Below, in pieces: positions 1 through 64,000 of a stretch of 64,000 bases of DNA. The DNA comes from Candidatus Uhrbacteria bacterium (GTDB taxonomy: Bacteria > Patescibacteriota > Patescibacteriia > UBA9934 > GWF2-40-263). The stretch is taken from positions 13,968 to 77,967 of the forward strand of contig JAHFIQ010000003.1 of NCBI GenBank assembly GCA_023246355.1, given 5' to 3'. The position numbers and the translations under genes are program-made. Positions within the stretch are counted from its first letter, which is position 1; the number at the start of each line of letters is the position of its first letter. The notes beneath the pieces were generated by a model. That model ran no database searches and was not told where the DNA came from. It saw only the letters and a program-made list of their open reading frames with translations.

Positions 1-309
1 GGTGCCGTTCCTCCTGCTCGGTCACGGCGAATTTCTCCACCCGTGAAGAGCATGATGCGTCGCGCCTTCTTGGTGACCACGATCACACGGTCGCCCATCA
101 GTCTTGGATCAGCCGAATCGTACCGACTGGGCGAGGGTGGAAGCTGATCTACGCTTGCCACACAGCCCGGGTAGCCGGGAAGCGGGAGAGGTTCCTTCAC
201 CTCCACGACCGCTTCGACCTTGGGGAGTTCCACCTCCGGGATGCTCATCATGGCAAAGGGCGCCATGAGGAAGAGGACAAACGTGGTGACAGCCAGAACG
301 GTGCGCATC
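1..309 (-). CDS. partial CDS (N-terminus in window, rest beyond the left edge); secreted hypothetical protein, higher GC than backbone
   Basis: Reverse-strand frame starts at ATG (rc at 307-309) and runs open to the edge. Translation MRTVLAVTTFVLFLMAPFAMMSIPEV... has signal-peptide character. Absent from the ORF track because truncated. GC about 60% by eye. Confidence 0.3.
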
Positions 310-389
310 GCAGCTCCTGAGGAACCGCTTAGATTAGATCAAAATGACGATTTCGTCAAGGGAAGCCACATTTGATAGAATAAAAGCCT

Positions 390-815
390 ATGATTGAATC
401 CCTGGTCATTGTATGTCTGGGTCTGTCGGGTTTTTTCTTGGCGTTGTATTTGAGATGGAAAAAAGCTCACAAGAGTGAGGTATTTGTCTGTCCACTTCGT
501 GGAAACTGTACGGAGGTCATTCACAGTGACTACGCCCATTTTTTGGGAATGCCCGTGGAACTCATTGGAACGATGTACTATCTGTTGATAGCCATCGCCT
601 ATGCTTCGCGAGTCTTGTTTCCTTCTCAGACAATCTCGCTTGCCGCACCACTCTTGCTCGTTTCAACCTTGGCGATGCTCTTCTCGGCCTACCTTACGTT
701 CATCCAAGTGGTCATGATTCGTAAACTCTGCACCTGGTGCTTGCTATCGGCAGTGTTTTGTTTGTGTATTTTTCTTCTGTCCGTTCAGATAGCACCGACC
801 CTATGGCAGAGCTGA
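390..815 (+). CDS. vitamin K epoxide reductase (VKOR) family membrane protein
   Basis: 141 aa, multi-TM, CxxC (CTWC) near the C-terminus and a conserved Cys pair in a loop, typical of bacterial VKOR homologs. 13-nt overlap with the downstream CcdA-like gene. Confidence 0.65.
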   Translation: MIESLVIVCLGLSGFFLALYLRWKKAHKSEVFVCPLRGNCTEVIHSDYAHFLGMPVELIGTMYYLLIAIAYASRVLFPSQTISLAAPLLLVSTLAMLFSAYLTFIQVVMIRKLCTWCLLSAVFCLCIFLLSVQIAPTLWQS

Positions 816-1570
816 TCATCCCCGCATTCATCGCCGGCGTGCTGACTTTTTTGGCGCCTTGCACCCTGCCGCTTGTTCCTGCGTATCTCGGATTTATCAG
901 TGGCGCCACGGCGAAAGATTTGCAGGATCACACCAAGCGGGCGGGAATCCGTCGCCGCGTTTTACTGAACGGATTATTTTATGTGCTGGGATTTTCGGCG
1001 ATTTTTATCGGACTTGGATTGTTGTTTGGGGTAGGTGGATCTGTGCTGGTGAAGTATCAAGAAATTTTCCCCAGAATCGGTGGAGCGTTTGTGATCGTCT
1101 TTGCGTTATACCTCCTCGGAGCATTTGAGCGCGTCCCAGCTTTCAATCGTCTCCTCACCACCGAACATCGTTTCCATCCAGCTTCATCACTGAGACCGGG
1201 AACGCCGCTCTCTTCGTTCATTTTTGGTGCGACGTTCGCGTTTGGATGGACGCCCTGTGTGGGCCCAATTCTGGGATCTGTTCTCCTGTTGGCATCCACC
1301 ACGGCCACTGTTTTGCAGGGTGCGTTTCTCCTCGCGGTCTTTTCCCTCGGGCTTGCGATTCCATTTGTCTTGATCGCCCTGTTCATCGGCCAGGCTTCAC
1401 AGACCGTGAAGACCCTATCGCGCGTTCTTCCGTACATCTCAAAGATTGGCGGCGTATTCCTTTTGTTTCTGGGAATACTGCTCATCACAAACAACCTCGG
1501 CATCTGGTTGACGTGGTTTTACAAAGCCTTTGATTTCTTGCCCTATGATCTTCTGCTGGACTATTTGTAG
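803..1570 (+). CDS. cytochrome c-type biogenesis protein CcdA / DsbD-like thiol:disulfide interchange membrane protein
   Basis: Motif LAPCTLPLVPAYLGFISG plus a second conserved Cys (WTPCVGPILGS), 6 predicted TM helices. Start taken at ATG 803 (MAELII...) rather than track start 737. Confidence 0.7.
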   Translation: MAELIIPAFIAGVLTFLAPCTLPLVPAYLGFISGATAKDLQDHTKRAGIRRRVLLNGLFYVLGFSAIFIGLGLLFGVGGSVLVKYQEIFPRIGGAFVIVFALYLLGAFERVPAFNRLLTTEHRFHPASSLRPGTPLSSFIFGATFAFGWTPCVGPILGSVLLLASTTATVLQGAFLLAVFSLGLAIPFVLIALFIGQASQTVKTLSRVLPYISKIGGVFLLFLGILLITNNLGIWLTWFYKAFDFLPYDLLLDYL

Positions 1571-1615
1571 AGCGACTTGAGTCCTGGAAAGCCTCTTGTT
1601 ATACTCATGCTCGAT

Positions 1616-2206
1616 ATGAAAAAAACCCTTGCCTACACGCTTCTCACGTTGGTTCTTATCGGAGGCGGTTGTTTTGGAAAAAAAGCCGAGGAAAGCTCTT
1701 CGACCGAACCTGTGGAAATCGACCGAGATGCCATCTTGCTTGAGGCTCGCGAAAACGGGATTATTATGTCTCAGGAGGAAGTCGCGGCCATGTCGAGCCT
1801 TGAACCGATCAGCGTGGCTGGGGCAAGCAATCCAACAAATGTGACTGCCTATCTCAAGGCCGACATGAAAGGTTGGTCATCGGCAGCCCTCGCGGATGTC
1901 ACAGGTGGTGAGTCCTATGGTCTCTCTCATGCCACGTTTGAAAACGGAATCTACACCGTGGTTGCAGACATGGGTAATTTGACGGAGCCAGCAGAGGCCT
2001 ATTCGTACCAAGGCTGGCTGGTGAATCGAAAAGGATCGCTCATGGCGGTGAATATCGGGACCGCGGTAAAAACAGAAACAGGCTACGCAATCGTCTTCAC
2101 GTCGTCGCAGGATCTTTCTGAATTTGATTTTTTTGTCCTGACCCTTGAGCTCACGGCAGGTCTCTCAACTCCTGAGGAGCATATCCTTGAAGGATCTTTT
2201 CGTTAG
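1616..2206 (+). CDS. hypothetical lipoprotein
   Basis: MKKTLAYTLLTLVLIGGGC lipobox-like signal. No recognisable catalytic motif. Start chosen at the internal Met of track ORF 1577-2206. Confidence 0.45.
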   Translation: MKKTLAYTLLTLVLIGGGCFGKKAEESSSTEPVEIDRDAILLEARENGIIMSQEEVAAMSSLEPISVAGASNPTNVTAYLKADMKGWSSAALADVTGGESYGLSHATFENGIYTVVADMGNLTEPAEAYSYQGWLVNRKGSLMAVNIGTAVKTETGYAIVFTSSQDLSEFDFFVLTLELTAGLSTPEEHILEGSFR

Positions 2207-3141
2207 TCTACGATGTCGGTTACGTAGATCATCAACTGGCTGCCATCCTCAAGCTCTACAACGGTTGGATCCTTCACAAACCTGTGGCCATGTTCGGGAG
2301 CGAGGACGATTCCGTCATCCGGATTCCAGTCGTTCCCGTTTTTTGTTGACCATGATTTTATTTCACCCTTGCGTGTGGAGACAAACAGATGGTACGTATC
2401 GCCGATCCAGATCCCATTGTTTGGCGTAACAAATTCATCTCCCATGGGAAAACTCGTCTTTGCGTACACGCCAAAGGTGATGCCGTCCGTGCTTGTGAGA
2501 TGCCAAATGGCATCCGAGCCCTCATCGGATTCTGTGTACATGTGCCAGGTGTCGTTCACAAGAAACGTGGTTGAATTTTTTGATTCTGACTCTGAGGGGA
2601 CAAACACAGATGTCTTGTACTCAAAATGCACGCCATCCTGGCTTTCTGCCATGTGGATGCCTTCTGTGAAATCCAGGGTATGGGCTGTGTAGTACAAACG
2701 AAACGTCCCGTCTGGGAGCAAGACGATGTCTGCGTTATGGGGAGATGAATACGATTCACCTCCCGTGACCGTGAGAACTTTGTACGTCCAGGTTTTCCCG
2801 TTATCTTCTGAGATTGCCACGGCCGTGCGATCGAGCTCGCCCCCCACAATCCAGCCCGTGTAATACAAGAAAATTCGACCTTCATCATCAACGACTGCGT
2901 CAGGGAGATGGGCTTGATCGGAAATCCAGCCCTCGATCGGGGTGTAGGTCAGTCCATCGGCTGAAGTGGCCAGGGCGAGGGTTGAGTTAAGAGGACGTTC
3001 GTCGTCCAGTGCCTGCTCGCTTGGCTCGGCTTGGATGGGGTTAAAATCACTCACCGCGTACGGGTCATCAGAGGCGTGAGGAAAAGAACAACCTGACAGG
3101 AATAAACTTGAAATAAGAAGGATGAGAGAGGTCTTTTTCAT
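2203..3141 (-). CDS. secreted lipoprotein with BNR/Asp-box repeats (sialidase/glycoside-hydrolase-like beta-propeller)
   Basis: Signal peptide with Cys lipobox (MKKTSLILLISSLFLSGCS). Asp-box motifs SEDNGKTW, SQDGVHF, STDGITF. Start placed at ATG rc 3139-3141 (internal Met of track ORF). Confidence 0.5.
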   Translation of the reverse strand: MKKTSLILLISSLFLSGCSFPHASDDPYAVSDFNPIQAEPSEQALDDERPLNSTLALATSADGLTYTPIEGWISDQAHLPDAVVDDEGRIFLYYTGWIVGGELDRTAVAISEDNGKTWTYKVLTVTGGESYSSPHNADIVLLPDGTFRLYYTAHTLDFTEGIHMAESQDGVHFEYKTSVFVPSESESKNSTTFLVNDTWHMYTESDEGSDAIWHLTSTDGITFGVYAKTSFPMGDEFVTPNNGIWIGDTYHLFVSTRKGEIKSWSTKNGNDWNPDDGIVLAPEHGHRFVKDPTVVELEDGSQLMIYVTDIVD

Positions 3142-3165
3142 ATATTTCTGATAGACTAACACAGT

Positions 3166-4734
3166 ATGCGTCGTCTGTGGATAGTTTTTGCTCTCAGCTT
3201 TTTTGTTTTTCCAACGTGGGTCCACGCCGCGTCGGCTGATTTTTTGGATCCTGTGGTCGACTCGTTTGAGTCGTCTTTGGTGTGCACGGGTTGGAGCGAT
3301 GGTGGATGTCGATCGATGTTTCTGATCGCGGGAAAGAATTTTTTAAACAGTAACGGCAGTCCTGGCGTGAAAGTGGGCAACGAGTGGGCAGATGTGCTGC
3401 ACGCAACCAGTACACGCATTATGGCTGTTGCCTCAGAGGCTGCCCTTGAAAAAGCGCCGATTGTGTCTGTTGATACAACCCTTCATACCCCGACTCTTGA
3501 AACAACGGACGAGACGCTGAACGGGATCTTTGCTGATTCTGTTCAAGTGGCCTTGGATGCAATTCAGACAACGAGCGATGGCACGCGCTATATTTCTGCT
3601 GGTCCCAAATATAATGACATCCCTCGCGTGTACTATCGTGATTCGTATTGGACCTCTGGAATGATTCTACTGATCGAACCCTACGTTGTCCGTGATCAGA
3701 TTTTGCTTCTGGCTCAAGGCATCGAAACCAACGGCTCCGTTCCCAGTGCCACGCCAGTGGATCCTGACGGCTATCGTTTGGGTCTGTGGGAAGACCATCT
3801 TGATTCAGGCCCGTACTTTGACATGCTGGTGTATGACTATGTGCGCTGGACGGGCGACACGTCTATTTTGACTGAGCGCGTAAATGGCAGGACGATTTTC
3901 ACGGCCATGGAAGATGTGCTCAGTTATTTATCCACACGTGACTCCGACGGCGATTATCTGCCAGAGAAACCAGAGAATTCTTTGCAGGATTGGCTTGATA
4001 GCATTCCACGCAGTGGGGAAGTTCTGTCTAATCAAGTTCTCTATTATCGCGCCCTTCGCAACCTTGTAGAGATTTCAGGTCTCATGAACAAGGCCAGTCA
4101 TGCAGAAGCGTTTCATCGACAGTCCCTGCTTGTGCGTTACCAGATCAATCGTCTGTTTTGGAATGAAGATGAGGGAACATATTTTGAAAGTTGCGATAAA
4201 GACAACTGCGTAAAGCGCGTGACCAACGAATCAGCCCTCGCGATCCTCTACGAAGTCGTTTGGCCGCAAAATCGAGATCGATTATTCGACAGTCTTCTCA
4301 CGCTTCATTCAAATCTGAATGACGAGATTCCTTTTGATGATTGGGGAGTGCTCAATGCCTGGCCGCTGTATGACGGCTTTACACCCTATGATTACCAAAA
4401 CGGAACCGACTGGCCATTTTTGGACGGCATCAATGCGGGCGCTCGACTCAAGTACAACAATGCGGATTGGTATTATCCACTCACACGGTGGTGGACGTTC
4501 AACAAGGAACAAGGAAGCGGTCGGGTTTTACCAGAGTATGTCTCACCCGTGGATGAAGATGGAGGTGATGAACAAGCGTGGAGCGTGAATCCGGCTGTGA
4601 GCTTTGTCCGATACGGGCTTGGTGTGGATCCTGACATCGACGGGGCGTACACCACCAAGCATTCCCCAAACGGGGAAACCTTCCTGCGTGACGCCTTTGT
4701 CCGCGGCCACCGCATTTCCGTGAATGCGCAATAA
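3166..4734 (+). CDS. secreted glycoside hydrolase-like protein, probable six-hairpin (alpha/alpha)6 glycosidase fold (GH63/GH37/debranching-enzyme-like)
   Basis: N-terminal signal peptide MRRLWIVFALSFFVFPTWVHA. Asp/Trp-rich motifs (YYRDSYWTSG, DGYRLGLWEDHLDSGPYFD, DWPFLDG) reminiscent of six-hairpin glycosidases. Family not resolved by eye. Confidence 0.4.
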   Translation: MRRLWIVFALSFFVFPTWVHAASADFLDPVVDSFESSLVCTGWSDGGCRSMFLIAGKNFLNSNGSPGVKVGNEWADVLHATSTRIMAVASEAALEKAPIVSVDTTLHTPTLETTDETLNGIFADSVQVALDAIQTTSDGTRYISAGPKYNDIPRVYYRDSYWTSGMILLIEPYVVRDQILLLAQGIETNGSVPSATPVDPDGYRLGLWEDHLDSGPYFDMLVYDYVRWTGDTSILTERVNGRTIFTAMEDVLSYLSTRDSDGDYLPEKPENSLQDWLDSIPRSGEVLSNQVLYYRALRNLVEISGLMNKASHAEAFHRQSLLVRYQINRLFWNEDEGTYFESCDKDNCVKRVTNESALAILYEVVWPQNRDRLFDSLLTLHSNLNDEIPFDDWGVLNAWPLYDGFTPYDYQNGTDWPFLDGINAGARLKYNNADWYYPLTRWWTFNKEQGSGRVLPEYVSPVDEDGGDEQAWSVNPAVSFVRYGLGVDPDIDGAYTTKHSPNGETFLRDAFVRGHRISVNAQ

Positions 4735-4737
4735 AAA

Positions 4738-4767
4738 ACCCACAGCTTATGCTGCGGATTTTTTTGC
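4738..4767 (+). terminator. putative intrinsic terminator after the glycosidase gene
   Basis: CCACAGC-TTAT-GCTGCGG imperfect hairpin followed by ATTTTTTTG directly after stop codon 4732-4734. Confidence 0.4.
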
Positions 4768-4947
4768 CTTCGAGAGGCGGATGGCTTTCTGTCTTCGGTT
4801 GCCAGCAAGTTGGACTTTGCGTTCCAGCTTCCAGGCGGTGCGGACTTGTTTTCGTTTTCCAGGCATAGGGGATAGTGATTTCAACAGCAAGATAGCTCAG
4901 CCTGAGTTTTTCGTCAAACGAAACCAGATCGAGTATACTACTCATGT

Positions 4948-5397
4948 ATGGATTCGGTTCTTTCTACCAGCGTAAACGTTCTTCAACTTGTGAGTCCTGG
5001 GATGGTGTTGTTTGTGACAACCCTTGTTGTGTTTGGGTCCGTGTTCACGCTGAGTTTTTTGATTGGCTCCAAACCTTCCGTGGTAAAGCCACTCACCGGT
5101 GGACTCCTCATCCTGTTGTTTCTCATGCTGGGCATGGTCGCGATTGAATTTTCTGCGGCCGCCACGCCCTCGTATACGTTTGGTGAGTTTGCCTCTCTTT
5201 CGGAGGCGCTGTCCACTCATCGCTGGCTGCTGTTTCAGTTACCGATTCTGCTCACAATGACGAGCCTGATGATTTTGCATGTGTACGGTGAAAAGATCGC
5301 CGATCGACACGCCACTCCCTATCGCGTTGCCGTGATCCTGTCGATGGCTCTGAGCTTTGCATCCCTGATCGCCATAGCATTTGAATCGATGGTTTAA
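4948..5397 (+). CDS. hypothetical integral membrane protein
   Basis: 149 aa, 4 hydrophobic helices. No motif recognised. Confidence 0.4.
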   Translation: MDSVLSTSVNVLQLVSPGMVLFVTTLVVFGSVFTLSFLIGSKPSVVKPLTGGLLILLFLMLGMVAIEFSAAATPSYTFGEFASLSEALSTHRWLLFQLPILLTMTSLMILHVYGEKIADRHATPYRVAVILSMALSFASLIAIAFESMV

Positions 5398-5400
5398 ATT

Positions 5401-5742
5401 ATGTTTCATTTTTTTCGAAATCGCATTCACGAGTCGCTTGCCCTTGCCGGGCTCTTTGCCGGAGCCATCGCTCTTCACGTTGCCTGGATCGATAATCTTC
5501 TGATCACACGTAGTCAGCTCATTCGCGAGTTCATCACGCTGAATCCTGCGATCGGTCCCATCAGTGGATTGTATGTTGATACCCTTGGCGCCTTCTTCGT
5601 GAGCTTTCTGCTCGCCGCCTTTTTCTGGCGCGGCCGTGATGTCTCGCACTGGCGCGATCGGGTGTTCTGGTTTTTCGTCACCTCGATCGTGATCTTCTTG
5701 CTCATGACCCTGCCGTTTGTGTACGGGTTTGTGGTGAGTTGA
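5401..5742 (+). CDS. hypothetical integral membrane protein
   Basis: 113 aa hydrophobic. Starts 4 nt after the previous ORF (likely co-transcribed). Confidence 0.4.
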   Translation: MFHFFRNRIHESLALAGLFAGAIALHVAWIDNLLITRSQLIREFITLNPAIGPISGLYVDTLGAFFVSFLLAAFFWRGRDVSHWRDRVFWFFVTSIVIFLLMTLPFVYGFVVS

Positions 5743-5797
5743 GCAAAACCGTTTTCCGTCGTAGACTTGATCCAAGTTAAGTCTTTTTTATTTTTGT

Positions 5798-7285
5798 ATG
5801 GAAATCAAGGTTTACAAGGGGGATCTGACACAGGAAAAAGCCGATCTGTTGGTCGTGGGGCATTTTTCAGACGCCAAATCATTGGAGGGTCCCGTGGCCG
5901 CCGTTGATACCGCCATGGGAGGCAGGCTCTCAAGGCTCATGAAGGATGATGGATTCAAGGCAAAGCTTGCCTCTACGTTTTTGACTCATACAAACGGAGA
6001 GATCGCGGCCAAACGCGTCCTTGTTGTTGGACTGGGGAAAAAAGACGAGGTGAATCTCGAGGCTGTTCGTCAGGCCGCGGCTGTTGCTGTGAATGTGGCC
6101 AAGGAGTGTGGGGCAAAAATAATGGTGTCTGAGCATCACGTCCCTGGGGAACTCAAGGCAGGTGACTGTGCTCAGGCAATGGTTGAGGGAGCACGGCTGG
6201 CAGATTACAGCTTCAGTCGCTACAAAAAGCCGTCGCAAAAATCTCCAAAACTTTTTGCGATCGTCACAAATGACGGAAAGATTTTGCGATCGTCAGAAAA
6301 AGGTTTGGAACTGGGCGAACTCGCCGCCCGTGGAGTTGTCTTTGCTCGAGACCTCGTAAACACCCCAGCACACGACATGCATCCTGAAACGCTCGTGGAC
6401 ATGGCCAAGTCGATCGCCAAGGGCAAGTCCTCGATTCGTGTTCGTGTATTTGATCGCGAGGCTCTCAAACGCATGGGCGCTGGCGGTATTCTGGGTGTCG
6501 CACAAGGATCTGATCATCCGCCCTACCTTGTGCACATGACCTACAAACCAAAGAAGCCCACAAAAAAGTCCATCGCGCTTGTGGGCAAAGCAGTGACCTT
6601 CGATTCCGGTGGGCTTTCACTGAAGCCTGCCGATTACATGATGACGATGAAGTGTGACATGGCTGGCGCGGCTGCGGTGTTGGGGGCATTCAGTGTGATC
6701 GCAGACCTTGCCCCAGGAGTCGAAGTGCATGGAATTTTTGGCGCGGTCGAGAACATGCCATCCGGCGGCGCGATTCGTCCAGGGGATGTACTCACAGCCA
6801 TGAACAAAAAAACCATGGAGGTGTTGAATACGGACGCAGAAGGTCGTCTCACACTCGCTGATACACTTTCCTACGCGGCTAAGTTGAAGCCTGCGTTTAT
6901 TGTTGATTTGGCAACGCTCACCGGAGCATGTGTTGTGGCTCTTGGAGAGGAGATTACAGGCGTGATGTCAAACGACGACAAGGTTGCCTCACAGACCCTG
7001 GACGCGGCAGCTGCGGCTGGGGAGAAAATGTGGCGCCTTCCACTTGAAAAGAATTACAAGAAAGTTATCAAATCCCAAATCGCTGACCTGCAAAACATCG
7101 GCAACAAATGGGGTGGGGCGCTCACCGCTGGCTTGTTCCTCGAAGAATTTGTAGACAAGACACCCTGGGCGCATTTGGACATCGCTGGCCCTGCCTTTGC
7201 CGAACGCGAGATTGATCCCTACACCCACAAAGGGGCGACAGGGCATGGTGTGAGAACGCTTTTGGCTCTCCTCAGATCTCTCTAG
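5798..7285 (+). CDS. pepA: leucyl aminopeptidase (M17 family)
   Basis: 495 aa. M17 signature NTDAEGRLTLADTL and conserved metal-binding region (KPADYMMTMKCDMAGAAAV). Confidence 0.9.
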   Translation: MEIKVYKGDLTQEKADLLVVGHFSDAKSLEGPVAAVDTAMGGRLSRLMKDDGFKAKLASTFLTHTNGEIAAKRVLVVGLGKKDEVNLEAVRQAAAVAVNVAKECGAKIMVSEHHVPGELKAGDCAQAMVEGARLADYSFSRYKKPSQKSPKLFAIVTNDGKILRSSEKGLELGELAARGVVFARDLVNTPAHDMHPETLVDMAKSIAKGKSSIRVRVFDREALKRMGAGGILGVAQGSDHPPYLVHMTYKPKKPTKKSIALVGKAVTFDSGGLSLKPADYMMTMKCDMAGAAAVLGAFSVIADLAPGVEVHGIFGAVENMPSGGAIRPGDVLTAMNKKTMEVLNTDAEGRLTLADTLSYAAKLKPAFIVDLATLTGACVVALGEEITGVMSNDDKVASQTLDAAAAAGEKMWRLPLEKNYKKVIKSQIADLQNIGNKWGGALTAGLFLEEFVDKTPWAHLDIAGPAFAEREIDPYTHKGATGHGVRTLLALLRSL

Positions 7286-7286
7286 T

Positions 7287-7565
7287 ATGCGACCTGCGGA
7301 CAAACCTTTTCGCAAACTCGTTCTGGTCTGTACCAACGAACGAACAGACGGTCGTGAATGCTGCGCGCAAAAAGGCGCGGTGGATCTTCATTACAAGTTA
7401 AAGATGGCCGTGGCTGGGGTTGATCCTTCTATTCGTGTTTCAAAGTCAGGCTGTCTTGATAATTGTTCCACCGGAATCACGGTGGTGATCCAACCGGACA
7501 ATGTGTGGTTGGCTCGCGTGCAAGAACAAGATATTCCGGAGCTTGTTGCCCTGATCACAAAATAA
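7287..7565 (+). CDS. thioredoxin-like [2Fe-2S] ferredoxin (NuoE/Nqo2-like fold)
   Basis: 92 aa with Cys pattern CTNERTDGREC...C...GCLDNC typical of thioredoxin-like 2Fe-2S ferredoxins. 1-nt gap after pepA. Confidence 0.6.
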   Translation: MRPADKPFRKLVLVCTNERTDGRECCAQKGAVDLHYKLKMAVAGVDPSIRVSKSGCLDNCSTGITVVIQPDNVWLARVQEQDIPELVALITK

Positions 7566-7578
7566 AATCCCCCGGACG

Positions 7579-8010
7579 CTATTCCGCGGGAAAGAGAGAG
7601 AAACGATCGGGATTTCCCGTGTCCTCGTCGACACAGGCACAGATCGCTGAGCACTCATGCGCATGCAAGAGGAACACTCGATCCGTCCGGGGTGGTTCAC
7701 AACCACATTCAGTAGAGTAGAGCTCCTCGACGATGGTGACGCTCGTGAGTCCATCATGATGCGCGTAGGTCAGGAGATCTTCTTTGAGCTTGAACTCGGG
7801 GTTGCTGCGTGCAAGATCTAAAATCAGGTAGGCCCGTTGAATATCTTCCCTGGATGGGAAAGGTTGTGAAACCTCCACCGAAGGAGTTTTTTCAACACTC
7901 GGACAATGCCCTTCTGTGAGATCTCGAGCGAACAGGAGGAATCCTGCACAGCCTGCGATCAGAACGGTTGCAACTGCGATTGAAACACCATGCCAGCCGA
8001 TAGACGCCAC
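7579..8010 (-). CDS. hypothetical membrane-anchored Cys-rich protein
   Basis: N-terminal TM helix, C-terminal Cys cluster (ECGCEPP...HECSAICACVDEDTGN). No family recognised. Confidence 0.35.
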   Translation of the reverse strand: MASIGWHGVSIAVATVLIAGCAGFLLFARDLTEGHCPSVEKTPSVEVSQPFPSREDIQRAYLILDLARSNPEFKLKEDLLTYAHHDGLTSVTIVEELYSTECGCEPPRTDRVFLLHAHECSAICACVDEDTGNPDRFSLFPAE

Positions 8011-8094
8011 GGTGAACCTCTAAACCAGCGATAAGATATCACGGATTTGTGAGCCTGTCGAGACATCAAAAAATGGCCCATCGGCCATTTTTGT

Positions 8095-8637
8095 CTATGC
8101 TTTTCCTAGTGTCTGTGCTCCTTGCGTCCATTCCACTGGACAGAGCTCGCCGGTTTGTAGGGCTTTCAGGACACGTACTGTCTCTGTCACAGAGCGTCCC
8201 ACTCCCAGGTCGTGGTAGAGCGCATAGCGGAGAATGCCGTCTGGATCGATGATGAATGTGCCGCGCAGGGCAATGCCTTTGTCTTCCAACAGCACGCCGT
8301 AGTCGGCGCTCGTGGTTCGGTTCATGTCTGAAAAAAGTGGAAACGCGAGGTCGCCCAATTCTTTCAACCAGGCCTTGTGCGAGTGCACAGAGTCAGTGGA
8401 GCCGCCAAGAATCTCTGCGTTGAGCGCCTTGAATTCATCAAACCTTTTTGAGAATCCTGTGATCTCGGTCGGACATACGAAGGTAAAGTCCAGTGGGTAG
8501 AAGAAGAGCACGAGCCACTTGCCTTTGTAGTCAGATGATTTTGCGTTTGCAAATGCGCCGCCTGCCACAACCGTCTCGAGATTGAAATGTGGAGCTGGTT
8601 TGCCGACCCGGGCGATTTGAGGAGCATGATTTTCCAT
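8095..8637 (-). CDS. peroxiredoxin (AhpC/TSA 2-Cys family)
   Basis: FVCPTEI peroxidatic Cys motif and C-terminal resolving Cys region (GELCPVEW). Confidence 0.9.
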   Translation of the reverse strand: MENHAPQIARVGKPAPHFNLETVVAGGAFANAKSSDYKGKWLVLFFYPLDFTFVCPTEITGFSKRFDEFKALNAEILGGSTDSVHSHKAWLKELGDLAFPLFSDMNRTTSADYGVLLEDKGIALRGTFIIDPDGILRYALYHDLGVGRSVTETVRVLKALQTGELCPVEWTQGAQTLGKA

Positions 8638-8687
8638 AAGATGTGAGAAAGTGAATGATGAGTTATCATGGTAGCCGAGGATAGCCT

Positions 8688-9545
8688 ATGACACAACATC
8701 GCTCTACGCTTTATCTGCTTTTGGCTGCGGTTTTGGTTTTCGGGGTTTTGTCTCTTGAGTATCACATTCATCGCACTCCCATTGCGATCGATCAGCAGAC
8801 GCCCCCACAAATCATTGAGAGTGGTCTGATGAAAGACGCCATCCCAGCCATCACAGATCCTGTCATCGAGTCGATTGCCGAGGCGGATGTGTATCTTGAA
8901 AACGATGGGCCTGGGATCGTGGTTGAGCAGAAAGGCTATGCGCGATTTTACCCATTTCAAATTTTGGTTTGGCATGAAGTGGTGAATGATACCTTTCGTG
9001 GAGAGGATATTCTCGTCACCTTTTGTCCACTCACGTATTCCTCTGCGGTGTATGAACGCACGGTGGCAGATGAAGTCGCAATTTTTGGGGTGTCTGGAAA
9101 AGTGATGGACAGCAACACCCTGCTGTTTGATGCGGCATCCGAGTCCCTGTGGTCTCAATTGAAAGGCGAGGCTATTGAAGGAGCATTCACAGGCGCCAGA
9201 CTTGTACGACTTCCGTCGACGCTCATGTCCTGGTCTGAGTTCAAGACAGCGTATCCTTACGGCGACGTCCTTTCACGGGAAACAGGTGCGGATCGGGACT
9301 ACACACAAAATCCGTACGACCAGGAAAGCTATTTCGATTCTGCAGCGGTCTGGTTTCCACTCTCTCACGAAGACGCACGACTTCCAGCAAAGACGATTGT
9401 GTATGGATACGAAGAGGACGGATCGGCAATGGCCTATCCAGAGGATTATGTGCAAGATGAAACAGACGATCGAGTGCTCAGACCTGCCTACTGGTTTGCC
9501 TGGGCATCTGCCTATCCTGAAACTGAAATATGGAAAGGTGGATAA
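8688..9545 (+). CDS. DUF3179-domain protein with N-terminal membrane anchor
   Basis: Motif YPFQILVWHEVVNDTFRGEDILVTFCPLTYSSAVYER matches the DUF3179 family pattern as I recall it. Confidence 0.55.
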   Translation: MTQHRSTLYLLLAAVLVFGVLSLEYHIHRTPIAIDQQTPPQIIESGLMKDAIPAITDPVIESIAEADVYLENDGPGIVVEQKGYARFYPFQILVWHEVVNDTFRGEDILVTFCPLTYSSAVYERTVADEVAIFGVSGKVMDSNTLLFDAASESLWSQLKGEAIEGAFTGARLVRLPSTLMSWSEFKTAYPYGDVLSRETGADRDYTQNPYDQESYFDSAAVWFPLSHEDARLPAKTIVYGYEEDGSAMAYPEDYVQDETDDRVLRPAYWFAWASAYPETEIWKGG

Positions 9546-9635
9546 GGTAGAATAGGTAGATAAGGTATTTCCGAATTCGATTTCTAAGATTTTTTCCACC
9601 TCGTCCACCTTATCTCCCTCACTGCCCATGTTCTT

Positions 9636-10310
9636 ATGCCTACCCTCTACGTTATTGGAACTCCCATCGGGAATCTACAGGACCTCAGTGAGCGTGCAAA
9701 AACGACTCTCGCGTCTGTTGATGTTGTTCTGTGTGAGGACACCCGTGTGACCTCAAAATTATTGAGTGCCTTTGATATCCATGTTCCGACTCTGTCGTAT
9801 CACCAACACTCAGGCGCATTCAAGACAGAGAAAATTATTGCGCTGCTTGAAGGTGAAAAAAACCTTGCCCTTGTGACAGATGCTGGCACGCCGGGAATCT
9901 CTGATCCTGGTGGAAGAATTGTGGAAGAACTCGTTGAACATTTTGGCGAGGAGCTCACGATCACACCCATTCCTGGTGCATGCGCCGCTGTGACAGCGCT
10001 GTCGATTGCTGGCGTTCCTGCGGATGAGTTTGTGTTTCTCGGATTTCCTCCGCATAAGCGAGGACGGCAGTCTTTTTTTGAACGCATCTTTTTGACACAC
10101 TCAACCGTGGTATTTTACGAGAGCACACACCGAATTCTGAAAACGCTTGGCGAGCTCGCCACAAGAATGCCAGATCGCAAACTCGTTGTCTGCCGCGAAC
10201 TCACCAAAATGTATGAAACGATTTATCGCGGTACGGCTTCTGAGGTGACAGCCAAGCTTGAATCCAGTAGCATCAAGGGAGAATTTGTCATCGTTGTATC
10301 GCCCCTATGA
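9636..10310 (+). CDS. rsmI: 16S rRNA (cytidine1402-2'-O)-methyltransferase
   Basis: N-terminus MPTLYVIGTPIGNLQDLSERA and tetrapyrrole-methylase-like fold motifs (ALVTDAGTPGISDPG). Confidence 0.85.
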   Translation: MPTLYVIGTPIGNLQDLSERAKTTLASVDVVLCEDTRVTSKLLSAFDIHVPTLSYHQHSGAFKTEKIIALLEGEKNLALVTDAGTPGISDPGGRIVEELVEHFGEELTITPIPGACAAVTALSIAGVPADEFVFLGFPPHKRGRQSFFERIFLTHSTVVFYESTHRILKTLGELATRMPDRKLVVCRELTKMYETIYRGTASEVTAKLESSSIKGEFVIVVSPL

Positions 10311-11743
10311 ACCGTTCCTACATCACCACCACGCTTCCCTACGTCAACGCCAAACCACATATTGGTTTTGCCCTTGAGATTGTGCAAGCAGATGTGCTGG
10401 CTCGTGTGTTTCGTTTGAAAGGGTCAGAAGTGATTTTTAATACCGGGACGGACGAACACGGACAAAAAATTTACGAACGTGCGGTCGCCGAAGGAAAAGA
10501 TCCTCAGACCTATGTGGACGAGTATGCAGCGAAATTTGATGCACTCAAATCCGCGTTGAATCTCAGCTACACACATTTCATCCGCACCAGCGATCCCGCA
10601 CACAAAAAAGCGGCTCAGGAATTTTGGACACGTTGTGAAACGCAAGGCGACATTTACAAGAGTCGGTACCAGGTGAAGTACTGCGTGGGGTGTGAACTCG
10701 AAAAAACAGAATCAGAACTTGTGGACGGACATTGTTCGGTTCACCCAAACATGATTCTCGAGTTGCGCGATGAGGAGAATTATTTTTTTCGATGGTCCAA
10801 GTATCAAGAGAAGCTGCTGGCTCTGTACAAGCAGCGTCCTGACTTTGTTGTCCCAGAGCATCGTCTGAAGGAGATCCGTACGTTTGTGGAAGGAGGGTTG
10901 AATGACTTCAGCATCTCACGACTCAAAGAAAAAATGCCGTGGGGGGTGAGCGTGCCAGGGGATGAAGATCATGTGATGTACGTCTGGTTTGATGCGCTCG
11001 TCAATTATATTTCCACGCTCGGTTGGCCGGATGAGAGTGGCGAGTTTGCTTTTTGGCCAGGCGTGCAAGTTGCCGGCAAAGATAATTTGCGTCAGCAGTC
11101 CGCGATGTGGCAGGCCATGCTGATGTCGGCCGGCGTGGAGCCATCAAAACAGATTTTTATTCATGGTTTTATCACCTCTGATGGACAGAAGATGAGCAAG
11201 AGTCTTGGAAATGTGGTGGATCCATTTGAACTGGCGACCGAGTACGGGACAGACGCACTTCGGTATTATTTACTTCGAGAGATTCCGTCAAGTGAAGACG
11301 GCGACTTCTCCCGTGCGCGCATGGAAGAGCGCTATGCAGAGCTGGCAAATCAGCTGGGCAATCTTGTGAGTCGCGTGGCAGCCATGGCGGTCAAGTATTT
11401 TGATGGCAACCTCGATGAAGTGAAGATGGACTGGATGCCTCTCTATCAAAAACTTGGTGCTGCGATCGAGCAGTATGATTTCAAATCGTACCTCGATCAA
11501 GTGTTTGAGGTGGTCGCACAGGCAAATGATCTGGTGGACAAAAAATCTCCCTTCAAACTTGTGAAGGAAGACGAAGCGGCCGCGAAGGCTGTTCTCTCAC
11601 AGCTCTCTGTGATGATCCGTTTCGTCGGCCAAGCGCTTGCCCCGTTTCTTCCACAGACGAGCGAGGAAATTCTCCGTCGCTATGGTAAAGTTGTACTAGT
11701 AGGTGAATCACTTTTTCCCCGTCGCGACTCCTCGTCCACCTAA
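10307..11743 (+). CDS. metG: methionyl-tRNA synthetase (short form, no C-terminal tRNA-binding extension)
   Basis: HIGH-type motif (PYVNAKPHIGFALE), KMSKS, Zn-knuckle CVGCE...C. 4-nt overlap with rsmI. Confidence 0.9.
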   Translation: MNRSYITTTLPYVNAKPHIGFALEIVQADVLARVFRLKGSEVIFNTGTDEHGQKIYERAVAEGKDPQTYVDEYAAKFDALKSALNLSYTHFIRTSDPAHKKAAQEFWTRCETQGDIYKSRYQVKYCVGCELEKTESELVDGHCSVHPNMILELRDEENYFFRWSKYQEKLLALYKQRPDFVVPEHRLKEIRTFVEGGLNDFSISRLKEKMPWGVSVPGDEDHVMYVWFDALVNYISTLGWPDESGEFAFWPGVQVAGKDNLRQQSAMWQAMLMSAGVEPSKQIFIHGFITSDGQKMSKSLGNVVDPFELATEYGTDALRYYLLREIPSSEDGDFSRARMEERYAELANQLGNLVSRVAAMAVKYFDGNLDEVKMDWMPLYQKLGAAIEQYDFKSYLDQVFEVVAQANDLVDKKSPFKLVKEDEAAAKAVLSQLSVMIRFVGQALAPFLPQTSEEILRRYGKVVLVGESLFPRRDSSST

Positions 11744-11772
11744 TCTCCCTTCGCCATCTTTTCCACCTCACT

Positions 11773-12276
11773 ATGGGCTTTATTGATGTCGTCCTCATCG
11801 TGATTGTTGGCGCGTTTGTCTTCTTCGGTCTGTTCTTCGGACTCGTGCACACGATTGGATCCTTGCTTGGCACGATCTTGGGAATTGTAGTTGCCAGTCA
11901 CTTTGTCGAACCGACGTTTGATGCATTCGGGTTTTTGCTTGGTGGCGGAAGCGCGGCGCGGATTATCATTTTTATTGTCTTGTTCCTGGTCGTCTCTCGA
12001 CTCTTTGGTGTACTGCTATGGTTTGTGGAGAAAATTTTTGGATTTTTTTCCATCATTCCCTTTGCCGGAACGATCAATCATCTCCTGGGCGCAGCGCTCG
12101 GTCTTCTCGAAGGCATCATCGTGGTGGGCGTGGTGCTGTTCTACGCCATGCAAGTCTTACCAGAGGACACGTTGCTCGCTGCGCTTGATTCCTCTCTTGT
12201 GGCGAACTTTCTCATGGCAACGGTCAGTGCGCTGCAGATTTTGTTCCCTGAGGCTCTCCGTGCAACGACAACCTAA
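11773..12276 (+). CDS. cvpA: CvpA family membrane protein
   Basis: 167 aa, 4 TM; N-terminal IDVVLIVIVGAFVFFG pattern characteristic of CvpA. Confidence 0.65.
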   Translation: MGFIDVVLIVIVGAFVFFGLFFGLVHTIGSLLGTILGIVVASHFVEPTFDAFGFLLGGGSAARIIIFIVLFLVVSRLFGVLLWFVEKIFGFFSIIPFAGTINHLLGAALGLLEGIIVVGVVLFYAMQVLPEDTLLAALDSSLVANFLMATVSALQILFPEALRATTT

Positions 12277-12297
12277 AACCTACCCCCTACAACCTCC

Positions 12298-13140
12298 ATG
12301 AAATTCATCGACTCCCATTGTCATGTCCACTTCCGTGCCTACGACGGGGACATGGACACTGTCATCAAACAAACCCTGGAGGCAGGGGTTTTTATGATTA
12401 CGGTTGGCACGCAGAAAGACACGTCACGCATGGGACTTGAAGTCGCCGAGCGCTACGATGGTGTGTGGGCGACGGTCGGCCTTCATCCAAATCATTTAAC
12501 CAAGCAAGAATTTTTTGATGAGGATGAACTCGATCCCGTGAAGACTCGGGAGGAAACATTCGATATGAACATTTACCGAGAACTCGCCAAGCATCCAAAA
12601 TGTGTGGCGATAGGGGAGTGTGGACTCGACTACTACCGGATTCCCGAAGGCATTGACGTCGAGATGGTCAAAGAGAAACAGCGTGCAACCGTGCGGGCGC
12701 ACTTTGATCTTGCCACTGAGTTGAATCTTCCGGTGTCGATTCATTGTCGTGATGCCTACGGTGAGCAAGCACAGATGATTCGTGAGTATACAGAGTTTGG
12801 GAAGCTTGAGCGCCGAGGCGTGATCCACTGCTTCACAGGAACAGAATCTGAGGCGCGTGCGTTTATTGATTTGGGATTTTTTATTTCGTTCAGTGGCATT
12901 GTGACGTTTGGGAAAAATTTACAAGAAGTCGCTCGTGCTCTGCCTCTTGAAAAGCTCCTCATCGAAACGGATGCGCCGTATCTGACACCAGCGCCTGACC
13001 GTGGAAAACGCAATGAGCCATGGAGAGTAAAGTATGTGGCAGAAAAGATTGCTGAGTTGAAGGGGGTGAGTGTCGAAGAAGTTGCACGAGTCACAACAGA
13101 GAATGCGGAACGTTTGTTCCTTCTACAACCTACTCCCTAA
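12298..13140 (+). CDS. tatD: TatD family metal-dependent DNase/hydrolase
   Basis: MKFIDSHCHVHF N-terminus and conserved His/Glu/Asp residues of the TatD TIM-barrel. Confidence 0.85.
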   Translation: MKFIDSHCHVHFRAYDGDMDTVIKQTLEAGVFMITVGTQKDTSRMGLEVAERYDGVWATVGLHPNHLTKQEFFDEDELDPVKTREETFDMNIYRELAKHPKCVAIGECGLDYYRIPEGIDVEMVKEKQRATVRAHFDLATELNLPVSIHCRDAYGEQAQMIREYTEFGKLERRGVIHCFTGTESEARAFIDLGFFISFSGIVTFGKNLQEVARALPLEKLLIETDAPYLTPAPDRGKRNEPWRVKYVAEKIAELKGVSVEEVARVTTENAERLFLLQPTP

Positions 13141-13164
13141 AACCTACCTCCTCCCAAAATTAAT

Positions 13165-13190
13165 AGCGCCCTGAGAGGGGCGCTTTCGTT
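13165..13190. terminator. bidirectional hairpin between convergent tatD (+) and the high-GC gene (-)
   Basis: AGCGCCC-TGAGA-GGGCGCT perfect 7-bp stem followed by TTTCGTTTCGC. On the other strand the stem is preceded by an A-rich run. Confidence 0.5.
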
Positions 13191-13193
13191 TCG

Positions 13194-14852
13194 CTATGCC
13201 GTGGCTTCGCTACCGGCGGGCTTGGCCTTCTTGCCGCGAGGCTGACGCTTCCGCGGGGGAAGCTTGAGCTTGCCGGGTTCGGCTGCTCCGGCGGCCTCGG
13301 GCTGACTCGGCGGCGGTGCGGGCTCTTCGCTGCCTCCACCTTCCTCGCCACCTTGCGGCGGCTCGGCGGGCTTGGGCAGTTCCAGTCCCTGCGACCTCGC
13401 GAGTTCCATGAGCAGGTCCTTGCGGACCTCACGCAGAACCCAGCAGTCCCAGGCCCAGATTGCCAGACCCAGGGTCTGCACCGTGGTCTTCTTCATGATC
13501 CACGCCGCGAGAGGACATTCACCCTCGTTCTGGCGCATGGCCTTTTGCAGACGTTCCGGGGTCTTTTCACCCTCGAGGATTTCGGCGAGTGCCGGCCGGT
13601 CATGGGCATCCGTTCCTGCGATGCCCAGCGCGTGCACGATGTCGTGGCGCGCTTCGTTCACCTGATCGCGGATCCTCTCTCGGACCAGCCGTCCCATACC
13701 CTGGAGCGTATTCCTGGCCACCTCTTCGGTGGTGCCAGGGACCAACCAGCCGGTGCCGATCATGTACTCGATCGGCGGCTGCCTGATCGCCCTGCCCACG
13801 AGCGAGCCGCCGGAACCCGGATGCACGTCGTAGAGGCTCACGCCCAGGAGCGCCAGGGCGTCCATCTTGACCTCGCCCATGTCCAGCTCGTGCATCTCCA
13901 GCTTGCCAACCTCTCCGGGCAGACCCCAGACCTTGAGGGTGACCACGTTCCACCTCTCCTCGACGAGGAAGAGCTGGTCAGCCGGCACCTTCGCAGCCGT
14001 GAAGATGATGGCAGGGCTCTGCTTGGCGAGCTGCGCAACCTTGCCTCCGAGGCGAGCGACGATCGTGTAGTCGAACTTGTTGGGGTCGCTCCCTCGCGAC
14101 TTGTAGACCGGGAGCTGTCCCTTCATGGACTCAGGTCCCTGCGGCGCGAGCTGCAGGTATTCCACGGCCCGTCCGATGTTGTTTGCGATCGGCGTGACCG
14201 CCTGCCAGGCGTTCCTGGGATCCTGGGCGGCCATGCGGGCCACGACCGTGTTCCAGCGACCGATCGTTTCCACCCGGGCTAGGCCCAGGGGAATGGCACG
14301 GACGCGTCCGTTTTCGATCCCGGTGAAGGGGTCGAAGTCGCGGATGAAGATGCACAGCATCGGCTCGCCCGCACGGATCGCTCCGGTCGTCTGATCGATC
14401 GTCACGTACTCGATGAGCGATCCCAGGCCGTTGGTGACGCGCAAGGGCCGCACTTCGACGTTGAGGCGCTCGGAGGGATTCTCTGGATTGGGAAGTTCGG
14501 TCCTTCCTGCGATCACCAGATCGTAGTCGGGGACCATCTGGTACTTGGGCTTCCCATCCTCACCCAGGACCGGAGCATCACCATCCATCTCCTGTTCGAC
14601 GGTCCAGCCCACGCGTTGAGCCTCGCCACCGAAAGCGACGTGAGCCACGAAGGGGACACCTTCGATGACTTCGCCCTTGCCGTTGACGGACCAGACCGTG
14701 CACTCTTCGATGAACTTGCAACGCTCGGAGAAGGAGAGCTTCTTTCCTCCACGGACGCGATCGTTCATCATCCTGGCGGCCAGGCGGATGAGATCCGTGT
14801 AGATGGCGGCGAGTGCCGGCACGCGCTCGGGAAGAACCAGTTGAGTTGACAT
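13194..14852 (-). CDS. uncharacterised 552-aa protein in a high-GC island, with Gly/Pro/Lys-rich C-terminal tail
   Basis: Long ORF. Start placed at ATG rc 14850-14852 (MSTQLVLPERVP...) rather than track end 14963. Stop is TAG rc at 13194-13196. GC visibly about 65-70%. No Walker or other catalytic motif recognised. Tail PQGGEEGGGSEEPAPPPSQPEAAG...KRQPRGKKAKPAG. Confidence 0.5.
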   Translation of the reverse strand: MSTQLVLPERVPALAAIYTDLIRLAARMMNDRVRGGKKLSFSERCKFIEECTVWSVNGKGEVIEGVPFVAHVAFGGEAQRVGWTVEQEMDGDAPVLGEDGKPKYQMVPDYDLVIAGRTELPNPENPSERLNVEVRPLRVTNGLGSLIEYVTIDQTTGAIRAGEPMLCIFIRDFDPFTGIENGRVRAIPLGLARVETIGRWNTVVARMAAQDPRNAWQAVTPIANNIGRAVEYLQLAPQGPESMKGQLPVYKSRGSDPNKFDYTIVARLGGKVAQLAKQSPAIIFTAAKVPADQLFLVEERWNVVTLKVWGLPGEVGKLEMHELDMGEVKMDALALLGVSLYDVHPGSGGSLVGRAIRQPPIEYMIGTGWLVPGTTEEVARNTLQGMGRLVRERIRDQVNEARHDIVHALGIAGTDAHDRPALAEILEGEKTPERLQKAMRQNEGECPLAAWIMKKTTVQTLGLAIWAWDCWVLREVRKDLLMELARSQGLELPKPAEPPQGGEEGGGSEEPAPPPSQPEAAGAAEPGKLKLPPRKRQPRGKKAKPAGSEATA

Positions 14853-15064
14853 GGCAGTTGCTCCTGCTCTGGTTGAGAAACACTGGCGGCTCGCCCGGCC
14901 GAAAAGATTATCGGCCGGGAAATGCCAGAGGCGAACACTACCAGCCAGACTCTCAAATGTCAATGATCGTTGGTTTCAGTTGATGATCAGTGACAATTTC
15001 AAATAAAAACCATGTTTTTTGCGTCAAACTCGCTTGACAAAGTCGATGATTTAGCCTAGGGTCG

Positions 15065-16078
15065 TTGTCTGGAGGACTCATGAAAAAGTTCGAAGGCTGG
15101 ACGGCATTGTTTAGCCTGAAGCACAAGAAAGGTGTGAATTTCGAGGAGGCCCTGGCAGCCATTGCCGGTGACAAAGAACCCGACGCAGATGCTGACGCAG
15201 CCTTCGATGATGCCACACGTGACAGGATCCAAGACTTCCTCATGGACCAAGATGCGTTCATGAAGACGAACGCATCTGACAAGCGTCTGCCGCAGTGGAC
15301 GAAACTCACTGCGAGCATTCAAGGCGCTCCTGCACCAGCAGCCAAGAAAGCTGCAGCCCCCAAAGCAGCAGCACCAAAGCCTGCACCAGCCGCGAAGAAG
15401 CCTCCCGCTCCCGTCCAACCAGCGCCCCCACTGGCTGCGTCGACTGCTCCTGCCCCAGCTCCACCAGCACCAGCAGCAACACTGGTCCTGCCGACACGAC
15501 AATCTGCTCAACCTGTGAGCGCCAATGCTCTTGTGGCAGCTGCCAGAGCAGCGGCTCCTCCAGCACCACCAGCGTTTCAAGGATTTGGTGGCAGGGTGGA
15601 ACCACCCGATGATGGTCACGGTCGTGAAGATCGTGGCGATCGTGACAGAGGTCGAGGCCGTGATCGTGGAAACCGCGGTGAGGATGATGCTCGGAAGCAG
15701 CAAGATGAGACAGCGCGGCTTGCCAAGGAGGAAGAGGTCCGCAGGGCAGCGTTTGTGAGAGCGCACACGCCGCCAGCGGAACACGTTGCTCTTTTGCACC
15801 TTCCTCTCTACGTTCTGTGTCGAGAGAGCTATTCAGAGGTGTGCGTGAAAGCGCGCAGTTCTGATTCAGCGATTCGTGCACAGGGAGAGGCACAGTTGAA
15901 AACAAGCCTGACACTCCTGCACGGATGGCGAGACGGAAAGTCTGGCCCTGAAAAAGCGGCCATTGCCCGTCACATCCTTCGGCTCATCGACGAGCTTGCA
16001 AACAGGCGTGATCTCACGGATCCCACGTGGTTCATTTGCAACTTCGTCACAGGGAAGTGGGAAGACGCTCCCACCTAG
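15065..16078 (+). CDS. uncharacterised protein with histone-H1/AlgP-like KAAAP/PAP repeat region and an RG/RD-rich segment (high-GC island)
   Basis: 337-aa ORF divergent from 13194-14852. Alternative start MKKFEGW at 15080. Low-complexity AAKKAAAPKAAAPKPAPAAKKPPAP then RGDRDRGRGRDRGNRGEDD. Structured N- and C-terminal domains, family unknown. Confidence 0.45.
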   Translation: MSGGLMKKFEGWTALFSLKHKKGVNFEEALAAIAGDKEPDADADAAFDDATRDRIQDFLMDQDAFMKTNASDKRLPQWTKLTASIQGAPAPAAKKAAAPKAAAPKPAPAAKKPPAPVQPAPPLAASTAPAPAPPAPAATLVLPTRQSAQPVSANALVAAARAAAPPAPPAFQGFGGRVEPPDDGHGREDRGDRDRGRGRDRGNRGEDDARKQQDETARLAKEEEVRRAAFVRAHTPPAEHVALLHLPLYVLCRESYSEVCVKARSSDSAIRAQGEAQLKTSLTLLHGWRDGKSGPEKAAIARHILRLIDELANRRDLTDPTWFICNFVTGKWEDAPT

Positions 16079-16096
16079 AACCCTGACAACGGCCTG

Positions 16097-16135
16097 CCCC
16101 GTATCACTACTTGTTGTGATACGGGGTTTTCATTT
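16097..16135 (+). terminator. intrinsic terminator after the high-GC gene
   Basis: CCCCGTATCAC-TACTTGTT-GTGATACGGGG perfect 11-bp stem followed by TTTTCATTT. Confidence 0.6.
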
Positions 16136-16163
16136 GTGGACAATTTTTAAAACTCCATTGACC

Positions 16164-16445
16164 ATGCCAGCGATTTCCCGTATACTGTCCGCGCCTTTGA
16201 TTTCTATTATGGCATCTGACGCACGTTACTACCGCCTGGCCATGAGAATCTTCGCTGATTTCAGCGGCACCATTGCGATCCCTGCAGTCCTTTCGGCTCT
16301 TGCAGGGAAGTGGTTTGATGAAAAATACGGCACAGAGCCACGGTATCTGATTCTGTTGCTTACCTTGGCGCTTATTCTCACGGCGGTGATCGTTGTGCGC
16401 AAGGCAAAAAAATACAGGGTCCAATATGAGGCTCTCATGAAATAA
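16164..16445 (+). CDS. ATP synthase protein I-like small membrane protein (AtpZ/AtpI)
   Basis: 93-aa two-helix hydrophobic protein directly upstream of atpB. Start at ATG 16164. The N-terminal 67 codons of track ORF 15963-16445 overlap the upstream gene in another frame and are rejected. Confidence 0.5.
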   Translation: MPAISRILSAPLISIMASDARYYRLAMRIFADFSGTIAIPAVLSALAGKWFDEKYGTEPRYLILLLTLALILTAVIVVRKAKKYRVQYEALMK

Positions 16446-16447
16446 GT

Positions 16448-17290
16448 ATGTCCTTGATGATTCCTCCAGCTGCGGCTGAACCACTCTTTTACCTCGGCAC
16501 GTTTCCCATCACCAACGCGATGATCAATGCTTGGATCGCTGTGGTGTTTTTTGTTTGTGTGGCTTTTGTAGCACGTCGTCGTGTGGGTCTCGTACCAAAA
16601 GGCATTCACAATGTCATCGAAGCCGCGATTGACTTCATGCTCACAGAAACACAGAAGGTCACAGGCGACATGAAGCGCGCCAAACAATTTTTGCCGATCG
16701 TGGGAACGATTTTTCTCTTCGTGCTTTTTTCCAACTGGTTGGGACTGTTGCCTGGAACAGGGTCTATCGGCATTTGGGCACAGCATGAAGGTGCGATTGA
16801 GCTTATTCCACTTTTACGACCTGCGGCCAGTGACTTGAATCTCACCCTTGCCATGGCCCTCTTTGCTGTGGTCGCCTCTCACCTGATTGGCATCATGGCC
16901 GTTGGTCCTGTCGCTCATGTGAGCAAGTTCGTAAATATTCGTGGAATTTTCCGTTCGCTCAAGAAAGGCCCCATGGCCATTGTTGTGGCTTTAATCGAAT
17001 TTGCCGTCGGCTTGCTTGAAATCGTATCTGAAATCGCCAAGGTCCTCTCGCTCTCTTTGCGATTGTTCGGTAATATCTTTGCCGGAGAGGTGCTCTTAAC
17101 CGTCATGCTGGGGATCCTTGCGTACGCTCTGCCAATACCCTTCATGTTTCTCGAGCTTCTCGTGGGTATCATCCAGGCCACGGTCTTTGCCATGTTGACG
17201 CTTGCCTACCTCACTGTTGCGACACAGAGTCATGACGAGCATGAGGAAGATCACGAACCTCGACATGCACCTGCACCCTCTATCACCTAA
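16448..17290 (+). CDS. atpB: F0F1 ATP synthase subunit a
   Basis: Conserved Arg-containing helix (LSLRLFGNIFAGEVLL). Confidence 0.9.
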   Translation: MSLMIPPAAAEPLFYLGTFPITNAMINAWIAVVFFVCVAFVARRRVGLVPKGIHNVIEAAIDFMLTETQKVTGDMKRAKQFLPIVGTIFLFVLFSNWLGLLPGTGSIGIWAQHEGAIELIPLLRPAASDLNLTLAMALFAVVASHLIGIMAVGPVAHVSKFVNIRGIFRSLKKGPMAIVVALIEFAVGLLEIVSEIAKVLSLSLRLFGNIFAGEVLLTVMLGILAYALPIPFMFLELLVGIIQATVFAMLTLAYLTVATQSHDEHEEDHEPRHAPAPSIT

Positions 17291-17308
17291 TCTACCTTAT
17301 CCACCTAA

Positions 17309-17539
<231 letters not shown>

Positions 17540-17614
17540 GGTAGACGGTAGACAGTAGACGGTTGACAATCTCCATGATTTCCCGTCTGCAGTTTACTGT
17601 TTACCGACTCAACT

Positions 17615-18151
17615 ATGTCACAAGAAGTACAACTTGCTGCAGAGGCAACAGAGGCCGCAGGCGGCATTGGAACGCTCGGCATCAATCTGAAAATTTTTTT
17701 GGCTCAGCTTTTTAATTTTGCCATCGTGCTCGTGGTCTTGTGGAAGTGGGCGTACAAGCCCATTGTGAAATTGCTCGAAGAGCGACAAGCAAAAATTGAG
17801 AACAGCGTGAAGCAAGCCGGTGAGATTGAAAAGCGCGTGGTTGAGATTGAAAAAGAACAACAGGCAACCATCGCTGCTGCCAAGAATGACGCAGCAAAAA
17901 TTCTTGACGAGGTGCGCACAACCGCAGACGACCGCAAAAGAGTTTTGCTGGAAAAAGCAAAAGAGGAAGTGAAGGCCGTTGTCGCGCAAGGAAAAGTGCA
18001 GCTTCAGGCTGAGAAGGATCAGATGATCCGCGATGCCAGAGAAGAAATTGCCAAGATCGCTGTCGAGGCCGCGAGAAAGATTTTGAATGAAACGGTTGAC
18101 GAGAAGAAAGCGCAAAAAATGGCAGAAGCTGTTGTGGAGAAAATGGTATGA
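17615..18151 (+). CDS. atpF: F0F1 ATP synthase subunit b
   Basis: N-terminal TM helix then long charged coiled coil. Operon position. Confidence 0.8.
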   Translation: MSQEVQLAAEATEAAGGIGTLGINLKIFLAQLFNFAIVLVVLWKWAYKPIVKLLEERQAKIENSVKQAGEIEKRVVEIEKEQQATIAAAKNDAAKILDEVRTTADDRKRVLLEKAKEEVKAVVAQGKVQLQAEKDQMIRDAREEIAKIAVEAARKILNETVDEKKAQKMAEAVVEKMV

Positions 18152-18534
18152 AGAAAAATGAAAATGCACTCGCACGTGTTCTGGTTGAGTCTCTCGATGG
18201 TGCAGATGAAAAAACCGTTAAAGCCGTGGCAGACGATTTAGTTCACGAACTCGGGGCGCGGCGAGAAACACATCGGCTGCGAGGACTCGTCGATGCCCTT
18301 GATGGGGCCTGGGCACAGCGACACGGAGCTGCGACCATCACGATCGAGACAGCGTATCCACTTTCTGGGGCGCTCAGAAAAAAGATCGAGAAGATGGCTG
18401 AGGGAGCGGAACTTCGAGAACGTGTCACCCCAGAGTTGATTGGTGGGGCGCGACTGAGGGTCGATGAGAAAATTATTGAAGGGACCATTTCCGGTCAGCT
18501 TGAACACCTATCCCGAGTTCTCGCGGATGTATAA
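18148..18534 (+). CDS. atpH: F0F1 ATP synthase subunit delta (short, 128 aa)
   Basis: Position between atpF and atpA, OSCP-like C-terminal pattern. Shorter than canonical delta. Confidence 0.65.
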   Translation: MKKNENALARVLVESLDGADEKTVKAVADDLVHELGARRETHRLRGLVDALDGAWAQRHGAATITIETAYPLSGALRKKIEKMAEGAELRERVTPELIGGARLRVDEKIIEGTISGQLEHLSRVLADV

Positions 18535-18537
18535 CCT

Positions 18538-20052
18538 ATGACAACCAAAACACATATCATCGACGCACTGAAGTCAGCCTTGGAGAACTATCACGTCGAA
18601 GTGAAACAAGAAGAAGTCGGAACCGTGTTGTCTGTGGGTGACGGCACGGCACGTATGTCAGGACTTACCCATGCCAAGGCGTCAGAGATGCTTGAATTTT
18701 CTGGCGGGGTTTTTGGCGTCGCCCTGAACCTTGAAGAAGACGGCGTAGGCGCGGTCATTCTTGGCGACGCCTCAAAGATCAAGGAAGGGGACACCGTGAA
18801 AACCACCGGTCGTATTTTGTCTGTGGCGATTTCCGATGATGTCGTAGGCCGTGTGCTTGATCCACTCGGCAATCCGATTGATGGAAAAGGCAAGCTCAAT
18901 GCGAAAACCTTTTTTCCGATTGAAAAAATCGCGCCAGGCGTGATGACACGAAAATCAGTTGGTGTGCCGTTGCAAACGGGCATCAAAGCGATCGACTCGA
19001 TGATTCCCATTGGTCGCGGACAGCGCGAGCTGATTATTGGCGATCGTCAGACAGGAAAGACCGCCATCGCGATTGACACAATCATCAACCAGAAAGGACA
19101 GAACGTGAAGTGCATTTATGTCGCGATTGGGCAGAAAGAATCCAAGATCGCCAAGATCGTAGCCAGGCTTGAAGAAGCAGGCGCCATGGAATACACGACC
19201 GTCGTGGTCGCTGGCGCTTCTGATCCAGCCGCACTTTCCTACATCGCGCCGTTCACCGGCTGCACCATCGGGGAATATTTTATGGCGAAGGGCGAGGATG
19301 CGCTGGTGATCTACGACGACCTTTCCAAACAAGCCTGGGCGTATCGCGAAATTTCGCTGTTACTGCGCCGTCCACCAGGACGTGAAGCTTATCCTGGTGA
19401 TGTCTTTTATTTGCACTCACGTTTGCTTGAGCGTGCGGCTCGTCTCAACGAAGAAAACGGTGGAGGATCCTTGACCGCGCTTCCGATCATCGAAACACAG
19501 GCAGGTGATGTCAGTGCCTACATCCCGACAAACGTCATCTCGATTACAGACGGACAAATTTATCTTGAAACAGATTTGTTTTATCGCGGGATCCGTCCAG
19601 CCCTGAACGTCGGACTTTCTGTCTCACGCGTAGGTTCTGCGGCTCAGACCAAGGCCATGAAAAAAGTCGCGGGAAAATTGCGACTTGAACTCGCGCAATT
19701 CCGTGAGCTTGAGGCGTTCGCACAGTTTGCCACAGACTTGGATGCAGGGACACGGCAACAAATCGAACGTGGACGCCGTCTGACTGAGCTGTTGAAACAG
19801 CCTCAATATCATCCTCTTCCATTTGAAGTACAGGTTGCGTCGATCTATGCCGCGATCAATGGATGTTTGGATGCAATCGCTCCTGAGCGAATCGTGGAAT
19901 GGGAAGAGAAATTTCAGACGTATCTGGAAAGCTCGGGCACAGAAGTCATGGAGCAGCTCAAAAAAGAAAAAGCGTTGAATGATGAGATTGAAGCTGGTCT
20001 TAAAAAATTGATCCAGGATTTTAATTCCACCTTTGCCACCTCATCTACCTAA
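18538..20052 (+). CDS. atpA: F0F1 ATP synthase subunit alpha
   Basis: Walker A GDRQTGKT; conserved alpha-subunit blocks. Confidence 0.95.
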
Positions 20053-20064
20053 TCCACCTTCCGT

Positions 20065-20967
20065 GTGGCAGTCCAAACACGCGCCATCAAACGTCGGATC
20101 AAGTCCGTCAAGAATACACGCAAGATCACCAAGGCCATGGAGTTGGTTGCGGCGAGTAAAATGCGCAAGGCGGTCAACTTCGTGCTGGCCAGTCGTCCCT
20201 ATTCTAAACTTGCCTGGAGCACCATTCTCTCGATCGGCACACGGGTGGACACAAGTTTGCATCCGTTACTTGCTCGCCACGATGAAGTGAAACGCGTGTT
20301 GCTCATCCTCATCACCTCTGATCGAGGACTGGCGGGTGGATTCAATACGAACATCCTTCGAAAAACGCGTGAGGAGATTCGGTCGTTTGGTGAAGACGTT
20401 GAACTGCAGACGATCTGCATTGGCAAACGTGGCGCGGATGCCATGAAACGACTTAAGCTCCCGGTCATGGCTAGCTTTGTGGAGATTACCAACAACACAA
20501 AGTTTGAGGAAGTCCTGCCAATCGGAAGGCTCGTGATAGATGAATTTACAAAAGGATCGTTTGATAAAGTCCTTGTGGCGTACACGGATTTCGTGAGTGC
20601 CATCACTCAGAAGCCTTTGATCATGCAGTTGTTGCCGCTTCAAAGAGAGGTGGCGGAGGTGGACAAGGTGGAAGAGGTAGCCGCAGGCTTCAGCCTGCGT
20701 TCGTCAACTGAACTCACCTTTGAACCTTCTCCAAACGCGGTCCTCGATTCTATGCTTCCCCGACTCGTTGAAACCATGGTGTATCAAGCCGTGCTCGAAT
20801 CCGCTGCCTCTGAACATTCCAGTCGCATGATGGCGATGCGATCTGCATCCGATGCCGCAGGGGATATGATCGACGACCTCACATTCACCTTTAACCAAGC
20901 GCGTCAGGCCGGCATCACCCAGGAGATCGCTGAAATTTCTTCCGGTAAAGCAGCTTTAGAAAATTAG
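20065..20967 (+). CDS. atpG: F0F1 ATP synthase subunit gamma (GTG start)
   Basis: N-terminal MAVQTRAIKRRIKSVKNTRKITKAMELVAASKMRKA and C-terminal helix ITQEIAEISSGKAALE. Confidence 0.9.
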   Translation: MAVQTRAIKRRIKSVKNTRKITKAMELVAASKMRKAVNFVLASRPYSKLAWSTILSIGTRVDTSLHPLLARHDEVKRVLLILITSDRGLAGGFNTNILRKTREEIRSFGEDVELQTICIGKRGADAMKRLKLPVMASFVEITNNTKFEEVLPIGRLVIDEFTKGSFDKVLVAYTDFVSAITQKPLIMQLLPLQREVAEVDKVEEVAAGFSLRSSTELTFEPSPNAVLDSMLPRLVETMVYQAVLESAASEHSSRMMAMRSASDAAGDMIDDLTFTFNQARQAGITQEIAEISSGKAALEN

Positions 20968-20976
20968 TTCTCCTAA

Positions 20977-22395
<1,419 letters not shown>

Positions 22396-22418
22396 GTCCT
22401 ATCGGTCCTGTTCGACCT

Positions 22419-22862
22419 ATGGCTCAATTGCAATTATCCATCGTCACCCCTGAACGCATTGTCTTTGAAGACGAGGTTGATTCGGTTTCTGCGATGACAC
22501 AAATGGGCGAGGTGACGATTTTGCCTGGGCATGTGCCCTTGGTTGCCAATTTGCAAGCAGGCGAGCTTCGGCTCAAAAAAAATGGTTCAGAGAGTTACCT
22601 TGTGGCCTCCACGGGATTTTTGCATGTGCAATCTGGAAACAAGATTGTTATTCTCGCGGACACGGCAGAGCGTGTGGAAGAACTTGAGCTTGGAAAAATT
22701 GAGGAAGCTCGAGATCGTGCTCGAAAACTTTTGGATGAAAAACGACATGTCGATGATGTCGCGTTTGCCAACGCTGCGGCCATGCTTGAACGAGAACTCG
22801 CCCGACATCGGGTGGTGACCAAAAGAAAAAAATACAAAGACGTTGGCAAATCACTTTCCTAA
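22419..22862 (+). CDS. atpC: F0F1 ATP synthase subunit epsilon
   Basis: 147 aa; N-terminal beta-sandwich pattern (LQLSIVTPERIVFEDEVDSVS) then helical C-terminus. Confidence 0.85.
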   Translation: MAQLQLSIVTPERIVFEDEVDSVSAMTQMGEVTILPGHVPLVANLQAGELRLKKNGSESYLVASTGFLHVQSGNKIVILADTAERVEELELGKIEEARDRARKLLDEKRHVDDVAFANAAAMLERELARHRVVTKRKKYKDVGKSLS

Positions 22863-22864
22863 AT

Positions 22865-23647
22865 ATGAATATAGAACATGAATCCCACGCCGTTCAAAAA
22901 GAGCACGAATGGTTGAAAGGCCAGGAAAAAATTTCTGCGATTTTAGAGCAGGGCATGGAATCGTACGTTGATCAGATGCCTGACCTTGAAAATGCATTTG
23001 CTGAGGGGGATCACACCCTGTGCTGTATGGATGAGGGTGTGGCACAAGGAGATATGCGTTCAGCTGGGTCTGGAATCCTTACGGAAGGACGTGAGCGAGA
23101 AGTATTCATTGCCAAGCTTAAAGCCGCCGGAGTCAAGGATGTGACAAGTCACGAAGGGTGCGGTGCTGCTGGATTGTACAAAGAGAAACACGGGATCACA
23201 GACATGACGGTTGATGAAGTTGCCATCGAACAGGCAAAGCGCATGGCTTCAGAGCTCGGTGTGCCCTACAAAGGTCATGTGACAGAGCTCGATAGACCAA
23301 AAGAGTTTCATAACGCTCGAGTCGTATATCTGGATGGTACCGGACGATTTAATCCAAGTCGTGTGTCTGAACTGCCACAAGGATTTGTGGTGAGTGCAAG
23401 GTATATGACTCCAGAGCAGGCATTGTCTGAGGTTCAATTAGCCACGAAGATCGCGTTTGGGGAGCATGGGTTTGGTGATAAATTTTCAGAGGAAGACCCA
23501 CTGGTCGTCGTAGCCATCGGCGATAGCACAGAGCCAGATTTTGTTGGGAAGGACCTTGAACGTGAACTCACGAATATCATTGGCGAGGGCCGCGTCCGTG
23601 TAGATCATTTCTCGGTTCCTCGCTCTTGGATGCGAGAAGCTGCGTAA
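22865..23647 (+). CDS. hypothetical protein with beta-carbonic-anhydrase-like Cys/His/Cys motifs (CCMDEG ... SHEGCGAAG)
   Basis: 260 aa, starts 2 nt after atpC. CxDxG and HxxCGA spaced about 43 aa apart resemble the beta-CA zinc site, but the conserved Arg of CxDxR is absent. Paralogous to the next gene (shared ...RVVYLDGTGRF / ...RVHINDRSGRK block). Confidence 0.4.
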   Translation: MNIEHESHAVQKEHEWLKGQEKISAILEQGMESYVDQMPDLENAFAEGDHTLCCMDEGVAQGDMRSAGSGILTEGREREVFIAKLKAAGVKDVTSHEGCGAAGLYKEKHGITDMTVDEVAIEQAKRMASELGVPYKGHVTELDRPKEFHNARVVYLDGTGRFNPSRVSELPQGFVVSARYMTPEQALSEVQLATKIAFGEHGFGDKFSEEDPLVVVAIGDSTEPDFVGKDLERELTNIIGEGRVRVDHFSVPRSWMREAA

Positions 23648-23701
23648 ATAAGCTGGGATGTGAAACCTGAGAGGTTTATCCACTCGGGTTTTTTGAATCC
23701 A

Positions 23702-23730
23702 TTGACTTTCTCGTCCAAGTAAGGCATACT
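23702..23730 (+). promoter_or_regulatory. putative sigma70-type promoter for the 23759 gene
   Basis: TTGACT (23702-23707), 17-nt spacer, CATACT (23725-23730), about 28 nt upstream of the ATG. Confidence 0.4.
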
Positions 23731-23758
23731 TTGGCCCGCCCATCACCCGAGGTCGCTC

Positions 23759-24415
23759 ATGGGTCAACTCAGTGCGTTCGATCAAGAGGTCGTCGACATC
23801 CTCCGTCATCGTGGAATTTTCGAGAACGTGGATGCGATGCGTTTCCACTTGGACAACGGCGTGATCATCTTCAGATGTCCTGATGGTGATCAGATGCTTG
23901 ATCGCATCAGGCATGATGAACAGGTTGCACGTGAAGCTGGTGGTGAACTGCGCCCGCATCTGCTGACCTGTCACGGTGGGAGCATGGTGCTTGCACCCGA
24001 CTCTCCGCTCTATCCTGGAATGGGGGCCGACCAGCTCTACCTGACGATGATCAGGGAGGCAGAGGCGCTCAAGGACATCAAGACGGTTTCCGCAGAGATT
24101 CACGCTCCTTGTGGAAAGGCGATGAGTCTTGGACTCACGCTCGTGGAGCAGATCGTTTTGCTCATGGCGGCCAAACCGCGAATCAAGGCGATCGATCCAA
24201 CCAACAAGGTCGTCTGTCGCGTCCACATCAACGATCGAAGTGGCCGCAAGCGTACCTACTTCATCTCGCGGGCCAAGTGGATCGCGTTTTGGGAGAGCGA
24301 GGGACGACAGGTGTGGGGATACCGGTTCCCAGTCGATCCTTATGCGTCACAGCTTCCTGGTGAGGCACTCGCAGGAGCTGATCACCATGAGACCAGCGAC
24401 CTGGTCGGCATGTAG
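23759..24415 (+). CDS. hypothetical protein, paralog of 22865-23647 with CPDGD ... HAPCGKA motifs; GC elevated
   Basis: 218 aa; C-x-D-G and H-x-x-C-G motifs; GC visibly higher (about 57-60%) than the ATP synthase genes. Confidence 0.4.
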   Translation: MGQLSAFDQEVVDILRHRGIFENVDAMRFHLDNGVIIFRCPDGDQMLDRIRHDEQVAREAGGELRPHLLTCHGGSMVLAPDSPLYPGMGADQLYLTMIREAEALKDIKTVSAEIHAPCGKAMSLGLTLVEQIVLLMAAKPRIKAIDPTNKVVCRVHINDRSGRKRTYFISRAKWIAFWESEGRQVWGYRFPVDPYASQLPGEALAGADHHETSDLVGM

Positions 24416-24462
24416 TTTCAACGTCGCCGCCTACGCAAAGGCGGTTTTCATTTTGTGATAAG

Positions 24463-27393
24463 ATGCCTTTCGGTATGTCTGATTTGCTCTCAAAACTTAA
24501 TCCTGAGCAGCAAGCGGCTGTCACGCATGTGGACGGCCCACTCATGATTGTGGCCGGGGCAGGGACAGGGAAAACGACCGTGATCACACACCGGATCGCC
24601 TGGCTCATTGAGCAGGGTCATGCCAAGCCTGAGGAAATTTTAGCGCTTACGTTTACCGATAAGGCTGCCGGGGAAATGGAAGAGAGAGTAGATCGCCTGT
24701 TGCCCTACGGATATGTGGATCTGCAGATTTCAACCTTTCACGCGTTTGCCGAAAAGCTCCTGCGCGATTATGGCGTTGAGATCGGACTGTCACGTGATTT
24801 TCGATTAGTGAATGAACTAGACGCGTGGCTTCTGGCGCGACAGCATTTTGACCGTTTTGAACTTGACCACTATCGCCCGCTTGGAAACCCTACGAAGTAC
24901 ATTCGTTCGCTGCTCACGCATTTTTCTCGTGCCAAGGACGTGGGTGTGGATCCTGACGCGTATCAAGCAACGATCGAGGCGAGATTTGCTGATCAGGATT
25001 CTGCTCAGGCAGATGAAGCCACCACTTCTGAGATCAAACGGTTGAGAGAACTCGCTGGTGCTTATCGAACCTATCAACAAATTTTGCTTGAGCATGACTG
25101 CCTTGATTTTGGCGACCTCATGCTCTACACATTGAAACTGTTGAAAGACCGCCCTGCGGTGCGAGACATCATCCGAGCACGATTTAAGTTTGTTCTCGTC
25201 GATGAATTTCAAGACACGAACGATGCCCAGTATGAGATCGTCCGAGAGATTGCCTCGCCCAAGAACAACCTGACTGTTGTGGGCGACGATGATCAGTCTA
25301 TTTATAAATTTCGTGGCGCGTCGCTTGCCAATATCCTCCGTTTTGAAACAGACTTTCCAGCTGCCAGACACGTCGTGCTCACGTCCAATTACCGATCCGC
25401 GCAACGAATTCTTGATCACGCCTATGACTTCATTCAACACAACAATCCCAATCGTTTGGAAGTAACCTCCTCAAGATCCTTGTCAAAAAAGCTACAGGCC
25501 TCAAAAGATCTCAAGGCAACCGTTGAGCATCTGCACGCTCTCACCAGTGAAGAAGAAGTTGCAACCGTAGTCCGAAAAATTCTTGCGCTTCGTGAGGCTG
25601 AGCCAGAGGTCGAGTGGAGTGATTTTGCCATTCTGGTGCGATCCAATTCTGCAGGAACAGATTTTGCCCAGGCTCTGGAGCGCCATCAGATTCCGTATCA
25701 GTTTTTGGCGCTCTCGGGACTCTACACGAAGCCTGCTGTGCTCGACATGCTGGCATTTCTGCGTGTGATCGATCACGTGTTTGATTCACCAAGTTTCTAC
25801 CGATTGCTTACCTCGCCTGTGGTTGGAGTGAGTGAGAGGGGAGTGATGGAACTGAACCGGTTGGCAGCTCGCAAAGGCAAGTCATTGTATGAAGCTTGCG
25901 AAATGGCGCAGAGTTTTTCACGTCTTGATCCATCGGACGAAGAGCTCATCCACGAACTGATCCAAAAAATTTCTGCCTGGCAACGTCAGGCGCGCACGCG
26001 CAAAGTCGGCGAGCTCCTCGTCATGATCGCCAAAGAGTCTGGATACCTTGAGCATGTCAACTCGATGGACGAGCGCCACAAGATCGAGACGTTCAGTCAT
26101 CTTCAGCAGTTGTATCAGCGGTTAAAAGCGTTTGAGCGTTCAAGTGAACACCCAATTCTTCACAATTTTCTCAAAGAGTTTGCCCACGAACGAGACGCCG
26201 GTGAGGAAGGATCGCTCAGTGTGGACCTTGAATCTGGTCCTGACCTGGTGCGCATCATGACCATCCACGCGGCAAAGGGTTTGGAATTTCGTTATGTGTT
26301 TATTGTGAACCTGGTCGCGCAAAAATTTCCGACCCGCGCCATGAAGGATGCCATTGAGCTCCCAGAAGGACTCGGTTCGCAAGCGCCGACAGAAGGTGAC
26401 GCACATCTTGAGGAAGAGCGTCGTCTATTCTATGTGGCCATGACGCGAGCCAAGGAAGGTTTGTATTTCACCTCAGCCGATGATTATGGTGGTGCTCGCA
26501 AACGTAAGATCTCGCCATTTCTCCACGAGCTTGGGTACACACAGCCTGAGAGTCCTGCCTCTATTCTTGAACTCATTGATGAGACAGAATACAACCTAAA
26601 ACCTACACCCTACCCCGCTCCTGTTCCCAAGCAATTTTCGTTTACACAGTTGGCCGCATTCAAGACCTGTCCTTTGCAGTACAAATTTGCACACATTCTC
26701 AAAGTCCCTGTGATGGGAAAATGGACCTTCTCGTTTGGCAAGACCATGCACAATACGTTACAGAGATTTTTTACCCTCTGGCTTGAACGAACAGGCAAAA
26801 AACAGACAAGCCTGTTTGAAGCTGATCTTGCACCGATTGACGGAATCCCTGTGAGCATGGAGGAGCTTCTCAATGCCTATCAAACATGCTGGCAGGACGA
26901 TTGGTATGTGAATGATCGACAACGGGAAGAATATCGTGAACAGGGGAGAGCGTCGCTTAAACAGCTCTGGGCGCAGTATCACTTGGCGCCACCATCACCG
27001 CTCTTTGTTGAGCAGGGATTTACCATGAAGATCGGCGACATCGCCCTGAAGGGACGCATCGATCGCATCGATGCCTGCGAGGATGGAATCGAAATCATCG
27101 ATTACAAAACAGGCTCGCCCAAAACCGAGCTCACGCTGGACGATAAGGAGCAGCTCCTGCTCTACCAACTCGCCGCGGTACAGGTTCTCGGTCTCAAACC
27201 AAAACGGCTGACCTATCATTACCTCGGGGACAATTCAACCGTGTCGTTTTTAGGAACGCAAAAACAACTTGATGACTTGGAGCAATCTCTCATTTCACGT
27301 GTGCAAGGCATTCGTGACTCTGACTTTCAAGCCACCCCAGGCTTCCACTGTCAGTTCTGTGATTTTGCTGATATCTGTGAGTTCCGTCAGTAA
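24463..27393 (+). CDS. UvrD/PcrA-family superfamily-1 helicase fused to a C-terminal Cys-cluster PD-(D/E)XK nuclease domain (AddA/AddB/Cas4-like)
   Basis: Walker A AGAGTGKT, DEFQDT (motif II), helicase motif VI region IHAAKGLEF. C-terminal RIDRID...IIDYKTG nuclease core and CQFCDFADICEF Cys cluster. Confidence 0.85.
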   Translation: MPFGMSDLLSKLNPEQQAAVTHVDGPLMIVAGAGTGKTTVITHRIAWLIEQGHAKPEEILALTFTDKAAGEMEERVDRLLPYGYVDLQISTFHAFAEKLLRDYGVEIGLSRDFRLVNELDAWLLARQHFDRFELDHYRPLGNPTKYIRSLLTHFSRAKDVGVDPDAYQATIEARFADQDSAQADEATTSEIKRLRELAGAYRTYQQILLEHDCLDFGDLMLYTLKLLKDRPAVRDIIRARFKFVLVDEFQDTNDAQYEIVREIASPKNNLTVVGDDDQSIYKFRGASLANILRFETDFPAARHVVLTSNYRSAQRILDHAYDFIQHNNPNRLEVTSSRSLSKKLQASKDLKATVEHLHALTSEEEVATVVRKILALREAEPEVEWSDFAILVRSNSAGTDFAQALERHQIPYQFLALSGLYTKPAVLDMLAFLRVIDHVFDSPSFYRLLTSPVVGVSERGVMELNRLAARKGKSLYEACEMAQSFSRLDPSDEELIHELIQKISAWQRQARTRKVGELLVMIAKESGYLEHVNSMDERHKIETFSHLQQLYQRLKAFERSSEHPILHNFLKEFAHERDAGEEGSLSVDLESGPDLVRIMTIHAAKGLEFRYVFIVNLVAQKFPTRAMKDAIELPEGLGSQAPTEGDAHLEEERRLFYVAMTRAKEGLYFTSADDYGGARKRKISPFLHELGYTQPESPASILELIDETEYNLKPTPYPAPVPKQFSFTQLAAFKTCPLQYKFAHILKVPVMGKWTFSFGKTMHNTLQRFFTLWLERTGKKQTSLFEADLAPIDGIPVSMEELLNAYQTCWQDDWYVNDRQREEYREQGRASLKQLWAQYHLAPPSPLFVEQGFTMKIGDIALKGRIDRIDACEDGIEIIDYKTGSPKTELTLDDKEQLLLYQLAAVQVLGLKPKRLTYHYLGDNSTVSFLGTQKQLDDLEQSLISRVQGIRDSDFQATPGFHCQFCDFADICEFRQ

Positions 27394-27406
27394 AACGCGC
27401 GCGTCA

Positions 27407-27482
27407 CAAAATTTTCTCGAACGGTCTGGCGAGCCCACAGGATTCGTAAGCGTGGGTCGGACAGACCTGAGAGAAAATTTTG
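27407..27482. repeat. 12-bp perfect inverted repeat CAAAATTTTCTC / GAGAAAATTTTG separated by 52 nt
   Basis: Arms at 27407-27418 and 27471-27482 read directly. Sits between the helicase stop and a TATAAT box (27510-27515) upstream of the DUF721 gene. Confidence 0.6.
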
Positions 27483-27524
27483 CTTCACCTGGATTTTACA
27501 AGCGAATGCTATAATAGATCTAGT

Positions 27525-27851
27525 ATGGCCGTCTCCTCATTACGCGATCTTCTCTCTGGTTCTCTTAAACGCGCCGGAGTGTTGCGTTCGGTTCGCGCTT
27601 CCATGGTCGTGGAGGCAGCCAATCGAATGATCCCTGCGTACTTACCCTCATTTCGCTCAAAAGATGTTCAAGCGGTATCGTTTCAAAAAGGTGTCCTGCG
27701 ACTTCGGGCCATCAATGCACCAGCGAGACATCTGATCAAGACCCACGAGTCTGATCTCCTTACCAAACTCCGTGAAGAATTTCCTCCGGCAAAAATAGAA
27801 CGCCTTCAACTCATCTTCTCTCATGAACCTGTGCGCTATGAGCTTTCGTAG
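27525..27851 (+). CDS. DUF721-domain protein (DciA-like replicative-helicase loader family)
   Basis: About 108 aa; pattern LRDLLSGSLKRAGVL...MVVEAANRMIPAYLP...VSFQKGVLRLRAINAPARHLIKTHESDLLTKL matches my recollection of DUF721/DciA. Start at ATG 27525 (internal Met of track ORF). Confidence 0.5.
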   Translation: MAVSSLRDLLSGSLKRAGVLRSVRASMVVEAANRMIPAYLPSFRSKDVQAVSFQKGVLRLRAINAPARHLIKTHESDLLTKLREEFPPAKIERLQLIFSHEPVRYELS

Positions 27852-28245
27852 CTATCTTATTCTCATGACCCTGGCGAGTCTGGCTGCCTGGAGCGCCTGG
27901 GTGGTTGTGCTCAACGCGATCGATCCCACACAGTCAGGTTGGCTTGGCTTTTTTCTGTTCTACGTCACGTTTGCCATTGCGCTCTTTGGGACGCTCTCGC
28001 TGCTTGGGATTGCCGTCCGCCTATGGAAAAAACAAGCGGCCCTTCCCGCCCGTATCACTCTAAAAGCCTTTCGTCAGGCCTTGCTATTCACAGCTCTATT
28101 TGTTGTTTCACTTTTGCTTTTTTCCCAAGGCTGGTTCCGTTGGTGGACCATGCTTCTGGTGCTGTGTATCGTGGGGTTCATAGAACTTGCGTTTGCTTCG
28201 ACACAACACTCCTTTGAACACAAAAAAGATCCAGAACCGACTTGA
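27823..28245 (+). CDS. hypothetical integral membrane protein
   Basis: 4 TM helices. Start uncertain (ATG at 27823, 27838 or 27865; the last avoids overlap with the DUF721 gene). Confidence 0.4.
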   Translation: MNLCAMSFRSYLILMTLASLAAWSAWVVVLNAIDPTQSGWLGFFLFYVTFAIALFGTLSLLGIAVRLWKKQAALPARITLKAFRQALLFTALFVVSLLLFSQGWFRWWTMLLVLCIVGFIELAFASTQHSFEHKKDPEPT

Positions 28246-28273
28246 TGTGCGGCTTCCCATAGAGTAAGATCGT

Positions 28274-29332
28274 GTGGCTATGTTCGGTAAACTCCTTGGC
28301 CATCTTTCTAAGGATCTCGGCATTGATCTTGGGACCTCTAACACCCTTGTCTACTCAAAGGACGGGGGCATTGTGATTAACGAACCATCGATCGTTGCGG
28401 TGAACACGCGAACCGATCAAATTCTTTCTGTTGGAAAGGATGCCAAGGACATGCTGGGGAAAACGCCACCTCATATTCAAATTACAAAGCCACTGAGCAA
28501 GGGCGTTATTTCTGATTTCGAAGTAACAGAGAAAATGCTCAAGTATTTCATTGACAAAGTGCACACAGAGTCTTTTACCTTTGTTCCTCGACCCACGATT
28601 GTCATTGGTGTTCCTTTGGAAACGACTGAAGTGGAACGAAAAGCCATCGAGGATGCAGCCCTTTCTGCGGGCGCAAGAAAAGTCCATCTTGTTGAAAATC
28701 CCATGCTGGCGGCCTTAGGGGCCCGGCTTCCACTGTCTGAATCTGTGGGTATGATGATTGTTGATATCGGTGGTGGGACAACCGAGATCGCGGTGATGTC
28801 ACTCGCGGGTGTGGTGACATGGAAGTCGCTCGATATCGCAGGAGAGGAGATGAACAAAAATATTATTCAGTACGCTCGAGATCAATTTAATCTGCTCCTG
28901 GGAGAGAGAATCGCTGAGAGAATCAAAATGCGGATTGGGACCGCCATTGAACAGGATGCTCCCATGGAAATGGAAATGCGTGGCCGAGATCTGCTGACAG
29001 GTCTTCCAAAAGAAATCATGGTCAACGATACACAGATTCGTGATGCGCTCCAGCGCTCTGTCCGAACCATCATTGATAACGTCAAGGCTACGCTTGAAAC
29101 CACGCCACCAGAACTCGTCGCGGATATCTACGAACGTGGCATTGTGCTGACTGGTGGGGGAGCCCTTTTGCGTGGATTGGATGTGCTCATCTCACGCCAG
29201 GCAGCCATTCCTGTTCGTGTGGCCGAAGACCCACTCACCTGCGTGGTGCGTGGAGCCGGACTCCTTCTGGATAATCGTGAATTGCTTGCGGATATAACCC
29301 TTCCATCGGCAACGGAGGGAAGTATCGTATGA
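28274..29332 (+). CDS. mreB: rod-shape-determining actin homolog MreB
   Basis: N-terminal DLGIDLGTSNTLVY phosphate-1 motif; actin-fold blocks. Confidence 0.95.
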   Translation: MAMFGKLLGHLSKDLGIDLGTSNTLVYSKDGGIVINEPSIVAVNTRTDQILSVGKDAKDMLGKTPPHIQITKPLSKGVISDFEVTEKMLKYFIDKVHTESFTFVPRPTIVIGVPLETTEVERKAIEDAALSAGARKVHLVENPMLAALGARLPLSESVGMMIVDIGGGTTEIAVMSLAGVVTWKSLDIAGEEMNKNIIQYARDQFNLLLGERIAERIKMRIGTAIEQDAPMEMEMRGRDLLTGLPKEIMVNDTQIRDALQRSVRTIIDNVKATLETTPPELVADIYERGIVLTGGGALLRGLDVLISRQAAIPVRVAEDPLTCVVRGAGLLLDNRELLADITLPSATEGSIV

Positions 29333-30105
29333 AGATCAGACCATCTTTTCGGAACAGACGTCCGTGGCTTGGAGTCGTGTTGTTCTGCTCTGTGGGGATG
29401 ATGCTCTTTCTTTTTCGTGGCTGGACATTGACCGTTCTGGAGCCCATGCTCGCCTTTTTTTCTGGTGCAGCTCAGAGACTCACCTCCGAGCTCAGTTCAC
29501 AAGAAGAACAAACGCTCCGGGATCAAATCACCGCTCTCTCCATTGACCGCGCTGCCTACTTGCAATTGATCGATGAAAATTCCACGCTGAAAGCAGAACT
29601 CGGATTTCAAGAGCGCACAGGCCTGTCCTCAATTCCCGCCAGGGTCATTTCCAAAAGCTTGTCACAAACCGTCTCGCGTTTTGTTATGGATGTCGGCACC
29701 AAAGACGGCATACAGATCGGCGATCCGATCGTGACAGACGATGGTCTCTTTGTTGGAACCGTGAGATCCGTGCAGAGCGGGTCCAGCACAGCCATGGCCC
29801 TTTCTGACCCCTCACATACCACGGCCGTGAGTTTACTCAATGATCGACGAACGATCGGTGTGGGGTCTGGAACGGTCGGTGGGCTTCTGGAAATTCGGTT
29901 TATTCCTGCGGATGAGTCGATCCAGGTAAATGATTTGGTGGTCACGTCGGGACTCGAGGAAACCGTTCCAAGTGGACTGCTCATTGGCCTCGTGAATGCG
30001 GTCTCACAAGATCCAACGACTCTGTTTTTAACAGCCGTGGTTGAACCCCTTGCCGATCTTCGGCGACTCAAGTCTGTCCTTGTCCTCACGTCAGAAGCTC
30101 TATGA
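29329..30105 (+). CDS. mreC: rod-shape-determining protein MreC
   Basis: N-terminal TM, coiled coil, beta-rich C-terminal domain. 4-nt overlap with mreB. Confidence 0.8.
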   Translation: MKIRPSFRNRRPWLGVVLFCSVGMMLFLFRGWTLTVLEPMLAFFSGAAQRLTSELSSQEEQTLRDQITALSIDRAAYLQLIDENSTLKAELGFQERTGLSSIPARVISKSLSQTVSRFVMDVGTKDGIQIGDPIVTDDGLFVGTVRSVQSGSSTAMALSDPSHTTAVSLLNDRRTIGVGSGTVGGLLEIRFIPADESIQVNDLVVTSGLEETVPSGLLIGLVNAVSQDPTTLFLTAVVEPLADLRRLKSVLVLTSEAL

Positions 30106-30611
30106 AACGCATCTTCCTCATCGTCTTTTTCGTGCTGCTTTCGATGTGCGAGTTGGGTTTTGTTTCCGCTCTTCCATTCCCCGTGGATCGATTGCCTCTT
30201 GTGCTCGTTGCGAGTGTCTTTTTGTTTCAATCCCTTGATGTACGACCGGCGGCTTGGTGGATGGTTCTTCATGGCGTCTTTCTTGATCTTTTACAGACGT
30301 CGTCTATTCGTTTTGAAATTGTGCCGCACGCCGTTGCAGCCCTGGTGCTGGTTCTGGCATCTCGCCACCTGTTTTCCAACCGTTCCTTTTGGGGCGTCCT
30401 GGGAACCTTTGCCTTAAGCCTTTTTGCCCTTTCTTGTACGGAGATTTTGCTCTCTATCTTCCAAGCCCTCTTTGAAGATTTCTCGCTCTCTTTTGATGTA
30501 CTTGTGGCCATGCGTCTCTGGGGTCTGGGTTTGGGGACACTGTTGCTGCTCATCTTCTTTCCTTTGACGGAGCTTCTCACACGAGCTCAAAAAAATCTGC
30601 TTTCCTTTTAA
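30102..30611 (+). CDS. mreD: rod-shape-determining protein MreD
   Basis: 169-aa polytopic membrane protein overlapping mreC end; operon context. Confidence 0.7.
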   Translation: MKRIFLIVFFVLLSMCELGFVSALPFPVDRLPLVLVASVFLFQSLDVRPAAWWMVLHGVFLDLLQTSSIRFEIVPHAVAALVLVLASRHLFSNRSFWGVLGTFALSLFALSCTEILLSIFQALFEDFSLSFDVLVAMRLWGLGLGTLLLLIFFPLTELLTRAQKNLLSF

Positions 30612-30617
30612 TTTCCT

Positions 30618-32567
30618 ATGCTCTTTTCCCGATCCACTTCGCCTTCTCGTGTGTTCGTCCTCCAAGAGGATAATCGGTTTGGTTCACGCAAAACGCGAGC
30701 CTCTGAATCCCCACTGGAAATTCCTTTTTCATGGAAGGATGGCACCGAACCACAAAGAGCGTTGGGTCGAATTTCTGGTTCAATTTCCACAGGACGTTTC
30801 CGTCTCCTCTCTCTCATTCTTCTGAGCGTACTGCTTTTATTTCTTGGGCGCTCTGTTCAATTGCAGGTGGTGCGTGGCGCTTCCTATCAAGCCCTCTCGC
30901 AGGAGAACCGCTATTCCACCCAGTGGCTTATTCCACCACGCGGTGTCATTGTTGATCGACAGGGCGAAACTCTTTCCTGGAATCAATCCATTTTTGTGCT
31001 CACCATGGATCCCGTAGCCCTCCCGGAGACTGAGCAAGAGCGTTCGGATCTCTTCCTGAAGGTTGCCTCTTTAACGGGCTTGCAAATCACCGACCTCGAT
31101 CTGCTTTTTTCTAGTGCCTCTTCTAGTCAAACCCCTCTGACCGTAATGGAAGACGTTCCATATGAAACAGCTCTCCGACTCTCGACACAGCTGACGCTGT
31201 TGCCAGGGTTTTCTTTGAACACAAAATCGATCCGGAGGTATGACAGCTCCATCCCGTCCCTTTCCCAGGTGTTGGGTTACACGGGCTCCATGAACGAGGA
31301 TGAGTATGCAGAGCTCAAATCATCTGGCTATCGTCTCAGCGACGACATTGGAAAGGCAGGAGTGGAAAAAACGTATGAAGGTATTTTGAGAGGAGAGCCG
31401 GGCGCACGGATTTCGGAAGTCAACGCACGCGGTGAGGAAGTCTCGGTTGTCTCGCAGACCCAGCCCCAGGAAGCGGGAACCATGACTCTCAGCATCGACG
31501 CGGCGTTTCAAAAATTTGCTGAGCAGAAGCTGACCGAGACCCTTCAGCGCGTCGGCGCCTCCCGGGGTTCCATTGTCGCCCTGGAACCTCAGACAGGGGC
31601 TGTGAGGGCTTTGGTGAGCCTTCCGACGTTTGACAGCAACGAATTTGTCGGAGGTATCTCGCAGGATCGTTACAACACCCTTCTTTCAGATCCAAACCAA
31701 CCCTTGTTTCCTCGTGCCATCGCCGGTGAGTTTCCATCTGGCTCTATCTTTAAGCCCTACGTTGCCTATGCCGCGCTCACAGAAGGGATCGTCCAGGAAC
31801 ACACCTCGTTTCTTTCAACAGGTGGCGTTCGGATTGGTCAGTGGTTTTTTCCAGACTGGAAAGCCGGAGGACATGGTGTCACGGATGTGCGCAAAGCCAT
31901 TGCCCAATCAGTGAACACCTATTTTTACATTGTCGGTGGGGGACTGGATGATGTCACCGGGCTTGGGGTGGAGCGCATCTCTGATTACGCAGAAAAATTT
32001 GGATTCGGCAGCCCAACCGGAATTGACATACCTGGCGAAGCCGATGGATTTCTTCCGTCAAAAGAATGGAAACAAGAAGTGAAGGGTGAGCGTTGGTATG
32101 TGGGGGACACCTATCACTATGCAATCGGCCAAGGAGATTTTTTGACAACGCCCCTGCAGATGGCGGTCGCTGTTTCTGCGATTGGCAATGGAGGGCTGAT
32201 GTGCACACCCTCTGTGGTGGAATCCGTGGATGGGCTTGGCGCTTCACAGATAGGGCACGAACCTTGCCGACCATTGGATCAGCTGAACGTGCAAGCTCTT
32301 GAATTAGTCCGCGAAGGCATGCGCGAAACGGTCACGGCAGGAAGCGCTCGTTCACTCTCTCTGCTCACGCAAGCTGTTGCAGGAAAAACAGGCACCGCAC
32401 AAACACCAGGTGATCGACCGTATCATTCCTGGTTTACAGGATTTGGACCCTACGATGACCCAACGCTCACACTGGTCGTTCTGATCGAGGAGGGTGGTGA
32501 GAGCACCGATGCCGCTGTGCCACTCGCCCGAGAGTTATTCACCTGGTGGTTTGACAACAATCCGTGA
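30618..32567 (+). CDS. mrdA: penicillin-binding protein 2 (elongasome transpeptidase)
   Basis: N-terminal TM, dimerisation domain, SxxK (SIFKPY), SxN and KTG(T) (GKTGTAQ) motifs. Confidence 0.9.
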   Translation: MLFSRSTSPSRVFVLQEDNRFGSRKTRASESPLEIPFSWKDGTEPQRALGRISGSISTGRFRLLSLILLSVLLLFLGRSVQLQVVRGASYQALSQENRYSTQWLIPPRGVIVDRQGETLSWNQSIFVLTMDPVALPETEQERSDLFLKVASLTGLQITDLDLLFSSASSSQTPLTVMEDVPYETALRLSTQLTLLPGFSLNTKSIRRYDSSIPSLSQVLGYTGSMNEDEYAELKSSGYRLSDDIGKAGVEKTYEGILRGEPGARISEVNARGEEVSVVSQTQPQEAGTMTLSIDAAFQKFAEQKLTETLQRVGASRGSIVALEPQTGAVRALVSLPTFDSNEFVGGISQDRYNTLLSDPNQPLFPRAIAGEFPSGSIFKPYVAYAALTEGIVQEHTSFLSTGGVRIGQWFFPDWKAGGHGVTDVRKAIAQSVNTYFYIVGGGLDDVTGLGVERISDYAEKFGFGSPTGIDIPGEADGFLPSKEWKQEVKGERWYVGDTYHYAIGQGDFLTTPLQMAVAVSAIGNGGLMCTPSVVESVDGLGASQIGHEPCRPLDQLNVQALELVREGMRETVTAGSARSLSLLTQAVAGKTGTAQTPGDRPYHSWFTGFGPYDDPTLTLVVLIEEGGESTDAAVPLARELFTWWFDNNP

Positions 32568-32624
32568 GCACGATAGCCTAAATGAGCACTCACCGAATGG
32601 CGGGTGTTCTCTTTTTAAGAATCT

Positions 32625-33080
32625 ATGCCATCGTATCTCTCCACGAAAGGACTTCAAGAAATAAAAGAAGAACTCATACGTCGGCAAAAAATTACCCGAC
32701 GGGAAATTGCTGAAAAGATTGCCAATGCTAAAGAGCTTGGTGATCTCTCGGAAAATTTTGAGTACCAGGAATCGAAAGAAGAACAAGGGATGAACGAAGC
32801 ACGGATTGCGCAGCTAGAAAATCAAATCCACGATGTGGTGATTATCGACGCTGCTTCAGGATCATCCCAGATTGGCATTGGCACGATGTTCATTGCCGAG
32901 GTTGGGGGACAAAAAAAATCGTTTACCATGGTCGGTTCCAATGAAGCGGATCCCTTGAAGGGAAAAATTAGCAACGAGTCTCCCATTGGCTTGGCATTCC
33001 TTGGCGCGAAAACAGGAGATGTTGTTTCCATAGAGGTTCCTTCTGGTACAATGAAATATACGATCGTTGAAATTCACTAA
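32625..33080 (+). CDS. greA: transcription elongation factor GreA
   Basis: N-terminal coiled coil with acidic tip and C-terminal FKBP-like domain; typical length. Confidence 0.85.
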   Translation: MPSYLSTKGLQEIKEELIRRQKITRREIAEKIANAKELGDLSENFEYQESKEEQGMNEARIAQLENQIHDVVIIDAASGSSQIGIGTMFIAEVGGQKKSFTMVGSNEADPLKGKISNESPIGLAFLGAKTGDVVSIEVPSGTMKYTIVEIH

Positions 33081-34563
33081 TATGATTCAAGAAGAAAAAG
33101 ATCGTCTCAGCCGACTAGAAAAGCTCCGTGCCGCTCAGATTGATCCCTATCCAACGCAAGGCCAGCGTACGCACCTGGCAGAAGAAGTGCTTCAGCAATT
33201 TGATGATCTTCTTGAAAAAAAAGTGACCGTCAAAATCCTTGGGCGCGTGCGTTTGCTTCGAAAGCATGGTGGACTCACGTTCGCTCAGATTCAAGATCAA
33301 TCTGGCATCATTCAAGTGGCGTTGCGCAAGGATGTCCTGGGTCAGGAAGCTTATGATTTTTTTCACGAGACGATTGACGTAGGTGATTTTCTTGAGGTGA
33401 GTGGGCAGGTGTTTCTCACCAAGAAAGGCGAGAAGACTGTCGAGATCGCAAACCACCGCCTGCTCAGCAAGGCGATCCTTCCATTGCCAGAAAAATGGCA
33501 TGGACTCAGTGATGTCGAAGCGCGTTTTAGAAAACGCTATCTTGATCTAATCATGAGCGACGACGTCCGGACACGACTCACGCTGCGTTCAAAGATTATC
33601 TCCTCGATTCGTTCTCTCTTGGACGCACGTGGATTCCTTGAAGTGGAAACACCGACGCTACAACCCGTCTACGGTGGGGGATTTGCCCGGCCTTTTGTCA
33701 CGCATCATAACGCCTTGGACACAGATTTTTATTTGCGCATTTCCGATGAGATGTATTTGAAGCGTTTGCTCGTGGGAGGATTTGAAAAAGTCTACGAAAT
33801 AACAAAAGTCTTTCGCAATGAAGGACTTGATCGCGATCACAATCCTGAGTTCACGATGTTCGAGGCACAGATCGCCTATGAAAATTATGAATACGGGATG
33901 GATTTGTTTGAGGAAATTTTTGAGACGGCTGCTGTACAGGCCCTTGGCTCTCCAGAAATCCAGCAGGAGGACGTGGTTGTCAGCGTCAAACGTCCATGGA
34001 AACGACTGCGTCTCATCGATGCGGTTGAAGAAATCGGTGGCGTGATGAAATCCGTGTGGACGAATCCAGAGGAAGCACGAGCGGTTTTACAAAAAAAGCT
34101 TCCCACGTCTGCACACCCTGATTTGAACCGCATGAAGACGACGGGTGAGATGATGGCCTATGCCTTTGAAATGCTCGTGGAAGAACACCTGATTCAGCCG
34201 ACGATTATCTACGACTACCCTGTGGAAGTTTCGCCCTTGGCAAAAAAATGTCCGGCAGATCCACGATTCGTTGAGCGCTTTGAAGCCTTTGCCATGGGAA
34301 GTGAAATCGGAAATAATTATTCTGAGCTGAACGATCCAGTTGATCTTGAAAAACGGTTTCTCGAAGAAAAGGACCGCGAAGCAGCTGGATTTGATGAGGC
34401 TCACCAGACGGATACGGATTATCTTGAAGCCATCAAGCACGGCATGCCTCCAGCCTGTGGTTTGGGCATTGGCATTGATCGGATGGTAATGCTTCTGACC
34501 GGTGCCAAAAATATCAAGGAAGTTATTCTGTTTCCTACGCTGCGTCCGAGCCGCGAAGGCTGA
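33067..34563 (+). CDS. lysS: lysyl-tRNA synthetase (class II)
   Basis: OB-fold N-domain, class II motifs (FRNEG, GLGIGIDRMVMLLTG). Confidence 0.95.
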   Translation: MKFTNMIQEEKDRLSRLEKLRAAQIDPYPTQGQRTHLAEEVLQQFDDLLEKKVTVKILGRVRLLRKHGGLTFAQIQDQSGIIQVALRKDVLGQEAYDFFHETIDVGDFLEVSGQVFLTKKGEKTVEIANHRLLSKAILPLPEKWHGLSDVEARFRKRYLDLIMSDDVRTRLTLRSKIISSIRSLLDARGFLEVETPTLQPVYGGGFARPFVTHHNALDTDFYLRISDEMYLKRLLVGGFEKVYEITKVFRNEGLDRDHNPEFTMFEAQIAYENYEYGMDLFEEIFETAAVQALGSPEIQQEDVVVSVKRPWKRLRLIDAVEEIGGVMKSVWTNPEEARAVLQKKLPTSAHPDLNRMKTTGEMMAYAFEMLVEEHLIQPTIIYDYPVEVSPLAKKCPADPRFVERFEAFAMGSEIGNNYSELNDPVDLEKRFLEEKDREAAGFDEAHQTDTDYLEAIKHGMPPACGLGIGIDRMVMLLTGAKNIKEVILFPTLRPSREG

Positions 34564-34564
34564 T

Positions 34565-34963
34565 ATGAAATCGAAGCGTGTGCTGGTATTTGGGACGTTT
34601 GATGGACTGCATGATGGGCACCTGTTTTTCCTGCGATCCGCAAAGGCCAAGGGAACGCATCTCATTGTTGCCGTGGCGCGAGATGCGCATGTCAAGATCC
34701 TGAAAGACAAACGACCCGTGATGAGTGAACAGAAAAGACTGGAGTCCGTAAAAAATTTGAAATCTGTTGACGAGGCCTCTTTGTGCGATGAACAACTTGG
34801 GGGATATGGCATCATTGAAGCAACCAAACCGGATCTGATCGTGTTGGGACATGACCAACGTGCGCTTGAACAAGATCTCGTCAGGTGGATGAGTGAAGCC
34901 CACCAATATCTTCCCATTTCACGACTGAAGAAAGTACCTGTAGTGAGGTCTATCGAACTATGA
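34565..34963 (+). CDS. cytidylyltransferase-like nucleotidyltransferase (FAD synthetase RibL / TagD-like HxGH fold)
   Basis: VFGTFDGLHDGHLFFLRSAK (HxGH motif). Start at ATG 34565 (internal Met of track ORF 34502-34963) to avoid overlap with lysS. Confidence 0.65.
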   Translation: MKSKRVLVFGTFDGLHDGHLFFLRSAKAKGTHLIVAVARDAHVKILKDKRPVMSEQKRLESVKNLKSVDEASLCDEQLGGYGIIEATKPDLIVLGHDQRALEQDLVRWMSEAHQYLPISRLKKVPVVRSIEL

Positions 34964-35394
34964 AACCCGTCAAAGATCTCGCCATCGCTGTTGCTATTTG
35001 TGAACGTGATGGAAAAATTTTGATGCTGCAGAGGAAGGATGACAATCCGTTGTGGGATAAAAAATGGGAATTTCCCGGTGGCAAGATTGAGGCAGGGGAG
35101 CAGCCTGATTCAGCGATTGATCGAGAGGTGAGGGAAGAAACAGGCTTGCCGATTATCAACTCACGGTTTTTTAAGCTCCATGATCATGACTGGGAACTCG
35201 AAGAAAAAATTTTGCGTGTGCACATTCATTGTTTTCATTGTGTCGTCGGGGATGGGGAGGCCGTTGTTGAAATAGATCACGCCTATCAGTTTGGCTGGTT
35301 TTCGCTTCAGGATGCCCTGACCCTTGATTCTCTGGAGGCGAACGACGATATTCTTAAGGCTTATTTGCATGAAACGGTATCGCACGTGGGTTGA
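34960..35394 (+). CDS. NUDIX hydrolase
   Basis: Nudix box GGKIEAGEQPDSAIDREVREETGL. Confidence 0.85.
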   Translation: MKPVKDLAIAVAICERDGKILMLQRKDDNPLWDKKWEFPGGKIEAGEQPDSAIDREVREETGLPIINSRFFKLHDHDWELEEKILRVHIHCFHCVVGDGEAVVEIDHAYQFGWFSLQDALTLDSLEANDDILKAYLHETVSHVG

Positions 35395-36508
35395 AGTGAG
35401 TGAGAGGGCTCTCACGCACAACGTGGAAACGCTGCGCTCACTGCTTGAAGATGGCGCGCGTTTTTGTGCCGTGGTGAAAGCCAATGCCTACGGTCATGGC
35501 CTTTTTGAGGTCGCGGGCATCGCTGCACGTGCAGGTGTTGATGCCTTTGCCGTAGATTCCATTGACGATGCCCTTTCACTGCGAGAGGTCTATCCGAGTG
35601 CCATGATTCTCACGCTTGGCTACACCATGTCAGATCGCTTTCGCGAGGCGCTGAGTGCCAACATTCATCTCACCGTGTCAGATCTGGAAGGGATTGAGCA
35701 AGCCCAAACCATTGGACGTGAATTGGCAAAAACATTCCCGATTCATCTGAAGGTCGAAACAGGAACCATGCGTCAAGGCGTGAACATGGAAGACCTGACC
35801 GATATGGCTCTTCATCTCTCCCGTTGTGATCGTGTTTCTCTTGAAGGTGTCTCGACACATTTTGCCAATATCGAAGACTCGGAAAATCCAGAATTTGCCG
35901 CGCGGCAGTTTTCACTGTACGAACAAGCTCTTTCTATTCTCTCAGAGCACCAAATTTGTCCGCCCTGGCGACACTGTGCCTGCTCAGCCGCGATCATTCT
36001 GTATCCGCAAACCCATCAAACCCTTGTCCGAGCGGGAATTTCTCTGTACGGCCTCTGGTCATCCGAGTTGGTAGAAAATACAGTCAGACGACTCAACCTT
36101 GGATGTGATCTTCAGCCTGTGCTCACCTGGAAGTCGAGAGTGACCCAGATCAAAACCGTCCACATGGGCACCCCGATTGGCTATGGCCTCACCGAGGTCA
36201 TGAAGCGCAGTGGAAGACTTGCGGTGATTCCTGTGGGATACTTTGATGGGTATGACCGGTTGCTTTCCTCCAAGGGGGAAGTGCTGATCAAGGGAACAAG
36301 ATGCAAAGTCATGGGAAGGATCTGTATGAATATGATGATGGTGGATGTCTCGCAGGTCCCTCAGCTTGAGAAAGAGGATGAAGTCATTTTGCTCGGAACC
36401 GACGGTCGACACCGTGTCACAGCCGAGGATCATGCTCGCTTATGCCAGACGATTCCCTATGAAGTTCTCACACGCATCAATTCTGCCTTGCCCCGTGTGA
36501 TTGTATGA
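35369..36508 (+). CDS. alr: alanine racemase
   Basis: PLP-lysine motif VVKANAYGHG; start at ATG 35369 (MKRYRTWVEV...). Confidence 0.9.
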   Translation: MKRYRTWVEVSERALTHNVETLRSLLEDGARFCAVVKANAYGHGLFEVAGIAARAGVDAFAVDSIDDALSLREVYPSAMILTLGYTMSDRFREALSANIHLTVSDLEGIEQAQTIGRELAKTFPIHLKVETGTMRQGVNMEDLTDMALHLSRCDRVSLEGVSTHFANIEDSENPEFAARQFSLYEQALSILSEHQICPPWRHCACSAAIILYPQTHQTLVRAGISLYGLWSSELVENTVRRLNLGCDLQPVLTWKSRVTQIKTVHMGTPIGYGLTEVMKRSGRLAVIPVGYFDGYDRLLSSKGEVLIKGTRCKVMGRICMNMMMVDVSQVPQLEKEDEVILLGTDGRHRVTAEDHARLCQTIPYEVLTRINSALPRVIV

Positions 36509-37344
36509 GTCGACGCGATTTTTTTAAACAAAACCTTCGGCATCGCTATCGAGGACGGGACCGAGAGAATCCGTATTTTCGACGCGTCAAAAAGATTCCA
36601 TGGAAAGGTCTCAGCCTCACCGTGGGTTCACTCGTTGTCCTGATCGGCCTCCTGACATTTTTGTTTGCTCATCCAGCTTTAGGAATTCAGGAGGTGGTCA
36701 TCCATGGTCTCACACACATCGACCACAAGGAATTTGAAACAGAGGTTTTGTCCTATCTCGATGAGCGAGCCTTGCTGTTTTTTCACCACAGGAATCAATT
36801 TCTCTTTTCAGACAAAGACCTTCTAAGCCGTCTTGAACAGCACTTCACGTTTGCTTCCCTGAGTGTCTCTCAAGAGGGGAAGAAGCTGTACATCGCGGTC
36901 GAAGAGCGAAGTTCAAACCTCATCTGGGTCACGGATCAAGAATATGTTGTTGATGTCCATGGGGTGGTGGTTCGACAACTCAATAGGGAACAGACGGAAG
37001 ATGCCAAGCTCGCTTCCCAGCTCCCTTTGTTTTACGACATTAACCAAGTTCCGGTCTCAGTAGGTTCAGTTGTTCTCACGGAACAGGAAATCGTGAGCGT
37101 GTTTGCGTTTCACAAAATCCTGGCCTCACAGGACATTCCATTCACGCAGACGCGTTTAAATCGTCTTGTAGGTGGTTGGATGAGTGTCGTAACACAGAAG
37201 GGCTATGAAATCTATTTTGACGTCACAGGAGACATTGAGACACAGGGAGAGGCCTTGAAAACCGTCCTGGCAGAAGAGATAGAGGATCCCGCGGACCTTG
37301 AGTATATTGATTTACGATTTGGGGATCATGTGTATTTTAAATAA
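36505..37344 (+). CDS. cell division protein FtsQ/DivIB-like (POTRA domain)
   Basis: Basic N-terminus, single TM, then POTRA-like beta-alpha pattern (EVVIHGLTHIDHKEFE...) and gamma-domain. Confidence 0.6.
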   Translation: MSRRDFFKQNLRHRYRGRDRENPYFRRVKKIPWKGLSLTVGSLVVLIGLLTFLFAHPALGIQEVVIHGLTHIDHKEFETEVLSYLDERALLFFHHRNQFLFSDKDLLSRLEQHFTFASLSVSQEGKKLYIAVEERSSNLIWVTDQEYVVDVHGVVVRQLNREQTEDAKLASQLPLFYDINQVPVSVGSVVLTEQEIVSVFAFHKILASQDIPFTQTRLNRLVGGWMSVVTQKGYEIYFDVTGDIETQGEALKTVLAEEIEDPADLEYIDLRFGDHVYFK

Positions 37345-37493
37345 CTGGGGTCAGGTCGGATTATGGACTTTCCTGAACCAGCTTGTCGTATAAGGCATAT
37401 TGTGCGACACACTTCTTCTCTCTTCCCTTATGACTGAGGGAAGGACAGAGATTCCCCTACAAAAGTTTTAGGATCGCGAGTTTTGCAATGGTT

Positions 37494-37697
37494 TCAAATA
37501 AAATCTGTCAGGTAGACAAGCAACAACGTAATAACACCGATTAAAAAAAATGTAAGTCCAATGAGGGACAAGGCCATGATGAGCTCATCATCCTCCCCTG
37601 CCCCACGAATCATGTTGACGCTCACGCCAATAAAGATCGCAAGTGGAATCCCAGCAAAGGCCCAACCAAGAAACTTTAGAACGAATTCAAGGGTCAT
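37494..37697 (-). CDS. hypothetical small membrane protein (67 aa, 2 TM)
   Basis: ORF with two hydrophobic helices. Its promoter region carries the TTCGTA half-site array. Confidence 0.4.
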   Translation of the reverse strand: MTLEFVLKFLGWAFAGIPLAIFIGVSVNMIRGAGEDDELIMALSLIGLTFFLIGVITLLLVYLTDFI

Positions 37698-37712
37698 AAT
37701 GTTGCTTAATCG

Positions 37713-37761
37713 ACGAATTACGAATGGTACGAATATACGAATCGAAAATTTTAGTACGAAA
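37713..37761 (-). promoter_or_regulatory. array of 4-5 TTCGTA(C) half-sites (the half of the TTCGTAC|GTACGAA palindrome) upstream of the small membrane protein gene
   Basis: Plus-strand text gacgaaTTACGAAtgGTACGAAtaTACGAAtcgaaaattttaGTACGAAa read directly. Overlaps the 3' end of the M23 peptidase gene. Confidence 0.45.
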
Positions 37762-38962
37762 TTAAGTATCCGAGAGGATCCGTTGGAATCCCATCCTTTC
37801 TCACCTCAAAGTGTAGGTGAGGCCCGGTTGATAGTCCAGTGCTTCCCACAGCGCCGATGATGTCTCCACGTGCCACGAATTGATCTGCGACGACATCGAT
37901 TCGTGAAAGATGCGCGTAGAGGGTTGAGATACCATTTGCATGAATGACCATCACGTAATTTCCATAGAGCCGGCCTGTTTTTGCAAATGCGACATAGCCC
38001 GTTGCCGCTACACCAACCGGTGTTCCCGTCGCTGCTGGCAAATCAAGACCTGAGTGTTCAAACAAATTTCGAAAGGGATACGTTGGATCATGAAAATAGG
38101 TTGATATTCCTCGAAGCGTAGGGCTAAATGGCCAGGAAAGCACAGACGAATCCCCTCCCTCGTCCGCTTCACTCAACTTGCCCTCAATTTCTTGCTGCAG
38201 CAAAAGAATTTCCTGATTGATAAATGTTTGTTCCTGTTTGACCTCCTGAAGCAGGGATTGAAATGTAGATTCCGATTGTTGTGTTTGCGTGATCAAAAAT
38301 TCCTTCGAGCCTGTCTCCTCACTGAGACGATCAAGGTCTTTGTCTAGACTCTCCTCAAGTGAAACAAGGTCTGTTTTTTTGGTTTCCTCATTTGTCATTT
38401 TTTCTTCAAGCGCGGCCTTCGTGCTCCGAGCCTCATCAACCGTTTTTTTCAGATCCTCAGAAATATTGGACAGTTGTTGCAGGTTATCAAAAAGCTCGGA
38501 AAAAGAATCGTTGCTGAAGAAAAGTTCCAGCGGCACGGCCGTGTCTTCCGTTTGAATTTGTCTCAGGACTTCTGCTATCAGTGTTCGTTCGTAATCCAGT
38601 TGTTCCTGCGTGGACTGGATCTCTTCATCCAAGGACGCCAGTTCAATGTTGACCAAATCAATCGAAGCCTCGGCCGCCTCGATATCGAGTTTGGTTTTCG
38701 CAATCCGATTTTCAAGCAAATCAATTTCCCCGTACAAGGTCGCCTCCTGAGCCTGAAGGTTTTCGATTTTTTCTTTGTAGGAATCGATCTGACTGTTTAA
38801 GGCATCGATCGACTCTCGCTTCTCGTCAATTTTTGTGGAGAGGTCGTCAATGGCTGAATTGCTCTGTGCGTTTACGGTTCCGACAAAAAAGACTGGCAGG
38901 CTCAGAAGAGCCAGCAAAAACATCGTACGGCTGAGGGAATGAAGCGTTGAGCTGAGACTCAT
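37751..38962 (-). CDS. M23 family metallopeptidase with N-terminal coiled coil (EnvC/NlpD-like)
   Basis: Signal peptide, about 250-aa coiled coil. C-terminal M23 motifs HxGxD-like (GLDLPAATGTPV) and GSTGLSTGPHLHFEV. Confidence 0.85.
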   Translation of the reverse strand: MSLSSTLHSLSRTMFLLALLSLPVFFVGTVNAQSNSAIDDLSTKIDEKRESIDALNSQIDSYKEKIENLQAQEATLYGEIDLLENRIAKTKLDIEAAEASIDLVNIELASLDEEIQSTQEQLDYERTLIAEVLRQIQTEDTAVPLELFFSNDSFSELFDNLQQLSNISEDLKKTVDEARSTKAALEEKMTNEETKKTDLVSLEESLDKDLDRLSEETGSKEFLITQTQQSESTFQSLLQEVKQEQTFINQEILLLQQEIEGKLSEADEGGDSSVLSWPFSPTLRGISTYFHDPTYPFRNLFEHSGLDLPAATGTPVGVAATGYVAFAKTGRLYGNYVMVIHANGISTLYAHLSRIDVVADQFVARGDIIGAVGSTGLSTGPHLHFEVRKDGIPTDPLGYLISY

Positions 38963-40380
38963 GCGGAGAGTTTGTTGAGAGCGATTGTTAGTCGAGAAAG
39001 GGTTTCGTCCTTCCCAAGCACCCAGGCGAGTTGAAATGGACTAGCTGACTGCTCTGATCCTGAAAGGGCCACGCGCAAGGGCCAGAGGACATTTCCATTT
39101 TGGAGACTCTTTGATTCAATATACTGCTTTATGGCGTGTTCAATCAATGAGACGTTTTCAAAAACGCTTGGCGAAAATGAACCGACAAGGCCAGACAGGC
39201 CCTGCAGCTGTGCCTGGGCATCTTCTCTTGTAGATTTTTTCCAAACTAAGATACTCGCATCGTAGTCACTGATAGAAAGATACGGACGCACACGATCTGA
39301 CACCTCGCTCAAGACTTCGAGTCGCTCCACCTCCACGGTAAGAATCTTTTTGAGCATCTCGTCTGTCACGACTTCATCGTTTGTCAAAAAGTTTTTTGAT
39401 GCACTCACAAGAGCATCCAGGTCCATGGCTCGCAGATACTGACCATTCATCCATCTCAGCTTTTGCACGTCAAACACCGCGCCACTCTTGTTGACTTTCG
39501 AGAGATCAAACAGTTCGATCAACTCGTCCATTTTGTAAATTTCTCGATCGGCCGTTGGATTAAAACCCAAGAGCGCGACGTAGTTGATGAGGGCTTCTGG
39601 CAAATACCCCTTGGCAAGATAATCCTCCACAGCTACATCGCCCTGCCGTTTTGAAAGTTTGGATTTATCTGGATTCAACACAAGCGGAAGATGTGCAAAC
39701 ACCGGTAGATCCCAACCGAACGATTGGTAGAGATGGACGTGTTTTGGAACGGACGAGATCCATTCCTCTGCTCGGATGATATGCGTGATGCCCATCAAGT
39801 GATCGTCGACAACTACGGCCAAATGATACGTTGGGAACCCGTCACTTTTCATGAGAACCTGATCGTCAATTTCCTCATTGTTGATCGTGATCGAGCCACG
39901 GATGGCGTCTTCAAAGGTTGTGATGCCATCAGGAATTTTCAGTCGAATAACATGAGACTCCCCTGCCGCAAGCCGCTTTTGGATTTCATCTGTGGAAAGA
40001 GAAAGGCAATGACGATCGTACTTGGTGGATTGCTTCACCTGTTGCTGTCGTTCACGCAGTTCTTTGAGACGTTCTGGCGTACAAAAACAATAGTACGCAC
40101 TTCCCTTTTCAAGCAGCATCTGAGCGTGCTCCTGATAGATAGGCAGACGTTCTGATTGAACATACGGCCCTTCATCCCAACTCAGATGCATCTGTTTAAG
40201 CGTCTTCAAAAGGGCTTCCACCGATCCTTCGACGTAACGTGTGCGGTCCGTATCTTCGATGCGAAGCAAAAACGTCCCGTGATTTTTTTTGGCAAAAAAA
40301 TAGTTGTAGAGCGCTGTGCGCAACGATCCAATATGTAGGTAGCCGGTTGGTGATGGGGCAAGACGGGTTTTGATGTTCAT
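38959..40380 (-). CDS. gltX: glutamyl-tRNA synthetase
   Basis: HIGH-type motif (PSPTGYLHIGSLRTAL), KLSKR (KMSKS-type), ends with anticodon-binding helices. Confidence 0.9.
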   Translation of the reverse strand: MNIKTRLAPSPTGYLHIGSLRTALYNYFFAKKNHGTFLLRIEDTDRTRYVEGSVEALLKTLKQMHLSWDEGPYVQSERLPIYQEHAQMLLEKGSAYYCFCTPERLKELRERQQQVKQSTKYDRHCLSLSTDEIQKRLAAGESHVIRLKIPDGITTFEDAIRGSITINNEEIDDQVLMKSDGFPTYHLAVVVDDHLMGITHIIRAEEWISSVPKHVHLYQSFGWDLPVFAHLPLVLNPDKSKLSKRQGDVAVEDYLAKGYLPEALINYVALLGFNPTADREIYKMDELIELFDLSKVNKSGAVFDVQKLRWMNGQYLRAMDLDALVSASKNFLTNDEVVTDEMLKKILTVEVERLEVLSEVSDRVRPYLSISDYDASILVWKKSTREDAQAQLQGLSGLVGSFSPSVFENVSLIEHAIKQYIESKSLQNGNVLWPLRVALSGSEQSASPFQLAWVLGKDETLSRLTIALNKLSA

Positions 40381-41192
40381 ACTTCAGAAAATTGGCGATA
40401 CACTTCAGGAAAGACACGCGAGACGGCCTTCCAGAATCTTCGAGCCTTCAGTGTACTCAAAACGACCACGAATGGAAAGACAACACTCGCGTTCACAATG
40501 CGTCGCCATCGTCGTGGCTCTTTCATCAGTCGCCAGACCCACTCCAGTCCAATTCTCTGAATGGCTTTTGGCGCGCGTTTTTTTTGACCTGAAAGCATAT
40601 CAAGCGCTCCACCCACACCGATCCAGATTCTCACATGCGGGAGCAGAACTCTCATCTGAAACATAAACGCCTCCTGTTTCCCCTGCCCCAAGGCAACGGC
40701 GACAACAGCAGGATTCGCATCTTTGATTTGCTCGATCGTATGTTGGGAGATGTTGACTGTTGTGCCGTCAAATTCCACATGACCGGGATCAACAGCAACC
40801 ACTTGAAGATCTGGCAGGCTTTGCAGCAAACCCATGGCTGTTGACTGTGCGGATCCTGGCGCTCCACCCAAAAGCAACAATCGCCTATTTTTTTGTGAAC
40901 AGAGCCGGGCTAAGTCCTGAAGCACATCAACGCCAGGATGACGATGGTGAAGCGTAGAATCTGTGAGCGCAGCAACGGCATATCTGAGACTGACGGAGTC
41001 TGGAAGTGAGAGATCAGCCGCATTGAGTTGATCTTGAAACGTTTTATTTCTACGCGCCAACAACAAAAACTCGGCATTGGTTGTGACAATGACCTTCCCT
41101 TTTTCAAACTCAAGCCAAGCCAGAAGTTTTTCCTCAAGCTCAGAGTCAGTCAGATCATCAATTCTCACGTCAAAAAGAATATGCTGCTGCAC
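40377..41192 (-). CDS. WecB/TagA/CpsF-family glycosyltransferase (GTG start)
   Basis: Conserved family pattern (LPDSVSLRYA..., GVGGALDMLSG, RIGLEWVWRL). Confidence 0.8.
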   Translation of the reverse strand: MQQHILFDVRIDDLTDSELEEKLLAWLEFEKGKVIVTTNAEFLLLARRNKTFQDQLNAADLSLPDSVSLRYAVAALTDSTLHHRHPGVDVLQDLARLCSQKNRRLLLLGGAPGSAQSTAMGLLQSLPDLQVVAVDPGHVEFDGTTVNISQHTIEQIKDANPAVVAVALGQGKQEAFMFQMRVLLPHVRIWIGVGGALDMLSGQKKRAPKAIQRIGLEWVWRLMKEPRRWRRIVNASVVFPFVVVLSTLKARRFWKAVSRVFPEVYRQFSEV

Positions 41193-41230
41193 ATGTGAGC
41201 ATCATAGCAAAAAATTGGCTTATTCACAGA

Positions 41231-41259
41231 TTGACAAATCGTATTTAGCACTCTACACT
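41231..41259 (+). promoter_or_regulatory. sigma70-type promoter upstream of clpB (TTGACA - 17 nt - TACACT) overlapping CIRCE
   Basis: TTGACA at 41231-41236, 17-nt spacer, TACACT at 41254-41259. Confidence 0.6.
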
Positions 41260-41271
41260 TGTGAGTGCTAA
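41245..41271 (+). promoter_or_regulatory. CIRCE element (HrcA operator) TTAGCACTC-N9-GAGTGCTAA
   Basis: Perfect match to the CIRCE consensus read directly: TTAGCACTC TACACTTGT GAGTGCTAA. Confidence 0.85.
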
Positions 41272-41286
41272 ATGATTTTTTGAAAA

Positions 41287-41379
41287 GGATTTGAGTGGCA
41301 CGGTGTCTGACCCTGGCCGGCTAGCGCAGGCCGAAGGCCGAGCACCGACAGGGTCTGCACCGTGACGAGGCTCAAATCC
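41287..41379 (+). other. 93-nt imperfect hairpin in the clpB 5' leader (structured RNA element / possible thermosensor or processing site)
   Basis: GGATTTGAG...CACGGTG..TCTGACCCTG // CAGGGTCTGCACCGTG...CTCAAATCC arms pair with internal bulges. Lies between CIRCE and the clpB ATG at 41393. Confidence 0.5.
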
Positions 41380-41392
41380 TAATTGCGAATAT

Positions 41393-44056
41393 ATGATGCC
41401 AAATAATTTTACACACAAATCCCAAGAGGCCTTGCAGATGGCGCATCACATTGCCGTGGAGCATGGCCAGCAAACGCTGGAGCCAATCCATCTCCTCTCT
41501 TCCCTACTCACGCAGGACGACGGCGTGGTCGGTGCACTCGTGGACAAAATCACACCAGCACGTGGAAACCTGCGAGGCGAAGTCGATCACATCCTCGATT
41601 CCCTTCCAAAAACCGGTGGTGGTTCGCCAGGAGGCCTTGCGCAAATTTACATGAGCCAACAGATGGCGGCCGTGCTAGCTCAGGCTCACAAAAAAACGAA
41701 AGCCTTCAAAGACGAATTTATCTCCACGGAGCATTTGTTTTTGGGATTGCTTTCAAACAAGGCGATCAATCGGCTTCTGCTTGGGTACAACATCACTGAA
41801 GAATCCGTCATGACGGCACTCAAGGATGTTCGTGGCAACCAACGCGTTGACTCGCCAGAGCCTGAGGGCCGCTACCAAGCTTTGCAAAAGTACGGCCTTG
41901 ATCTCACTCAGGCTGCACGTGATGGCAAGCTTGATCCGATTATTGGTCGAGACATGGAGATCCGTCGGCTCATGCAGGTTCTCTCACGACGCACAAAAAA
42001 TAATCCTGTACTCATTGGAGAAGCTGGGGTTGGAAAAACAGCGGTAGTCGAAGGACTGGCGCAGCGGATTGTCTCCGGGGACGTCCCAGAACTCCTTAAA
42101 GATAAGGTCGTTGTTTCTCTCGACCTAGGCGCGCTTGTTGCTGGAACAAAATATCGTGGGGAGTTTGAAGATCGCCTGAAGGCTGTCATCAAGGAAATTG
42201 AAAATTCAAGCGGACGCATTATTTTGTTTATTGACGAATTGCATACAATCGTTGGAACCGGAACCGTGGAGGGTGGCTCCATGGATGCGTCAAACATTTT
42301 GAAGCCCGCCCTGGCTCGTGGGAACCTGCGCGCCATCGGAGCAACCACGCTCAAGGAGTATCAAAAACACATTGAAAAAGACGCAGCGCTTGAGCGACGT
42401 TTTCAGCCCGTGATCGTGGAGGAACCAAGCGTCCAGGATACGATCGCGATTTTGCGCGGCATCAAAGAAAAATATGAAGTGCATCACGGTGTGCGCATTT
42501 CAGATCCATCAATCGTGGCGGCGGCACAGCTCTCGCATCGCTACATCACGGATCGCAACCTGCCAGACAAGGCCGTTGATTTGATGGACGAGGCTGGGTC
42601 AGCTCTGCGCATGCAAATCGATTCCATGCCAGAGGAACTCGATAAATTGAAACGCGATCTGATGCGTCTGGAGATTGAACAGAAGGCCCTCCAAAAAGAA
42701 GAAGATCGCGAATCAAAGGAACGCCTGCGCGACATTGAAAAACACATTGCGGATTTGCGCGAAGCAACGCAGGGGCTGGAAGGTCGCTGGCAAAATGAAA
42801 AGAAAAAAATCACTGAAATTCAGGAAGCCAAGTCAGACATCGATCGACTGCGAGCACAAGCCGAAGCCGAGGAACGTCGCGGGGACCTGGAAAAGGTCGC
42901 TGAGATTCGCTACGCAAAACTTCCAGCCGCAGAAAAGAAACTGCGCAAGATTGAATCAGAACTGGTGAGTCTTCAAAAAGAGCGCGGGCTCTTGAAAGAA
43001 GTTGTTGGTGAGGAGGACATTGCCCAGGTTGTTTCCCGCTGGACGCATATTCCCGTTTCCAAAATGCTTGAATCGGAAATGGAAAAGCTCGCAGACATGG
43101 AAACCGAGCTTGTCAAACGCGTTGTGGGACAAGAGGAAGCCATTAAGGCCGTTTCAAATGCGCTACGCCGTTCGCGGGCTGGCATTGGCGAGGAAAAACG
43201 GCCGATCGGTTCGTTTATTTTCTTGGGTCCAACCGGTGTAGGAAAGACCGAGCTTGCACGTGCTCTGGCTGAATTTATGTTCAACGATGAGTCTGCGCTC
43301 ATACGTTTGGACATGTCTGAATACATGGAAAAGCATGCGGTTTCAAAAATCATCGGCTCCCCGCCTGGATACGTCGGTTACGAAGAAGGCGGACAGCTCA
43401 CCGAAATCGTGCGTCGCAAGCCGTATGCGGTTTTGCTGTTTGACGAAATTGAAAAAGCCCATCCAGATACGTTTAATTTGCTCCTGCAAATTCTTGACGA
43501 CGGACATCTCACAGATGCCAAGGGTCGCAAGATCAACTTCAAAAATACAATCATCATCATGACTTCCAATATTGGTTCGGAATTCATTTTGAACGTTGGA
43601 CAGTCAAAGTCTGCGATGGGATTTGAGGATGGCGATAGTGAAAAGTCAGACGAGGACGAAACACGCGATCGTGTGCTTTCCATGCTCAAAGATCACTTCC
43701 GTCCTGAGTTTTTGAACCGCATCGACGATGTGATTGTCTTCCACGGACTCAAGGAGGCTCAGATCGAGAAAATCGTCGAGCTGCAACTCCAGATTGTCAG
43801 CGCGCGTCTCAAAACCCAACGTGGCATCACGATTACCATCTCCGAATCCGCAAAGAAACTCCTGGCCGAACAAGGCTTTGACCCAGATTACGGCGCACGT
43901 CCATTGAAGCGGGTGATCCAGTCGTTGATCCTCGATCCCCTCGCTCTGAAGATTGTAAGCGGCGAAGTTCATGAGGGTGAACGGGTCGCGATCAACTCAA
44001 AAGACAACGAGATCGTGTTTCAATCAAAAAAGCCGGCAAAGGTGAAGGTTGGCTAA
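41393..44056 (+). CDS. clpB: ATP-dependent chaperone ClpB
   Basis: 887 aa. Two AAA+ modules ([16 protein letters not shown]), long middle coiled coil, N-domain. Confidence 0.95.
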
Positions 44057-44115
44057 AGTCGCCAAGAAAACGATCAGGTCTAGATATCGGAACCCAAGAC
44101 TTAATGCCACACTTT

Positions 44116-44141
44116 TTCGTACGTACGAACTTTTGTCGACA
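44116..44141. promoter_or_regulatory. palindromic site TTCGTACGTACGAA followed by TGTCGACA (putative operator)
   Basis: Perfect 14-bp palindrome at 44116-44129 and 8-bp palindrome TGTCGACA at 44134-44141, between clpB and the AKR gene. Same composite motif as at 51361-51387. Confidence 0.5.
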
Positions 44142-44219
44142 AAGCAGGACTGACAGTTGTTCACCGGGGTGAAAATTCGTCATCGTTTCTCAGCGTGCTT
44201 TGTGGTAGTCTGGGACAGT

Positions 44220-45155
44220 ATGAATTCATCAACTACAGAGCTCACCCTAAATACCGGAGCTAAAATGCCTTTGCTTGGCCTGGGAACCTGGAATGCTCCC
44301 AAGGATAAAGTTGGCGCAGCAGTAGAGATGGCACTGACACGTCACGGCTACTCACACATTGATTGTGCACACGTCTATGAGAATGAAGTAGAAGTCGGTG
44401 CAGCCTTCAATCGGGTGTTTTCAAACAGTGCTCGTAGGCGTGAAGACGTATTCATCACTAGTAAACTTTGGAATTACGATCACGCCAAAGCAGATGTTCG
44501 AACCGCTTGTGAGAAAACATTACAGGATCTCCAGCTCGATTATCTCGATCTGTATCTCATGCACTTTGGTATTGCCTCGCCTCATGACGGTCGCATCGAG
44601 CCCGTCGATAAGGATGGTTTTCTCCTTCCAGCAAAGGTGTCCGTCCGTGAGACCTGGGAAGCGATGGAGGAGTTGATCGGGGCAGGGCTTGTGAAGGCAA
44701 TTGGTATTTCGAACTTCACCGCACCGATGATCGTCGATCTGCTGACCTACGCCCGGATTGTCCCAGCTGTGAACCAAATTGAACTTCATCCCTACTGCCA
44801 GCAGCCACGCACACTGGAGTTCTGTGAGCATCTCGGCATCACCGTTACCGCCTATTCTCCACTTGGTTCACAGGTTGAAATGAACAATGGAAAGCCGCCG
44901 CTGCTTGAGGATCCAACAATCAAGTCAGTTGCCGAGCGACTCGGAAGGTCGCCGGCACAGGTCTGTCTTCGATGGGGCGTGCAACGAGGAACCGCGGTCA
45001 TTCCAAAGAGCTCAACAGATCCTCACATAAAGGAAAACGCTGAAATCTTTCACTTTGATCTCAGCAACGATGACATGCGTCAACTCGCTGTCCTCGATCG
45101 CCGCCTACACTATGTTGACCCGTACGAGTGGTGGAAGATCCCTTACTTTGAGTGA
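44220..45155 (+). CDS. aldo/keto reductase (AKR) family oxidoreductase
   Basis: MPLLGLGTWNAPKDKV...HIDCAHVYENE catalytic tetrad region, IPKSSTDPHIKEN C-terminal motif. Start at ATG 44220. Confidence 0.85.
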   Translation: MNSSTTELTLNTGAKMPLLGLGTWNAPKDKVGAAVEMALTRHGYSHIDCAHVYENEVEVGAAFNRVFSNSARRREDVFITSKLWNYDHAKADVRTACEKTLQDLQLDYLDLYLMHFGIASPHDGRIEPVDKDGFLLPAKVSVRETWEAMEELIGAGLVKAIGISNFTAPMIVDLLTYARIVPAVNQIELHPYCQQPRTLEFCEHLGITVTAYSPLGSQVEMNNGKPPLLEDPTIKSVAERLGRSPAQVCLRWGVQRGTAVIPKSSTDPHIKENAEIFHFDLSNDDMRQLAVLDRRLHYVDPYEWWKIPYFE

Positions 45156-45197
45156 CAGACAACCAAAAAAGCACGCAAAAATGAAGATCGTCTGAAG

Positions 45198-45206
45198 TGG
45201 TATAAT
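45198..45206 (+). promoter_or_regulatory. extended -10 element TGgTATAAT. Transcript predicted to be leaderless or nearly so (ATG at 45216).
   Basis: TGGTATAAT at 45198-45206 read directly. Only 9 nt from the end of the -10 box to the ATG. Confidence 0.45.
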
Positions 45207-45215
45207 GGCTGAGTC

Positions 45216-46628
45216 ATGAAAAAGCTCAGCTTTTTAGTTTTGCTTGCGGTGGTGGGCTCTATCCCCTCACCTCTTTTCGCAGCGGACGCGACATTCAATC
45301 CGTATTTTTTGCTTTCAGATGCAGATATGACAGATACGGAAAGCATGTCTCTCACAGATGTCTCCCGATTTTTAACAAGAGGTGGCCTCGCTTCCTACAC
45401 AGACACAGATATTGACGGAGAGGATAAAACGGCTTCCGAACTGATCTGGAACGCCGCACAAGAATTTGAACTTAGCCCGAAATTTTTGTTGACGCTGTTG
45501 CAACGTGAGCAAAGTCTTGTGGAAGATCCAACCCCATCGGATGATCAGCTCGCCTGGGCCATGGGCTATGCCGTCTGCGATGACTGCTCAAAATCAGATC
45601 CGCGCATTCAAAAATTCAAAGGCTTTGCCTCACAGGTGCATTATGCCGCAGCGCGCATCCGGGAGTCGTATCTCACTGATCTTGAGGAGCGCGGCTACAC
45701 GGAAACAGGTGTCGGTCCAGGTATTGAAATAACCATCGACAACACCACGGTCGTTCCGGTCAATTTTGCCACTTCATCGCTGTACACCTACACCCCGCAT
45801 CTGCATGGGAATGAAAATTTTGTCTCGATCTGGGAACGCTGGTTTGGTCAGGAGTTTCCCACGGGCTCCCTGCTCCAAGACAAAGACACAGGCGGCATTT
45901 GGCTCATTCAAAACAACGAGCGACGACCGATCACATCGCGCGCAGCCTTCTTTTCGCGATTCAACGTCAACACGGTTGTGGCCGTGAGTGGCACGACGCT
46001 TGCATCCTATCCCATCGGCAACGCGATCAGTTTTCCAAACTATTCCTTGTTGCGCTCACCTGGAGGCACGGTCTATCTTCTCGTTGATGACACACGTCGA
46101 GGATTCACATCACAGGAAGCCTTTCGCTCGCTTGGATTTAACCCCGATGAAATCGTTGACGTGAGCTGGGACGATTTGAATGTGTACACAGAAGCAACGC
46201 CGATTAGCGTGGAGACCGTCTATCCACAAGGAGCTCTCCTCCAAGACAAGACAACCGGTGGCGTGTTCTACGTAGAGAACGGCGAAAAGCACCCGATCGT
46301 GTCACGCGAAATTCTTGCCAATCGCTTTGCCGACCAAACAATCGTCCCTGTCGATCCGGAAAATCTCGAGAGTTATCCTCGTGCCGAGGAAGTTGGTTTT
46401 GCAGACGGAACCCTCATTGGCGTGACAGGCTCGCCTGATATCTTTGTTGTTTCCGAAGGCCTTCGCCGTCCCATTCTCGATGAGGTCACGTTTTTCACCT
46501 ACGGTTGGAGTTTTGACCAGGTCGTGTGGACCAACGAACGATCTGTACTGTTGCATCCACTGGGTGAAGCCGTATCAACGGATTTGGATCAAGAAGAAGA
46601 CGATGTCGAAATCGCCACAACTCACTAG
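45216..46628 (+). CDS. secreted hypothetical protein with two internal ~110-aa repeats
   Basis: Signal peptide MKKLSFLVLLAVVGSIPSPLFA. Repeated module GSLLQDKDTGGIWLIQNNERRPITSRAAFFSRF... / GALLQDKTTGGVFYVENGEKHPIVSREILANRF... Confidence 0.5.
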   Translation: MKKLSFLVLLAVVGSIPSPLFAADATFNPYFLLSDADMTDTESMSLTDVSRFLTRGGLASYTDTDIDGEDKTASELIWNAAQEFELSPKFLLTLLQREQSLVEDPTPSDDQLAWAMGYAVCDDCSKSDPRIQKFKGFASQVHYAAARIRESYLTDLEERGYTETGVGPGIEITIDNTTVVPVNFATSSLYTYTPHLHGNENFVSIWERWFGQEFPTGSLLQDKDTGGIWLIQNNERRPITSRAAFFSRFNVNTVVAVSGTTLASYPIGNAISFPNYSLLRSPGGTVYLLVDDTRRGFTSQEAFRSLGFNPDEIVDVSWDDLNVYTEATPISVETVYPQGALLQDKTTGGVFYVENGEKHPIVSREILANRFADQTIVPVDPENLESYPRAEEVGFADGTLIGVTGSPDIFVVSEGLRRPILDEVTFFTYGWSFDQVVWTNERSVLLHPLGEAVSTDLDQEEDDVEIATTH

Positions 46629-46631
46629 ACT

Positions 46632-47429
46632 ATGCTCGTATTTGCCGCCATCACCCCACACACCCCGCTGCTCATCCCAACCATTGGGAAAGAAAATCTC
46701 AAAGCCATGCAGGCCACAGGGACGGCCATGAAACGCGTGGCGGAAGATTTTTATCTCTCTGCCCCAGAAACCGTCATCGTCATCTCCAGTCATGCCACAC
46801 AGTACACAGATGCGTTTGCGATCAATCTTCACGAGACTTACTCGATTGACTTCAAAGATTTCGGCGATCTCTCAACCAGCCGCTCGCTTGAGCCAGATCT
46901 TGAAACGATCACGTTGATTCAACGGGCCATGCGTGGGGCCCATATTCCTCTGACACTGGATTCTGCTTCCTCACTCGATTACGGCACAGGCGTTCCCCTC
47001 ACCTATCTTCTAGAAAAATCTCCTCACGTTCAGGTCGTCCCCCTTTCCCATGCCGGACTTACGTCACGTGATCATGTCCGTTTTGGAAACATCCTCAAGG
47101 ACGTCATTGACGCATCAAAAAAACGTATCGCGATCATTGCTTCTGGTGATCTGGCGCATTCCATCACCTCGGACTCACCCCTTGGATTTCGTCCTGAAGG
47201 CGAGGCGTATGATCATCGAGTTGTCGAAGCGGTAAAAAATCATTCCCTCTCCTCGCTCCTTTCCTTGGACGAAGAGACCGTCAGCAAGTCCGGACAATGT
47301 TTACACGAACAACTCCTCATCCTTCTGGGAATACTTGAAAAGACGCAAACCCGACCTAAAGTCATCAGCTACGAACACCCATTTGGCGTCGGCTATCTCG
47401 TGGCCGAATTTCATCTCACTGACCTATGA
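46632..47429 (+). CDS. class III extradiol-dioxygenase-fold protein (LigB/YgiD/Memo superfamily)
   Basis: 265 aa; His-rich motifs (ISSHATQ, PLSHAGL, ASGDLAHS) typical of the LigB/Memo fold. Precise subfamily unresolved. Confidence 0.5.
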   Translation: MLVFAAITPHTPLLIPTIGKENLKAMQATGTAMKRVAEDFYLSAPETVIVISSHATQYTDAFAINLHETYSIDFKDFGDLSTSRSLEPDLETITLIQRAMRGAHIPLTLDSASSLDYGTGVPLTYLLEKSPHVQVVPLSHAGLTSRDHVRFGNILKDVIDASKKRIAIIASGDLAHSITSDSPLGFRPEGEAYDHRVVEAVKNHSLSSLLSLDEETVSKSGQCLHEQLLILLGILEKTQTRPKVISYEHPFGVGYLVAEFHLTDL

Positions 47430-49252
47430 TCGCAGAAGTGTATCCTCTCAAGCGCATGAGCAGAGGGTTGTCTGCGTTTGATTATCTCATCCCTGAAGTC
47501 TTGCAGATCCAGCGCGGAATGTTCGTCACCATTCCCTACCGTCGATCTACCGTGAACGGGATTGTCAAGAGAGTGAAAGATAAACCTGTCCGGGGCATCA
47601 CGCTCAAATCGATCGACTCGATCTATGCGGGCGTACATCTGAGAGAGGAAGAGCTCTCTTTTTTTGAATCACTTGCTCAGGATCTTTTTCAGTCCCCGGC
47701 GACCGTTCTATTCAGTGCCTTCCCCCAGCTCCCAAAAAAAGAAGACGCACTGAACGTCTCACCTTCTTTTTCTTGGCTTCCCCTCACCCTCCCGAGATCT
47801 GAAGCAGAAACCATTGTGCGACTGGTCACACAATTAAAAGAACGATCCAAGGCTTTCGTGCAGACTCCGGACATTCGCCGATGTACAGCCCTTATTCTTG
47901 GCTACATACAGGGGACAGAAAAACAAAAGGTCCTGCTCCTTGCACCAACGCTTCGGGACGTAGAACAGATTCGATCACATCTTTCTGGTCTTGAACCGTT
48001 CGTCATCACCGGTGAGGAGACATCCATCGAGAGATTCAAACGCTGGAAGGCGTTTCATGGCGCTTCCTCGGGTCTCATGCTAGGAACACGCACAGCCGGT
48101 CTCATGATGGATTCCACTATCACTACTATTTTTCTTGTGCGATCGGGCGACGTGAACCACAAACAAGAGGACCGAAACCCACGCATCGACCTGCGTGAAC
48201 TCGCGTGGAACGTTCATGAACAATTTTCTGCGAATCTTTTTTGCTTGGATGTTGTCGCGCGTCCACAAACCTTTTCTCGTTTCTCTCCTGCGGAAATCCT
48301 CGGCTGGCCCATGACCTCCAAGGCCCAGGTCATTGACATTAACAAGGACCCACAGGGCCGGCATCGATCCATCACCTACCAAGCTGAGCAGTTGATTCAG
48401 GAAAGAATCGCCCAGGGTCGTGTGCTTATCGTTCACCAGCAAAAAGGCATCGCCAAGTTGATCCTCTGTCATGCATGTGGACATCGTCCCCTGTGTCCAA
48501 CCTGTGAGACATCCCTTACGGCTTTTTCCCACACGCTCTCGTGTGCCATGTGTCACCACAAGGAGCCGATGATTCTTCGCTGTCCAGAGTGTCAAAGCAC
48601 AGAGCTCATTCGCGTGGGTCCTGGGAATCAAGAAGTCGCTCAGGAGGTCAAAAAACTTTTTCCTGACTCTTCCGTTTCCATTGTTGATCGTGATCATCCT
48701 TCTGATGACGGAGCAAGGATCGTGATCGTCACCTCATTTTTTCTCGAGCAAGTATATGATCCTTTTCGACCTGGATCTTTTTCTCTGGTGCTCCTCACAA
48801 ATGCTGACACCCCGCTCTATGGCGATCACCCATCGGCCTTGGAATCGCTGACCCACGAGCTTTGGCAATGGCGATGGCTTGCCCACACAGCTCATGCAAC
48901 CTTTCTTGTGCAAACCGGGAGTCCGTCTCTCATCCTGAAAGCGCTTGAGGACACAGAAACGCTCCTGAAAGAAGACCTTGCCTCTCGCGAGTTCTATCAT
49001 CTTCCACCTTTTTATCAGTGGCTGCGGATCACTCTCAAAGAAGATGAACCGCACAAGGCACAGCTTGAGATGACGCAGCTCAAACAGCGACTCAGTGAGA
49101 TTCCCGATGTTCGATTTGGAGCGCTCACGACCCTTCCACACGAGGGAGTCGCTCTTGAGTTCGGCGTCCCCACGCAGGAAAAGAAACGACTGCACGCTCT
49201 CTTCACGTCCCTTCCCGATCGCTATATCATTGACACAGGACTCTTTTCTTAG
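47426..49252 (+). CDS. priA: primosomal protein N' (PriA)-like, with degenerate helicase motifs
   Basis: PriA-type N-terminal 3'-DNA-binding domain and the 4xCxxC zinc-binding insertion (CHACGHRPLCPTC...CAMCHH...CPECQS). No Walker A GxGKT and no DEAH box seen by eye. Confidence 0.6.
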   Translation: MIAEVYPLKRMSRGLSAFDYLIPEVLQIQRGMFVTIPYRRSTVNGIVKRVKDKPVRGITLKSIDSIYAGVHLREEELSFFESLAQDLFQSPATVLFSAFPQLPKKEDALNVSPSFSWLPLTLPRSEAETIVRLVTQLKERSKAFVQTPDIRRCTALILGYIQGTEKQKVLLLAPTLRDVEQIRSHLSGLEPFVITGEETSIERFKRWKAFHGASSGLMLGTRTAGLMMDSTITTIFLVRSGDVNHKQEDRNPRIDLRELAWNVHEQFSANLFCLDVVARPQTFSRFSPAEILGWPMTSKAQVIDINKDPQGRHRSITYQAEQLIQERIAQGRVLIVHQQKGIAKLILCHACGHRPLCPTCETSLTAFSHTLSCAMCHHKEPMILRCPECQSTELIRVGPGNQEVAQEVKKLFPDSSVSIVDRDHPSDDGARIVIVTSFFLEQVYDPFRPGSFSLVLLTNADTPLYGDHPSALESLTHELWQWRWLAHTAHATFLVQTGSPSLILKALEDTETLLKEDLASREFYHLPPFYQWLRITLKEDEPHKAQLEMTQLKQRLSEIPDVRFGALTTLPHEGVALEFGVPTQEKKRLHALFTSLPDRYIIDTGLFS

Positions 49253-49267
49253 TATCCTGATCCTCCT

Positions 49268-49738
49268 ATGACCCTTCGCGCCGTGCTCAAAAATCCCAAT
49301 GATCGCCTTCGCAAGAAAGCGAAGTCTGTTTCCGCTGAGGACATCCCATCCCCTGAGGTCCAGAATCTGATTGATGATCTCATCGAGACCATGATGGTCG
49401 AGAACGGAGTTGGGATTGCTTCAACGCAAATCGGATCAGACAAACGCATCATTATTGTTGACGTGGATGGAGTCTTACCGCTTATCAATCCCGAAATTGT
49501 GGGGAAGTCCGTCCGTAGAATCGAATTTGAAGAAGGCTGTCTTTCTGTTCCGGGCGTCACTGGCATTGTCAAACGCCACAGAGAGGTCAAACTGAAAGCC
49601 TTTGATCGAAACGGAAAACCGCTCACCATCAAAGCCAAAGGGCTTCTCGCAATCGTCCTCCAACATGAAACAGACCATCTCGACGGCATCTTGTTCATTG
49701 ATAAAGTCATCCGCTACACCAACCCTCCACGCATGTGA
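49268..49738 (+). CDS. def: peptide deformylase
   Basis: Motifs GIGIASTQIG, EGCLSVPG, HETDHLDG. Confidence 0.9.
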   Translation: MTLRAVLKNPNDRLRKKAKSVSAEDIPSPEVQNLIDDLIETMMVENGVGIASTQIGSDKRIIIVDVDGVLPLINPEIVGKSVRRIEFEEGCLSVPGVTGIVKRHREVKLKAFDRNGKPLTIKAKGLLAIVLQHETDHLDGILFIDKVIRYTNPPRM

Positions 49739-50682
49739 AGATCGTTTTTTTTGGAACCCCGGAGTTCTCAATCCCCTTTCTTCAAGCTCTCATCGACGAT
49801 CCTGAAACGGAAATCGTTGGTGTTGTGACTCAACCAGACAAACCGGTTGGACGCGGGGGTGAGGTGCAGGCATCGCCTGTGAAAACCCTTGCCCTTTCAC
49901 ACCACCTCCAGGTTTTCACGCCAACGTCTTTAAAAACGGATCCGAAGATTTTAGACGCGCTCCGATATTTGAACGCTGATCTCTTTGTCGTGGTCGCGTA
50001 CGGTAAACTCATTCCGCAATCCATTCTGGATATTCCTCCACACGGCGTGATCAATGTTCATCCATCTCTGTTGCCGGCGTATCGTGGGCCTTCTCCCATG
50101 CAGTGGGCGATAGCGCAGGGCGATGTGTTTACCGGTGTGACGATCATGCTGTTAGATGCTGGTATGGATACCGGACCAATTCTTTCGTTTGAGCGAATCG
50201 ATCTAGGTGCGGAGGAAACGTACACAACCCTCTCACAAAAAGTTGAAACAACCGGATCGCGACTGCTTCTTTCCACACTCAAGCGTCACATGGCAGGTGA
50301 AATCATTCCCCTCCTTCAGGACAACACCAAAGCCACGATCACAAGACTCCTCGATCGCGAAGATGGCCACGTCAGCTGGTCAGAACCGATGGAAGTAACC
50401 GAGCGCAAATCTCGTGCCTACGGTGAGTGGCCTGGGTTGTGGTCGATCTGGCAGAGAAGTCCAGACGAACAGATTCGCCTTAAACTTTTGTCTGTTCGCC
50501 CGTCTGATTTTCATGCTGAGCTGTCTCCAGGATCGGTTACGGTCAAAGATGGTCGTCTGTTCGTCGATTGCGGAAATGGGACACTGGAGATTCTGGAGAT
50601 TCAACCAGAGGGAAAAGCAAAAATGAGCGCAAAGGCTTTCCTTCAGGGGAACCGAGAGATTCAGAATGCTCGTCTGGCCTAA
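49735..50682 (+). CDS. fmt: methionyl-tRNA formyltransferase
   Basis: N-terminal formyltransferase fold (VINVHPSLLPAYRGPSPMQWAI) and C-terminal domain. 4-nt overlap with def. Confidence 0.9.
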   Translation: MKIVFFGTPEFSIPFLQALIDDPETEIVGVVTQPDKPVGRGGEVQASPVKTLALSHHLQVFTPTSLKTDPKILDALRYLNADLFVVVAYGKLIPQSILDIPPHGVINVHPSLLPAYRGPSPMQWAIAQGDVFTGVTIMLLDAGMDTGPILSFERIDLGAEETYTTLSQKVETTGSRLLLSTLKRHMAGEIIPLLQDNTKATITRLLDREDGHVSWSEPMEVTERKSRAYGEWPGLWSIWQRSPDEQIRLKLLSVRPSDFHAELSPGSVTVKDGRLFVDCGNGTLEILEIQPEGKAKMSAKAFLQGNREIQNARLA

Positions 50683-50770
50683 AATCATAAAAAAACAGCC
50701 GCAACGGTAGACAAATGGACCCTCGCTACGGCGGCGGTCCTTTTCAATTGGTGAATGAAATTTCGTCTCT

Positions 50771-50810
50771 TGTAGATGTCTACGACTTTTCGTACGTACG
50801 AAATTTTGTT
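50771..50810. repeat. left flank repeat of the Cas2-like gene: TGTAGATGTCTACGACTTTTCGTACGTACGAAATTTTGTTGTCA
   Basis: Contains perfect palindrome TTCGTACGTACGAA (50789-50802). Direct repeat of 51349-51390. Confidence 0.6.
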
Positions 50811-50811
50811 G

Positions 50812-51348
50812 TCATTGCCTTTTCGCAAGATACACCTCAACCCAATCTTTTATCTTTGCCATTCGCACGAACTCCTTTACCTCCCTGACAACATCTTTAT
50901 CTGTTTCCCAAACACTGTGCTGTACCTGTGAAAACCCAATTCGCTTCAAAAAATATCGAAGAGCATCTCGACCCAGGTTTCCCACTCTTGGAACATCATA
51001 CATAACAAGGCACACTTTTCCATCTGAAAGCATCTCTTTTTCCAAGACAATACGTTTCATAAGCTCCACCCGTCCCTCACCAGATAATTCATACAGCAAG
51101 CCTTCTTGGGTTTTTTTCGTCCTGATCAGATTCTTGCAGCGCAAATAGCTAACTCTTTTTTGAAATGCTCGCCGCTCCTCAAGACGGATTTCTGCCAGAC
51201 GATCTTCAGGATCAAGCCGATAAGGTTTATGGCTCGCCCACACCTCAAACATTTCACCTGCCTCGACGGCAGCATCCTCCAACAGACGCAACAATCGTGT
51301 AGTAGCTTCTCTCCCTTTCGACGCTCTGTTGCTTTGTTTCTTTTTCAC
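50812..51348 (-). CDS. protein with N-terminal wHTH-like region and C-terminal Cas2/VapD-like domain (solo; GTG start)
   Basis: C-terminal LVMYDVPRVGNLGRDALRYFLKRIGFSQVQHSVWETDKDVVREVKEF follows the Cas2 core pattern (beta1 xVxYDV with Asp, R..L.R...yG.RvQ.SVfE). N-terminal ~95 aa is basic/helical (LIRTKKTQEGLLYELSGEGRVELMKR). No CRISPR array or cas1 in the window. Confidence 0.55.
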   Translation of the reverse strand: MKKKQSNRASKGREATTRLLRLLEDAAVEAGEMFEVWASHKPYRLDPEDRLAEIRLEERRAFQKRVSYLRCKNLIRTKKTQEGLLYELSGEGRVELMKRIVLEKEMLSDGKVCLVMYDVPRVGNLGRDALRYFLKRIGFSQVQHSVWETDKDVVREVKEFVRMAKIKDWVEVYLAKRQ

Positions 51349-51390
51349 ATGTCTACATTATTCCGTACGTACGAAAATCTGTCGACAGTA
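51349..51390. repeat. right flank repeat of the Cas2-like gene: CATGTCTACATTATTCCGTACGTACGAAAATCTGTCGACAGT
   Basis: Palindromic core CGTACGTACG (51364-51373) plus TGTCGACA (51380-51387). Lies in the promoter region of the minus-strand gene. Confidence 0.6.
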
Positions 51391-51426
51391 TGGGTCCGAC
51401 AAAATGCAAACGAAACGTTCTTTAGC

Positions 51427-52953
51427 TCATGATACGTTGATGTCACTCGTCAGCACGGAAACCTGCTGTCTGCCAAGATTCAATGGAACAGAAACCCCAA
51501 CCACAGCCTCGGCTGGTTTTTTGGTTGGGAGGAACGGGACAAGGAATAATAGATAGCCAAGCCCGATGGGATGATTCAGATAGGGCGAGAAAAAGTGCGT
51601 GGCAAAGATAAACACCAGGCCGCTCATGAGACCAAATCCAAGCCAGGCCTGTTCAGTCCAACGGTAAGCCCACAGGCGTTTGAGGAGCTCCCAGGCAGCG
51701 TACAGGAACGCAGCAGGGCCGAGGATCCCCATTTTGATCCACAGCTCAAACCAACCCCATTCCATGGAAGACGTCGTCCACGTTCCATCGGGGTGAATTT
51801 CCCGCACACGTGGATCGTCTGTGACGAATGTGACAGAGGCACCGAATCCGTGACCGGTAAGTGGACGTTCAAAAATTTTGTTGACCATGGGCGTCAGCAA
51901 TTTCCATCGACTTGATATGGCTACGTCATCTGAGTCTGTGGTTCGTTCTTTCAGGGTGAGCGCAAGATCGGATCCTGTGAGGTCCTGTGAGGGAACAGAA
52001 CATAGGATCACCAGAGCAATCAGAAAGATCGATACGATCCCGACGGACAACGCTGAACCGACAAATTTGAACGATTGTTTCAGCGTCGGCCGCAATTGTC
52101 GCCAAAGGAGGATCAAAAGAAACAGCACTGTTGGAACAAGTCCAACCCAAAAGCTGCGTGAGAGGGCCAGAATGATCGTTGAAATGATAAGGCTCCCAAG
52201 CAGCATCAAACGGCGATCACGCTTGAAAACCAGAAACGACGTCAGCAACAATCCAAAAATGATCACAAAAACCTGCGACTGAATGAAGACGCGATAGACT
52301 CCATGCCCCAGGCTGGTAATCTCGGCCACACGAAGGTCGCGAAAAAAATAATACGTCGCCTGCAGGACACTCTCTCCAAAGTGAGTGAAGATATACAGCA
52401 GGATAAGCGACAAAGACGAAATCCAAATCGCTCCGGCAGCGAGAACTTGAATCAGCTCACCACGTCGAGTCATGTTCCAATCAACACTCAATATTGGAAG
52501 CAGATAAAACAAATACAAATAGGCGTTTCCATCCCCGAAGACCACGGCAGGATCACGACTGAGAACCCCAACGATCAGGCCAAGGGTCGCAGCAAGAATG
52601 AGGAGATAATAAATTTTCGCGATCTCTCCTTTGTGCTCAAGCCAATACTTTTTGGTGAGCACGCCCATCCCCCACCCCAGCATCACACCAACAAAAATGG
52701 CCATGCGCAGCGTGAGCGAAAAACCGCCGACGATGTGAGTGAGCAAAACGCCATGTGGATTTGAAAACAGTTCGATGAAGACCAGAAGCAGGGCGTGATC
52801 CAAGCGTTTGTACGCAAGGATTGAGCTTCCTGCAACAAGTCCCAACAGGATCATACCGTCCACGTCTGAGTCATACCCAACAAGCGCGAGTCCATACAAG
52901 ATCGCCATCACAGCGATGGCTCTCCAGAATGTCGATCCGAAAAATTGACTCAT
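51427..52953 (-). CDS. O-antigen ligase/polymerase-like (Wzy_C domain) polytopic membrane protein
   Basis: 508 aa, about 12 TM helices with a large periplasmic loop. General Wzy/WaaL architecture; assignment by topology only. Confidence 0.5.
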   Translation of the reverse strand: MSQFFGSTFWRAIAVMAILYGLALVGYDSDVDGMILLGLVAGSSILAYKRLDHALLLVFIELFSNPHGVLLTHIVGGFSLTLRMAIFVGVMLGWGMGVLTKKYWLEHKGEIAKIYYLLILAATLGLIVGVLSRDPAVVFGDGNAYLYLFYLLPILSVDWNMTRRGELIQVLAAGAIWISSLSLILLYIFTHFGESVLQATYYFFRDLRVAEITSLGHGVYRVFIQSQVFVIIFGLLLTSFLVFKRDRRLMLLGSLIISTIILALSRSFWVGLVPTVLFLLILLWRQLRPTLKQSFKFVGSALSVGIVSIFLIALVILCSVPSQDLTGSDLALTLKERTTDSDDVAISSRWKLLTPMVNKIFERPLTGHGFGASVTFVTDDPRVREIHPDGTWTTSSMEWGWFELWIKMGILGPAAFLYAAWELLKRLWAYRWTEQAWLGFGLMSGLVFIFATHFFSPYLNHPIGLGYLLFLVPFLPTKKPAEAVVGVSVPLNLGRQQVSVLTSDINVS

Positions 52954-53657
52954 AGGTGATGTTTTTCCTCAATGATTCTTCGAGCCTCTTCAAACGCCTT
53001 CACTGCCTTTGGTGTCCATCCAAGTCTCTTCCACGGAATCCGATACATAAACGACGGCAGCCACTGTGAGATTCCGCGTCGTCCGTGATCCTGCTGTACG
53101 GTGAACAGAAAGGCATCAACAAAAATGCCTGTATGTCCTTGCTCTAACATCGTAAGCCATAGGTCCCAATCCTGAAAACGTTTGAGAGACACATCGAATC
53201 CCGGAAAATGCTCGCGTCGAATGAGTGACATCGTGTTCACATAGTTATTCTCTCGCAGAGCGACTGGATCAAATAGTCGTGAGGCAAATCGTTTTCGTCC
53301 CCAGAAAAAGCTTGAATACGCATACGAAGCCTCAGGATGAATTTCAAGAGTCTTCTCAAGCTCTGCAAGCATCGTCGGCTCAGCCACAACATCAGCGTCA
53401 CAAAAAAGCAAGAACGAGCCTGTTGATCTGGCAAAGCCAGCCATACGAGCAGCTGGCGCGCCTTCATTATCCTGATAATCAATATACGTGATCTCATCAA
53501 GATACGGTACAAGCCGTTTGTACGTGTCGTCTGTTGATCCATTGTTGACGACGATGATTTCATCGGGCTTTCGCGTCTGCTCAAACAAGGAATGAAGACA
53601 ATCGACGATCGTCTTGCCATGTTGATACGTCGGAATGATAACCGAGATCCCTGTCAT
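52950..53657 (-). CDS. family 2 glycosyltransferase
   Basis: ISVIIPTYQHGKTIVDCLHSL...DEIIVVNNGSTD, DxD-like FCDADV. Confidence 0.85.
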   Translation of the reverse strand: MTGISVIIPTYQHGKTIVDCLHSLFEQTRKPDEIIVVNNGSTDDTYKRLVPYLDEITYIDYQDNEGAPAARMAGFARSTGSFLLFCDADVVAEPTMLAELEKTLEIHPEASYAYSSFFWGRKRFASRLFDPVALRENNYVNTMSLIRREHFPGFDVSLKRFQDWDLWLTMLEQGHTGIFVDAFLFTVQQDHGRRGISQWLPSFMYRIPWKRLGWTPKAVKAFEEARRIIEEKHHL

Positions 53658-54745
53658 AGATACGGCTTCAATTTTCCAAACTGCTCCTCACACGTGAATT
53701 TCGCCGCGTGGTCGTAGGCACCCAGCCCAAGTTTGATTCGCAATTCTCTGTTGCGCGAAAGCTCGAGGATCGCTTGAGCAAGACCCTCCACGTTTTGATC
53801 TGGCAGTACAATCCCTGTCTCCTGGTCGATAACCGCTTCGGTCACACCTGTCACGTTTGTGGTGATGCTTGGAAGTGCGTACTGAGCTGCCTCAAGAAAC
53901 ACTAACCCAAATCCCTCCTTGTCAACGGGATCGTTTGCAACAGGCATCACAAAAACATCTGCGCTTGCATAGAACTGTCCCTTTGTCGCCTGATCAACCT
54001 GTCCGTGGAAACGCACAAGATCCTGGAGTCCAAGACCCGTGATCATTTCCTGAAGCGTCGTCTGCTCTGGTCCAGCCCCGACGATATCGTAGACGAAATT
54101 CTCAAGCAATCCTTGACGACGCAACAGAGACAAGGCGGTGAGCACCTGCGCATGGCCTTTACGTTTAATGAGTCGAGAAACGGTCAACAAATGAAACCGT
54201 CCGTCAGATGCCGGCTTGGTTGGCAGAGGCTGTGTGGGCAGGCAGGGGTAGATCACGAGCAATTCTTTCACTCCAAATACCTGTGCGACTTCTTGCGCTA
54301 GCGCCTGAGAATTTGCCACAACCACCCGAGCATTTTTGAGAACCTGTGTCGCCTGAGCCTTCTTTCGTGCCGAACGTTGTGCGAGGCGAATATCCATACC
54401 GTGCACGAACACAATGTACGGAATCTTTGTGTGTTTCATCGCGACCATGGCGGCCGTCCCAAATGGCAGCACATGACTTGTCAAAATAAGTCGATAGCGA
54501 TCTTGGTAGCTTTTCAAGATCCTGACGGTTTTATACCAACGAGGGAAAACCCATCGGTAAAGAAGTGAGGATCGGTACACCGGATAGCCAGAGACAGGAT
54601 CAACAGACTGCCACGCGCTGTTTGGCTCTGTGAGAACCTCAATGTCATCCTTGAAAAAACTGGCAAGGAGACTGAGATAACGAGCCACGCCTCCTTCCAT
54701 GGGAGGAAAGTCTGGGGTAATGAGGAGCATTTTTTTTTCGTTCAT
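53654..54745 (-). CDS. family 4 (GT-B) glycosyltransferase
   Basis: GT4 C-terminal pattern (GFGLVFLEAAQYALPSITTNVTGVTEAV) and EX7E-like motif. Confidence 0.85.
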   Translation of the reverse strand: MNEKKMLLITPDFPPMEGGVARYLSLLASFFKDDIEVLTEPNSAWQSVDPVSGYPVYRSSLLYRWVFPRWYKTVRILKSYQDRYRLILTSHVLPFGTAAMVAMKHTKIPYIVFVHGMDIRLAQRSARKKAQATQVLKNARVVVANSQALAQEVAQVFGVKELLVIYPCLPTQPLPTKPASDGRFHLLTVSRLIKRKGHAQVLTALSLLRRQGLLENFVYDIVGAGPEQTTLQEMITGLGLQDLVRFHGQVDQATKGQFYASADVFVMPVANDPVDKEGFGLVFLEAAQYALPSITTNVTGVTEAVIDQETGIVLPDQNVEGLAQAILELSRNRELRIKLGLGAYDHAAKFTCEEQFGKLKPYL

Positions 54746-56181
54746 ACCAGTGGATGAACAGCCCTGAATAAAAATCGTAGATCATCCAGACGCAACGACT
54801 TCGTAAGAAACAGAGAGAGAAGATAGACGACACCTCCCATGGGAATCACCAGCATCCAACCTACGAATGGTTTAGCGAGCACAACGATCATCAACATCAA
54901 GCACCCCGAGAAAAAAATTGGCAGGAGCGTTCGTACGAGATGCGCGAGACGAAACGTTGGAATCAATCCTGGGACAAACGAGAGCCCAGCGAGAAACATA
55001 AAACTGAAGCAGACCAGAGCGGCCCAGACCGCGCCCATAATTCCAAGTTCAGGGATGAGCAAAAAATTCAGTCCGACGTTGATGAGCATGGTGACTCCCA
55101 TGATCGCTGTTTTTGTGGCCTGGCGACCAGAGGCGTTTAAGAGACTGCCAACAGGAAAATCTAAAAAAATCGGGATGAGGACAAAGATGAGCATCGAAAG
55201 CACAGCCGCCGCATCAGCATACCCAACGCCTGCGAGCTCAACGACCTCTGGAGCAAGAGCAGAGAGACCCAGTACGATCGGTGTGGAGAGAATCGCCATG
55301 TACCAGATGCCGCGCAAAAAAATTCTCTCCAGTGCAACAGGGTCACGTCCCACAACCGAACTCATTGAAGGATACAACGCTGCCGTGAAGGCCAGAGGAA
55401 GAAATTGAAATGCATAGGTAAACTTGTACGCAAGGGCGTAGATTCCTACGGCCGTGGTATCAAGAAATTTTGAAATCAGAATCGAATCAACGTAGGAATA
55501 GGTTTTAACAAACAGGGCAGCCAACGCAAAAGGAAATGCTGCAATGAGGAGCCGGCGACTTGAAAGAGCATCAAAGGTCGGGATAAGCACCTGCATGCCA
55601 AGTCGCCTGACTACATTGAAACCAGCGACAGACACGTTTACGATTGATCCTGCCATCAGCGCCACAATCAACAGCGGCAGGGACGGTGCTTTCCACAACA
55701 CAATCCCCCCAACGATCCCCGTGGCAAATTGTCCAAAAAAAACACCAAGAGATTCATAGCGCAGCTGCTGGAATCCGCGCAGCACGCCGTAGAACAAGAG
55801 ATGTAAGGCATCCAGTGATAACACAACACAGGCAAGAGCAATGAGATGCTGAAGATGATCACTGTAGCCAAGCACACGGCCCGTCATTACAGCACCTAGT
55901 GACGCAAGAACAAGAAGGGGAAGCTTGATGGCGAGGGCCTGCGAAAGCAGTTTGGCAGCGTTTGATGGTGCCTTTGCGACTTCGCGAATCACCACGGGCG
56001 TCACACCCAAATCTGCGACCACGGTAAAGATCACGGTGATCGAGACAGCGAGGAAATACTCCCCTGTTGCCTCAGGCAGCATCACTCTTGCCACAAACAA
56101 AAAGTAGACAAAAGCAATGATCTTTTGTCCAACGGATGCCAGTGTCAAAAAGGCCGTGTTTCGAGCTACATGTTCGGTCAC
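54742..56181 (-). CDS. oligosaccharide flippase (Wzx / MOP superfamily)
   Basis: 479 aa, about 12-14 TM helices, Wzx-type N-terminus (LASVGQKIIAFVYFLFVARVMLP...GEYFLAVS). Confidence 0.8.
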   Translation of the reverse strand: MTEHVARNTAFLTLASVGQKIIAFVYFLFVARVMLPEATGEYFLAVSITVIFTVVADLGVTPVVIREVAKAPSNAAKLLSQALAIKLPLLVLASLGAVMTGRVLGYSDHLQHLIALACVVLSLDALHLLFYGVLRGFQQLRYESLGVFFGQFATGIVGGIVLWKAPSLPLLIVALMAGSIVNVSVAGFNVVRRLGMQVLIPTFDALSSRRLLIAAFPFALAALFVKTYSYVDSILISKFLDTTAVGIYALAYKFTYAFQFLPLAFTAALYPSMSSVVGRDPVALERIFLRGIWYMAILSTPIVLGLSALAPEVVELAGVGYADAAAVLSMLIFVLIPIFLDFPVGSLLNASGRQATKTAIMGVTMLINVGLNFLLIPELGIMGAVWAALVCFSFMFLAGLSFVPGLIPTFRLAHLVRTLLPIFFSGCLMLMIVVLAKPFVGWMLVIPMGGVVYLLSLFLTKSLRLDDLRFLFRAVHPLV

Positions 56182-56244
56182 AGTGCGATCATTGTAGCGG
56201 AATCAGGGGAATTATAAAACCCTGCGTTGAGAGCAGGGTAGAAG

Positions 56245-57231
56245 CTAGAGCGCCCGTTCGAACAAGTCAGGACCGCTCCACCGACGCAACGACGACTTGC
56301 CATAGGCGGCGCGAACCGGGCTGCTGATCTGTACGACACGTGCCACATCGCGAAGTTGCTGGACCAATCCGTCACTGCTGCCAAAGCCTTCCTGCCAAAG
56401 CCTGAACAGGACGCTGTGCAGGTCCATGACCAGGGCCGCCTCCACGCCGGAGTAGATTTCCGATTGCGGATCCGACGGAGCCCAGACGTTGGTTGTGGAT
56501 GCCGGGGCACGACCCAGAGCTTGTTGGAGACGCGTTCTCAGAGATCGCGCGGTTGTTTGCGGACCGGACTGGATCGTGAGATCCCAGACAAGCTTTGCAA
56601 GCCGGAACTTCTCCTGGACGCCCTCATGTGCAGGTTCACATTGGTAGCCCATGGAAAGATACGCGGTGAAGCTTGCGCCGTTTTCAACACGCCCCCTGGG
56701 AAACAGGTTCACGGCTCGCATGCAGGCAGTGAAGAGCGTGTCTGCGATGGGTCCGGTTCTGACCAGCTTGATCAGGTCTGAGTGTGCGGGGAAAATCTCG
56801 ATCATCAGATCGACCTCTTCCTCTCCTGTTGCTGTATCGATCTCAAACCTCGTGATCGTGCCGCGCAAGGCGACAAGGCTTGGCGTCCAGCGCGCTGGCA
56901 CCACATCCCCGCAGGAGAGATCGACCCACGGGATGACCCGGGGGAACAGAACCCGTGAAGGAACGCGGTGGGTGACCAGTTGTACCACCCCTGCTTGCTG
57001 AGACTCTCTCAAGCCCTCAAGCTGAGGAAAGTCCACAAAGAGTTGTCGCCAATCCGCATGGCTCAGGCGATCGTCCTCTTCGTCGTTGATGGTGCTCTGT
57101 GCGTTGAGCAGATGAACAGCCGCTCCCCCGTGACTCCTCCCTTCTTTTGCAAGCGTTCGCGTCGTTGCCACACGGACACGACTTTGGTCCTCTCCCATGA
57201 ATAGCTCCAGAGTGCCCAGCCATCTAAACAC
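56245..57231 (-). CDS. uncharacterised protein, high-GC island 2 (paralog of 57283-58287)
   Basis: 328-aa ORF (possible alternative start MGEDQS at 57198). GC visibly about 60-65%. C-terminal block VLFRLWQEGFGSSDGLVQQLRDVARV resembles VLESLWKAAFAQDGDGGREGKVAAQLRRQG of the neighbour. Confidence 0.45.
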   Translation of the reverse strand: MFRWLGTLELFMGEDQSRVRVATTRTLAKEGRSHGGAAVHLLNAQSTINDEEDDRLSHADWRQLFVDFPQLEGLRESQQAGVVQLVTHRVPSRVLFPRVIPWVDLSCGDVVPARWTPSLVALRGTITRFEIDTATGEEEVDLMIEIFPAHSDLIKLVRTGPIADTLFTACMRAVNLFPRGRVENGASFTAYLSMGYQCEPAHEGVQEKFRLAKLVWDLTIQSGPQTTARSLRTRLQQALGRAPASTTNVWAPSDPQSEIYSGVEAALVMDLHSVLFRLWQEGFGSSDGLVQQLRDVARVVQISSPVRAAYGKSSLRRWSGPDLFERAL

Positions 57232-57282
57232 AAGCTGTCGCCTCTGTCAATCTATCCTGACAAAGTTAAAAGCAGGTGAAGA

Positions 57283-58287
57283 TCACCTGCCGCGCCTGGG
57301 GAATTGAACAACATGTTCATCGCTGAGCTCGTCCAGAAGATCTGGCGCGCCCAGCATGGTGAGATTGCCAGCTTTGCGATTGGCCTGCATGAGTTCCTTG
57401 AGAGGTCCCACGCCAATGCGTGTGGCTTCTAGGCGCTCGAGTGGGTAGCCCTGACGACGAAGCTGTGCCGCGACCTTACCTTCGCGACCGCCATCACCGT
57501 CTTGAGCGAACGCAGCCTTCCAGAGGCTTTCCAAAACCGGCTGGAATTCGATTGCCACGATGTCGTCGATGGCCTCCTCGTGAGCACCGCCGCCTTCCCA
57601 AGGGTCGTCGTCAGGAATCACAGGGACATCAAGCAGATCTGGTTCCACCACTCGCGCCCACGGATACACCTGTCGACCCATGAGTACGAAAGGACCCGAG
57701 AACGGCCAGTGCGCGGCCTCGTATTTCACTCCTTCACGCAGGTTGTGGTTGAGTGCCCGCGCGGCTTGCTTGCGAAGGGCATCTGTCGAAGAGGCTCGCC
57801 AGTAGCAGACACGACCGAGGTCACGCGCGATCGCGAAGGTGATCTCGAGGTACGTCCCCTCCGTTGCACGTAGGGGATGGAGCCCTTCATGGGCCTTCCT
57901 GATAGCCTCCAGCGCGTCGAACCGAGCCTCCACGGACTCAGGAAGCGGGGCCTCGAGTGGATCGAACTTCACGCGACCGGCCACATCTCGCTTCTCCCGC
58001 TTGGCGTGAAGCCGACGCAGGAGAGGCTCATCGAACGGAGAGATGATCACCTGCCAGCGCCAGCGATCGTCCATGCCTATGATGGACGGCGGCACTTTGT
58101 TGAAGGTCGTGCGCAGACCAATAGCTGCCGGGATCTCGAATCCACTACTCATACGCACAGTGGCAATCTTGTGCCTGCGTGCAAGATCCAGATCAGGCTT
58201 GATTTCTTTCCTTCCCTGCTCTCCTTTGAGCTGGGGGCTGAACGACACCTCCGCGAAGTGCTGCAGGGTCCTATCTTGAGCGGCCAT
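57283..58287 (-). CDS. uncharacterised protein, high-GC island 2
   Basis: 334-aa ORF, GC about 60-65%. No catalytic motif recognised. Weak internal similarity to 56245-57231. Confidence 0.45.
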   Translation of the reverse strand: MAAQDRTLQHFAEVSFSPQLKGEQGRKEIKPDLDLARRHKIATVRMSSGFEIPAAIGLRTTFNKVPPSIIGMDDRWRWQVIISPFDEPLLRRLHAKREKRDVAGRVKFDPLEAPLPESVEARFDALEAIRKAHEGLHPLRATEGTYLEITFAIARDLGRVCYWRASSTDALRKQAARALNHNLREGVKYEAAHWPFSGPFVLMGRQVYPWARVVEPDLLDVPVIPDDDPWEGGGAHEEAIDDIVAIEFQPVLESLWKAAFAQDGDGGREGKVAAQLRRQGYPLERLEATRIGVGPLKELMQANRKAGNLTMLGAPDLLDELSDEHVVQFPRRGR

Positions 58288-58335
58288 ACCTACCTCCTAC
58301 CAGCCAGATTGAAGCACGAGAACCTGGGAAAGTCA

Positions 58336-58368
58336 AAGCCGGGCTTTTGCCCGGCTTGTATTTCTTCG
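58336..58368. terminator. hairpin AAGCCGGGC-TTTT-GCCCGGCTT between rpsI and the high-GC island
   Basis: Perfect 9-bp stem. T-rich on the plus strand (TGTATTTCTTC) and TTTGACTTT on the minus-strand transcript, so a possible terminator/attenuator after rpsI. Confidence 0.4.
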
Positions 58369-58369
58369 A

Positions 58370-58774
58370 TTAACGTTTTGACCATTGAGGTGAGCGACGC
58401 GCAGATTTCTTTCCTGGTTTCTTACGCTCACGTCGGCGGGCATCTTGACTGAGAAAGCCGAGCTTTTTGAGCGCACTGCGAAATTCGGGATTGAACTCTA
58501 TGAGGCCACGGGCGATTCCCAGGCGGATACTATCAGCTTGACCGCGCACCCCACCACCAACGACATGGACCGTGACGTCAAAGCTGTCCTGTGTGCCAGT
58601 TTCTTTGAGGGGCGCCATCACCGATTCACGCAGAGTGATGAGTGGAAGATATTCGTTGAGGCCGCGTTCGTTGATGACGACTTTTCCTGATCCACCATGA
58701 TGCAACCGAACACGGGCTGTGGCAGCCTTGCGTCGCCCGAGTGATTCAATGTATTTGCCTGTCAGTGCAGCCAT
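58370..58774 (-). CDS. rpsI: 30S ribosomal protein S9
   Basis: C-terminal ...RRRERKKPGKKSARRSPQWSKR; S9 family blocks. Confidence 0.9.
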   Translation of the reverse strand: MAALTGKYIESLGRRKAATARVRLHHGGSGKVVINERGLNEYLPLITLRESVMAPLKETGTQDSFDVTVHVVGGGVRGQADSIRLGIARGLIEFNPEFRSALKKLGFLSQDARRRERKKPGKKSARRSPQWSKR

Positions 58775-58775
58775 A

Positions 58776-59132
58776 CTAATTTTTGATCGTCAAACGTTTT
58801 AGGCGTGGAGAACGCTGCTTGTTTTTTGGGAGCATGCGCGAAACAGCCTCTTTCAAAACCTTGGAAGGGTCGCTCGCCATCAGTCCTTTGAGAGTTCTCA
58901 TTTTCAAACCACTGGCGTAGGTCGTGTGTCGATAATAAATCTTTGCCTCTTTCACAGGATGGATTTTCATTTTTGAGGCGTTTGTCACCTGCACAAAATC
59001 ACCACCATCCACATTGGGGGCAAAGGAAGGCTTGTGTTTTCCGATGAGCAAAGCAACAACCGTGGTCGCCAAACGACCCGGAACCTTCCCTTCTGCATCA
59101 ATCGTGTGAATGTCGCGTTCTACGATTTTCAT
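58776..59132 (-). CDS. rplM: 50S ribosomal protein L13 (short form)
   Basis: N-terminal IDAEGKVPGRLATTVVALLIGKHKP. 118 aa, shorter than E. coli L13. Confidence 0.85.
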   Translation of the reverse strand: MKIVERDIHTIDAEGKVPGRLATTVVALLIGKHKPSFAPNVDGGDFVQVTNASKMKIHPVKEAKIYYRHTTYASGLKMRTLKGLMASDPSKVLKEAVSRMLPKNKQRSPRLKRLTIKN

Positions 59133-59479
59133 ACAAGTTCGATATGAACCATTTCAGCTGCATCGTTTTTTCGTGGACCAATTTTGCTGATGCGTGTGTA
59201 GCCGCCAGGACGCTGATCGTACCGAGGACCTAGGACTTCGATAATTTTTTTGACAGGATGATCTGTGTAGAACATCGACAACAGTTGACGACGTGAGGCA
59301 AGACTTGGCTTTTTTCCAACCGTGATGGCTTTCTCGACCAAGGATCTCACCGCCTTAGCTCGGGCCTGAGTGGTCTTGACTTTTTCGTGCAAAATAATAC
59401 TCGTGGCGAGATTGCGAAGCAAGGCCTCGCGCGGGGCTTTTTCTCGATCTAAAATTTTTCCTTTGTTGCGATGTCTCAT
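59129..59479 (-). CDS. rplQ: 50S ribosomal protein L17
   Basis: MRHRNKGKILDR...LATSIILHEKVKTT...GGYTRI signature. Confidence 0.9.
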   Translation of the reverse strand: MRHRNKGKILDREKAPREALLRNLATSIILHEKVKTTQARAKAVRSLVEKAITVGKKPSLASRRQLLSMFYTDHPVKKIIEVLGPRYDQRPGGYTRISKIGPRKNDAAEMVHIELV

Positions 59480-59484
59480 ACGTG

Positions 59485-60192
59485 CTAGGCCTCCTGAGTC
59501 ATTCCATGCCCTGGTGTTAACTGAGCAAACGAGTCAATCAAAATCTTTGCTGATTGTTCAACGGCCTCCTGTGGGGTGATCGTTCCGTCCGTTTCAATGG
59601 TCATGATGAGCTTGTCAAAGTTGGTGATTTCACCAACACGCGTGTTTTCCACACGGTATCCCACATTGCGAATCGGAGAAAAGAGAGAATCGATGGCAAT
59701 CGTTCCAAGCTCCTGCACTTCATTCACTCGTTCCTCGGTTGGAGAATAGCCACGACCCTTACGCACAGTGAGTTCTGCATCAAAAACCGCGGAATCCTCG
59801 GTCACCGTAGCGATGACCAAATCTGGATTCATAATTTCGACATCCGCGTTTGGAGTAATGTCAGCAGCCGTAACCGTTTTTGAGCCTTTGACGTGCAAAG
59901 AAAGCTTCACAGACTCATCAGAAAAACACTTCAATCGCAAACCCTTTAGATTCAAAATGATTTCAAGGGCATCTTCCTTCACACCCTTTACGGCCTGAAA
60001 TTCGTGGTTCACGCCTTTCATTTTCACCGCGGTCACGGCGGCTCCTGAAAGAGAGGAAAGAAGAACGCGGCGCAGGGCATTTCCCAGCGTCGTTCCGTAC
60101 CCATGGAAACAAGGCTCGACAATCAACACCCCTTCGTTGGGGCGAGTGCCGGCTTCGTACTGGATACGCGATGGAAGAAGGATGTTCTCCAT
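59485..60192 (-). CDS. rpoA: DNA-directed RNA polymerase subunit alpha, N-terminal domain only (no alpha-CTD)
   Basis: 235 aa; alpha-NTD dimerisation/assembly blocks (GYGTTLGNALRRVLLSSL, ELTVRKGRGY). ORF ends 6 nt before rplQ, leaving no room for an alpha-CTD. Confidence 0.85.
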   Translation of the reverse strand: MENILLPSRIQYEAGTRPNEGVLIVEPCFHGYGTTLGNALRRVLLSSLSGAAVTAVKMKGVNHEFQAVKGVKEDALEIILNLKGLRLKCFSDESVKLSLHVKGSKTVTAADITPNADVEIMNPDLVIATVTEDSAVFDAELTVRKGRGYSPTEERVNEVQELGTIAIDSLFSPIRNVGYRVENTRVGEITNFDKLIMTIETDGTITPQEAVEQSAKILIDSFAQLTPGHGMTQEA

Positions 60193-60207
60193 ACGATGAT
60201 AAAAAGA

Positions 60208-60822
60208 CTAACGAGAGTAAAATTCGACAATAAGGGTTGGCGCAAAACCTTGATCCAGATCCTCGCCTTCAGGCATGGCCGTGACTTTTCCGCTGAGTTC
60301 CTTGTCCGCACGTGCCACCCACTTTGGCGTTGTGGCGAGCTTCATGGTCTCAGGAATCATTTTGACCAATGGTTTCTCCAGCTTTGTTTCCTTCACGCCA
60401 ATCACATCGCCAACAGCAACCGCAAACGATGGAATATCGACGCTCTCACCATTAACCAGGATAAATCCATGACTGACCATTTGACGAGCTTGGCGACGAG
60501 TCTTTGCCCAACCAAGACGATACACAACGTTATCCAATCGCATCTCAAGCATCCGAACAAGGATTTCAGCCGTGTTCCCTTTTCCACTTGAGGCCTTCGA
60601 AAAAATATTTCGAAATTGTCGCTCCATCACACCGTACAAAGCCTTCGCTTTTTGCTTTTCCAAAAGCTGCTCACCGTAGGCAGACATGCGAGGTCGCATT
60701 TTGGACTGCTTAGGTCCATGCACACCAGGTGGATAGGCACGACGACGAGCGAACTTCTCTTTCCCAAGAACCAAACCAAGTCGTCGAGAACGTTTAACAA
60801 TAGAGGAAGTGTTTCTTGCCAT
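60208..60822 (-). CDS. rpsD: 30S ribosomal protein S4
   Basis: MARNTSSIVKRSRRLG...; S4 domain. Confidence 0.9.
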   Translation of the reverse strand: MARNTSSIVKRSRRLGLVLGKEKFARRRAYPPGVHGPKQSKMRPRMSAYGEQLLEKQKAKALYGVMERQFRNIFSKASSGKGNTAEILVRMLEMRLDNVVYRLGWAKTRRQARQMVSHGFILVNGESVDIPSFAVAVGDVIGVKETKLEKPLVKMIPETMKLATTPKWVARADKELSGKVTAMPEGEDLDQGFAPTLIVEFYSR

Positions 60823-60825
60823 AGA

Positions 60826-61242
60826 CTAGACGCGGCGTGGCTTAGGCGCACGGCACCCGTTGTGTGGAAGTGGAGTGATGTCCTTAATGGAAAGCACTTG
60901 AAACCCGTTGGCGTTCAGAGCTCGGATAGCAGAATCACGTCCCGTACCCACGCCCTTCACGTAGACGTTCACCTCTCGCAAACCGCTTTCTTTCACGCGA
61001 TCCGTTGCTGTTTTTACCACCACCCCTGCGGCGTAAGGCGTTGATTTCTTTGGGCCTTTAAACCCGCAGTTTCCAGCCGATGACCAAGCAAGCGTGTTGC
61101 CATTCAAATCCGTAAGTGTGACAATCGTATTGTTGTACGTAGCCTGAATATAGGCAGATCCCTGTGAGACCTGAGGCATGGCTTTTTTCTTTTTTGCTCG
61201 CGCCGCAGGAGCAGCGGCTGGGGCTTTCAACTCAGTGGTCAT
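60826..61242 (-). CDS. rpsK: 30S ribosomal protein S11
   Basis: ...IVTLTDLNGNTLAWSSAG...TPLPHNGCRAPKPRRV. Confidence 0.9.
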   Translation of the reverse strand: MTTELKAPAAAPAARAKKKKAMPQVSQGSAYIQATYNNTIVTLTDLNGNTLAWSSAGNCGFKGPKKSTPYAAGVVVKTATDRVKESGLREVNVYVKGVGTGRDSAIRALNANGFQVLSIKDITPLPHNGCRAPKPRRV

Positions 61243-61246
61243 AGCG

Positions 61247-61633
61247 TTATGTCTTTGTCAATGCACGGCGTCCACTTCCCATCGTCTTGCGCATATTGCC
61301 ACGGACGGTACGAGAATTGGATTTTGTCCGCTGGCCACGTACGGGAAGATGCTTGGCATGCCGTGATCCACGATAGGAACCGATTTCTTTTAGACGTTTG
61401 ATGCTGGCGAGACGATCGCGTCGCAAATCACCCTCAAGGCGATGGCCTTTTTCAATCAACGTTCGGATACTGTTGACTTGGTCGTCTGTGAGGTCCTTCA
61501 CGCGAATATCCTCACTCACTCCTGCGTCTTTCAAAACTTTCACGGCTGTGGGTTTCCCGATACCGTAAACGTACGTGAGAGCGATCACGACGCGTTTTTG
61601 AGTTGGGATGTTGATTCCAGCAATACGTGCCAT
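61247..61633 (-). CDS. rpsM: 30S ribosomal protein S13
   Basis: [10 protein letters not shown]... start at ATG rc 61631-61633 (internal Met of track ORF 61247-61678). Confidence 0.9.
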
Positions 61634-61634
61634 A

Positions 61635-61748
61635 TTATCCTTGTCTCTGCTTATGGCGTGGATTTTTACAGGCCACAACCACGCGACCGTTGCGACGGCT
61701 CACTTTACAATCACGACAGATTTTTTTCGCCGAGGCTCTTACTTTCAT
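61635..61748 (-). CDS. rpmJ: 50S ribosomal protein L36
   Basis: Not in the ORF track (<60 aa). Manual translation [37 protein letters not shown] with the CxxC...CxxxxH zinc-ribbon typical of L36. Confidence 0.85.
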
Positions 61749-61751
61749 AAC

Positions 61752-61973
61752 TTAAAAACGATACACCACACGCCCTTTCGTCAGGTCATACGGACTGATC
61801 TCGACTTTTACCTCATCGCCAGGAAGCAGACGGATTCGGAACCTGCGCATCTTCCCTGAGAGGTGGCCGGTGATCGTTTGATCATTTTCGAGCTTAATTT
61901 TGAAGGTGGCAGACGGCAGAAGCTCTTCTACCGTGCCCCGCATCTCAATGAAATCTTTTGTCCCCTTGTCCAT
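61752..61973 (-). CDS. infA: translation initiation factor IF-1
   Basis: [73 protein letters not shown]; S1-like OB fold. Start at internal Met. Confidence 0.9.
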
Positions 61974-62088
61974 AAGAAAATAGCGTCCCAATCCTATCAT
62001 TGACCGGGATGGTTGGCAAGGAAAACCTGGAGATTTAAGGCGTCGGTATTGTACTGATCGTTCCAGTGAGTGTCAAGAAATGATCTTT

Positions 62089-63966
62089 TCACTCTAAAAC
62101 CGCCTTTATTCGACGAATACCGCTTGCCACGGCTTCTTCTTTTTGAATGCGAAACGTCCCCAAACCTCCGGTTCTTTCCACATGTGGACCGCCGCAGACT
62201 TCCTTGCTAAACGACTCTGCTGAAGCGTCTCCACCGATAAAGTAGACTTTGATCTTCCCACCGAGCTGTGCATACTTGTCTTCAAAGAGCCCGATCGCCC
62301 CACGATTCTTCGCCTCATCAAGATCAAGAATCTCAAAATGGACGGGCAGATCTTTTTGGATCTGTTCGTTCACAATCATCTCAACCTGCTTCTTTTCCTC
62401 TTCCGTCATTTTTTGAGGATGAGAGAAATCAAACCGCAGACGCTCTCCGGTGATGTTGGATCCCTTTTGTTCCACATGGGATCCCAAGACGGTTCTCAGA
62501 GCCTGATGCAGCATGTGTGTTGCCGTATGAAGACGTACGACTTCATCAGAATGATCAGCAAGCCCACCAGCGAATTTTTGCGCAGAGCCTGCTCGTGACA
62601 AATCTTGATGTTTTTTAAATTCGTCCTGAAAAACTTCCCGGTCGACCTGTTGACCTTTTTCTCGTGCCAACTCCTCAGTGAGCTCCCAAGGGAACCCATA
62701 AGATTGATAGAGGTTGAAGGCATCAGATCCGCTCACGATGCCCTTCATTGAGAGCTTTTCAAACTCTCGGAGGCCTTTTTCCAATGAGGCTTTGAACTTT
62801 TCTTCCTCCTTGGTGAGTTCATCCACAATCACGTGCTTCTTTTGGAGCAATTCTGGATAGGCATTTGCATACTCTTGAATAAACGCCTGAGCCACAGATC
62901 CACAAAAAACATCCTTCGCACCGATCATATTTCCAAACCGCACAGCACGTCTCACCAGACGGCGAACGTAGTAACCCTGATCTTTGTTGGAGGGAACCAC
63001 CCCGTCGGCGATCAGAAATGTCGCAGCACGAATATGGTCGAGAATCACTCGGAAGGCATACGTCCCATTGGTCTCATTGGACGAATAGGACCTACCAGAA
63101 ATTCCTTCGATCACTCGGCGAGCCTCATCAAACGCATCAATCAAAAACATGTCTGGCTCGTTAGCCACAGCGGCCGCAAGGCGTTCCAGCCCCCCACCAA
63201 AATCCACATTTGCCTTTGGCAGTAATTCAAATCCATCGGACGTCTTCTTGTACTGCATGAATACGTTGTTGCCAATTTCCATGAACCGACCGCAATCACA
63301 ATTCACGTGACAGGGTTCCGTGGAGAATGACGACTTCTCATGAAGTCCGCGTTCAACGCCAAAATCCCAAAACAATTCCGAGTCCGGCCCGCCGGGCTCT
63401 CCGATGGGCATGTTTTCAGGAATCCCCGATCGCGACCACCAATTTTTCTTTTCGCCATAAGAAAAAATTCTCCCGTCCTGCATCCCATCGCGTTCTGAGA
63501 AATCCACATCCTTTGCCTGAATTCCGACCGAAGCAAACACCTCCTTCCAATAGCTCACCGTTTCATCGTCGCGGGGGATCTCCTTGTTGCCGGAGAACAC
63601 GGTCACGTACAAACGTCTCGGATCCAACGGTAGCTCTCGTGTGAGAAACTCAAACATCCAGGCGACTTGTTCTTTTTTGAAGTAGTCACCCAAGGACCAA
63701 TTCCCGAGCATTTCAAAAAAAGTCGTATGGCGATTATCCCCTACCTCATCGATATCCTGTGAGCGAAAACATTTTTGTGAATCCGCAAGACGTGTCCCTT
63801 GTGGATGGGTCTCACCCAACAAATAGGGAACCATTGGCTGCATGCCTGAGCCTGTAAACAGTGTGGATGGGTCATTTTCTGGCAAGAGCGAAGAGGATGG
63901 AAGGACCTGATGACCGCGGGCAGCGAAAAAATCAAGGTAGCGTTGTCGGATCTCGTGGATAGTCAT
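62089..63966 (-). CDS. alaS: alanyl-tRNA synthetase, truncated form (catalytic plus tRNA-recognition plus editing core, no C-Ala domain)
   Basis: N-terminal class II motifs (MTIHEIRQRYLDFFAARGH, FTGSGMQPMVPYLLGETHP). Editing-domain HxxxH region (TATHMLHQALR). 625 aa versus about 870 canonical. Confidence 0.85.
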   Translation of the reverse strand: MTIHEIRQRYLDFFAARGHQVLPSSSLLPENDPSTLFTGSGMQPMVPYLLGETHPQGTRLADSQKCFRSQDIDEVGDNRHTTFFEMLGNWSLGDYFKKEQVAWMFEFLTRELPLDPRRLYVTVFSGNKEIPRDDETVSYWKEVFASVGIQAKDVDFSERDGMQDGRIFSYGEKKNWWSRSGIPENMPIGEPGGPDSELFWDFGVERGLHEKSSFSTEPCHVNCDCGRFMEIGNNVFMQYKKTSDGFELLPKANVDFGGGLERLAAAVANEPDMFLIDAFDEARRVIEGISGRSYSSNETNGTYAFRVILDHIRAATFLIADGVVPSNKDQGYYVRRLVRRAVRFGNMIGAKDVFCGSVAQAFIQEYANAYPELLQKKHVIVDELTKEEEKFKASLEKGLREFEKLSMKGIVSGSDAFNLYQSYGFPWELTEELAREKGQQVDREVFQDEFKKHQDLSRAGSAQKFAGGLADHSDEVVRLHTATHMLHQALRTVLGSHVEQKGSNITGERLRFDFSHPQKMTEEEKKQVEMIVNEQIQKDLPVHFEILDLDEAKNRGAIGLFEDKYAQLGGKIKVYFIGGDASAESFSKEVCGGPHVERTGGLGTFRIQKEEAVASGIRRIKAVLE

Positions 63967-64000
63967 AACGGACGCATTCTACAAAATCTGGATACAGATC

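What the first reader, a model, noticed from the sequence alone, without database searches (positions are those of the whole stretch)
22865..24415. Two adjacent paralogs with beta-carbonic-anhydrase-like Cys...His-x-x-Cys-Gly motifs directly after atpC
The 260-aa protein (start 2 nt after the atpC stop, so probably part of the atp transcript) has CCMDEG then SHEGCGAAG about 43 aa later. The 218-aa protein (own TTGACT-17-CATACT promoter at 23702-23730, elevated GC) has RCPDGD and HAPCGKA. Beta-carbonic anhydrases ligate zinc through the Cys of CxDxR and the His and Cys of HxxCG, which both proteins mimic, but both lack the dyad Arg. The two also share a downstream block (ARVVYLDGTGRF / CRVHINDRSGRK), indicating common ancestry. 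A bicarbonate- or CO2-handling metal enzyme (or some other Cys2His metal site) tied to the proton-ATPase operon would be physiologically interesting for an organism with minimal metabolism, but the fold assignment is only motif-level.
Basis: inference. Interest (0 to 1): 0.55.

Follow-up and report, generated by a model that had tools for sequence, protein, structure and literature searches.

The report
Carbonic-anhydrase-like genes attached to ATP synthase operon
Two unannotated genes right after the ATP synthase operon of a tiny "candidate phyla radiation" bacterium belong to two different, highly diverged carbonic-anhydrase-like protein families. Related bacteria repeatedly place these families, or other carbonic-anhydrase types, at the end of operons for proton-moving machines, which hints at an undescribed CO2/bicarbonate accessory to their energy metabolism.

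Summary
Both ORFs and their motifs are real. They lie after atpC in a Candidatus Uhrbacteria (Patescibacteria) genome.

ORF B (218 aa) has a beta-carbonic-anhydrase (beta-CA) fold. About 47 of the top 50 Foldseek PDB hits are beta-CAs (best E 1e-3, prob 0.99). Its Cys40/Asp42/His115/Cys118 are invariant.

ORF A (260 aa) belongs to a large family without a Pfam model (848 representatives at 50% clustering). Cys54/Asp56/Cys99/His149 are invariant and His96 nearly so. 37% of members carry a full CxDxR motif, and that subfamily aligns to real beta-CAs at P=7e-5. A's confident model nevertheless has no Foldseek PDB match.

Context is the strongest result.
- A is linked to atp genes in five different arrangements, including insertion inside the operon.
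- In other lineages the slot after atpC holds a Pfam Pro_CA_2 protein or an iota-CA homolog, followed by B.
- Short B homologs also follow complex-I-like (Ehr) clusters.

Best reading: diverged beta-CA-superfamily metal proteins act as a CO2/bicarbonate/proton accessory to proton-translocating complexes. Enzymatic activity is untested, and the window's proteins lack the dyad Arg.

The parts
16448..22862 (+). F-type ATP synthase operon (atpB at 16448, c subunit, atpF, atpH, atpA 18538-20052, atpG 20065-20967, atpD 21013-22395, atpC 22419-22862)
   Evidence: ORFs. atpC hits Pfam ATP-synt_DE_N. The same gene order carries Pfam labels in relatives.
22865..23647 (+). ORF A (260 aa): member of a large Patescibacteria family with no Pfam model, carrying a beta-CA-type C-x-D ... 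H-x-x-C-G-A signature. It starts 2 nt after the atpC stop.
   Evidence: AF2 model pLDDT 94.6.
23024..23038 (+). Codons for C54-M-D56-E-G58 of A. This corresponds to the beta-CA CxDxR position; Gly replaces the dyad Arg here, and Arg is present in 54/146 homologs.
   Evidence: The motif sits directly after predicted strand 51-53.
23150..23167 (+). Codons for H96-E-G-C99-G-A101 of A (the HxxCGA motif).
   Evidence: Invariant or near-invariant. The motif lies at the end of strand 92-96 and before helix 100-108. It aligns to HxxCG of real beta-CAs.
23309..23311 (+). Codon for H149 of A, an additional invariant His with no assigned role.
   Evidence: 146/146.
23662..23694 (+). Hairpin followed by a U-run after ORF A. 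It is terminator-like and is the possible end of the atp-A transcript.
   Evidence: -18.7 kcal/mol, z -3.33; sequence.
23702..23730 (+). Sigma-70-like hexamers TTGACT-17-CATACT upstream of B. This is a consensus match only.
   Evidence: 2 found against 2.3 expected by chance.
23759..24415 (+). ORF B (218 aa): member of a second Patescibacteria family with no Pfam model and a predicted beta-CA-like fold. GAGG lies 7 nt upstream of the ATG.
23876..23890 (+). Codons for C40-P-D42-G-D44 of B. Asp sits at the dyad-Arg position.
   Evidence: C40 and D42 are invariant. The motif sits directly after strand 35-39.
24101..24115 (+). Codons for H115-A-P-C118-G119 of B.
   Evidence: H115, P117 and C118 are invariant. 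The motif lies at the end of strand 109-116 and before helix 119-123.
24426..24455 (+). Terminator-like hairpin plus T-run after B.
   Evidence: sequence.
24463..27393 (+). UvrD/PcrA-type helicase-nuclease. It is the conserved downstream neighbour (synteny marker) and is not considered part of the system.
   Evidence: Pfam labels of homologs. Downstream of A in 16/79 loci.

Best explanation
ORF A and ORF B are members of two separate, very diverged branches of the beta-carbonic-anhydrase superfamily. Each keeps the Cys / Asp / His-x-x-Cys residues that hold the catalytic zinc in beta-CAs.

A is translated from the atp transcript: there is a 2-nt gap after atpC and a hairpin plus U-run after A. 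B follows, possibly from its own start.

I infer that the two proteins bind a metal through Cys2His. I further infer that they act, probably as homo- or hetero-oligomers in the way beta-CA dimers do, on the CO2 / bicarbonate / proton equilibrium, or sense it, in the service of the proton-translocating F-type ATPase. In relatives the served complex can be a complex-I-like Ehr complex instead.

Shown:
- The residues are conserved.
- B has a beta-CA-like fold.
- A shows profile similarity to beta-CAs through its Arg-bearing subfamily.
- Genomic coupling to atp and Ehr operons recurs.
- The same slot is filled by Pro_CA_2 and iota-CA genes in other lineages.

Inferred:
- Metal binding.
- The substrate.
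- Oligomerisation.
- Any physical contact with the ATPase.

In this genome Gly (A) and Asp (B) replace the dyad Arg. The site may therefore be a 'closed' Asp-ligated, regulated or altered-specificity site rather than a fast free-running CA.
For: Conservation:
- A: C54, D56, C99 and H149 are invariant and H96 is 145/146 in 146 diverse sequences.
- B: C40, D42, H115 and C118 are invariant in 54 sequences.
- In both AF2 models the first Cys follows strand 1, the His ends strand 3, and the second Cys starts the next helix. This is the beta-CA arrangement (established knowledge of beta-CA structures).

Fold:
- B's model (pLDDT 85.6) hits about 15 different beta-CAs in the Foldseek top 50. The best is 1g5c, E 9.6e-4, prob 0.99.

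Profile evidence:
- 54/146 A members have CxDxR.
- That subfamily against 13 genuine beta-CAs gives hhalign Prob 62%, P 7.3e-5. Controls were at best 0.0035.
- The A1 profile's only PDB hit is beta-CA 6y04, E 0.079.
- Pfam Pro_CA is hit below threshold by 3/48 members.

Context of A:
- A lies directly after atpC in 19/79 species-level loci spanning Uhr-, Veblen-, Falkow-, Jackson- and Moran-bacteria and others.
- A lies between atpA and atpG in one Daviesbacteria genome, with a 1-nt gap.
- A lies between atpD and atpC in another (L090), upstream of atpB (L086), and divergent from atpB (L067).

Context of B:
- B pairs with A in 11/79 loci, in either order, including loci without atp genes.
- Short B homologs belong to the same family (hhalign 98.9%, E 1e-17). 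In 10/10 informative loci they follow atpC or an Ehr-type complex-I-like cluster with PF00361, NuoH and NuoCD.

Slot substitution:
- Between atpC and B other lineages carry a Pfam Pro_CA_2 'putative carbonic anhydrase' with CIDFR...HxDCGA. It scores 36-53 bits against a cutoff of 30, and hhalign against beta-CAs gives 86%, E 5e-6.
- One lineage carries an iota-CA homolog instead (PDB 3h51 E 9e-26, 7c5x E 2e-6; PMC8425729).
- In L112/L114 the order is atpC, then A, then a fused double Pro_CA_2.

Precedent:
- DabA2 is a beta-CA-like protein with only five residues conserved. It is coupled to a PF00361 proton-conducting subunit (PMC13144422).
Against: - Broad A profiles (A3, A4) find no beta-CA in PDB. 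The Gly subfamily, which includes the window protein, matches beta-CAs only at HxxCG (P 0.008).
- B is not significantly similar to beta-CAs by sequence. Its TM-scores are modest (0.34-0.48), and generic Rossmann-like folds appear only about 10-fold lower in the E-value ranking.
- Neither window protein has the dyad Arg.
- About 70% of A genes are not next to atp genes. Some B genes sit next to RecG.
- Much of the atp-A-(B)-UvrD order could be inherited synteny.
- There are no experimental data of any kind.
Confidence: 0.55

Rival explanations
1. A and B use a decayed beta-CA scaffold, or only its zinc site, for a non-catalytic role. They would act as regulators, assembly factors or stator/inhibitor-like accessory subunits of the CPR F-type ATPase, and of Ehr in relatives, with the Cys2His(Asp) site being structural or a redox/pH/bicarbonate sensor.
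For: - The window proteins lack the dyad Arg.
- Without Arg the Asp is expected to ligate zinc, giving the 'closed' type II state (established beta-CA knowledge; PMC13144422).
- A is inserted between atpA and atpG, or between atpD and atpC, in Daviesbacteria. This suggests co-expression with F1 subunits.
- A has large extra regions and further invariant residues (H149, Y155, F174, H201) with no beta-CA counterpart.
Against: - 37% of family A keep CxDxR.
- The same slot is filled by Pro_CA_2 and iota-CA homologs, which points to chemistry rather than a structural role.
- About 70% of A genes lie away from atp genes.
Confidence: 0.2
2. A and/or B are ordinary, freely acting cytoplasmic carbonic anhydrases (housekeeping CO2/bicarbonate supply). 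Their position after the atp operon is inherited gene order without functional coupling.
For: - Beta-CA-type ligands are conserved.
- B has a beta-CA-like fold.
- The UvrD neighbour is conserved about as often (16/79), and that is surely synteny.
- Most A genes lie elsewhere.
Against: - Five independent atp-linked arrangements exist, including insertion within the operon with a 1-nt gap.
- B, Pro_CA_2 and iota-CA also cluster at atp or Ehr 3' ends.
- The dyad Arg is missing in the window proteins.
- Neither protein reaches any CA family threshold.
Confidence: 0.15
3. The beta-CA resemblance of A is convergent. A is a new fold with its own Cys/His/Asp site and an unrelated chemistry. Only B, if either, is beta-CA-related.
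For: - A's model has no Foldseek PDB hit.
- The beta-CA hit is lost with broader profiles.
- A vs Pro_CA_2 aligns only at HxxCGA (P about 0.003).
- A vs B is not significant.
Against: - hhalign P 7.3e-5, with both motifs in register and clean controls.
- The order of secondary-structure elements around the motifs is the same as in beta-CAs.
- A third motif, [HR]-x-A-G-S-G-I-L, resembles beta-CA R-N-A-G-N, as aligned by HMMER to 6y04.
- A's genomic partners are CA-like.
Confidence: 0.1

Closest known systems
Beta-class carbonic anhydrases (Pfam Pro_CA PF00484; e.g. Cab 1G5C, E. coli Can/CynT, TvaCA1 6Y04)
   Same: - Cys after strand 1, Asp two residues later, and His-x-x-Cys-Gly at the end of strand 3 in both A and B.
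- B's predicted fold matches.
- A's Arg subfamily has CxDxR and aligns at P 7e-5.
   Different: - Neither protein reaches the Pfam threshold.
- The window proteins have Gly (A) or Asp (B) at the dyad Arg position.
- A is about 90 aa longer, with a 45-residue N-terminal helical region and extra C-terminal alpha/beta units, and it has no Foldseek match.
- Both have extra invariant His residues (A H149; B H67).
- They are linked to atp and Ehr operons.
Pfam Pro_CA_2 (PF20393, 'putative carbonic anhydrase')
   Same: - It is a small diverged beta-CA-like family.
- It occupies the same slot (atpC, then X, then B) in other CPR lineages, and sits next to A in L112/L114.
- It shares the HxxCGA motif with A.
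   Different: - A and B do not hit PF20393.
- hhalign of Pro_CA_2-type sequences against A covers only HxxCGA (P about 0.003). Against B it is not significant.
DabA/DabB (DAB) energy-coupled CO2 hydration complex
   Same: - It has a beta-CA-like subunit almost unrecognisable by sequence, with a Cys2His site and Asp.
- That subunit is genetically and physically coupled to a PF00361 proton-conducting membrane subunit (PMC13144422).
- Short B homologs sit at the 3' end of PF00361-containing Ehr clusters.
   Different: - DabA is about 800+ aa with two fused beta-CA-like domains and membrane 'fingers', and it keeps the Asp-Arg dyad.
- A and B are small soluble proteins.
- Here the partner is the F-type ATPase operon.
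- No physical interaction has been shown.
CsoSCA (carboxysomal beta-CA) pseudo-dimer principle
   Same: - Two beta-CA-like halves, of which only one has an active site, as cited in PMC13144422.
- L112's 337-aa neighbour of A is a fusion of one degenerate and one intact Pro_CA_2-like half.
- The A+B, A+Pro_CA_2 and Pro_CA_2+B gene pairs could be split versions of this arrangement.
   Different: Hetero-oligomerisation of A and B is an inference only, and there is no carboxysome context.
COS hydrolase / CS2 hydrolase (clade D beta-CA relatives)
   Same: They are beta-CA-fold enzymes with altered substrate preference (PMC12035519). They show that the scaffold supports other small heterocumulene substrates.
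   Different: They are readily recognised as Pro_CA by sequence and keep the dyad Arg. No sulfur-metabolism context is seen here.

Membership tests
Beta-carbonic anhydrase (Pfam Pro_CA, PF00484) | Sequence matches the family HMM above the gathering score | tested here: not met
   A and B have no hit at E<=10. Among 48 A members, 3 hit Pro_CA below threshold (best E 0.013). Among 22 and 54 B members, none hit.
Beta-carbonic anhydrase (Pfam Pro_CA, PF00484) | Zinc ligands: Cys after strand 1, plus His and Cys of HxxC at the end of strand 3 | tested here: met
   A: C54 and C99 are invariant and H96 is 145/146. B: C40, H115 and C118 are invariant. Their positions relative to predicted strands and helices match beta-CA.
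Beta-carbonic anhydrase (Pfam Pro_CA, PF00484) | Asp-Arg dyad (C-x-D-x-R) | tested here: not met
   Asp is present and invariant in both. Arg is absent in the window proteins (A Gly58, B Asp44). Arg is present in 54/146 family-A members and in no B member.
Beta-carbonic anhydrase (Pfam Pro_CA, PF00484) | Beta-CA (resolvase-like alpha/beta) fold | tested here: inconclusive
Beta-carbonic anhydrase (Pfam Pro_CA, PF00484) | Profile-profile homology to genuine beta-CAs | tested here: inconclusive
   A Arg subfamily: Prob 62%, P 7.3e-5, controls at best 0.0035. All A: P about 0.005. A Gly subfamily: 0.008. B: 0.16-0.5.
Beta-carbonic anhydrase (Pfam Pro_CA, PF00484) | Zinc content and CO2 hydration activity | not testable with these tools
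   This needs ICP-MS and enzyme assays or complementation.
Pro_CA_2 (PF20393) | Match to the family HMM above the gathering score | tested here: not met
   No A or B member lists PF20393. By contrast the 148-aa genes between atpC and short B score 36-53 bits against a cutoff of 30.
Two adjacent paralogs (recent duplication of one gene) | Significant sequence or profile similarity between A and B | tested here: not met
   The best BLASTP match is E 0.2, in the wrong register. hhalign gives Prob 1-5%, P 0.006-0.06. The proposed shared block gives P 0.2. An extended alignment does place all invariant residues opposite each other. Remote superfamily-level kinship is therefore possible but unproven.
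DAB-type energy-coupled CA (DabA PF10070 + DabB PF00361) | DabA-family sequence and an adjacent PF00361 membrane subunit | tested here: not met
   No PF10070 hit. There is no PF00361 gene next to A or B in the window. Short B homologs are adjacent to PF00361-containing Ehr clusters. This is an analogy, not membership.
atp operon member (co-transcribed accessory gene) | Same strand, minimal intergenic gap, no intervening terminator, and linkage conserved across lineages | tested here: met
   For A:
- 2-nt gap.
- No terminator-like site between atpC and A; a hairpin plus U-run lies after A.
- A follows atpC in 19/79 loci, and four other atp-linked arrangements exist.
Transcription itself was not tested. 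For B the evidence is weaker: it lies after the hairpin and may have its own start.

The most novel reading that the evidence does not exclude
CPR/Patescibacteria possess a previously unrecognised modular accessory system. At least three diverged beta-CA-like families (A, B, Pro_CA_2), and occasionally an iota-CA, pair up at the 3' end of F-type ATPase and Ehr (complex-I-like) operons. The pairs would form hetero-oligomeric 'split pseudo-dimers' that dock on, or are gated by, the proton-translocating machine. This would give energy-coupled or proton-coupled CO2 hydration/dehydration, analogous to DAB and the cyanobacterial Cup/NDH-1 systems but attached to an ATP synthase.
Probability: 0.2. 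Interest if true: 0.85.

Novelty: new variant of a known kind. Interest (0 to 1): 0.65.

Why it matters
CPR bacteria make up a large share of bacterial diversity. Their metabolism is minimal and fermentative, and the role of their F-type ATPase and of the non-hydrogenase 'Ehr' complexes is unresolved (PMC7304191).

Carbonic-anhydrase-like genes of three or four different kinds sit beside these proton machines across many CPR classes. This suggests that CO2/bicarbonate/proton chemistry is built into their energy or pH homeostasis. It also yields concrete, cheap experiments: metal analysis, CA-free E. coli rescue, and co-purification.

The work defines two sizeable protein families. Family A alone has 848 representatives at 50% identity. 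Neither family has a Pfam or NCBIfam model. Together they extend the list of beta-CA derivatives that are invisible to sequence annotation, such as DabA, LCIB and CsoSCA.

Tried and rejected
- Broad-profile PDB searches for A (A3, A4) and B (A2, A7) gave nothing significant. The only beta-CA traces were 6y04 at E 0.079 and 3las at E 0.21.
- Adding AF2 secondary structure to hhalign did not change the scores.
- A defence-system or phage origin was rejected: there are no PADLOC or PHROGs hits.
- A viral-contig scan for diverse beta-CAs returned only close relatives of E. coli Can. Beta-CAs were harvested from plasmids instead.
- The search for related loci rejected alignments A1 and A7 as too diverse. 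Narrower alignments A5 and A8 were used.
- The promoter-like site before B is not above chance.
- The literature searches I ran found no description of these families or of CA genes in CPR atp operons.
Full report
**What is in the window.**
The window carries a complete F-type ATP synthase operon on the + strand, ending with atpC at 22419-22862 (Pfam ATP-synt_DE_N, E 2.5e-25). ORF A (22865-23647, 260 aa) starts 2 nt after the atpC stop. A hairpin plus U-run follows A at 23662-23694 (-18.7 kcal/mol, z -3.3). Next come the TTGACT-17-CATACT site, which is no more than chance expectation, and ORF B (23759-24415, 218 aa) with a GAGG 7 nt upstream. After B come a terminator-like site (24426-24445) and a UvrD-type helicase-nuclease. 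GC is 0.56-0.58 over B against about 0.50 around it. Homologs identify the organism as a Candidatus Uhrbacteria / Patescibacteria (CPR) bacterium.

**Annotation status.**
Neither protein hits Pfam, NCBIfam, PADLOC, PHROGs or any PDB sequence. All database homologs are 'hypothetical protein' with no precomputed Pfam domain. Family A is large. An exhaustive profile search found 848 representatives at 50% clustering with E<=1e-3, of which 380 have E<=1e-30. Family B is smaller: 21 proteins with the single query and 63 with a profile that included distant members.

**Are A and B paralogs?**
This is not demonstrable.
- BLASTP finds nothing.
- hhalign between family profiles of increasing breadth gives probability 1-5% and P 0.006-0.06, driven by the H-x-x-C-G stretch.
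It has no significant similarity to the beta-CA strand-4/5 hairpin either. In the broader B family the block is not conserved.
- An extended low-stringency alignment does put every invariant residue of one family opposite one of the other: C54/C40, D56/D42, H96/H115, C99/C118, H149/H156, GFVISR/TYFISR.

Remote kinship within one superfamily is therefore plausible. 'Two adjacent paralogs' overstates the evidence.

**Conservation.**
In 146 diverse A sequences, C54, D56, C99 and H149 are invariant and H96 is 145/146. G68, G100, A101, Y155, P171, G173, F174, H201 and G202 are nearly invariant. At the position of the beta-CA dyad Arg (residue 58), 92 sequences have Gly and 54 have Arg. More than a third of the family therefore carries an exact C-x-D-x-R, and the window protein belongs to the Gly type.

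In 54 diverse B sequences, C40, D42, H67, G73, G74, H115, P117 and C118 are invariant. The dyad position is Asp or His and never Arg.

**Is it beta-CA?**
I harvested 13 genuine beta-CAs: E. coli can and cynT plus annotated plasmid genes from eight bacterial orders.

Sequence evidence for A:
- The Arg-type A subfamily aligns to the beta-CA profile with hhalign Prob 62%, P 7.3e-5 over 58 columns, with CxDxR and HxxCGA in register.
- The reversed beta-CA alignment gives 0.23. Forty column shuffles give at best 0.0035, with a median of 0.35.
- All of A gives P about 0.005. The Gly subfamily gives 0.008, over HxxCG only.
- The first A profile's only PDB hit was beta-CA 6y04 (E 0.079), with three motifs aligned. 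Broader profiles lose it.

Sequence evidence for B: none (P 0.16-0.5).

Structural evidence:
- AF2 models are confident: A has pLDDT 94.6 and pTM 0.92; B has pLDDT 85.6 and pTM 0.83.
- For B, about 47 of the top 50 Foldseek PDB hits are beta-CAs, representing about 15 different enzymes from archaea, bacteria, fungi and a protozoan. The best is Cab 1g5c at E 9.6e-4, prob 0.99. TM-scores are modest (0.34-0.48), and generic alpha/beta folds follow about 10-fold behind in E-value.
- B's order of secondary-structure elements is strand 1, then C-x-D; a helix; strand 2, then GG; helices; strand 3, then HxPCG; helices; and a strand-4/5 hairpin. This is the beta-CA order.
- For A, Foldseek finds no PDB match at all (best E 0.079, TM 0.19).
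- A's residues 46-110 show the same local order: strand, then CxDE; a short strand, then AGSG; a helix; a strand, then HxxCGA; a helix. They are embedded in a longer protein with a 45-residue N-terminal helical part and extra C-terminal alpha/beta units.

My estimates: about 80% that B has a beta-CA-type fold, and about 65% that A's core is homologous to it.

**Genomic context of A.**
Among 79 species-level genome loci encoding A, atpC lies immediately upstream on the same strand in 19 (gaps of about 10-330 nt by tblastn). These span Uhrbacteria, Veblenbacteria, Falkowbacteria, Jacksonbacteria, Moranbacteria and unclassified Parcubacteria/Patescibacteria. Metagenome contigs show the same arrangement.

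The linkage also occurs in four other arrangements:
- atpA-A-atpG, with a 1-nt gap, in one Daviesbacteria genome.
- atpD-[5 kb]-A-[1 kb]-atpC in another (L090).
- A located 0.8 kb upstream of atpB (L086).
- A divergent from atpB (L067).

atp genes are the most frequent conserved neighbours of A. About 70% of A genes are elsewhere, and the UvrD neighbour (16/79) shows that part of the pattern is plain synteny.

**Genomic context of B, and substitutions in the same slot.**
B-family genes sit next to A in 11/79 loci, in either order, including loci with no atp genes nearby. A 'short' B subtype (168-177 aa) clearly belongs to the same family (hhalign 98.9%, E 1e-17). In 10 of 10 loci with enough upstream sequence, it lies immediately downstream of atpC or of a complex-I-like cluster with PF00361, NuoH-like and NuoCD-like genes. 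In L125 the order is atpC, the cluster, B, groES. Such clusters correspond to the CPR 'Ehr' complexes, which lack hydrogenase metal ligands (PMC7304191).

Between atpC and short B, six loci encode a 148-aa protein with C-I-D-F-R ... P-G-A-A-K ... N-H-x-D-C-G-A-Y-G.
- It passes Pfam PF20393 'Pro_CA_2, putative carbonic anhydrase' (36-53 bits against a cutoff of 30, E to 4.8e-14).
- It aligns to the real beta-CAs (hhalign 86%, E 5e-6).

In L117 that slot instead holds a CaMKII-AD protein. Its best PDB matches are 3h51 (E 9e-26) and iota-CA 7c5x (E 2e-6). 3h51 is treated as the X. campestris iota-CA in PMC8425729.

In L112/L114 the order is atpC, then A, then a 337-aa fusion of one degenerate and one intact (C-M-D-Y-R / H-Q-D-C-G) Pro_CA_2-like half.

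The gene position that A occupies in the window is thus filled elsewhere by two other carbonic-anhydrase-type proteins, and A, B and Pro_CA_2 occur in all three pairwise combinations. I consider this the best available evidence that the module deals with CO2/bicarbonate.

**Mechanism.**
Shown: conserved beta-CA-type ligand residues, a beta-CA-like fold for B, and tight, recurrent operonic coupling to proton-translocating complexes.

Inferred:
- A and B bind zinc through Cys2His, with the conserved Asp nearby.
- They work as oligomers. Beta-CAs are obligate dimers, and CsoSCA and DabA are fused pseudo-dimers with one active site (PMC13144422). The L112 fusion and the gene pairs suggest a split version of that arrangement.
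- They catalyse or sense CO2 + H2O = HCO3- + H+ next to the ATPase, for example to buffer or supply protons for an ATP-driven pump in a fermentative cell, or to control bicarbonate.

Because the window proteins lack the dyad Arg, the Asp may ligate the metal (the closed, type-II-like state). Activity may then be low, gated, or directed at another small substrate. The DAB complex is a precedent for a nearly unrecognisable beta-CA-like subunit whose activity depends on a proton-conducting partner.

**Comparison and novelty.**
These proteins are not members of Pro_CA, Pro_CA_2 or DabA by the families' own criteria. They are best described as two new, strongly diverged branches of the beta-CA superfamily, firmer for B than for A, with a new and consistent association with ATP synthase and Ehr operons in CPR bacteria. 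The searches I ran in the held literature found no description of this.

Verdict:
- Novelty: a new variant of a known kind.
- Interest: 0.65.
- Main uncertainties: A's fold, and the complete absence of functional data.

Noticed in passing
L121:2420-2866, L124:282-728, L127:1761-2207, L123:587-1027, L122:10-495, L129:7-405: A 148-aa Pfam Pro_CA_2 (PF20393) protein with complete CIDFR / HxDCGA motifs lies between atpC and the short B-family gene. It occupies the slot that ORF A has in the window.
   Followed up: yes
L112:9791-10804 (and L114, about 10142-10798): Directly after atpC-A lies a 337-aa ORF made of two Pro_CA_2-like halves. The first has lost the Cys/His ligands. The second keeps CMDYR and HQDCG. 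This is a CsoSCA/DabA-style pseudo-dimer.
   Followed up: partly
L117:5488-5892: A CaMKII-AD/SnoaL-like protein lies between atpC and B. Its best PDB matches are 3h51 (E 9e-26) and iota-carbonic anhydrase 7c5x. A different CA class sits in the same slot.
   Followed up: partly
L119:1-6507, L120, L125:1414-8516, L126, L128, L131, L118: Short B-family genes sit at the 3' end of complex-I-like 'Ehr' clusters (PF00361 x2, NuoH-like, an unannotated 218-aa protein, NuoCD-like), usually followed by groES. In L125 the cluster itself follows atpC.
   Followed up: partly
L036:8000-11930: In the closest species-level relative (A 79% identical), about 3.9 kb is inserted between A and B. It contains ORFs of 439 aa (weak DHH hit), 383 aa and smaller unknowns. 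The nature of the insert is unknown.
   Followed up: partly
L003:8890-13047: The UvrD-type helicase downstream of A in this relative is 1385 aa and carries Hint/intein-splicing domains. It is an intein-containing version of the window's 976-aa gene.
   Followed up: no
L004:1853-4531: In Daviesbacteria, a reverse transcriptase (RVT_1) gene and a MazE/PIN toxin-antitoxin pair lie immediately upstream of the atp operon that has A inserted between atpA and atpG.
   Followed up: no
L070, L077, L084, L085, L089, L086, L091, L101, L092: Some family-A loci come from bins labelled Altiarchaeota, Aenigmarchaeota, Chloroflexota/Dehalococcoidales, Planctomycetota, Acidobacteriota (a 2-Mb contig), Thermoanaerobaculia or Armatimonadetes. 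Either the family reaches beyond Patescibacteria or these bins are mislabelled or contaminated. Several 'uncultured Gammaproteobacteria' labels are clearly wrong, since those loci carry Uhrbacteria-like genes.
   Followed up: no
L054 and L071 (same assembly, JAHFIK01): One Uhrbacteria genome carries two family-A genes on different contigs, neither next to atp genes.
   Followed up: no
window 23486-24226 (- strand): A 246-aa antisense ORF overlaps the end of A and most of B. Similar antisense ORFs cluster across loci (clusters 1, 6, 8, 15). They are most likely shadows of the conserved sense genes, not genes.
   Followed up: partly
L058, L072, L081, L083, L087, L094, L099 (about 0.3-2 kb upstream of A): In Magasanikbacteria-type loci lacking atp genes, A is preceded by a conserved protein of about 424 aa. 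It has an N-terminal 'LDLHIHSKYSRA' PHP-like motif and a CxxC...zinc-finger-like segment (endonuclease-Q-like by eye). This is probably lineage synteny. No family scan was run on it.
   Followed up: no
window 1-64000: ARAGORN found no tRNA or tmRNA gene in the whole 64-kb window.
   Followed up: no

Follow-up and report, generated by a model that had tools for sequence, protein, structure and literature searches.

The 64-kb stretch of Candidatus Uhrbacteria DNA analysed here (the window) encodes a 178-aa protein related to the transcriptional repressor PaaX. We interpret it, with a probability of about 0.7, as a short autoregulated repressor of the PaaX lineage, with predicted operators at the 5′ and 3′ ends of its own gene and a gene string headed by an AKR gene as shared target. 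The presence of a gene's own palindromic site at both of its ends is a family-wide layout, found for ~85% of the related CPR genes, and appears to be undescribed. The same appears to hold for the retention of the Cas2 signature across the short PaaX-like family. A search of the accessible literature returned nothing on PaaX together with Cas2, or on PaaX-like proteins in CPR.

The regulator gene (50812..51348, minus strand) has a GTG start and a TGA stop, and the GTG start agrees with its homologs, with the palindrome centre 20 nt away in most Uhrbacteria loci. The product matches PF20803 (PaaX_M; E 4.5e-11, 43.1 bits against the Pfam cutoff of 24). Its relatives comprise 58 homologs of ~175–190 aa from Ca. 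Uhrbacteria/Patescibacteria, of which all the close ones carry PF20803 and some were named 'DNA-binding transcriptional regulator PaaX' by JGI. Alignment to E. coli PaaX with hhalign covered PaaX residues 54–175 with a probability of 87%, and PaaX residues beyond ~175 have no real counterparts. Pfam searches of the protein gave no match to PF07848 (the PaaX N-terminal domain) or PaaX_C, and the score against the canonical PaaX equivalog TIGR02277 was 16.6 bits, short of the cutoff of 264.55. The short PaaX-like family consists of PF20803-only proteins of ~160–220 aa, mostly from Patescibacteria, and contains more than 2400 sequence clusters; the 178-aa protein fits it in domain content and length. 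No second family member was found within the 64-kb window.

Residues 1–104 (51037..51348, minus strand) form the predicted N-terminal DNA-binding region, delimited by an AF2 model, hhalign and weak profile matches to ArsR/HlyU/FadR/PadR winged-helix proteins. The model contains helices at residues 9–38 and 47–71, a β-hairpin (75–80 and 83–88) and a helix at 90–103. The predicted recognition helix lies at about residues 59–71 and the wing at 75–88, and residues 59–93 align to helix 3 and the wing of the E. coli PaaX wHTH domain (PaaX 54–100). The first two helices are less certain, because the pLDDT is only ~70–74 at residues 10–50.

Residues 109–176 (50821..51024, minus strand) form a Cas2-like domain, as judged from Pfam and from profile and fold comparisons, and the protein stops at residue 178, directly after it. 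Its fold is ferredoxin-like and, as in Cas2, strand β1 ends in an Asp. Sequence comparison places the domain nearer to Cas2 (E 3e-4) than to E. coli PaaX (E 0.39); PADLOC Cas2 models match at E 4e-6, and the score against TIGR01573 (Cas2) was 22.7 bits, below the cutoff of 24.5. Among the 146 cluster representatives retrieved from the best 150 clusters (median length 180 aa), Asp118, Pro120, Arg127 and Ser145 are each invariant (146/146). The family motif, [FY]-D-[IV]-P, Arg, Q-x-S-V-W, reproduces the Cas2 signature, and is present in the window protein as Y117-D118-V119-P120, R127 and Q143-H-S145-V-W147. In the hhalign alignment, the Tyr-Asp position of the family corresponds to Ser-Glu in canonical PaaX, which lacks the signature. 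The initial annotation had presented a Cas2 fold outside CRISPR as novel, and this does not hold, since it is the known architecture of PaaX (PF20803; PDB 8a39).

The closest known system is the PaaX repressor of E. coli and Pseudomonas, which responds to phenylacetyl-CoA (PDB 8a39; PF07848, PF20803 and PF08223). In both proteins a Cas2-like domain, which in PaaX is the central domain and serves as a dimerisation module, follows a DNA-binding helix and wing, these being predicted in the case of the regulator. Both also have a long palindromic operator of ~38–39 bp, predicted in the case of the regulator. E. coli PaaX binds the long-spaced palindrome TGATTC-N27-GAATCA and autorepresses its own promoter through steric hindrance (PMC9493321), and this promoter occlusion fits the promoter geometry described below. 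Unlike PaaX (316 aa), the regulator has no C-terminal effector-binding domain, and it still carries the Tyr-Asp, Arg and Gln-x-Ser-Val-Trp residues of Cas2, a signature lost from PaaX. Its site has a dense inner 6-2-6 core besides the outer arms, its gene has a second predicted operator at the 3′ end, and no paa genes were seen beside it in the window or in related loci. The genes found in its neighbourhood are instead fmt, def, priA and Wzy-type/glycosyltransferase genes.

Relative to Cas2 (TIGR01573/PF09827) and VapD, the regulator conserves the β1 Asp and the Q-x-S-V-[FW] strand, but differs from Cas2 in the fusion to a predicted DNA-binding domain and the score under the TIGR01573 cutoff. 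In agreement with the initial annotation, neither a CRISPR array nor cas1 or any other cas gene is present in the 64-kb window, and no cas families occur among the Pfam-annotated neighbours in six gene-called relative loci.

The palindrome CGTACGTACG occurs exactly three times in the 64 kb (at 44118, 50791 and 51364), compared with none in 100 dinucleotide shuffles, and a repeat finder places the three sites in a single family (D2). The 178-aa ORF, its two flanking repeats and the third copy all lie where the initial annotation placed them; the repeats, described there as ~40 bp, are slightly longer, aligning without gaps over ~42 nt on the gene strand. Read on that strand, the upstream copy is TGTCGACAGATTTTCGTACGTACGGAATAATGTAGACAT and the downstream copy TGACAACAAAATTTCGTACGTACGAAAAGTCGTAGACAT. 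Each consists of a 6-2-6 core, A/T-rich 4-nt spacers and outer arms of the GACA/TGTC type. No CRISPR-like array or Rfam family was matched within the window.

The putative upstream operator, site C (51349..51388, minus strand; core 51362–51375), is embedded in the promoter of the gene. Its palindrome falls between the two hexamers of a sigma-70-like promoter, TCGACA-17-AATAAT (10/12), running from 51385 to 51357 on the minus strand. The −10 element ends 8 nt ahead of the GTG, which implies, for the predicted transcription start, a leaderless or near-leaderless mRNA. The putative downstream operator, site B (50773..50811, minus strand; core 50789–50802), starts at the stop codon, in the convergent spacer shared with fmt, and its centre lies 16 nt past the stop. 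The −10-like hexamer of site B is degenerate (AAAGTC), so that the site probably serves for protein binding rather than as a promoter.

The putative third operator, site A (44104..44141, no strand assigned; core 44116–44129), lies in the spacer between clpB, which is 60 nt away, and the AKR start, ~90 nt further on. A second, different palindrome, TGACA-N4-TTCACCGGGGTGAA-N5-GTCATC (44150..44185, no strand assigned), lies 44 bp from site A. The window holds only three perfect 6-2-6 palindromes of the form TTC-N8-GAA, of which this is one, and the TTCACCGGGGTGAA element also brackets a paralog gene in the related locus L014. The palindrome at 44150..44185 is presumed, from this sequence match, to be the operator of a paralog encoded outside the window. 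The tandem half-sites that had been reported at 37713..37761 (no strand assigned) were also recovered: four direct TACGAA copies fall within 42 nt, an arrangement never reached in 5000 random placements, upstream of a 67-aa membrane ORF that may belong to the regulon. Over the whole window the TACGAA hexamer is not enriched (33 found, 31 expected).

The presumed target is a string of genes (44220..50682, plus strand) coding for AKR, a 470-aa protein, a LigB/Memo-like protein, PriA, Def and Fmt; def and fmt were assigned from ORF translations and the other genes from Pfam matches. Uniform strand and short gaps suggest that the string is one operon. The gene order from AKR to fmt is also present in the related loci L100 and L104.

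The site pair ahead of AKR has a counterpart in a second Uhrbacteria genome (MAG GCA_016206085.1), which carries paralog 1 (locus L001) and paralog 2 (L013). There, TTCGTATATACGAA and TTCTCACCTGCGAA lie 42 bp apart ahead of an asparaginase-AKR-...-priA string, mirroring the window's site A and second palindrome, 44 bp apart. TTCGTATATACGAA differs from the paralog 1 cores by 1–2 mismatches, and TTCTCACCTGCGAA is the exact reverse complement of the paralog 2 core. In L100, a counterpart of site A occupies the same relative place, and the analogous second site is an exact match to that genome's own paralog, L013. This cross-genome comparison of the AKR–priA sites supports a regulatory function for the protein, and is consistent with the earlier suggestion that the AKR gene belongs to the regulon, the AKR-proximal site being conserved in the second genome and matching that genome's own regulators. 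The syntenic relative L104 has no operators ahead of AKR and no regulator after fmt, so the regulon is not universal. Extra copies of the palindrome are rare: the flanks of 17 loci, 69 kb in all, contain one (~0.14 per 10 kb), and this rarity of additional target sites counts against our main reading.

We examined the bracket across the family. Two cognate palindrome copies flank the gene in all 14 distinct Uhrbacteria-type loci (the window and 13 fetched loci). In most of these, the upstream palindrome centre lies 19–21 nt from the start, and the downstream centre 13–20 nt from the stop. The cores differ at a mean of 0.8 of 14 positions within a locus and 4.2 between loci; the palindrome varies by lineage, and both copies change together. 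Among 67 dereplicated metagenomic loci (25–64% identity), at least 15 of 18 bases were common to the 5′ and 3′ flanks in 56; with the Uhrbacteria loci included, this was the case for 67 of 78 non-redundant loci, compared with 5.5% of mismatched pairs. Across the family, palindrome length ranges from 24 to 48 bp (median 38). The initial annotation had offered, as one of two readings, that the protein is a regulator with the palindrome as its operator. The location of the palindrome in the promoter spacer before the start codon and the co-variation of both copies with the protein lineage argue for this reading. Residues 62–67 and the wing differ between operator classes, although among only ~15 related sequences (the L008 row, out of frame, being excluded) such helix–operator co-variation is inseparable from phylogeny.

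Other accounts of the 3′ copy were considered. As a general explanation, an operator of the downstream gene was rejected, because the bracket is as frequent with convergent neighbours (25/30) as with co-directional ones (30/31). A second promoter is weakly disfavoured: 3 of 12 downstream copies carry the T of −10 position 6, compared with 7 of 12 upstream copies, the latter including a misaligned L012 row. The spacing of the two sites (553–611 bp) shows no helical phasing pattern, and looping is therefore without positive support.

We propose the following mechanism for the autoregulated repressor. The protein would combine an N-terminal winged-helix module with the Cas2-like domain, and have no PaaX C-terminal effector domain. 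A dimer would probably recognise the ~38-bp composite palindrome, composed of a GACA-type arm, N4, TTCGTA-cg-TACGAA, N4 and a TGTC-type arm. The 5′ copy separates the −35 and −10 elements of the promoter of the regulator gene and stops 5 nt short of the start codon, and protein bound there would be expected to occlude RNA polymerase, so that the leaderless or near-leaderless transcript would be under negative autoregulation; this geometry suggests repression rather than activation. The 3′ copy, from the stop codon on, would be bound by the same regulator. One possible role is cooperation with the 5′ site, the ~570 bp of DNA between them forming a loop. Alternatively, protein bound there may be a roadblock, shielding this small, tightly autoregulated gene against transcription that comes in from its neighbours or runs on towards them. 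Because site A adjoins the operator of a second paralog ahead of AKR-...-priA-def-fmt, this string may be a shared target of the two.

Paired operators are familiar from other systems. In lambda CI (OL/OR), lac, gal, deo and ara looping, two cognate operators lie hundreds of bp apart, with one at the regulated promoter, and in lambda the two operators flank the repressor gene itself. The regulator described here differs in that its second site begins where the coding sequence of a monocistronic regulator gene stops, and is present whatever the downstream neighbour, and in that a dimer is proposed. The palindrome–gene–palindrome anatomy with a nuclease-fold protein is also reminiscent of RAYT/REP and IS200/IS605 elements. 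In contrast to these, the protein contains no HUH (Y1) transposase, only wHTH-like and Cas2-like domains, the location is stable within sub-clades, and the extra copies lie at a conserved target promoter region. REP-like dispersal was rejected, with one extra copy in the 64-kb window and one in 69 kb of flanks.

The alternative reading in the initial annotation was that the gene and its two same-orientation repeats form a small inserted cassette of the toxin/addiction or mobile type. In such a cassette the repeats would be ends, att sites or insertion duplications, and solo copies such as that at 44116 would be scars. Several observations are compatible with this: the neighbourhood of the gene changes from one sub-clade to another, L001 and L012 have a tRNA gene immediately upstream of it, and the two flanking repeats generally agree more closely when compared in direct orientation than when one is inverted. 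In L104, moreover, the slot between fmt and Wzy is filled by an unrelated 193-aa ORF, so the position of the regulator is not fixed across Uhrbacteria, which favours some turnover. We nevertheless consider an inserted cassette very unlikely, and found no evidence for mobility of the gene-plus-repeats unit. No recombinase or transposase accompanies the gene, no relatives occur among IMG/VR viral contigs or PLSDB plasmids, and extra palindrome copies are rare. Gene order is kept within sub-clades at ~60% protein identity, and both sites are still intact and co-varying at 50–60% identity, which indicates selection and not a recent insertion footprint. The 'solo' copy belongs to the two-operator arrangement that is conserved between genomes and tracks the paralogs of each. 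No empty site retaining one repeat copy turned up among the loci compared: L104 lacks the palindrome altogether, and L101–L103 are uninformative. Similarly improbable is that the upstream copy alone is an operator, the downstream copy being a terminator hairpin, or a by-product of duplication, that binds no protein. A T-run follows some downstream copies (e.g. L003, L005, L013 and L017), but there is no T-run enrichment across the family (4.2 T in the 12 nt after the copy, 4.3 A before it), and at least 6 T occur in just 26% of downstream copies. The window's copy has a weak, A/U-rich 6-bp stem and no T-run. Nor would a terminator need the specific sequence of the operator while that sequence shifts between lineages.

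A further possibility is that the protein is an active Cas2-type nuclease, guided by its winged helix, that acts on DNA or RNA by cleavage or processing at the palindromes or their hairpins, for instance by trimming the 3′ end of its own mRNA or by nicking DNA for recombination, with DNA binding as the targeting step only. The invariant residues and the Cas2 signature, the closer resemblance of the domain to Cas2 than to E. coli PaaX, and the Ser-Glu of canonical PaaX at the Tyr-Asp position all favour it, and the long palindromes could extrude as hairpins. Such absolute conservation of Asp, Pro, Arg and Ser exceeds the needs of a plain dimerisation domain, and this counts against our main reading. 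However, conserved residues of Cas2 also have structural and dimer-interface roles. On both sides of the core it is the same strand of the spacer that is rich in A, so that the two spacers are not complementary, unlike those of a selected hairpin, and the upstream copy coincides with the promoter hexamers. Repeated cutting of a single-copy chromosomal site beside essential genes would be harmful, and there is no antitoxin or Cas1 partner nearby in the related loci. We therefore regard a nuclease as unlikely. Similarly doubtful is a broader reading of the short PaaX-like family as a living Cas2–PaaX intermediate that still uses the Cas2 active site, either as a guided nuclease or as a metal- or ligand-gated switch, in which the invariant residues might bind a metal or ligand or act in catalysis. 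If so, the end palindromes would be cleavage, processing or recombination sites, and the gene a self-contained, self-recognising module.

If the autoregulated repressor model is true, the source assembly would contain few TTCGTAnnTACGAA/TTCACCnnGGTGAA sites, lying between genes, together with the gene of a second paralog flanked on both sides by TTCACCGGGGTGAA. Transcripts of the regulator gene would then begin at the GTG at 51348 or no more than ~3 nt from it, and would end at or ahead of site B if that site is a roadblock. To our knowledge, very few transcription factors are recognisable in CPR/Patescibacteria, and almost nothing is known of their gene regulation. The short PaaX-like family, large and uncharacterised, gains a predicted operator for each member, and because the operator can be read from the two gene flanks, the regulons of uncultured organisms become computable. 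The placement of predicted operators at both gene ends is unusual and strongly conserved, and its purpose, which may be looping or the insulation of a small autoregulated gene in a compact genome, is directly testable. The conservation of the Cas2 signature in a DNA-binding family bears on the origin of PaaX-type regulators from Cas2/VapD-like nucleases.

The regulator gene (50812–51348, minus strand) encodes a 178-aa protein from a GTG start codon, and lies between fmt (plus strand, ending at 50682) and a Wzy_C/O-antigen-ligase-like gene (51427–52953, minus strand). A ~40-bp element is present in two copies, one on each side of the ORF. The window has three occurrences of the palindrome CGTACGTACG (44118, 50791 and 51364) versus none in 100 shuffles, and a repeat finder placed all three sites in one family, confirming the same-orientation palindromic repeats and third copy described in the initial annotation. 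On the gene strand, the copy upstream of the gene (site C) can be aligned with the one downstream (site B) over ~42 nt with no gap. Each consists of an outer arm, either TGTCGACA or TGACAACA, followed by 4 nt of A/T-rich spacer, the core, an A-rich spacer and GTAGACAT. The core contains two 6-nt half-sites around a 2-nt centre (6-2-6, TTCGTA-cg-TACGAA). Site C ends 5 nt upstream of the start codon, and site B starts at the stop codon.

Residues 109–176 matched Pfam PF20803 ("PaaX protein central Cas2-like domain"; E = 4.5e-11, over the gathering score), and less strongly the Cas2 models TIGR01573 (E = 9e-5, slightly under the cutoff) and PADLOC Cas2 (E = 4e-6). An AlphaFold2 model based on 51 homologs (mean pLDDT 83.7) contained, in order, two long helices, a β-hairpin, a helix and a β-α-β-β-α-β domain. 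Profile–profile alignment placed residues 59–178 on PaaX residues 54 to ~175 (probability 87%), an alignment that takes in the recognition helix and wing of the wHTH as well as the central domain. These analyses support the combination of a probable wHTH with a Cas2-like domain first read from the sequence. The suggested novelty of a Cas2 fold outside CRISPR does not hold, being already covered by the known architecture of PaaX, which shares this combination. PaaX comprises a wHTH, a dimerisation motif and a C-terminal domain, binds TGATTC-N27-GAATCA, and represses its own gene by steric hindrance (PMC9493321). The 178-aa protein lacks the C-terminal effector domain of PaaX and scores far short of the cutoff of the PaaX equivalog model; sequence comparison puts its Cas2-like domain nearer Cas2 (E = 3e-4) than PaaX (E = 0.39).

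Word-based searches yielded 58 relatives, nearly all 170–190 aa and containing PF20803 only, and those with named sources belong to Ca. Uhrbacteria or other Patescibacteria. In an exhaustive profile search, 2423 cluster representatives scored E ≤ 1e-3 and 606 of them E ≤ 1e-10; the 150 top-ranked range in length from 96 to 224 aa. Among the 146 of these 150 that could be aligned, Asp118, Pro120, Arg127 and Ser145 are each invariant (146/146). The family motif, [FY]-D-[IV]-P...R...Q-x-S-V-W, matches the Cas2 signature, whereas E. coli PaaX has Ser-Glu in place of Tyr-Asp and lacks the Q-x-S-V-W strand motif. A distant relative of 133 aa (P0054) is matched by both PF20803 (PaaX_M) and PF09827 (Cas2), so the two families overlap at their margins.

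We compared 14 distinct Uhrbacteria-type loci, comprising the window and 13 fetched loci (L001, L003, L005, L007, L008, L012–L019), which represent several genomic neighbourhoods. Two cognate palindrome copies flank the gene in all 14, and in most the upstream centre lies 19–21 nt from the start codon and the downstream centre 13–20 nt past the stop. The core varies by lineage (TTCGTAtaTACGAA, TTCGCAggTGCGAA, TTCTCAggTGAGAA, TTCACCggGGTGAA), with 0.8 mismatches within a locus versus 4.2 between loci, indicating that the two copies change together. In 67 dereplicated metagenomic loci encoding relatives at 25–64% identity, the best 18-mer common to the 5′ and 3′ flanks of the same gene averaged 16.0/18, and 56 loci reached at least 15/18, compared with 5.5% of mismatched flank pairs. 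The shared elements are palindromes of 24–48 bp (median 38), all different (e.g., TTTGACCCGATCGGGTCAAA, AATTCGTGCGATCGCACGAATT). Across both sets the bracket is present in 67 of 78 non-redundant loci, and is similarly frequent with convergent (25/30) and co-directional (30/31) downstream neighbours; this independence of the neighbour's strand indicates that the 3′ copy belongs to the regulator gene rather than to the neighbour. Three Uhrbacteria MAGs encode two paralogs each, GCA_016206085.1 (L001 and L013), JACQSJ (L012 and L014) and JACRJW (L008 and L015), every paralog with its own distinct bracketing palindrome. One sub-clade (L001, 5685–5757; L012, upstream flank) has a putative tRNA gene immediately ahead of the regulator gene, with an anticodon loop read by eye as Lys-TTT.

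In the window, a sigma-70-like promoter, TCGACA-17-AATAAT (10/12), has the upstream palindrome within its 17-nt spacer, a placement that would allow repression by occlusion. The −10 element ends 8 nt before the GTG, implying a leaderless or near-leaderless mRNA. In relatives, the upstream copies keep a −35-like GTGACA/CTGACA, and the T6 of the −10 is kept in 7/12 upstream versus 3/12 downstream copies. The third copy (44116) is in the spacer separating clpB from an aldo/keto-reductase (AKR) gene, the first of a run of genes on one strand (AKR, 470-aa protein, LigB/Memo-like, priA, def, fmt). A second 6-2-6 palindrome, TGACA-N4-TTCACCGGGGTGAA-N5-GTCATC (44150–44185), lies 44 bp beyond it; unrelated to the regulator's palindrome, it is the element bracketing the paralogous gene in L014. 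In GCA_016206085.1, the L001 paralog has cores TTCGTAtgTACGAA and TTCGTAccTACGAA, and the L013 paralog has core TTCGCAGGTGAGAA. Its spacer ahead of asparaginase-AKR-472aa-LigB-priA contains TTCGTATATACGAA with GGACA/TGTCC arms and, 42 bp further, TTCTCACCTGCGAA, which matches the L013 core exactly when reverse-complemented. Such dual operators, which keep their position while their sequences track each genome's regulators, are expected of a regulon and not of insertion scars. The promoter overlap, the distal site and these cross-genome pairs support the reading of the protein as a regulator with the palindrome as its predicted operator. The L014-type palindrome beside the third copy predicts a second, L014-type paralog in the window's genome, outside the window; no second family member was found within it.

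The alternative of a mobile cassette, in which gene and repeats were inserted as a unit, is largely unsupported. No relatives were found in viral contigs or plasmids and no PHROG match was found, additional palindrome copies are scarce (1 in 69 kb), and gene order is kept within sub-clades. The syntenic locus L104 favours it to the extent that its fmt/Wzy slot holds an unrelated ORF without palindromes, so gain and loss do happen. L104 (contig Ga0637471_0001086) has the order AKR, 494-aa protein, LigB, priA, def, fmt, X, Wzy_C, GT2, with a 193-aa lipoprotein-like ORF at 8685–9266 as X and no palindromes in 11 kb. The invariant Cas2 residues would fit an active nuclease, but this appears improbable: two observations argue against selection for hairpins, namely the lack of complementarity between the same-strand A-rich spacers and the overlap of the upstream copy with promoter elements. 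A terminator role for the 3′ palindrome was rejected, as T-runs are not enriched after the 3′ copies. For the predicted 3′ operator we infer looping or a roadblock as the most likely roles. The protein may bind it and the 5′ operator cooperatively by looping out ~570 bp, like lambda CI at OL/OR; alternatively, as a roadblock, the site may shield a gene that is small, leaderless and autoregulated from the transcription of its neighbours in compact genomes. The spacings (553–611 bp) show no helical phasing, which at such distances neither supports nor excludes looping.

The half-site cluster noted near 37.7 kb is real: four direct TACGAA copies lie within 42 nt (37719–37760), a density reached in 0/5000 random placements, and the hexamer is not enriched across the whole window. 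The cluster is locally significant; its repeats are direct and not inverted, have spacings of 9, 8 and 19, and occupy the spacer that separates an M23-peptidase gene from a 67-aa membrane ORF. Two families of C/T-rich 21–23-mers, CCTCGTCCACCTTATCTCCCT and ACAACCTAAAACCTACCCCCTAC (6 and 4 copies; 9599–9619, 11730–11750, 17277–17306, 20030–20059, and at 12268, 13132, 20984 and 26591), resemble, when reverse-complemented, Shine-Dalgarno-rich leaders of minus-strand genes. A tandem 29-nt repeat (6236–6293) has TTTTGCGATCGT at the end of both units. Among distant family members, operators are most often palindromes centred on CGATCG.

As far as our tools and the searched literature go, both an intact Cas2 signature in a large regulator family of Patescibacteria (CPR) and a family-wide operator–gene–operator layout with co-evolving sites seem to be undescribed.

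Follow-up and report, generated by a model that had tools for sequence, protein, structure and literature searches.

Why do two GC-rich genes stand between the end of a ribosomal protein operon and the start of a glycan gene cluster in a genome of Candidatus Uhrbacteria, and where did they come from? The window analysed here, a stretch of 64,000 nucleotides, holds these two genes, which we call A and B, in tandem between rpsI and wzx. A first-pass annotation had taken them for diverged duplicates, acquired with a high-GC segment and, unless a hairpin after rpsI terminates transcription, expressed by read-through from the ribosomal operon. Our analysis suggests a partly different history: A and B are probably ancient tandem duplicates from a family confined to one Uhrbacteria subclade, which goes back to one insertion and has been inherited vertically with losses, as autonomous cassettes whose GC excess is intrinsic to the family.

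An orphan pair and its paralogy

The rpsM-rpsK-rpsD-rpoA-rplQ-rplM-rpsI block ends with rpsI and keeps this gene order in relatives, and wzx is the first gene of a wzx-GT4-GT2-wzy cluster that all Uhrbacteria loci keep, whether or not A and B are there (Table 1). Pfam matches of the flanking genes confirm that the pair lies directly 3' of rplM-rpsI and directly 5' of wzx, and the ORF list of the window has no other reading frame between rpsI and wzx. Both first-pass reading frames on the minus strand stand, save for the start of B, which had been listed as GTG at 57231. B most likely starts at the ATG at 57198, because the N-termini of its homologues align there, at MGEDQ, and because the GTG falls at the upstream edge of a promoter-like element, 3 bases before the -10 hexamer. 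The two are real, conserved protein genes, with 10 close homologues for A and 8 for B and, in the pattern given for A, mismatches that increase from second to first to third codon positions.

Table 1. Features of the rpsI-wzx junction, in the order in which they are read; promoters, terminators and Shine-Dalgarno sites are predicted
Feature	Position	Strand	Details
rplM	58776..59132	(-)	Ribosomal_L13; 5' neighbour of rpsI
rpsI (ribosomal protein S9)	58370..58774	(-)	Pfam Ribosomal_S9, E 1.6e-43; upstream junction boundary
Terminator-like hairpin after rpsI	58337..58356	(-)	AGCCGGGC-AAAA-GCCCGGCT; dG -18.1 kcal/mol, z -4.7
Promoter-like element of A	58308..58336	(-)	TTGACT 58336-58331; 17-nt spacer, TG 58316-58315; TTCAAT 58313-58308
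Shine-Dalgarno of A	58293..58298	(-)	AGGAGG, 5 nt before ATG 58287; read from sequence
Gene A, 334 aa	57283..58287	(-)	putative soluble alpha/beta protein; Uhrbacteria-restricted orphan family
Terminator-like hairpin overlapping the stop codon of A	57271..57291	(-)	followed by TTTTAAC; dG -13.9 kcal/mol, z -4.1
Promoter-like element of B	57222..57250	(-)	TTGACA 57250-57245; 17-nt spacer, TG 57230-57229; TTAGAT 57227-57222
Shine-Dalgarno of B	57205..57208	(-)	GGAG, 6 nt before ATG 57198; read from sequence
Gene B, 317 aa	56245..57198	(-)	most likely start ATG 57198; fast-evolving distant paralogue of A
Terminator-like hairpin after B	56219..56239	(-)	ACCCTGC-N7-GCAGGGT, then TTTTAT; dG -11.8 kcal/mol, z -4.5
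Promoter-like site of wzx	56191..56218	(-)	TTTATA-16-TACAAT; -10 box ends 9 nt before GTG 56181
wzx-type flippase	54742..56181	(-)	Pfam Polysacc_synt, E 2.1e-26; downstream junction boundary

In a search of 1.84 billion proteins, the A/B family comprised 37 cluster representatives at 50% identity (about 40 clusters), and none of the 1.84 billion representatives from outside this Uhrbacteria clade was a homologue. The first-pass failure to recognise a domain was borne out in Pfam, NCBIfam, PHROGs, PADLOC and the PDB. The first four gave no match to A, B or the ORFs of another GC-rich region of the window ('island 1', 13194-16078), and Pfam gave none for 40 family members; a PDB sequence search with profiles A1, A2 and A4 returned nothing below E 0.4, and Foldseek against PDB and BFVD found no fold match (best E about 0.06, TM < 0.2). 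The best stray database matches, at E 0.005-0.5, were to unrelated families, and no relative of A or B appeared in 2.9 million viral contigs. The records HZA87_01220 and HZA87_01215, from a Candidatus Uhrbacteria MAG, are annotated merely as 'hypothetical protein', and the literature on Uhrbacteria yielded nothing on this family or on the rpsI-wzx site. We regard A and B as members of a previously undescribed orphan family, limited to Uhrbacteria (Patescibacteria/CPR), with a moron-like chromosomal arrangement.

Are the two genes related to each other? Pairwise BLASTP finds no similarity between the proteins (best E 6.1), and there is no repeat between the genes at the DNA level, so that homology rests on profile methods. 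When 58 sequences of the A family and 15 of the B family are built into profiles, hhalign aligns 203 collinear columns at 95.8% probability (E 8e-9, score 68.3), whereas shallow alignments of 10 and 8 sequences recovered the C-terminal helix only (54 columns, 26% probability). The controls were clean: 25 composition-preserving column shuffles gave at best a score of 18.8 and an E of 0.12, the reversed profile scored 14.5, and unrelated proteins from the same site gave E of at least 0.004. Iterative HMM searches started from either family pull in the other, and the B-position proteins of two relatives (L009 and L011) are homologous. The order of strands and helices in two independent AF2 models (A: pLDDT 65.9, pTM 0.63; B: a poor model, pLDDT 43) also fits the hhalign alignment, and in one genome (L079) the site is occupied by two A-like copies in tandem. 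It is because the broad family profiles align, though BLASTP does not, that we take A and B for ancient duplicates.

The alternative, that A and B are unrelated and that their profile similarity stems from shared composition and a chance helix motif, would agree with the BLASTP result and with the short alignment of the shallow profiles. We hold it to be highly improbable, in view of the long collinear alignment of the deeper profiles, the low scores of shuffles that preserve composition, the failure of other GC-rich orphans, those of island 1 included, to align, the mutual recruitment in HMM searches, the tandem copies in L079 and the agreement of the modelled secondary structures. The first-pass claim of duplication is thus upheld, and its shared C-terminal block is exactly the part aligned by profile comparison; the proposed pairing of Pro/Trp-rich central blocks finds no support, since VLFPRVIPWVDLS of B aligns with the N-terminal PDLDLARRHKIATVRMS of A. 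BLASTP by itself would have led to a wrong rejection of the paralogy.

Base composition and the history of the site

At 60.1% and 59.4% GC, A and B rise above the window as a whole (50.9%; sd of 1-kb windows 0.031) and above their neighbours wzx and rpsI (0.50-0.54, against 0.60 and 0.59). The earlier estimate of 60-65% was right as to the elevation; the measured values lie at or just below the bottom of that range, and only some 200-bp windows reach 0.62-0.64. GC at third codon positions (GC3) reaches 0.65 (median 0.52), which ranks the genes second and third of 65 ORFs, and the excess at four-fold degenerate sites is modest (0.62 and 0.64 versus 0.54, sd 0.066). Much of the GC excess comes from codon positions 1 and 2, with a composition rich in Gly, Ala, Arg and Pro in which Arg is preferred to Lys. 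Codon use is atypical, resembling that of a GC-rich ORF at 13194-14963: AGG accounts for 6 of 33 Arg codons in A and 4 of 29 in B, versus none of 94 in the ribosomal-protein and rpoA genes. The link that had been drawn to island 1 holds for composition but not for homology, as none of its proteins is related to A or B; the 589-aa ORF of island 1 had no relatives in the loci studied, in viral contigs or in a metagenome pattern scan.

Is this composition the un-ameliorated signature of a donor, left when a high-GC segment was recently acquired by horizontal transfer? The GC contrast (0.60 versus 0.51) and the codon use shared with the ORF at 13194-14963 would fit such an event, as would the patchy distribution of the genes among Uhrbacteria and a junction cargo that differs by lineage. 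We nevertheless judge a recent uptake extremely improbable, given what the site looks like in relatives. Among 60 Uhrbacteria species with a readable rpsI-wzx junction, the family is found solely at this junction, in one subclade; wherever the surroundings of a family member could be read, even for members of about 25% identity, it was placed between rpsI and wzx, and all members of the window's immediate clade (L012-L014, L001, L002) carry both A and B there. Orthologues occupy the junction in close relatives, without exception, and also in distant ones, so that the refutation which the first-pass annotation had itself named, the presence of such genes here in relatives, largely applies. The divergence of A tracks that of wzx (Mantel rho 0.62 over gap-poor columns, 0 of 5000 permutations), and identities to A and to wzx measured from the window are correlated (Spearman 0.89); when raw ORFs with extended N-termini were compared, the Mantel rho was 0.21 (p about 0.1), which is an alignment artefact. 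Even between the window and its closest relative, changes at third codon positions have reached saturation, so that a donor signature should be gone. The window has no tRNA genes and no visible mobility genes (integrase, transposase), and neither direct repeats at the flanks nor target-site duplications occur in it, the repeats of 12-16 nt that it does contain being due to chance; the lack of viral homologues and of any homologue outside the clade points the same way.

Outside the subclade, in outgroup Uhrbacteria, rpsI directly adjoins wzx. A gap of 160 bp or less is seen in 24 species (the count on the tree is 23), and every outgroup clade of the wzx tree is represented among them. Across Uhrbacteria the junction is empty or contains A, B, both, or unrelated genes (a 541-601 aa orphan family, a glucose-6-phosphate dehydrogenase (G6PD) and a DUF218 protein). 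Sister species differ, L017 having B only and L020 A only, and the gene is missing from L021 and L022 although their neighbours, L018 and L015, carry A; a leftover TTGAC box persists in L019 and L022. Our host tree is a single-gene neighbour-joining tree of wzx, so counts of gains and losses are approximate. In the scheme that we propose, a single insertion would have put an ancestral gene after the rpsI terminator and before the wzx promoter, and the gene would later have been duplicated together with its promoter; vertical inheritance would have followed, during which one or both copies would have been lost repeatedly.

The GC excess recurs throughout the family. GC3 equals or exceeds that of the flanks in 22 of 22 cases (it is equal in the two L012 genes), by 0.14 on average, and it scales with that of the host, with a slope of 0.92 on flank GC3 over hosts that span 37 to 60% GC. 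A deviation in GC and codon use that is common to orthologues in all hosts is not diagnostic of recent transfer. We suggest that the excess is an intrinsic property maintained by the family, which would stem in part from amino-acid composition and in part from third-position bias. A plausible but wrong inference is corrected here: the GC-rich block beside the ribosomal operon is an old lineage-specific pair, not a fresh import. Its offset in GC3 and codon usage, across hosts of 37 to 60% GC, provides a test case for GC-biased gene conversion versus selection in bacteria.

A bolder reading, which we find rather unlikely, is that the family represents a strongly expressed protein of new structure, which originated (or diverged beyond recognition) within the terminator-promoter spacer of an Uhrbacteria ancestor, its GC3 excess being actively maintained in every host. 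About 14 GC3 points would then be kept up either through GC-biased gene conversion, at a junction prone to recombination, or through selection acting on the mRNA or DNA. If true, this would be a rare vertically inherited bacterial gene that resists compositional equilibration while its synonymous sites have been saturated many times.

Predicted transcription units

How are A and B expressed? The hairpin that the first-pass annotation had placed between rpsI and A is present and stable, and its T-rich tail overlaps the -35 box of A. A stable hairpin occurs at the same offset after rpsI in most Uhrbacteria loci, with or without A. The AGGAGG before A is also found in relatives, and a hairpin with a T-run follows A in L012, L013, L014, L009 and L011, where the sequences differ. 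The same five loci and L005 keep the promoter-like element upstream of B, and an equivalent of the hairpin after B exists in relatives. Before wzx, TACAAT or TATAAT together with CTGTGA is conserved in L012, L013, L014 and L009, and the arrangement suggests that the wzx mRNA is probably leaderless or near-leaderless.

Both cassette promoters escaped a generic promoter scan, since this demands an A at position 2 of the -10 box; it was the comparison with relatives that found them. The pattern TTGAC-N15-TGnTWnnWT has exactly two matches in the 64 kb, one upstream of A and one upstream of B (0.15 expected). The promoter-like element is present upstream of A (or of B where this is the sole copy) in L012-L018, L020, L025, L029-L031 and L039, and absent from 24 of 24 loci that lack the gene. 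Its conserved consensus is TTGACW-N14-TGn-TTnAAT, which should be useful given that little is documented on how promoters of CPR bacteria are built and that their RpoA here has no alpha C-terminal domain. The promoters and terminators of A and B are predictions drawn solely from conservation. On this basis each gene would form a self-contained unit, with an extended -10 promoter, a Shine-Dalgarno site, an ORF and a hairpin terminator, and would for that reason be independent both of read-through from the ribosomal operon and of the glycan operon.

Patescibacteria have undergone losses of ribosomal proteins. They are also known for reduced ribosomes and ribosome-biogenesis sets (10.1101/2024.11.29.625318), a setting in which A and B might be distal members of the ribosomal-protein operon, expressed by read-through and acting on ribosomes or translation. 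A lies on the same strand as rpsI, 82 bp after it, and the U-tract of the rpsI hairpin is short and interrupted (TTTGACTTT). We still think such a role very unlikely. A conserved promoter-like element and a strong Shine-Dalgarno site separate the hairpin from A, and B is preceded by such a pair too; the hairpin is conserved as well where wzx comes directly next; and the genes are missing from about 40% of the Uhrbacteria that have the same operon (24 species). Read-through, as proposed at first pass, is unnecessary.

Possible roles and likeness to known systems

We propose that A and B would be soluble, cytoplasmic alpha/beta proteins of roughly 35 kDa, rich in Gly, Ala, Arg and Pro. A has no transmembrane segment and a pI of 6.5, and the maximum 19-residue hydropathy of the pair is 1.05, with pI values of 6.2-6.5. 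Invariant residues of the family are mostly Trp, Pro, Leu, Gly and Arg, which is not a catalytic set. The two may be dispensable, well-expressed, non-enzymatic binding or scaffold proteins, the scaffold role being suggested solely by the kind of residue that is invariant, and they may pair with each other where both are present.

Their position invites two further readings. Always immediately 5' of wzx and co-oriented with it, and in L006 still represented by a B that stays with wzx despite a changed upstream context, the genes might be accessory to the Wzx/Wzy glycan pathway, for instance as a cytoplasmic repeat-unit modifier or a regulator. This seems to us quite unlikely, as the wzx-GT4-GT2-(GT2)-wzy order is unchanged with or without A and B, and cluster versions with one GT2 and with two each occur in both states, so that no co-variation of A/B presence with glycan-cluster content is seen. 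Moreover, a terminator hairpin and a separate promoter-like site of wzx intervene between B and wzx, and neither protein has a glycosyltransferase, acyltransferase or other sugar-enzyme signature.

Could the pair instead be conflict cargo, an anti-phage or host-interaction factor lodged at a variable hot spot by a surface-glycan locus? An arms race would then account for the fast evolution, the duplication and the repeated losses. The rate of evolution of A is about 1.5 times that of wzx (mean identity 34% versus 56%) and that of B is higher still, duplication and loss are frequent, unrelated orphan genes occur at the same junction in other lineages, and the architecture is, by analogy, like that of a phage moron (PMC4378225). 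But PADLOC and PHROGs give no match, no nuclease, ATPase or toxin-like motif is seen, the family never occurs at another site, and defence genes are absent from the neighbourhood; we rate this reading as unlikely.

The analogy with morons deserves closer comparison. A phage moron is a single ORF with its own promoter and terminator, set between genes that are adjacent in related phages, and deviant in composition (PMC4378225). Likewise, A and B have one ORF per unit, each with a predicted promoter and hairpin terminator; they separate rpsI from wzx, which adjoin each other in related genomes; and their composition deviates from both flanks. Unlike a moron, the pair is chromosomal, flanked by a ribosomal operon and a core glycan cluster, with no viral relatives and no PHROGs match; it is old and vertically inherited across a whole subclade, and its GC stays above that of the flanks over deep time. 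The practical impact of these findings is modest.

In bacterial pangenomes, accessory genes can lie at chromosomal hot spots between conserved core genes. The rpsI-wzx junction resembles such a spot in that its content varies among Uhrbacteria; it differs in that its cargo turns over slowly, in that one family dominates it and is found nowhere else, and in that no integrases or scars of mobile elements were seen in the window. Like other orphan families of CPR/Patescibacteria, A and B have no relatives in Pfam, NCBIfam or the PDB, belong to one lineage and are named only as hypothetical. What is defined here beyond such families is a paralogous branch, a fixed genomic address, a clear and conserved promoter consensus and a persistent GC excess.

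A tandem gene pair between rpsI and wzx

Two GC-rich genes, here called A and B, lie between rpsI and the flippase gene wzx. The genome belongs to Candidatus Uhrbacteria (Patescibacteria/CPR), judging from how its nearest matches are named. Clear homologues in a collection of 5.8 billion proteins number ten for A and eight for B (42-75% identity across the two sets), all of them annotated as hypothetical and derived from Uhrbacteria or Patescibacteria assemblies; when 1.84 billion cluster representatives were searched exhaustively with HMMER and the A profile, 37 matched. Against the closest genomes, codon mismatches increase from position 2 to position 1 to position 3 in both genes, the mark of purifying selection on a protein; A and B are genuine protein genes. 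The coordinates of A in the first-pass annotation hold, and the start of B needs correction: homologous N-termini line up at MGEDQ (ATG 57198), and the listed GTG 57231 falls at the upstream edge of B's conserved promoter-like element, three bases before the -10 hexamer, so that B most likely has 317 rather than 328 residues.

Are A and B diverged duplicates, as first proposed? Pairwise BLASTP finds no similarity (E 6.1), and hhalign with shallow alignments pairs the C-terminal helix only (VLESLWKAAF...QLR versus VLFRLWQEGF...QLR; P 7e-4, 26% probability), the same C-terminal block that had been noticed by inspection. After both families were widened with representative matches and the proteins of 66 related genomes, the deep profiles (58 A-type versus 15 B-type sequences) aligned collinearly over 203 columns (A 31-290 versus B 91-307; 95.8% probability, E 8e-9). 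The score of 68.3 compares with at best 18.8 (E 0.12) when the columns of the B profile were shuffled 25 times, and with 14.5 for the reversed profile; E values of at least 0.004 were obtained for 16 further single proteins, among them orphans of the same junction with equally high GC and both ORFs of another GC-rich segment (island 1, 13194-16078). Iterated HMM searches seeded by either family pull in the other, the strand and helix order of independent AF2 models fits the profile alignment (the B model being poor), and in one relative (L079) both of the tandem genes at this junction are hits of the A profile (E 1e-13 and 1e-21). We conclude that A and B are ancient tandem duplicates, visible to profile methods only. 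A second, central block pairing proposed earlier is absent from the profile alignment.

Features of the rpsI-wzx region (window positions)
Feature	Position	Strand	Remarks
rplM	58776-59132	minus	upstream of A; Pfam Ribosomal_L13
rpsI	58370-58774	minus	upstream of A; Pfam Ribosomal_S9
Hairpin after rpsI	58356-58337	minus	13 nt past rpsI stop; dG -18.1 kcal/mol, z -4.7
A promoter-like element	TTGACT 58336-58331, TG 58316-58315, TTCAAT 58313-58308	minus
A Shine-Dalgarno AGGAGG	58298-58293	minus	start ATG 58287
Gene A	57283-58287	minus	ORF, 334 aa
Hairpin over A stop codon	57291-57271	minus	dG -13.9
B promoter-like element	TTGACA 57250-57245, TG 57230-57229, TTAGAT 57227-57222	minus
B GGAG	57208-57205	minus	start ATG 57198
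Gene B	56245-57231 as listed; 56245-57198 from ATG 57198	minus	ORF, 328 aa as listed
Third hairpin, after B	56239-56219	minus	dG -11.8
wzx promoter-like site	56181-56218 region	minus	TTTATA-16-TACAAT, after third hairpin; conserved in relatives
wzx (Wzx-type flippase)	54742-56181	minus	downstream of B; Pfam Polysacc_synt E 2e-26
GT4 and GT2 glycosyltransferases, Wzy-like protein			next genes after wzx

Predicted promoters and terminators

The hairpin reported between rpsI and A is confirmed, and most Uhrbacteria have a stable hairpin at this place irrespective of the next gene (A or wzx). In A-bearing genomes its T-tail runs directly into a conserved promoter-like element, TTGAC(T/A)-N14-TG-n-TT(C/A)AAT, followed by AGGAGG and the start codon. 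B has the same arrangement, which is kept in L012, L013, L014, L009 and L011 and in L005, a relative with B only. The pattern TTGAC-N15-TGnTWnnWT has exactly two matches in the 64-kb window, before A and before B (0.15 expected). Within 120 nt of rpsI, the strict form occurs in 9 of 19 relatives' loci with A or B, with TTAACT or TTAGCT variants in most others, and in none of 24 empty junctions (background 0.002 per 120 nt). We infer that A and B are each a self-contained predicted promoter-ORF-terminator unit and that the duplication took the promoter along. Since each gene has its own predicted promoter and terminator, the read-through from the ribosomal operon suggested by the first-pass annotation is neither needed nor supported.

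In the window and in relatives, the TACAAT -10-like box of wzx ends 9 nt before its GTG, which suggests a leaderless or near-leaderless mRNA. RpoA (59485-60192; 235 aa, 236-256 aa in relatives) has N-terminal dimerisation and insert domains only, and its lack of the alpha C-terminal domain may bear on the reliance of the conserved promoters on an extended -10 (TG). The alanyl-tRNA synthetase (62089-63966) is short as well, with 625 aa (622-642 aa in relatives), and apparently lacks the usual C-terminal extension. The whole 64-kb window has no tRNA genes or Rfam families.

History of the junction and possible roles

Using the flippase as probe, we fetched 66 Uhrbacteria species loci and scored the junction wherever both rpsI and wzx were readable. 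It is empty in 24 loci, where at most 160 bp separate rpsI from wzx, and contains A only in about 15, A and B in three (the window's clade), B only in one, and other ORFs in about 15. The rpsI-A-B-wzx order is unchanged in the closest relatives. In a neighbour-joining tree of wzx, all outgroup clades have the empty junction and the A/B family occurs, patchily, in a single subclade only: L017 retained B and its sister species L020 retained A, the gene is lost in L021 and L022, and a leftover TTGAC box persists in L019 and L022. The farthest readable family members (down to E 6e-6) all sit at this junction. L023 and L033 have there a pair of 274-289 aa proteins behind the same promoter as A's, probably a very diverged A-family branch (hhalign E 6.6e-5 over 156 columns). 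Evolution is faster in A than in wzx (mean identity 34% versus 56%), and their identities taken from the window correlate (Spearman 0.89).

These patterns point to one old insertion into the ancestral junction, then tandem duplication of the inserted gene, then vertical descent with repeated losses. The uptake of a high-GC segment proposed initially is not supported as a recent event: orthologues occupy the same junction, A-protein distances track those of the flippase (Mantel rho 0.62, 0/5000 permutations) and mobility genes are lacking; no flanking repeats were seen around A/B, and no relatives were found in viral contigs. A and B are not a recently acquired island.

The junction resembles a hot spot of accessory genes with slow turnover. 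Unrelated cargo occupies it in other Uhrbacteria: L038, L045, L046, L049 and L050 (about 4225-5997 each), L077 (4549-5946) and L065 (5119-5922). In high-GC genomes this cargo is an orphan family of 541-601 aa whose GC is slightly below that of the host, in L077 it is a glucose-6-phosphate dehydrogenase and in L065 a DUF218 protein. In L005, a 220-nt element after rpsI (5800-6030) with long, near-perfect terminal inverted repeats (fold -120.6 kcal/mol, z -8.8) could represent either a structured RNA or an insertion of MITE type. In metagenome contig L006 (1-3928), a BNR-repeat protein and YchF on the opposite strand, not the ribosomal operon, precede B and wzx, through either rearrangement upstream of B or assembly chimerism.

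Phage morons are ORFs of deviant composition with their own promoter and terminator, inserted between genes that are adjacent in relatives (PMC4378225). A and B resemble them in their predicted signals, placement and composition, but lie outside any phage and are not recent; we therefore call them moron-like. They belong to no described family and represent a new lineage-restricted orphan family, arranged as two predicted autonomous cassettes at one fixed place in the chromosome.

As stated in the first-pass annotation, no known domain is recognised: A and B have no match in Pfam, NCBIfam, PHROGs, PADLOC or a PDB sequence search, nor have 40 A-family members in Pfam. AF2 gives a moderate model of A (pLDDT 65.9, pTM 0.63, core 80-90), with a beta-sheet and long helices, and Foldseek found nothing in PDB or BFVD with E < 0.05 or TM > 0.2. 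Neither protein contains hydrophobic segments, and the pI of both is near neutral; conserved A-family residues are mostly Trp, Pro, Leu, Gly, Arg and Ser, with no evident catalytic constellation. Fast evolution, duplication and loss, and the hot-spot location would fit a conflict-type role, which seems unlikely. A glycan-linked role seems likewise unlikely; A/B presence does not co-vary with glycan-cluster content. We favour, with low confidence, a binding or scaffold protein of the cytoplasm that is non-enzymatic, well expressed and dispensable, and the paralogues may act together.

A persistent compositional offset

The raised GC of A (60.1%) and B (59.4%) against the window (50.9%; 1-kb windows, sd 3.1 points) is real, and lies at or just under the bottom of the 60-65% first quoted; some 200-bp windows reach 62-64%. 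GC3 is 0.65 in both, second and third among 65 ORFs (median 0.52, sd 0.06). The excess is smaller at four-fold degenerate sites (0.62 and 0.64 versus 0.54, sd 0.066), and first and second codon positions carry much of the signal: Gly, Ala, Arg and Pro make up 30-35% of residues versus 24-27% in neighbours, with Arg far above Lys. AGG encodes 6 of 33 Arg in A and 4 of 29 in B, versus 0 of 94 in ribosomal-protein and rpoA genes; TTG Leu codons are scarce.

Across 22 orthologues (19 genomes), GC3 equals or exceeds that of flanking rpsI plus wzx in every case (mean +0.14, up to +0.31; Wilcoxon p 5e-7), with GC1 +0.09 and GC2 +0.04, and follows flank GC3 with a slope of 0.92 in hosts of 37-60% GC. 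Against the nearest relative, third positions are saturated, with 0.51-0.66 mismatch even in rpsI and wzx, so a donor signature could not have lasted. The GC excess belongs to the A/B family and is not peculiar to this genome. Candidate causes of this persistent GC3 and codon-usage offset are nucleic-acid-level selection, context effects of GC-rich codons and, at a recombination-prone junction, GC-biased gene conversion. A new fold combined with an actively maintained compositional anomaly is unlikely.

Island 1 comprises a 589 aa ORF (13194-14963, minus; GC 0.64, GC3 0.78, the window maximum) and an adjoining Ala/Pro-rich ORF of 337 aa (15065-16078, plus). Neither matches Pfam, PHROGs, NCBIfam or PADLOC, and the fetched Uhrbacteria loci, viral contigs and a single pattern scan of a metagenome yielded no relatives. 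They have no homology to A/B and a similar codon bias (AGG Arg, CTG/CTC Leu). ORF 23759-24415 (218 aa), also GC-elevated (GC 0.57, GC3 0.64) and fourth of 65 by GC3, matches no Pfam family. Orphan genes rich in GC may thus form a class that recurs in this genome.
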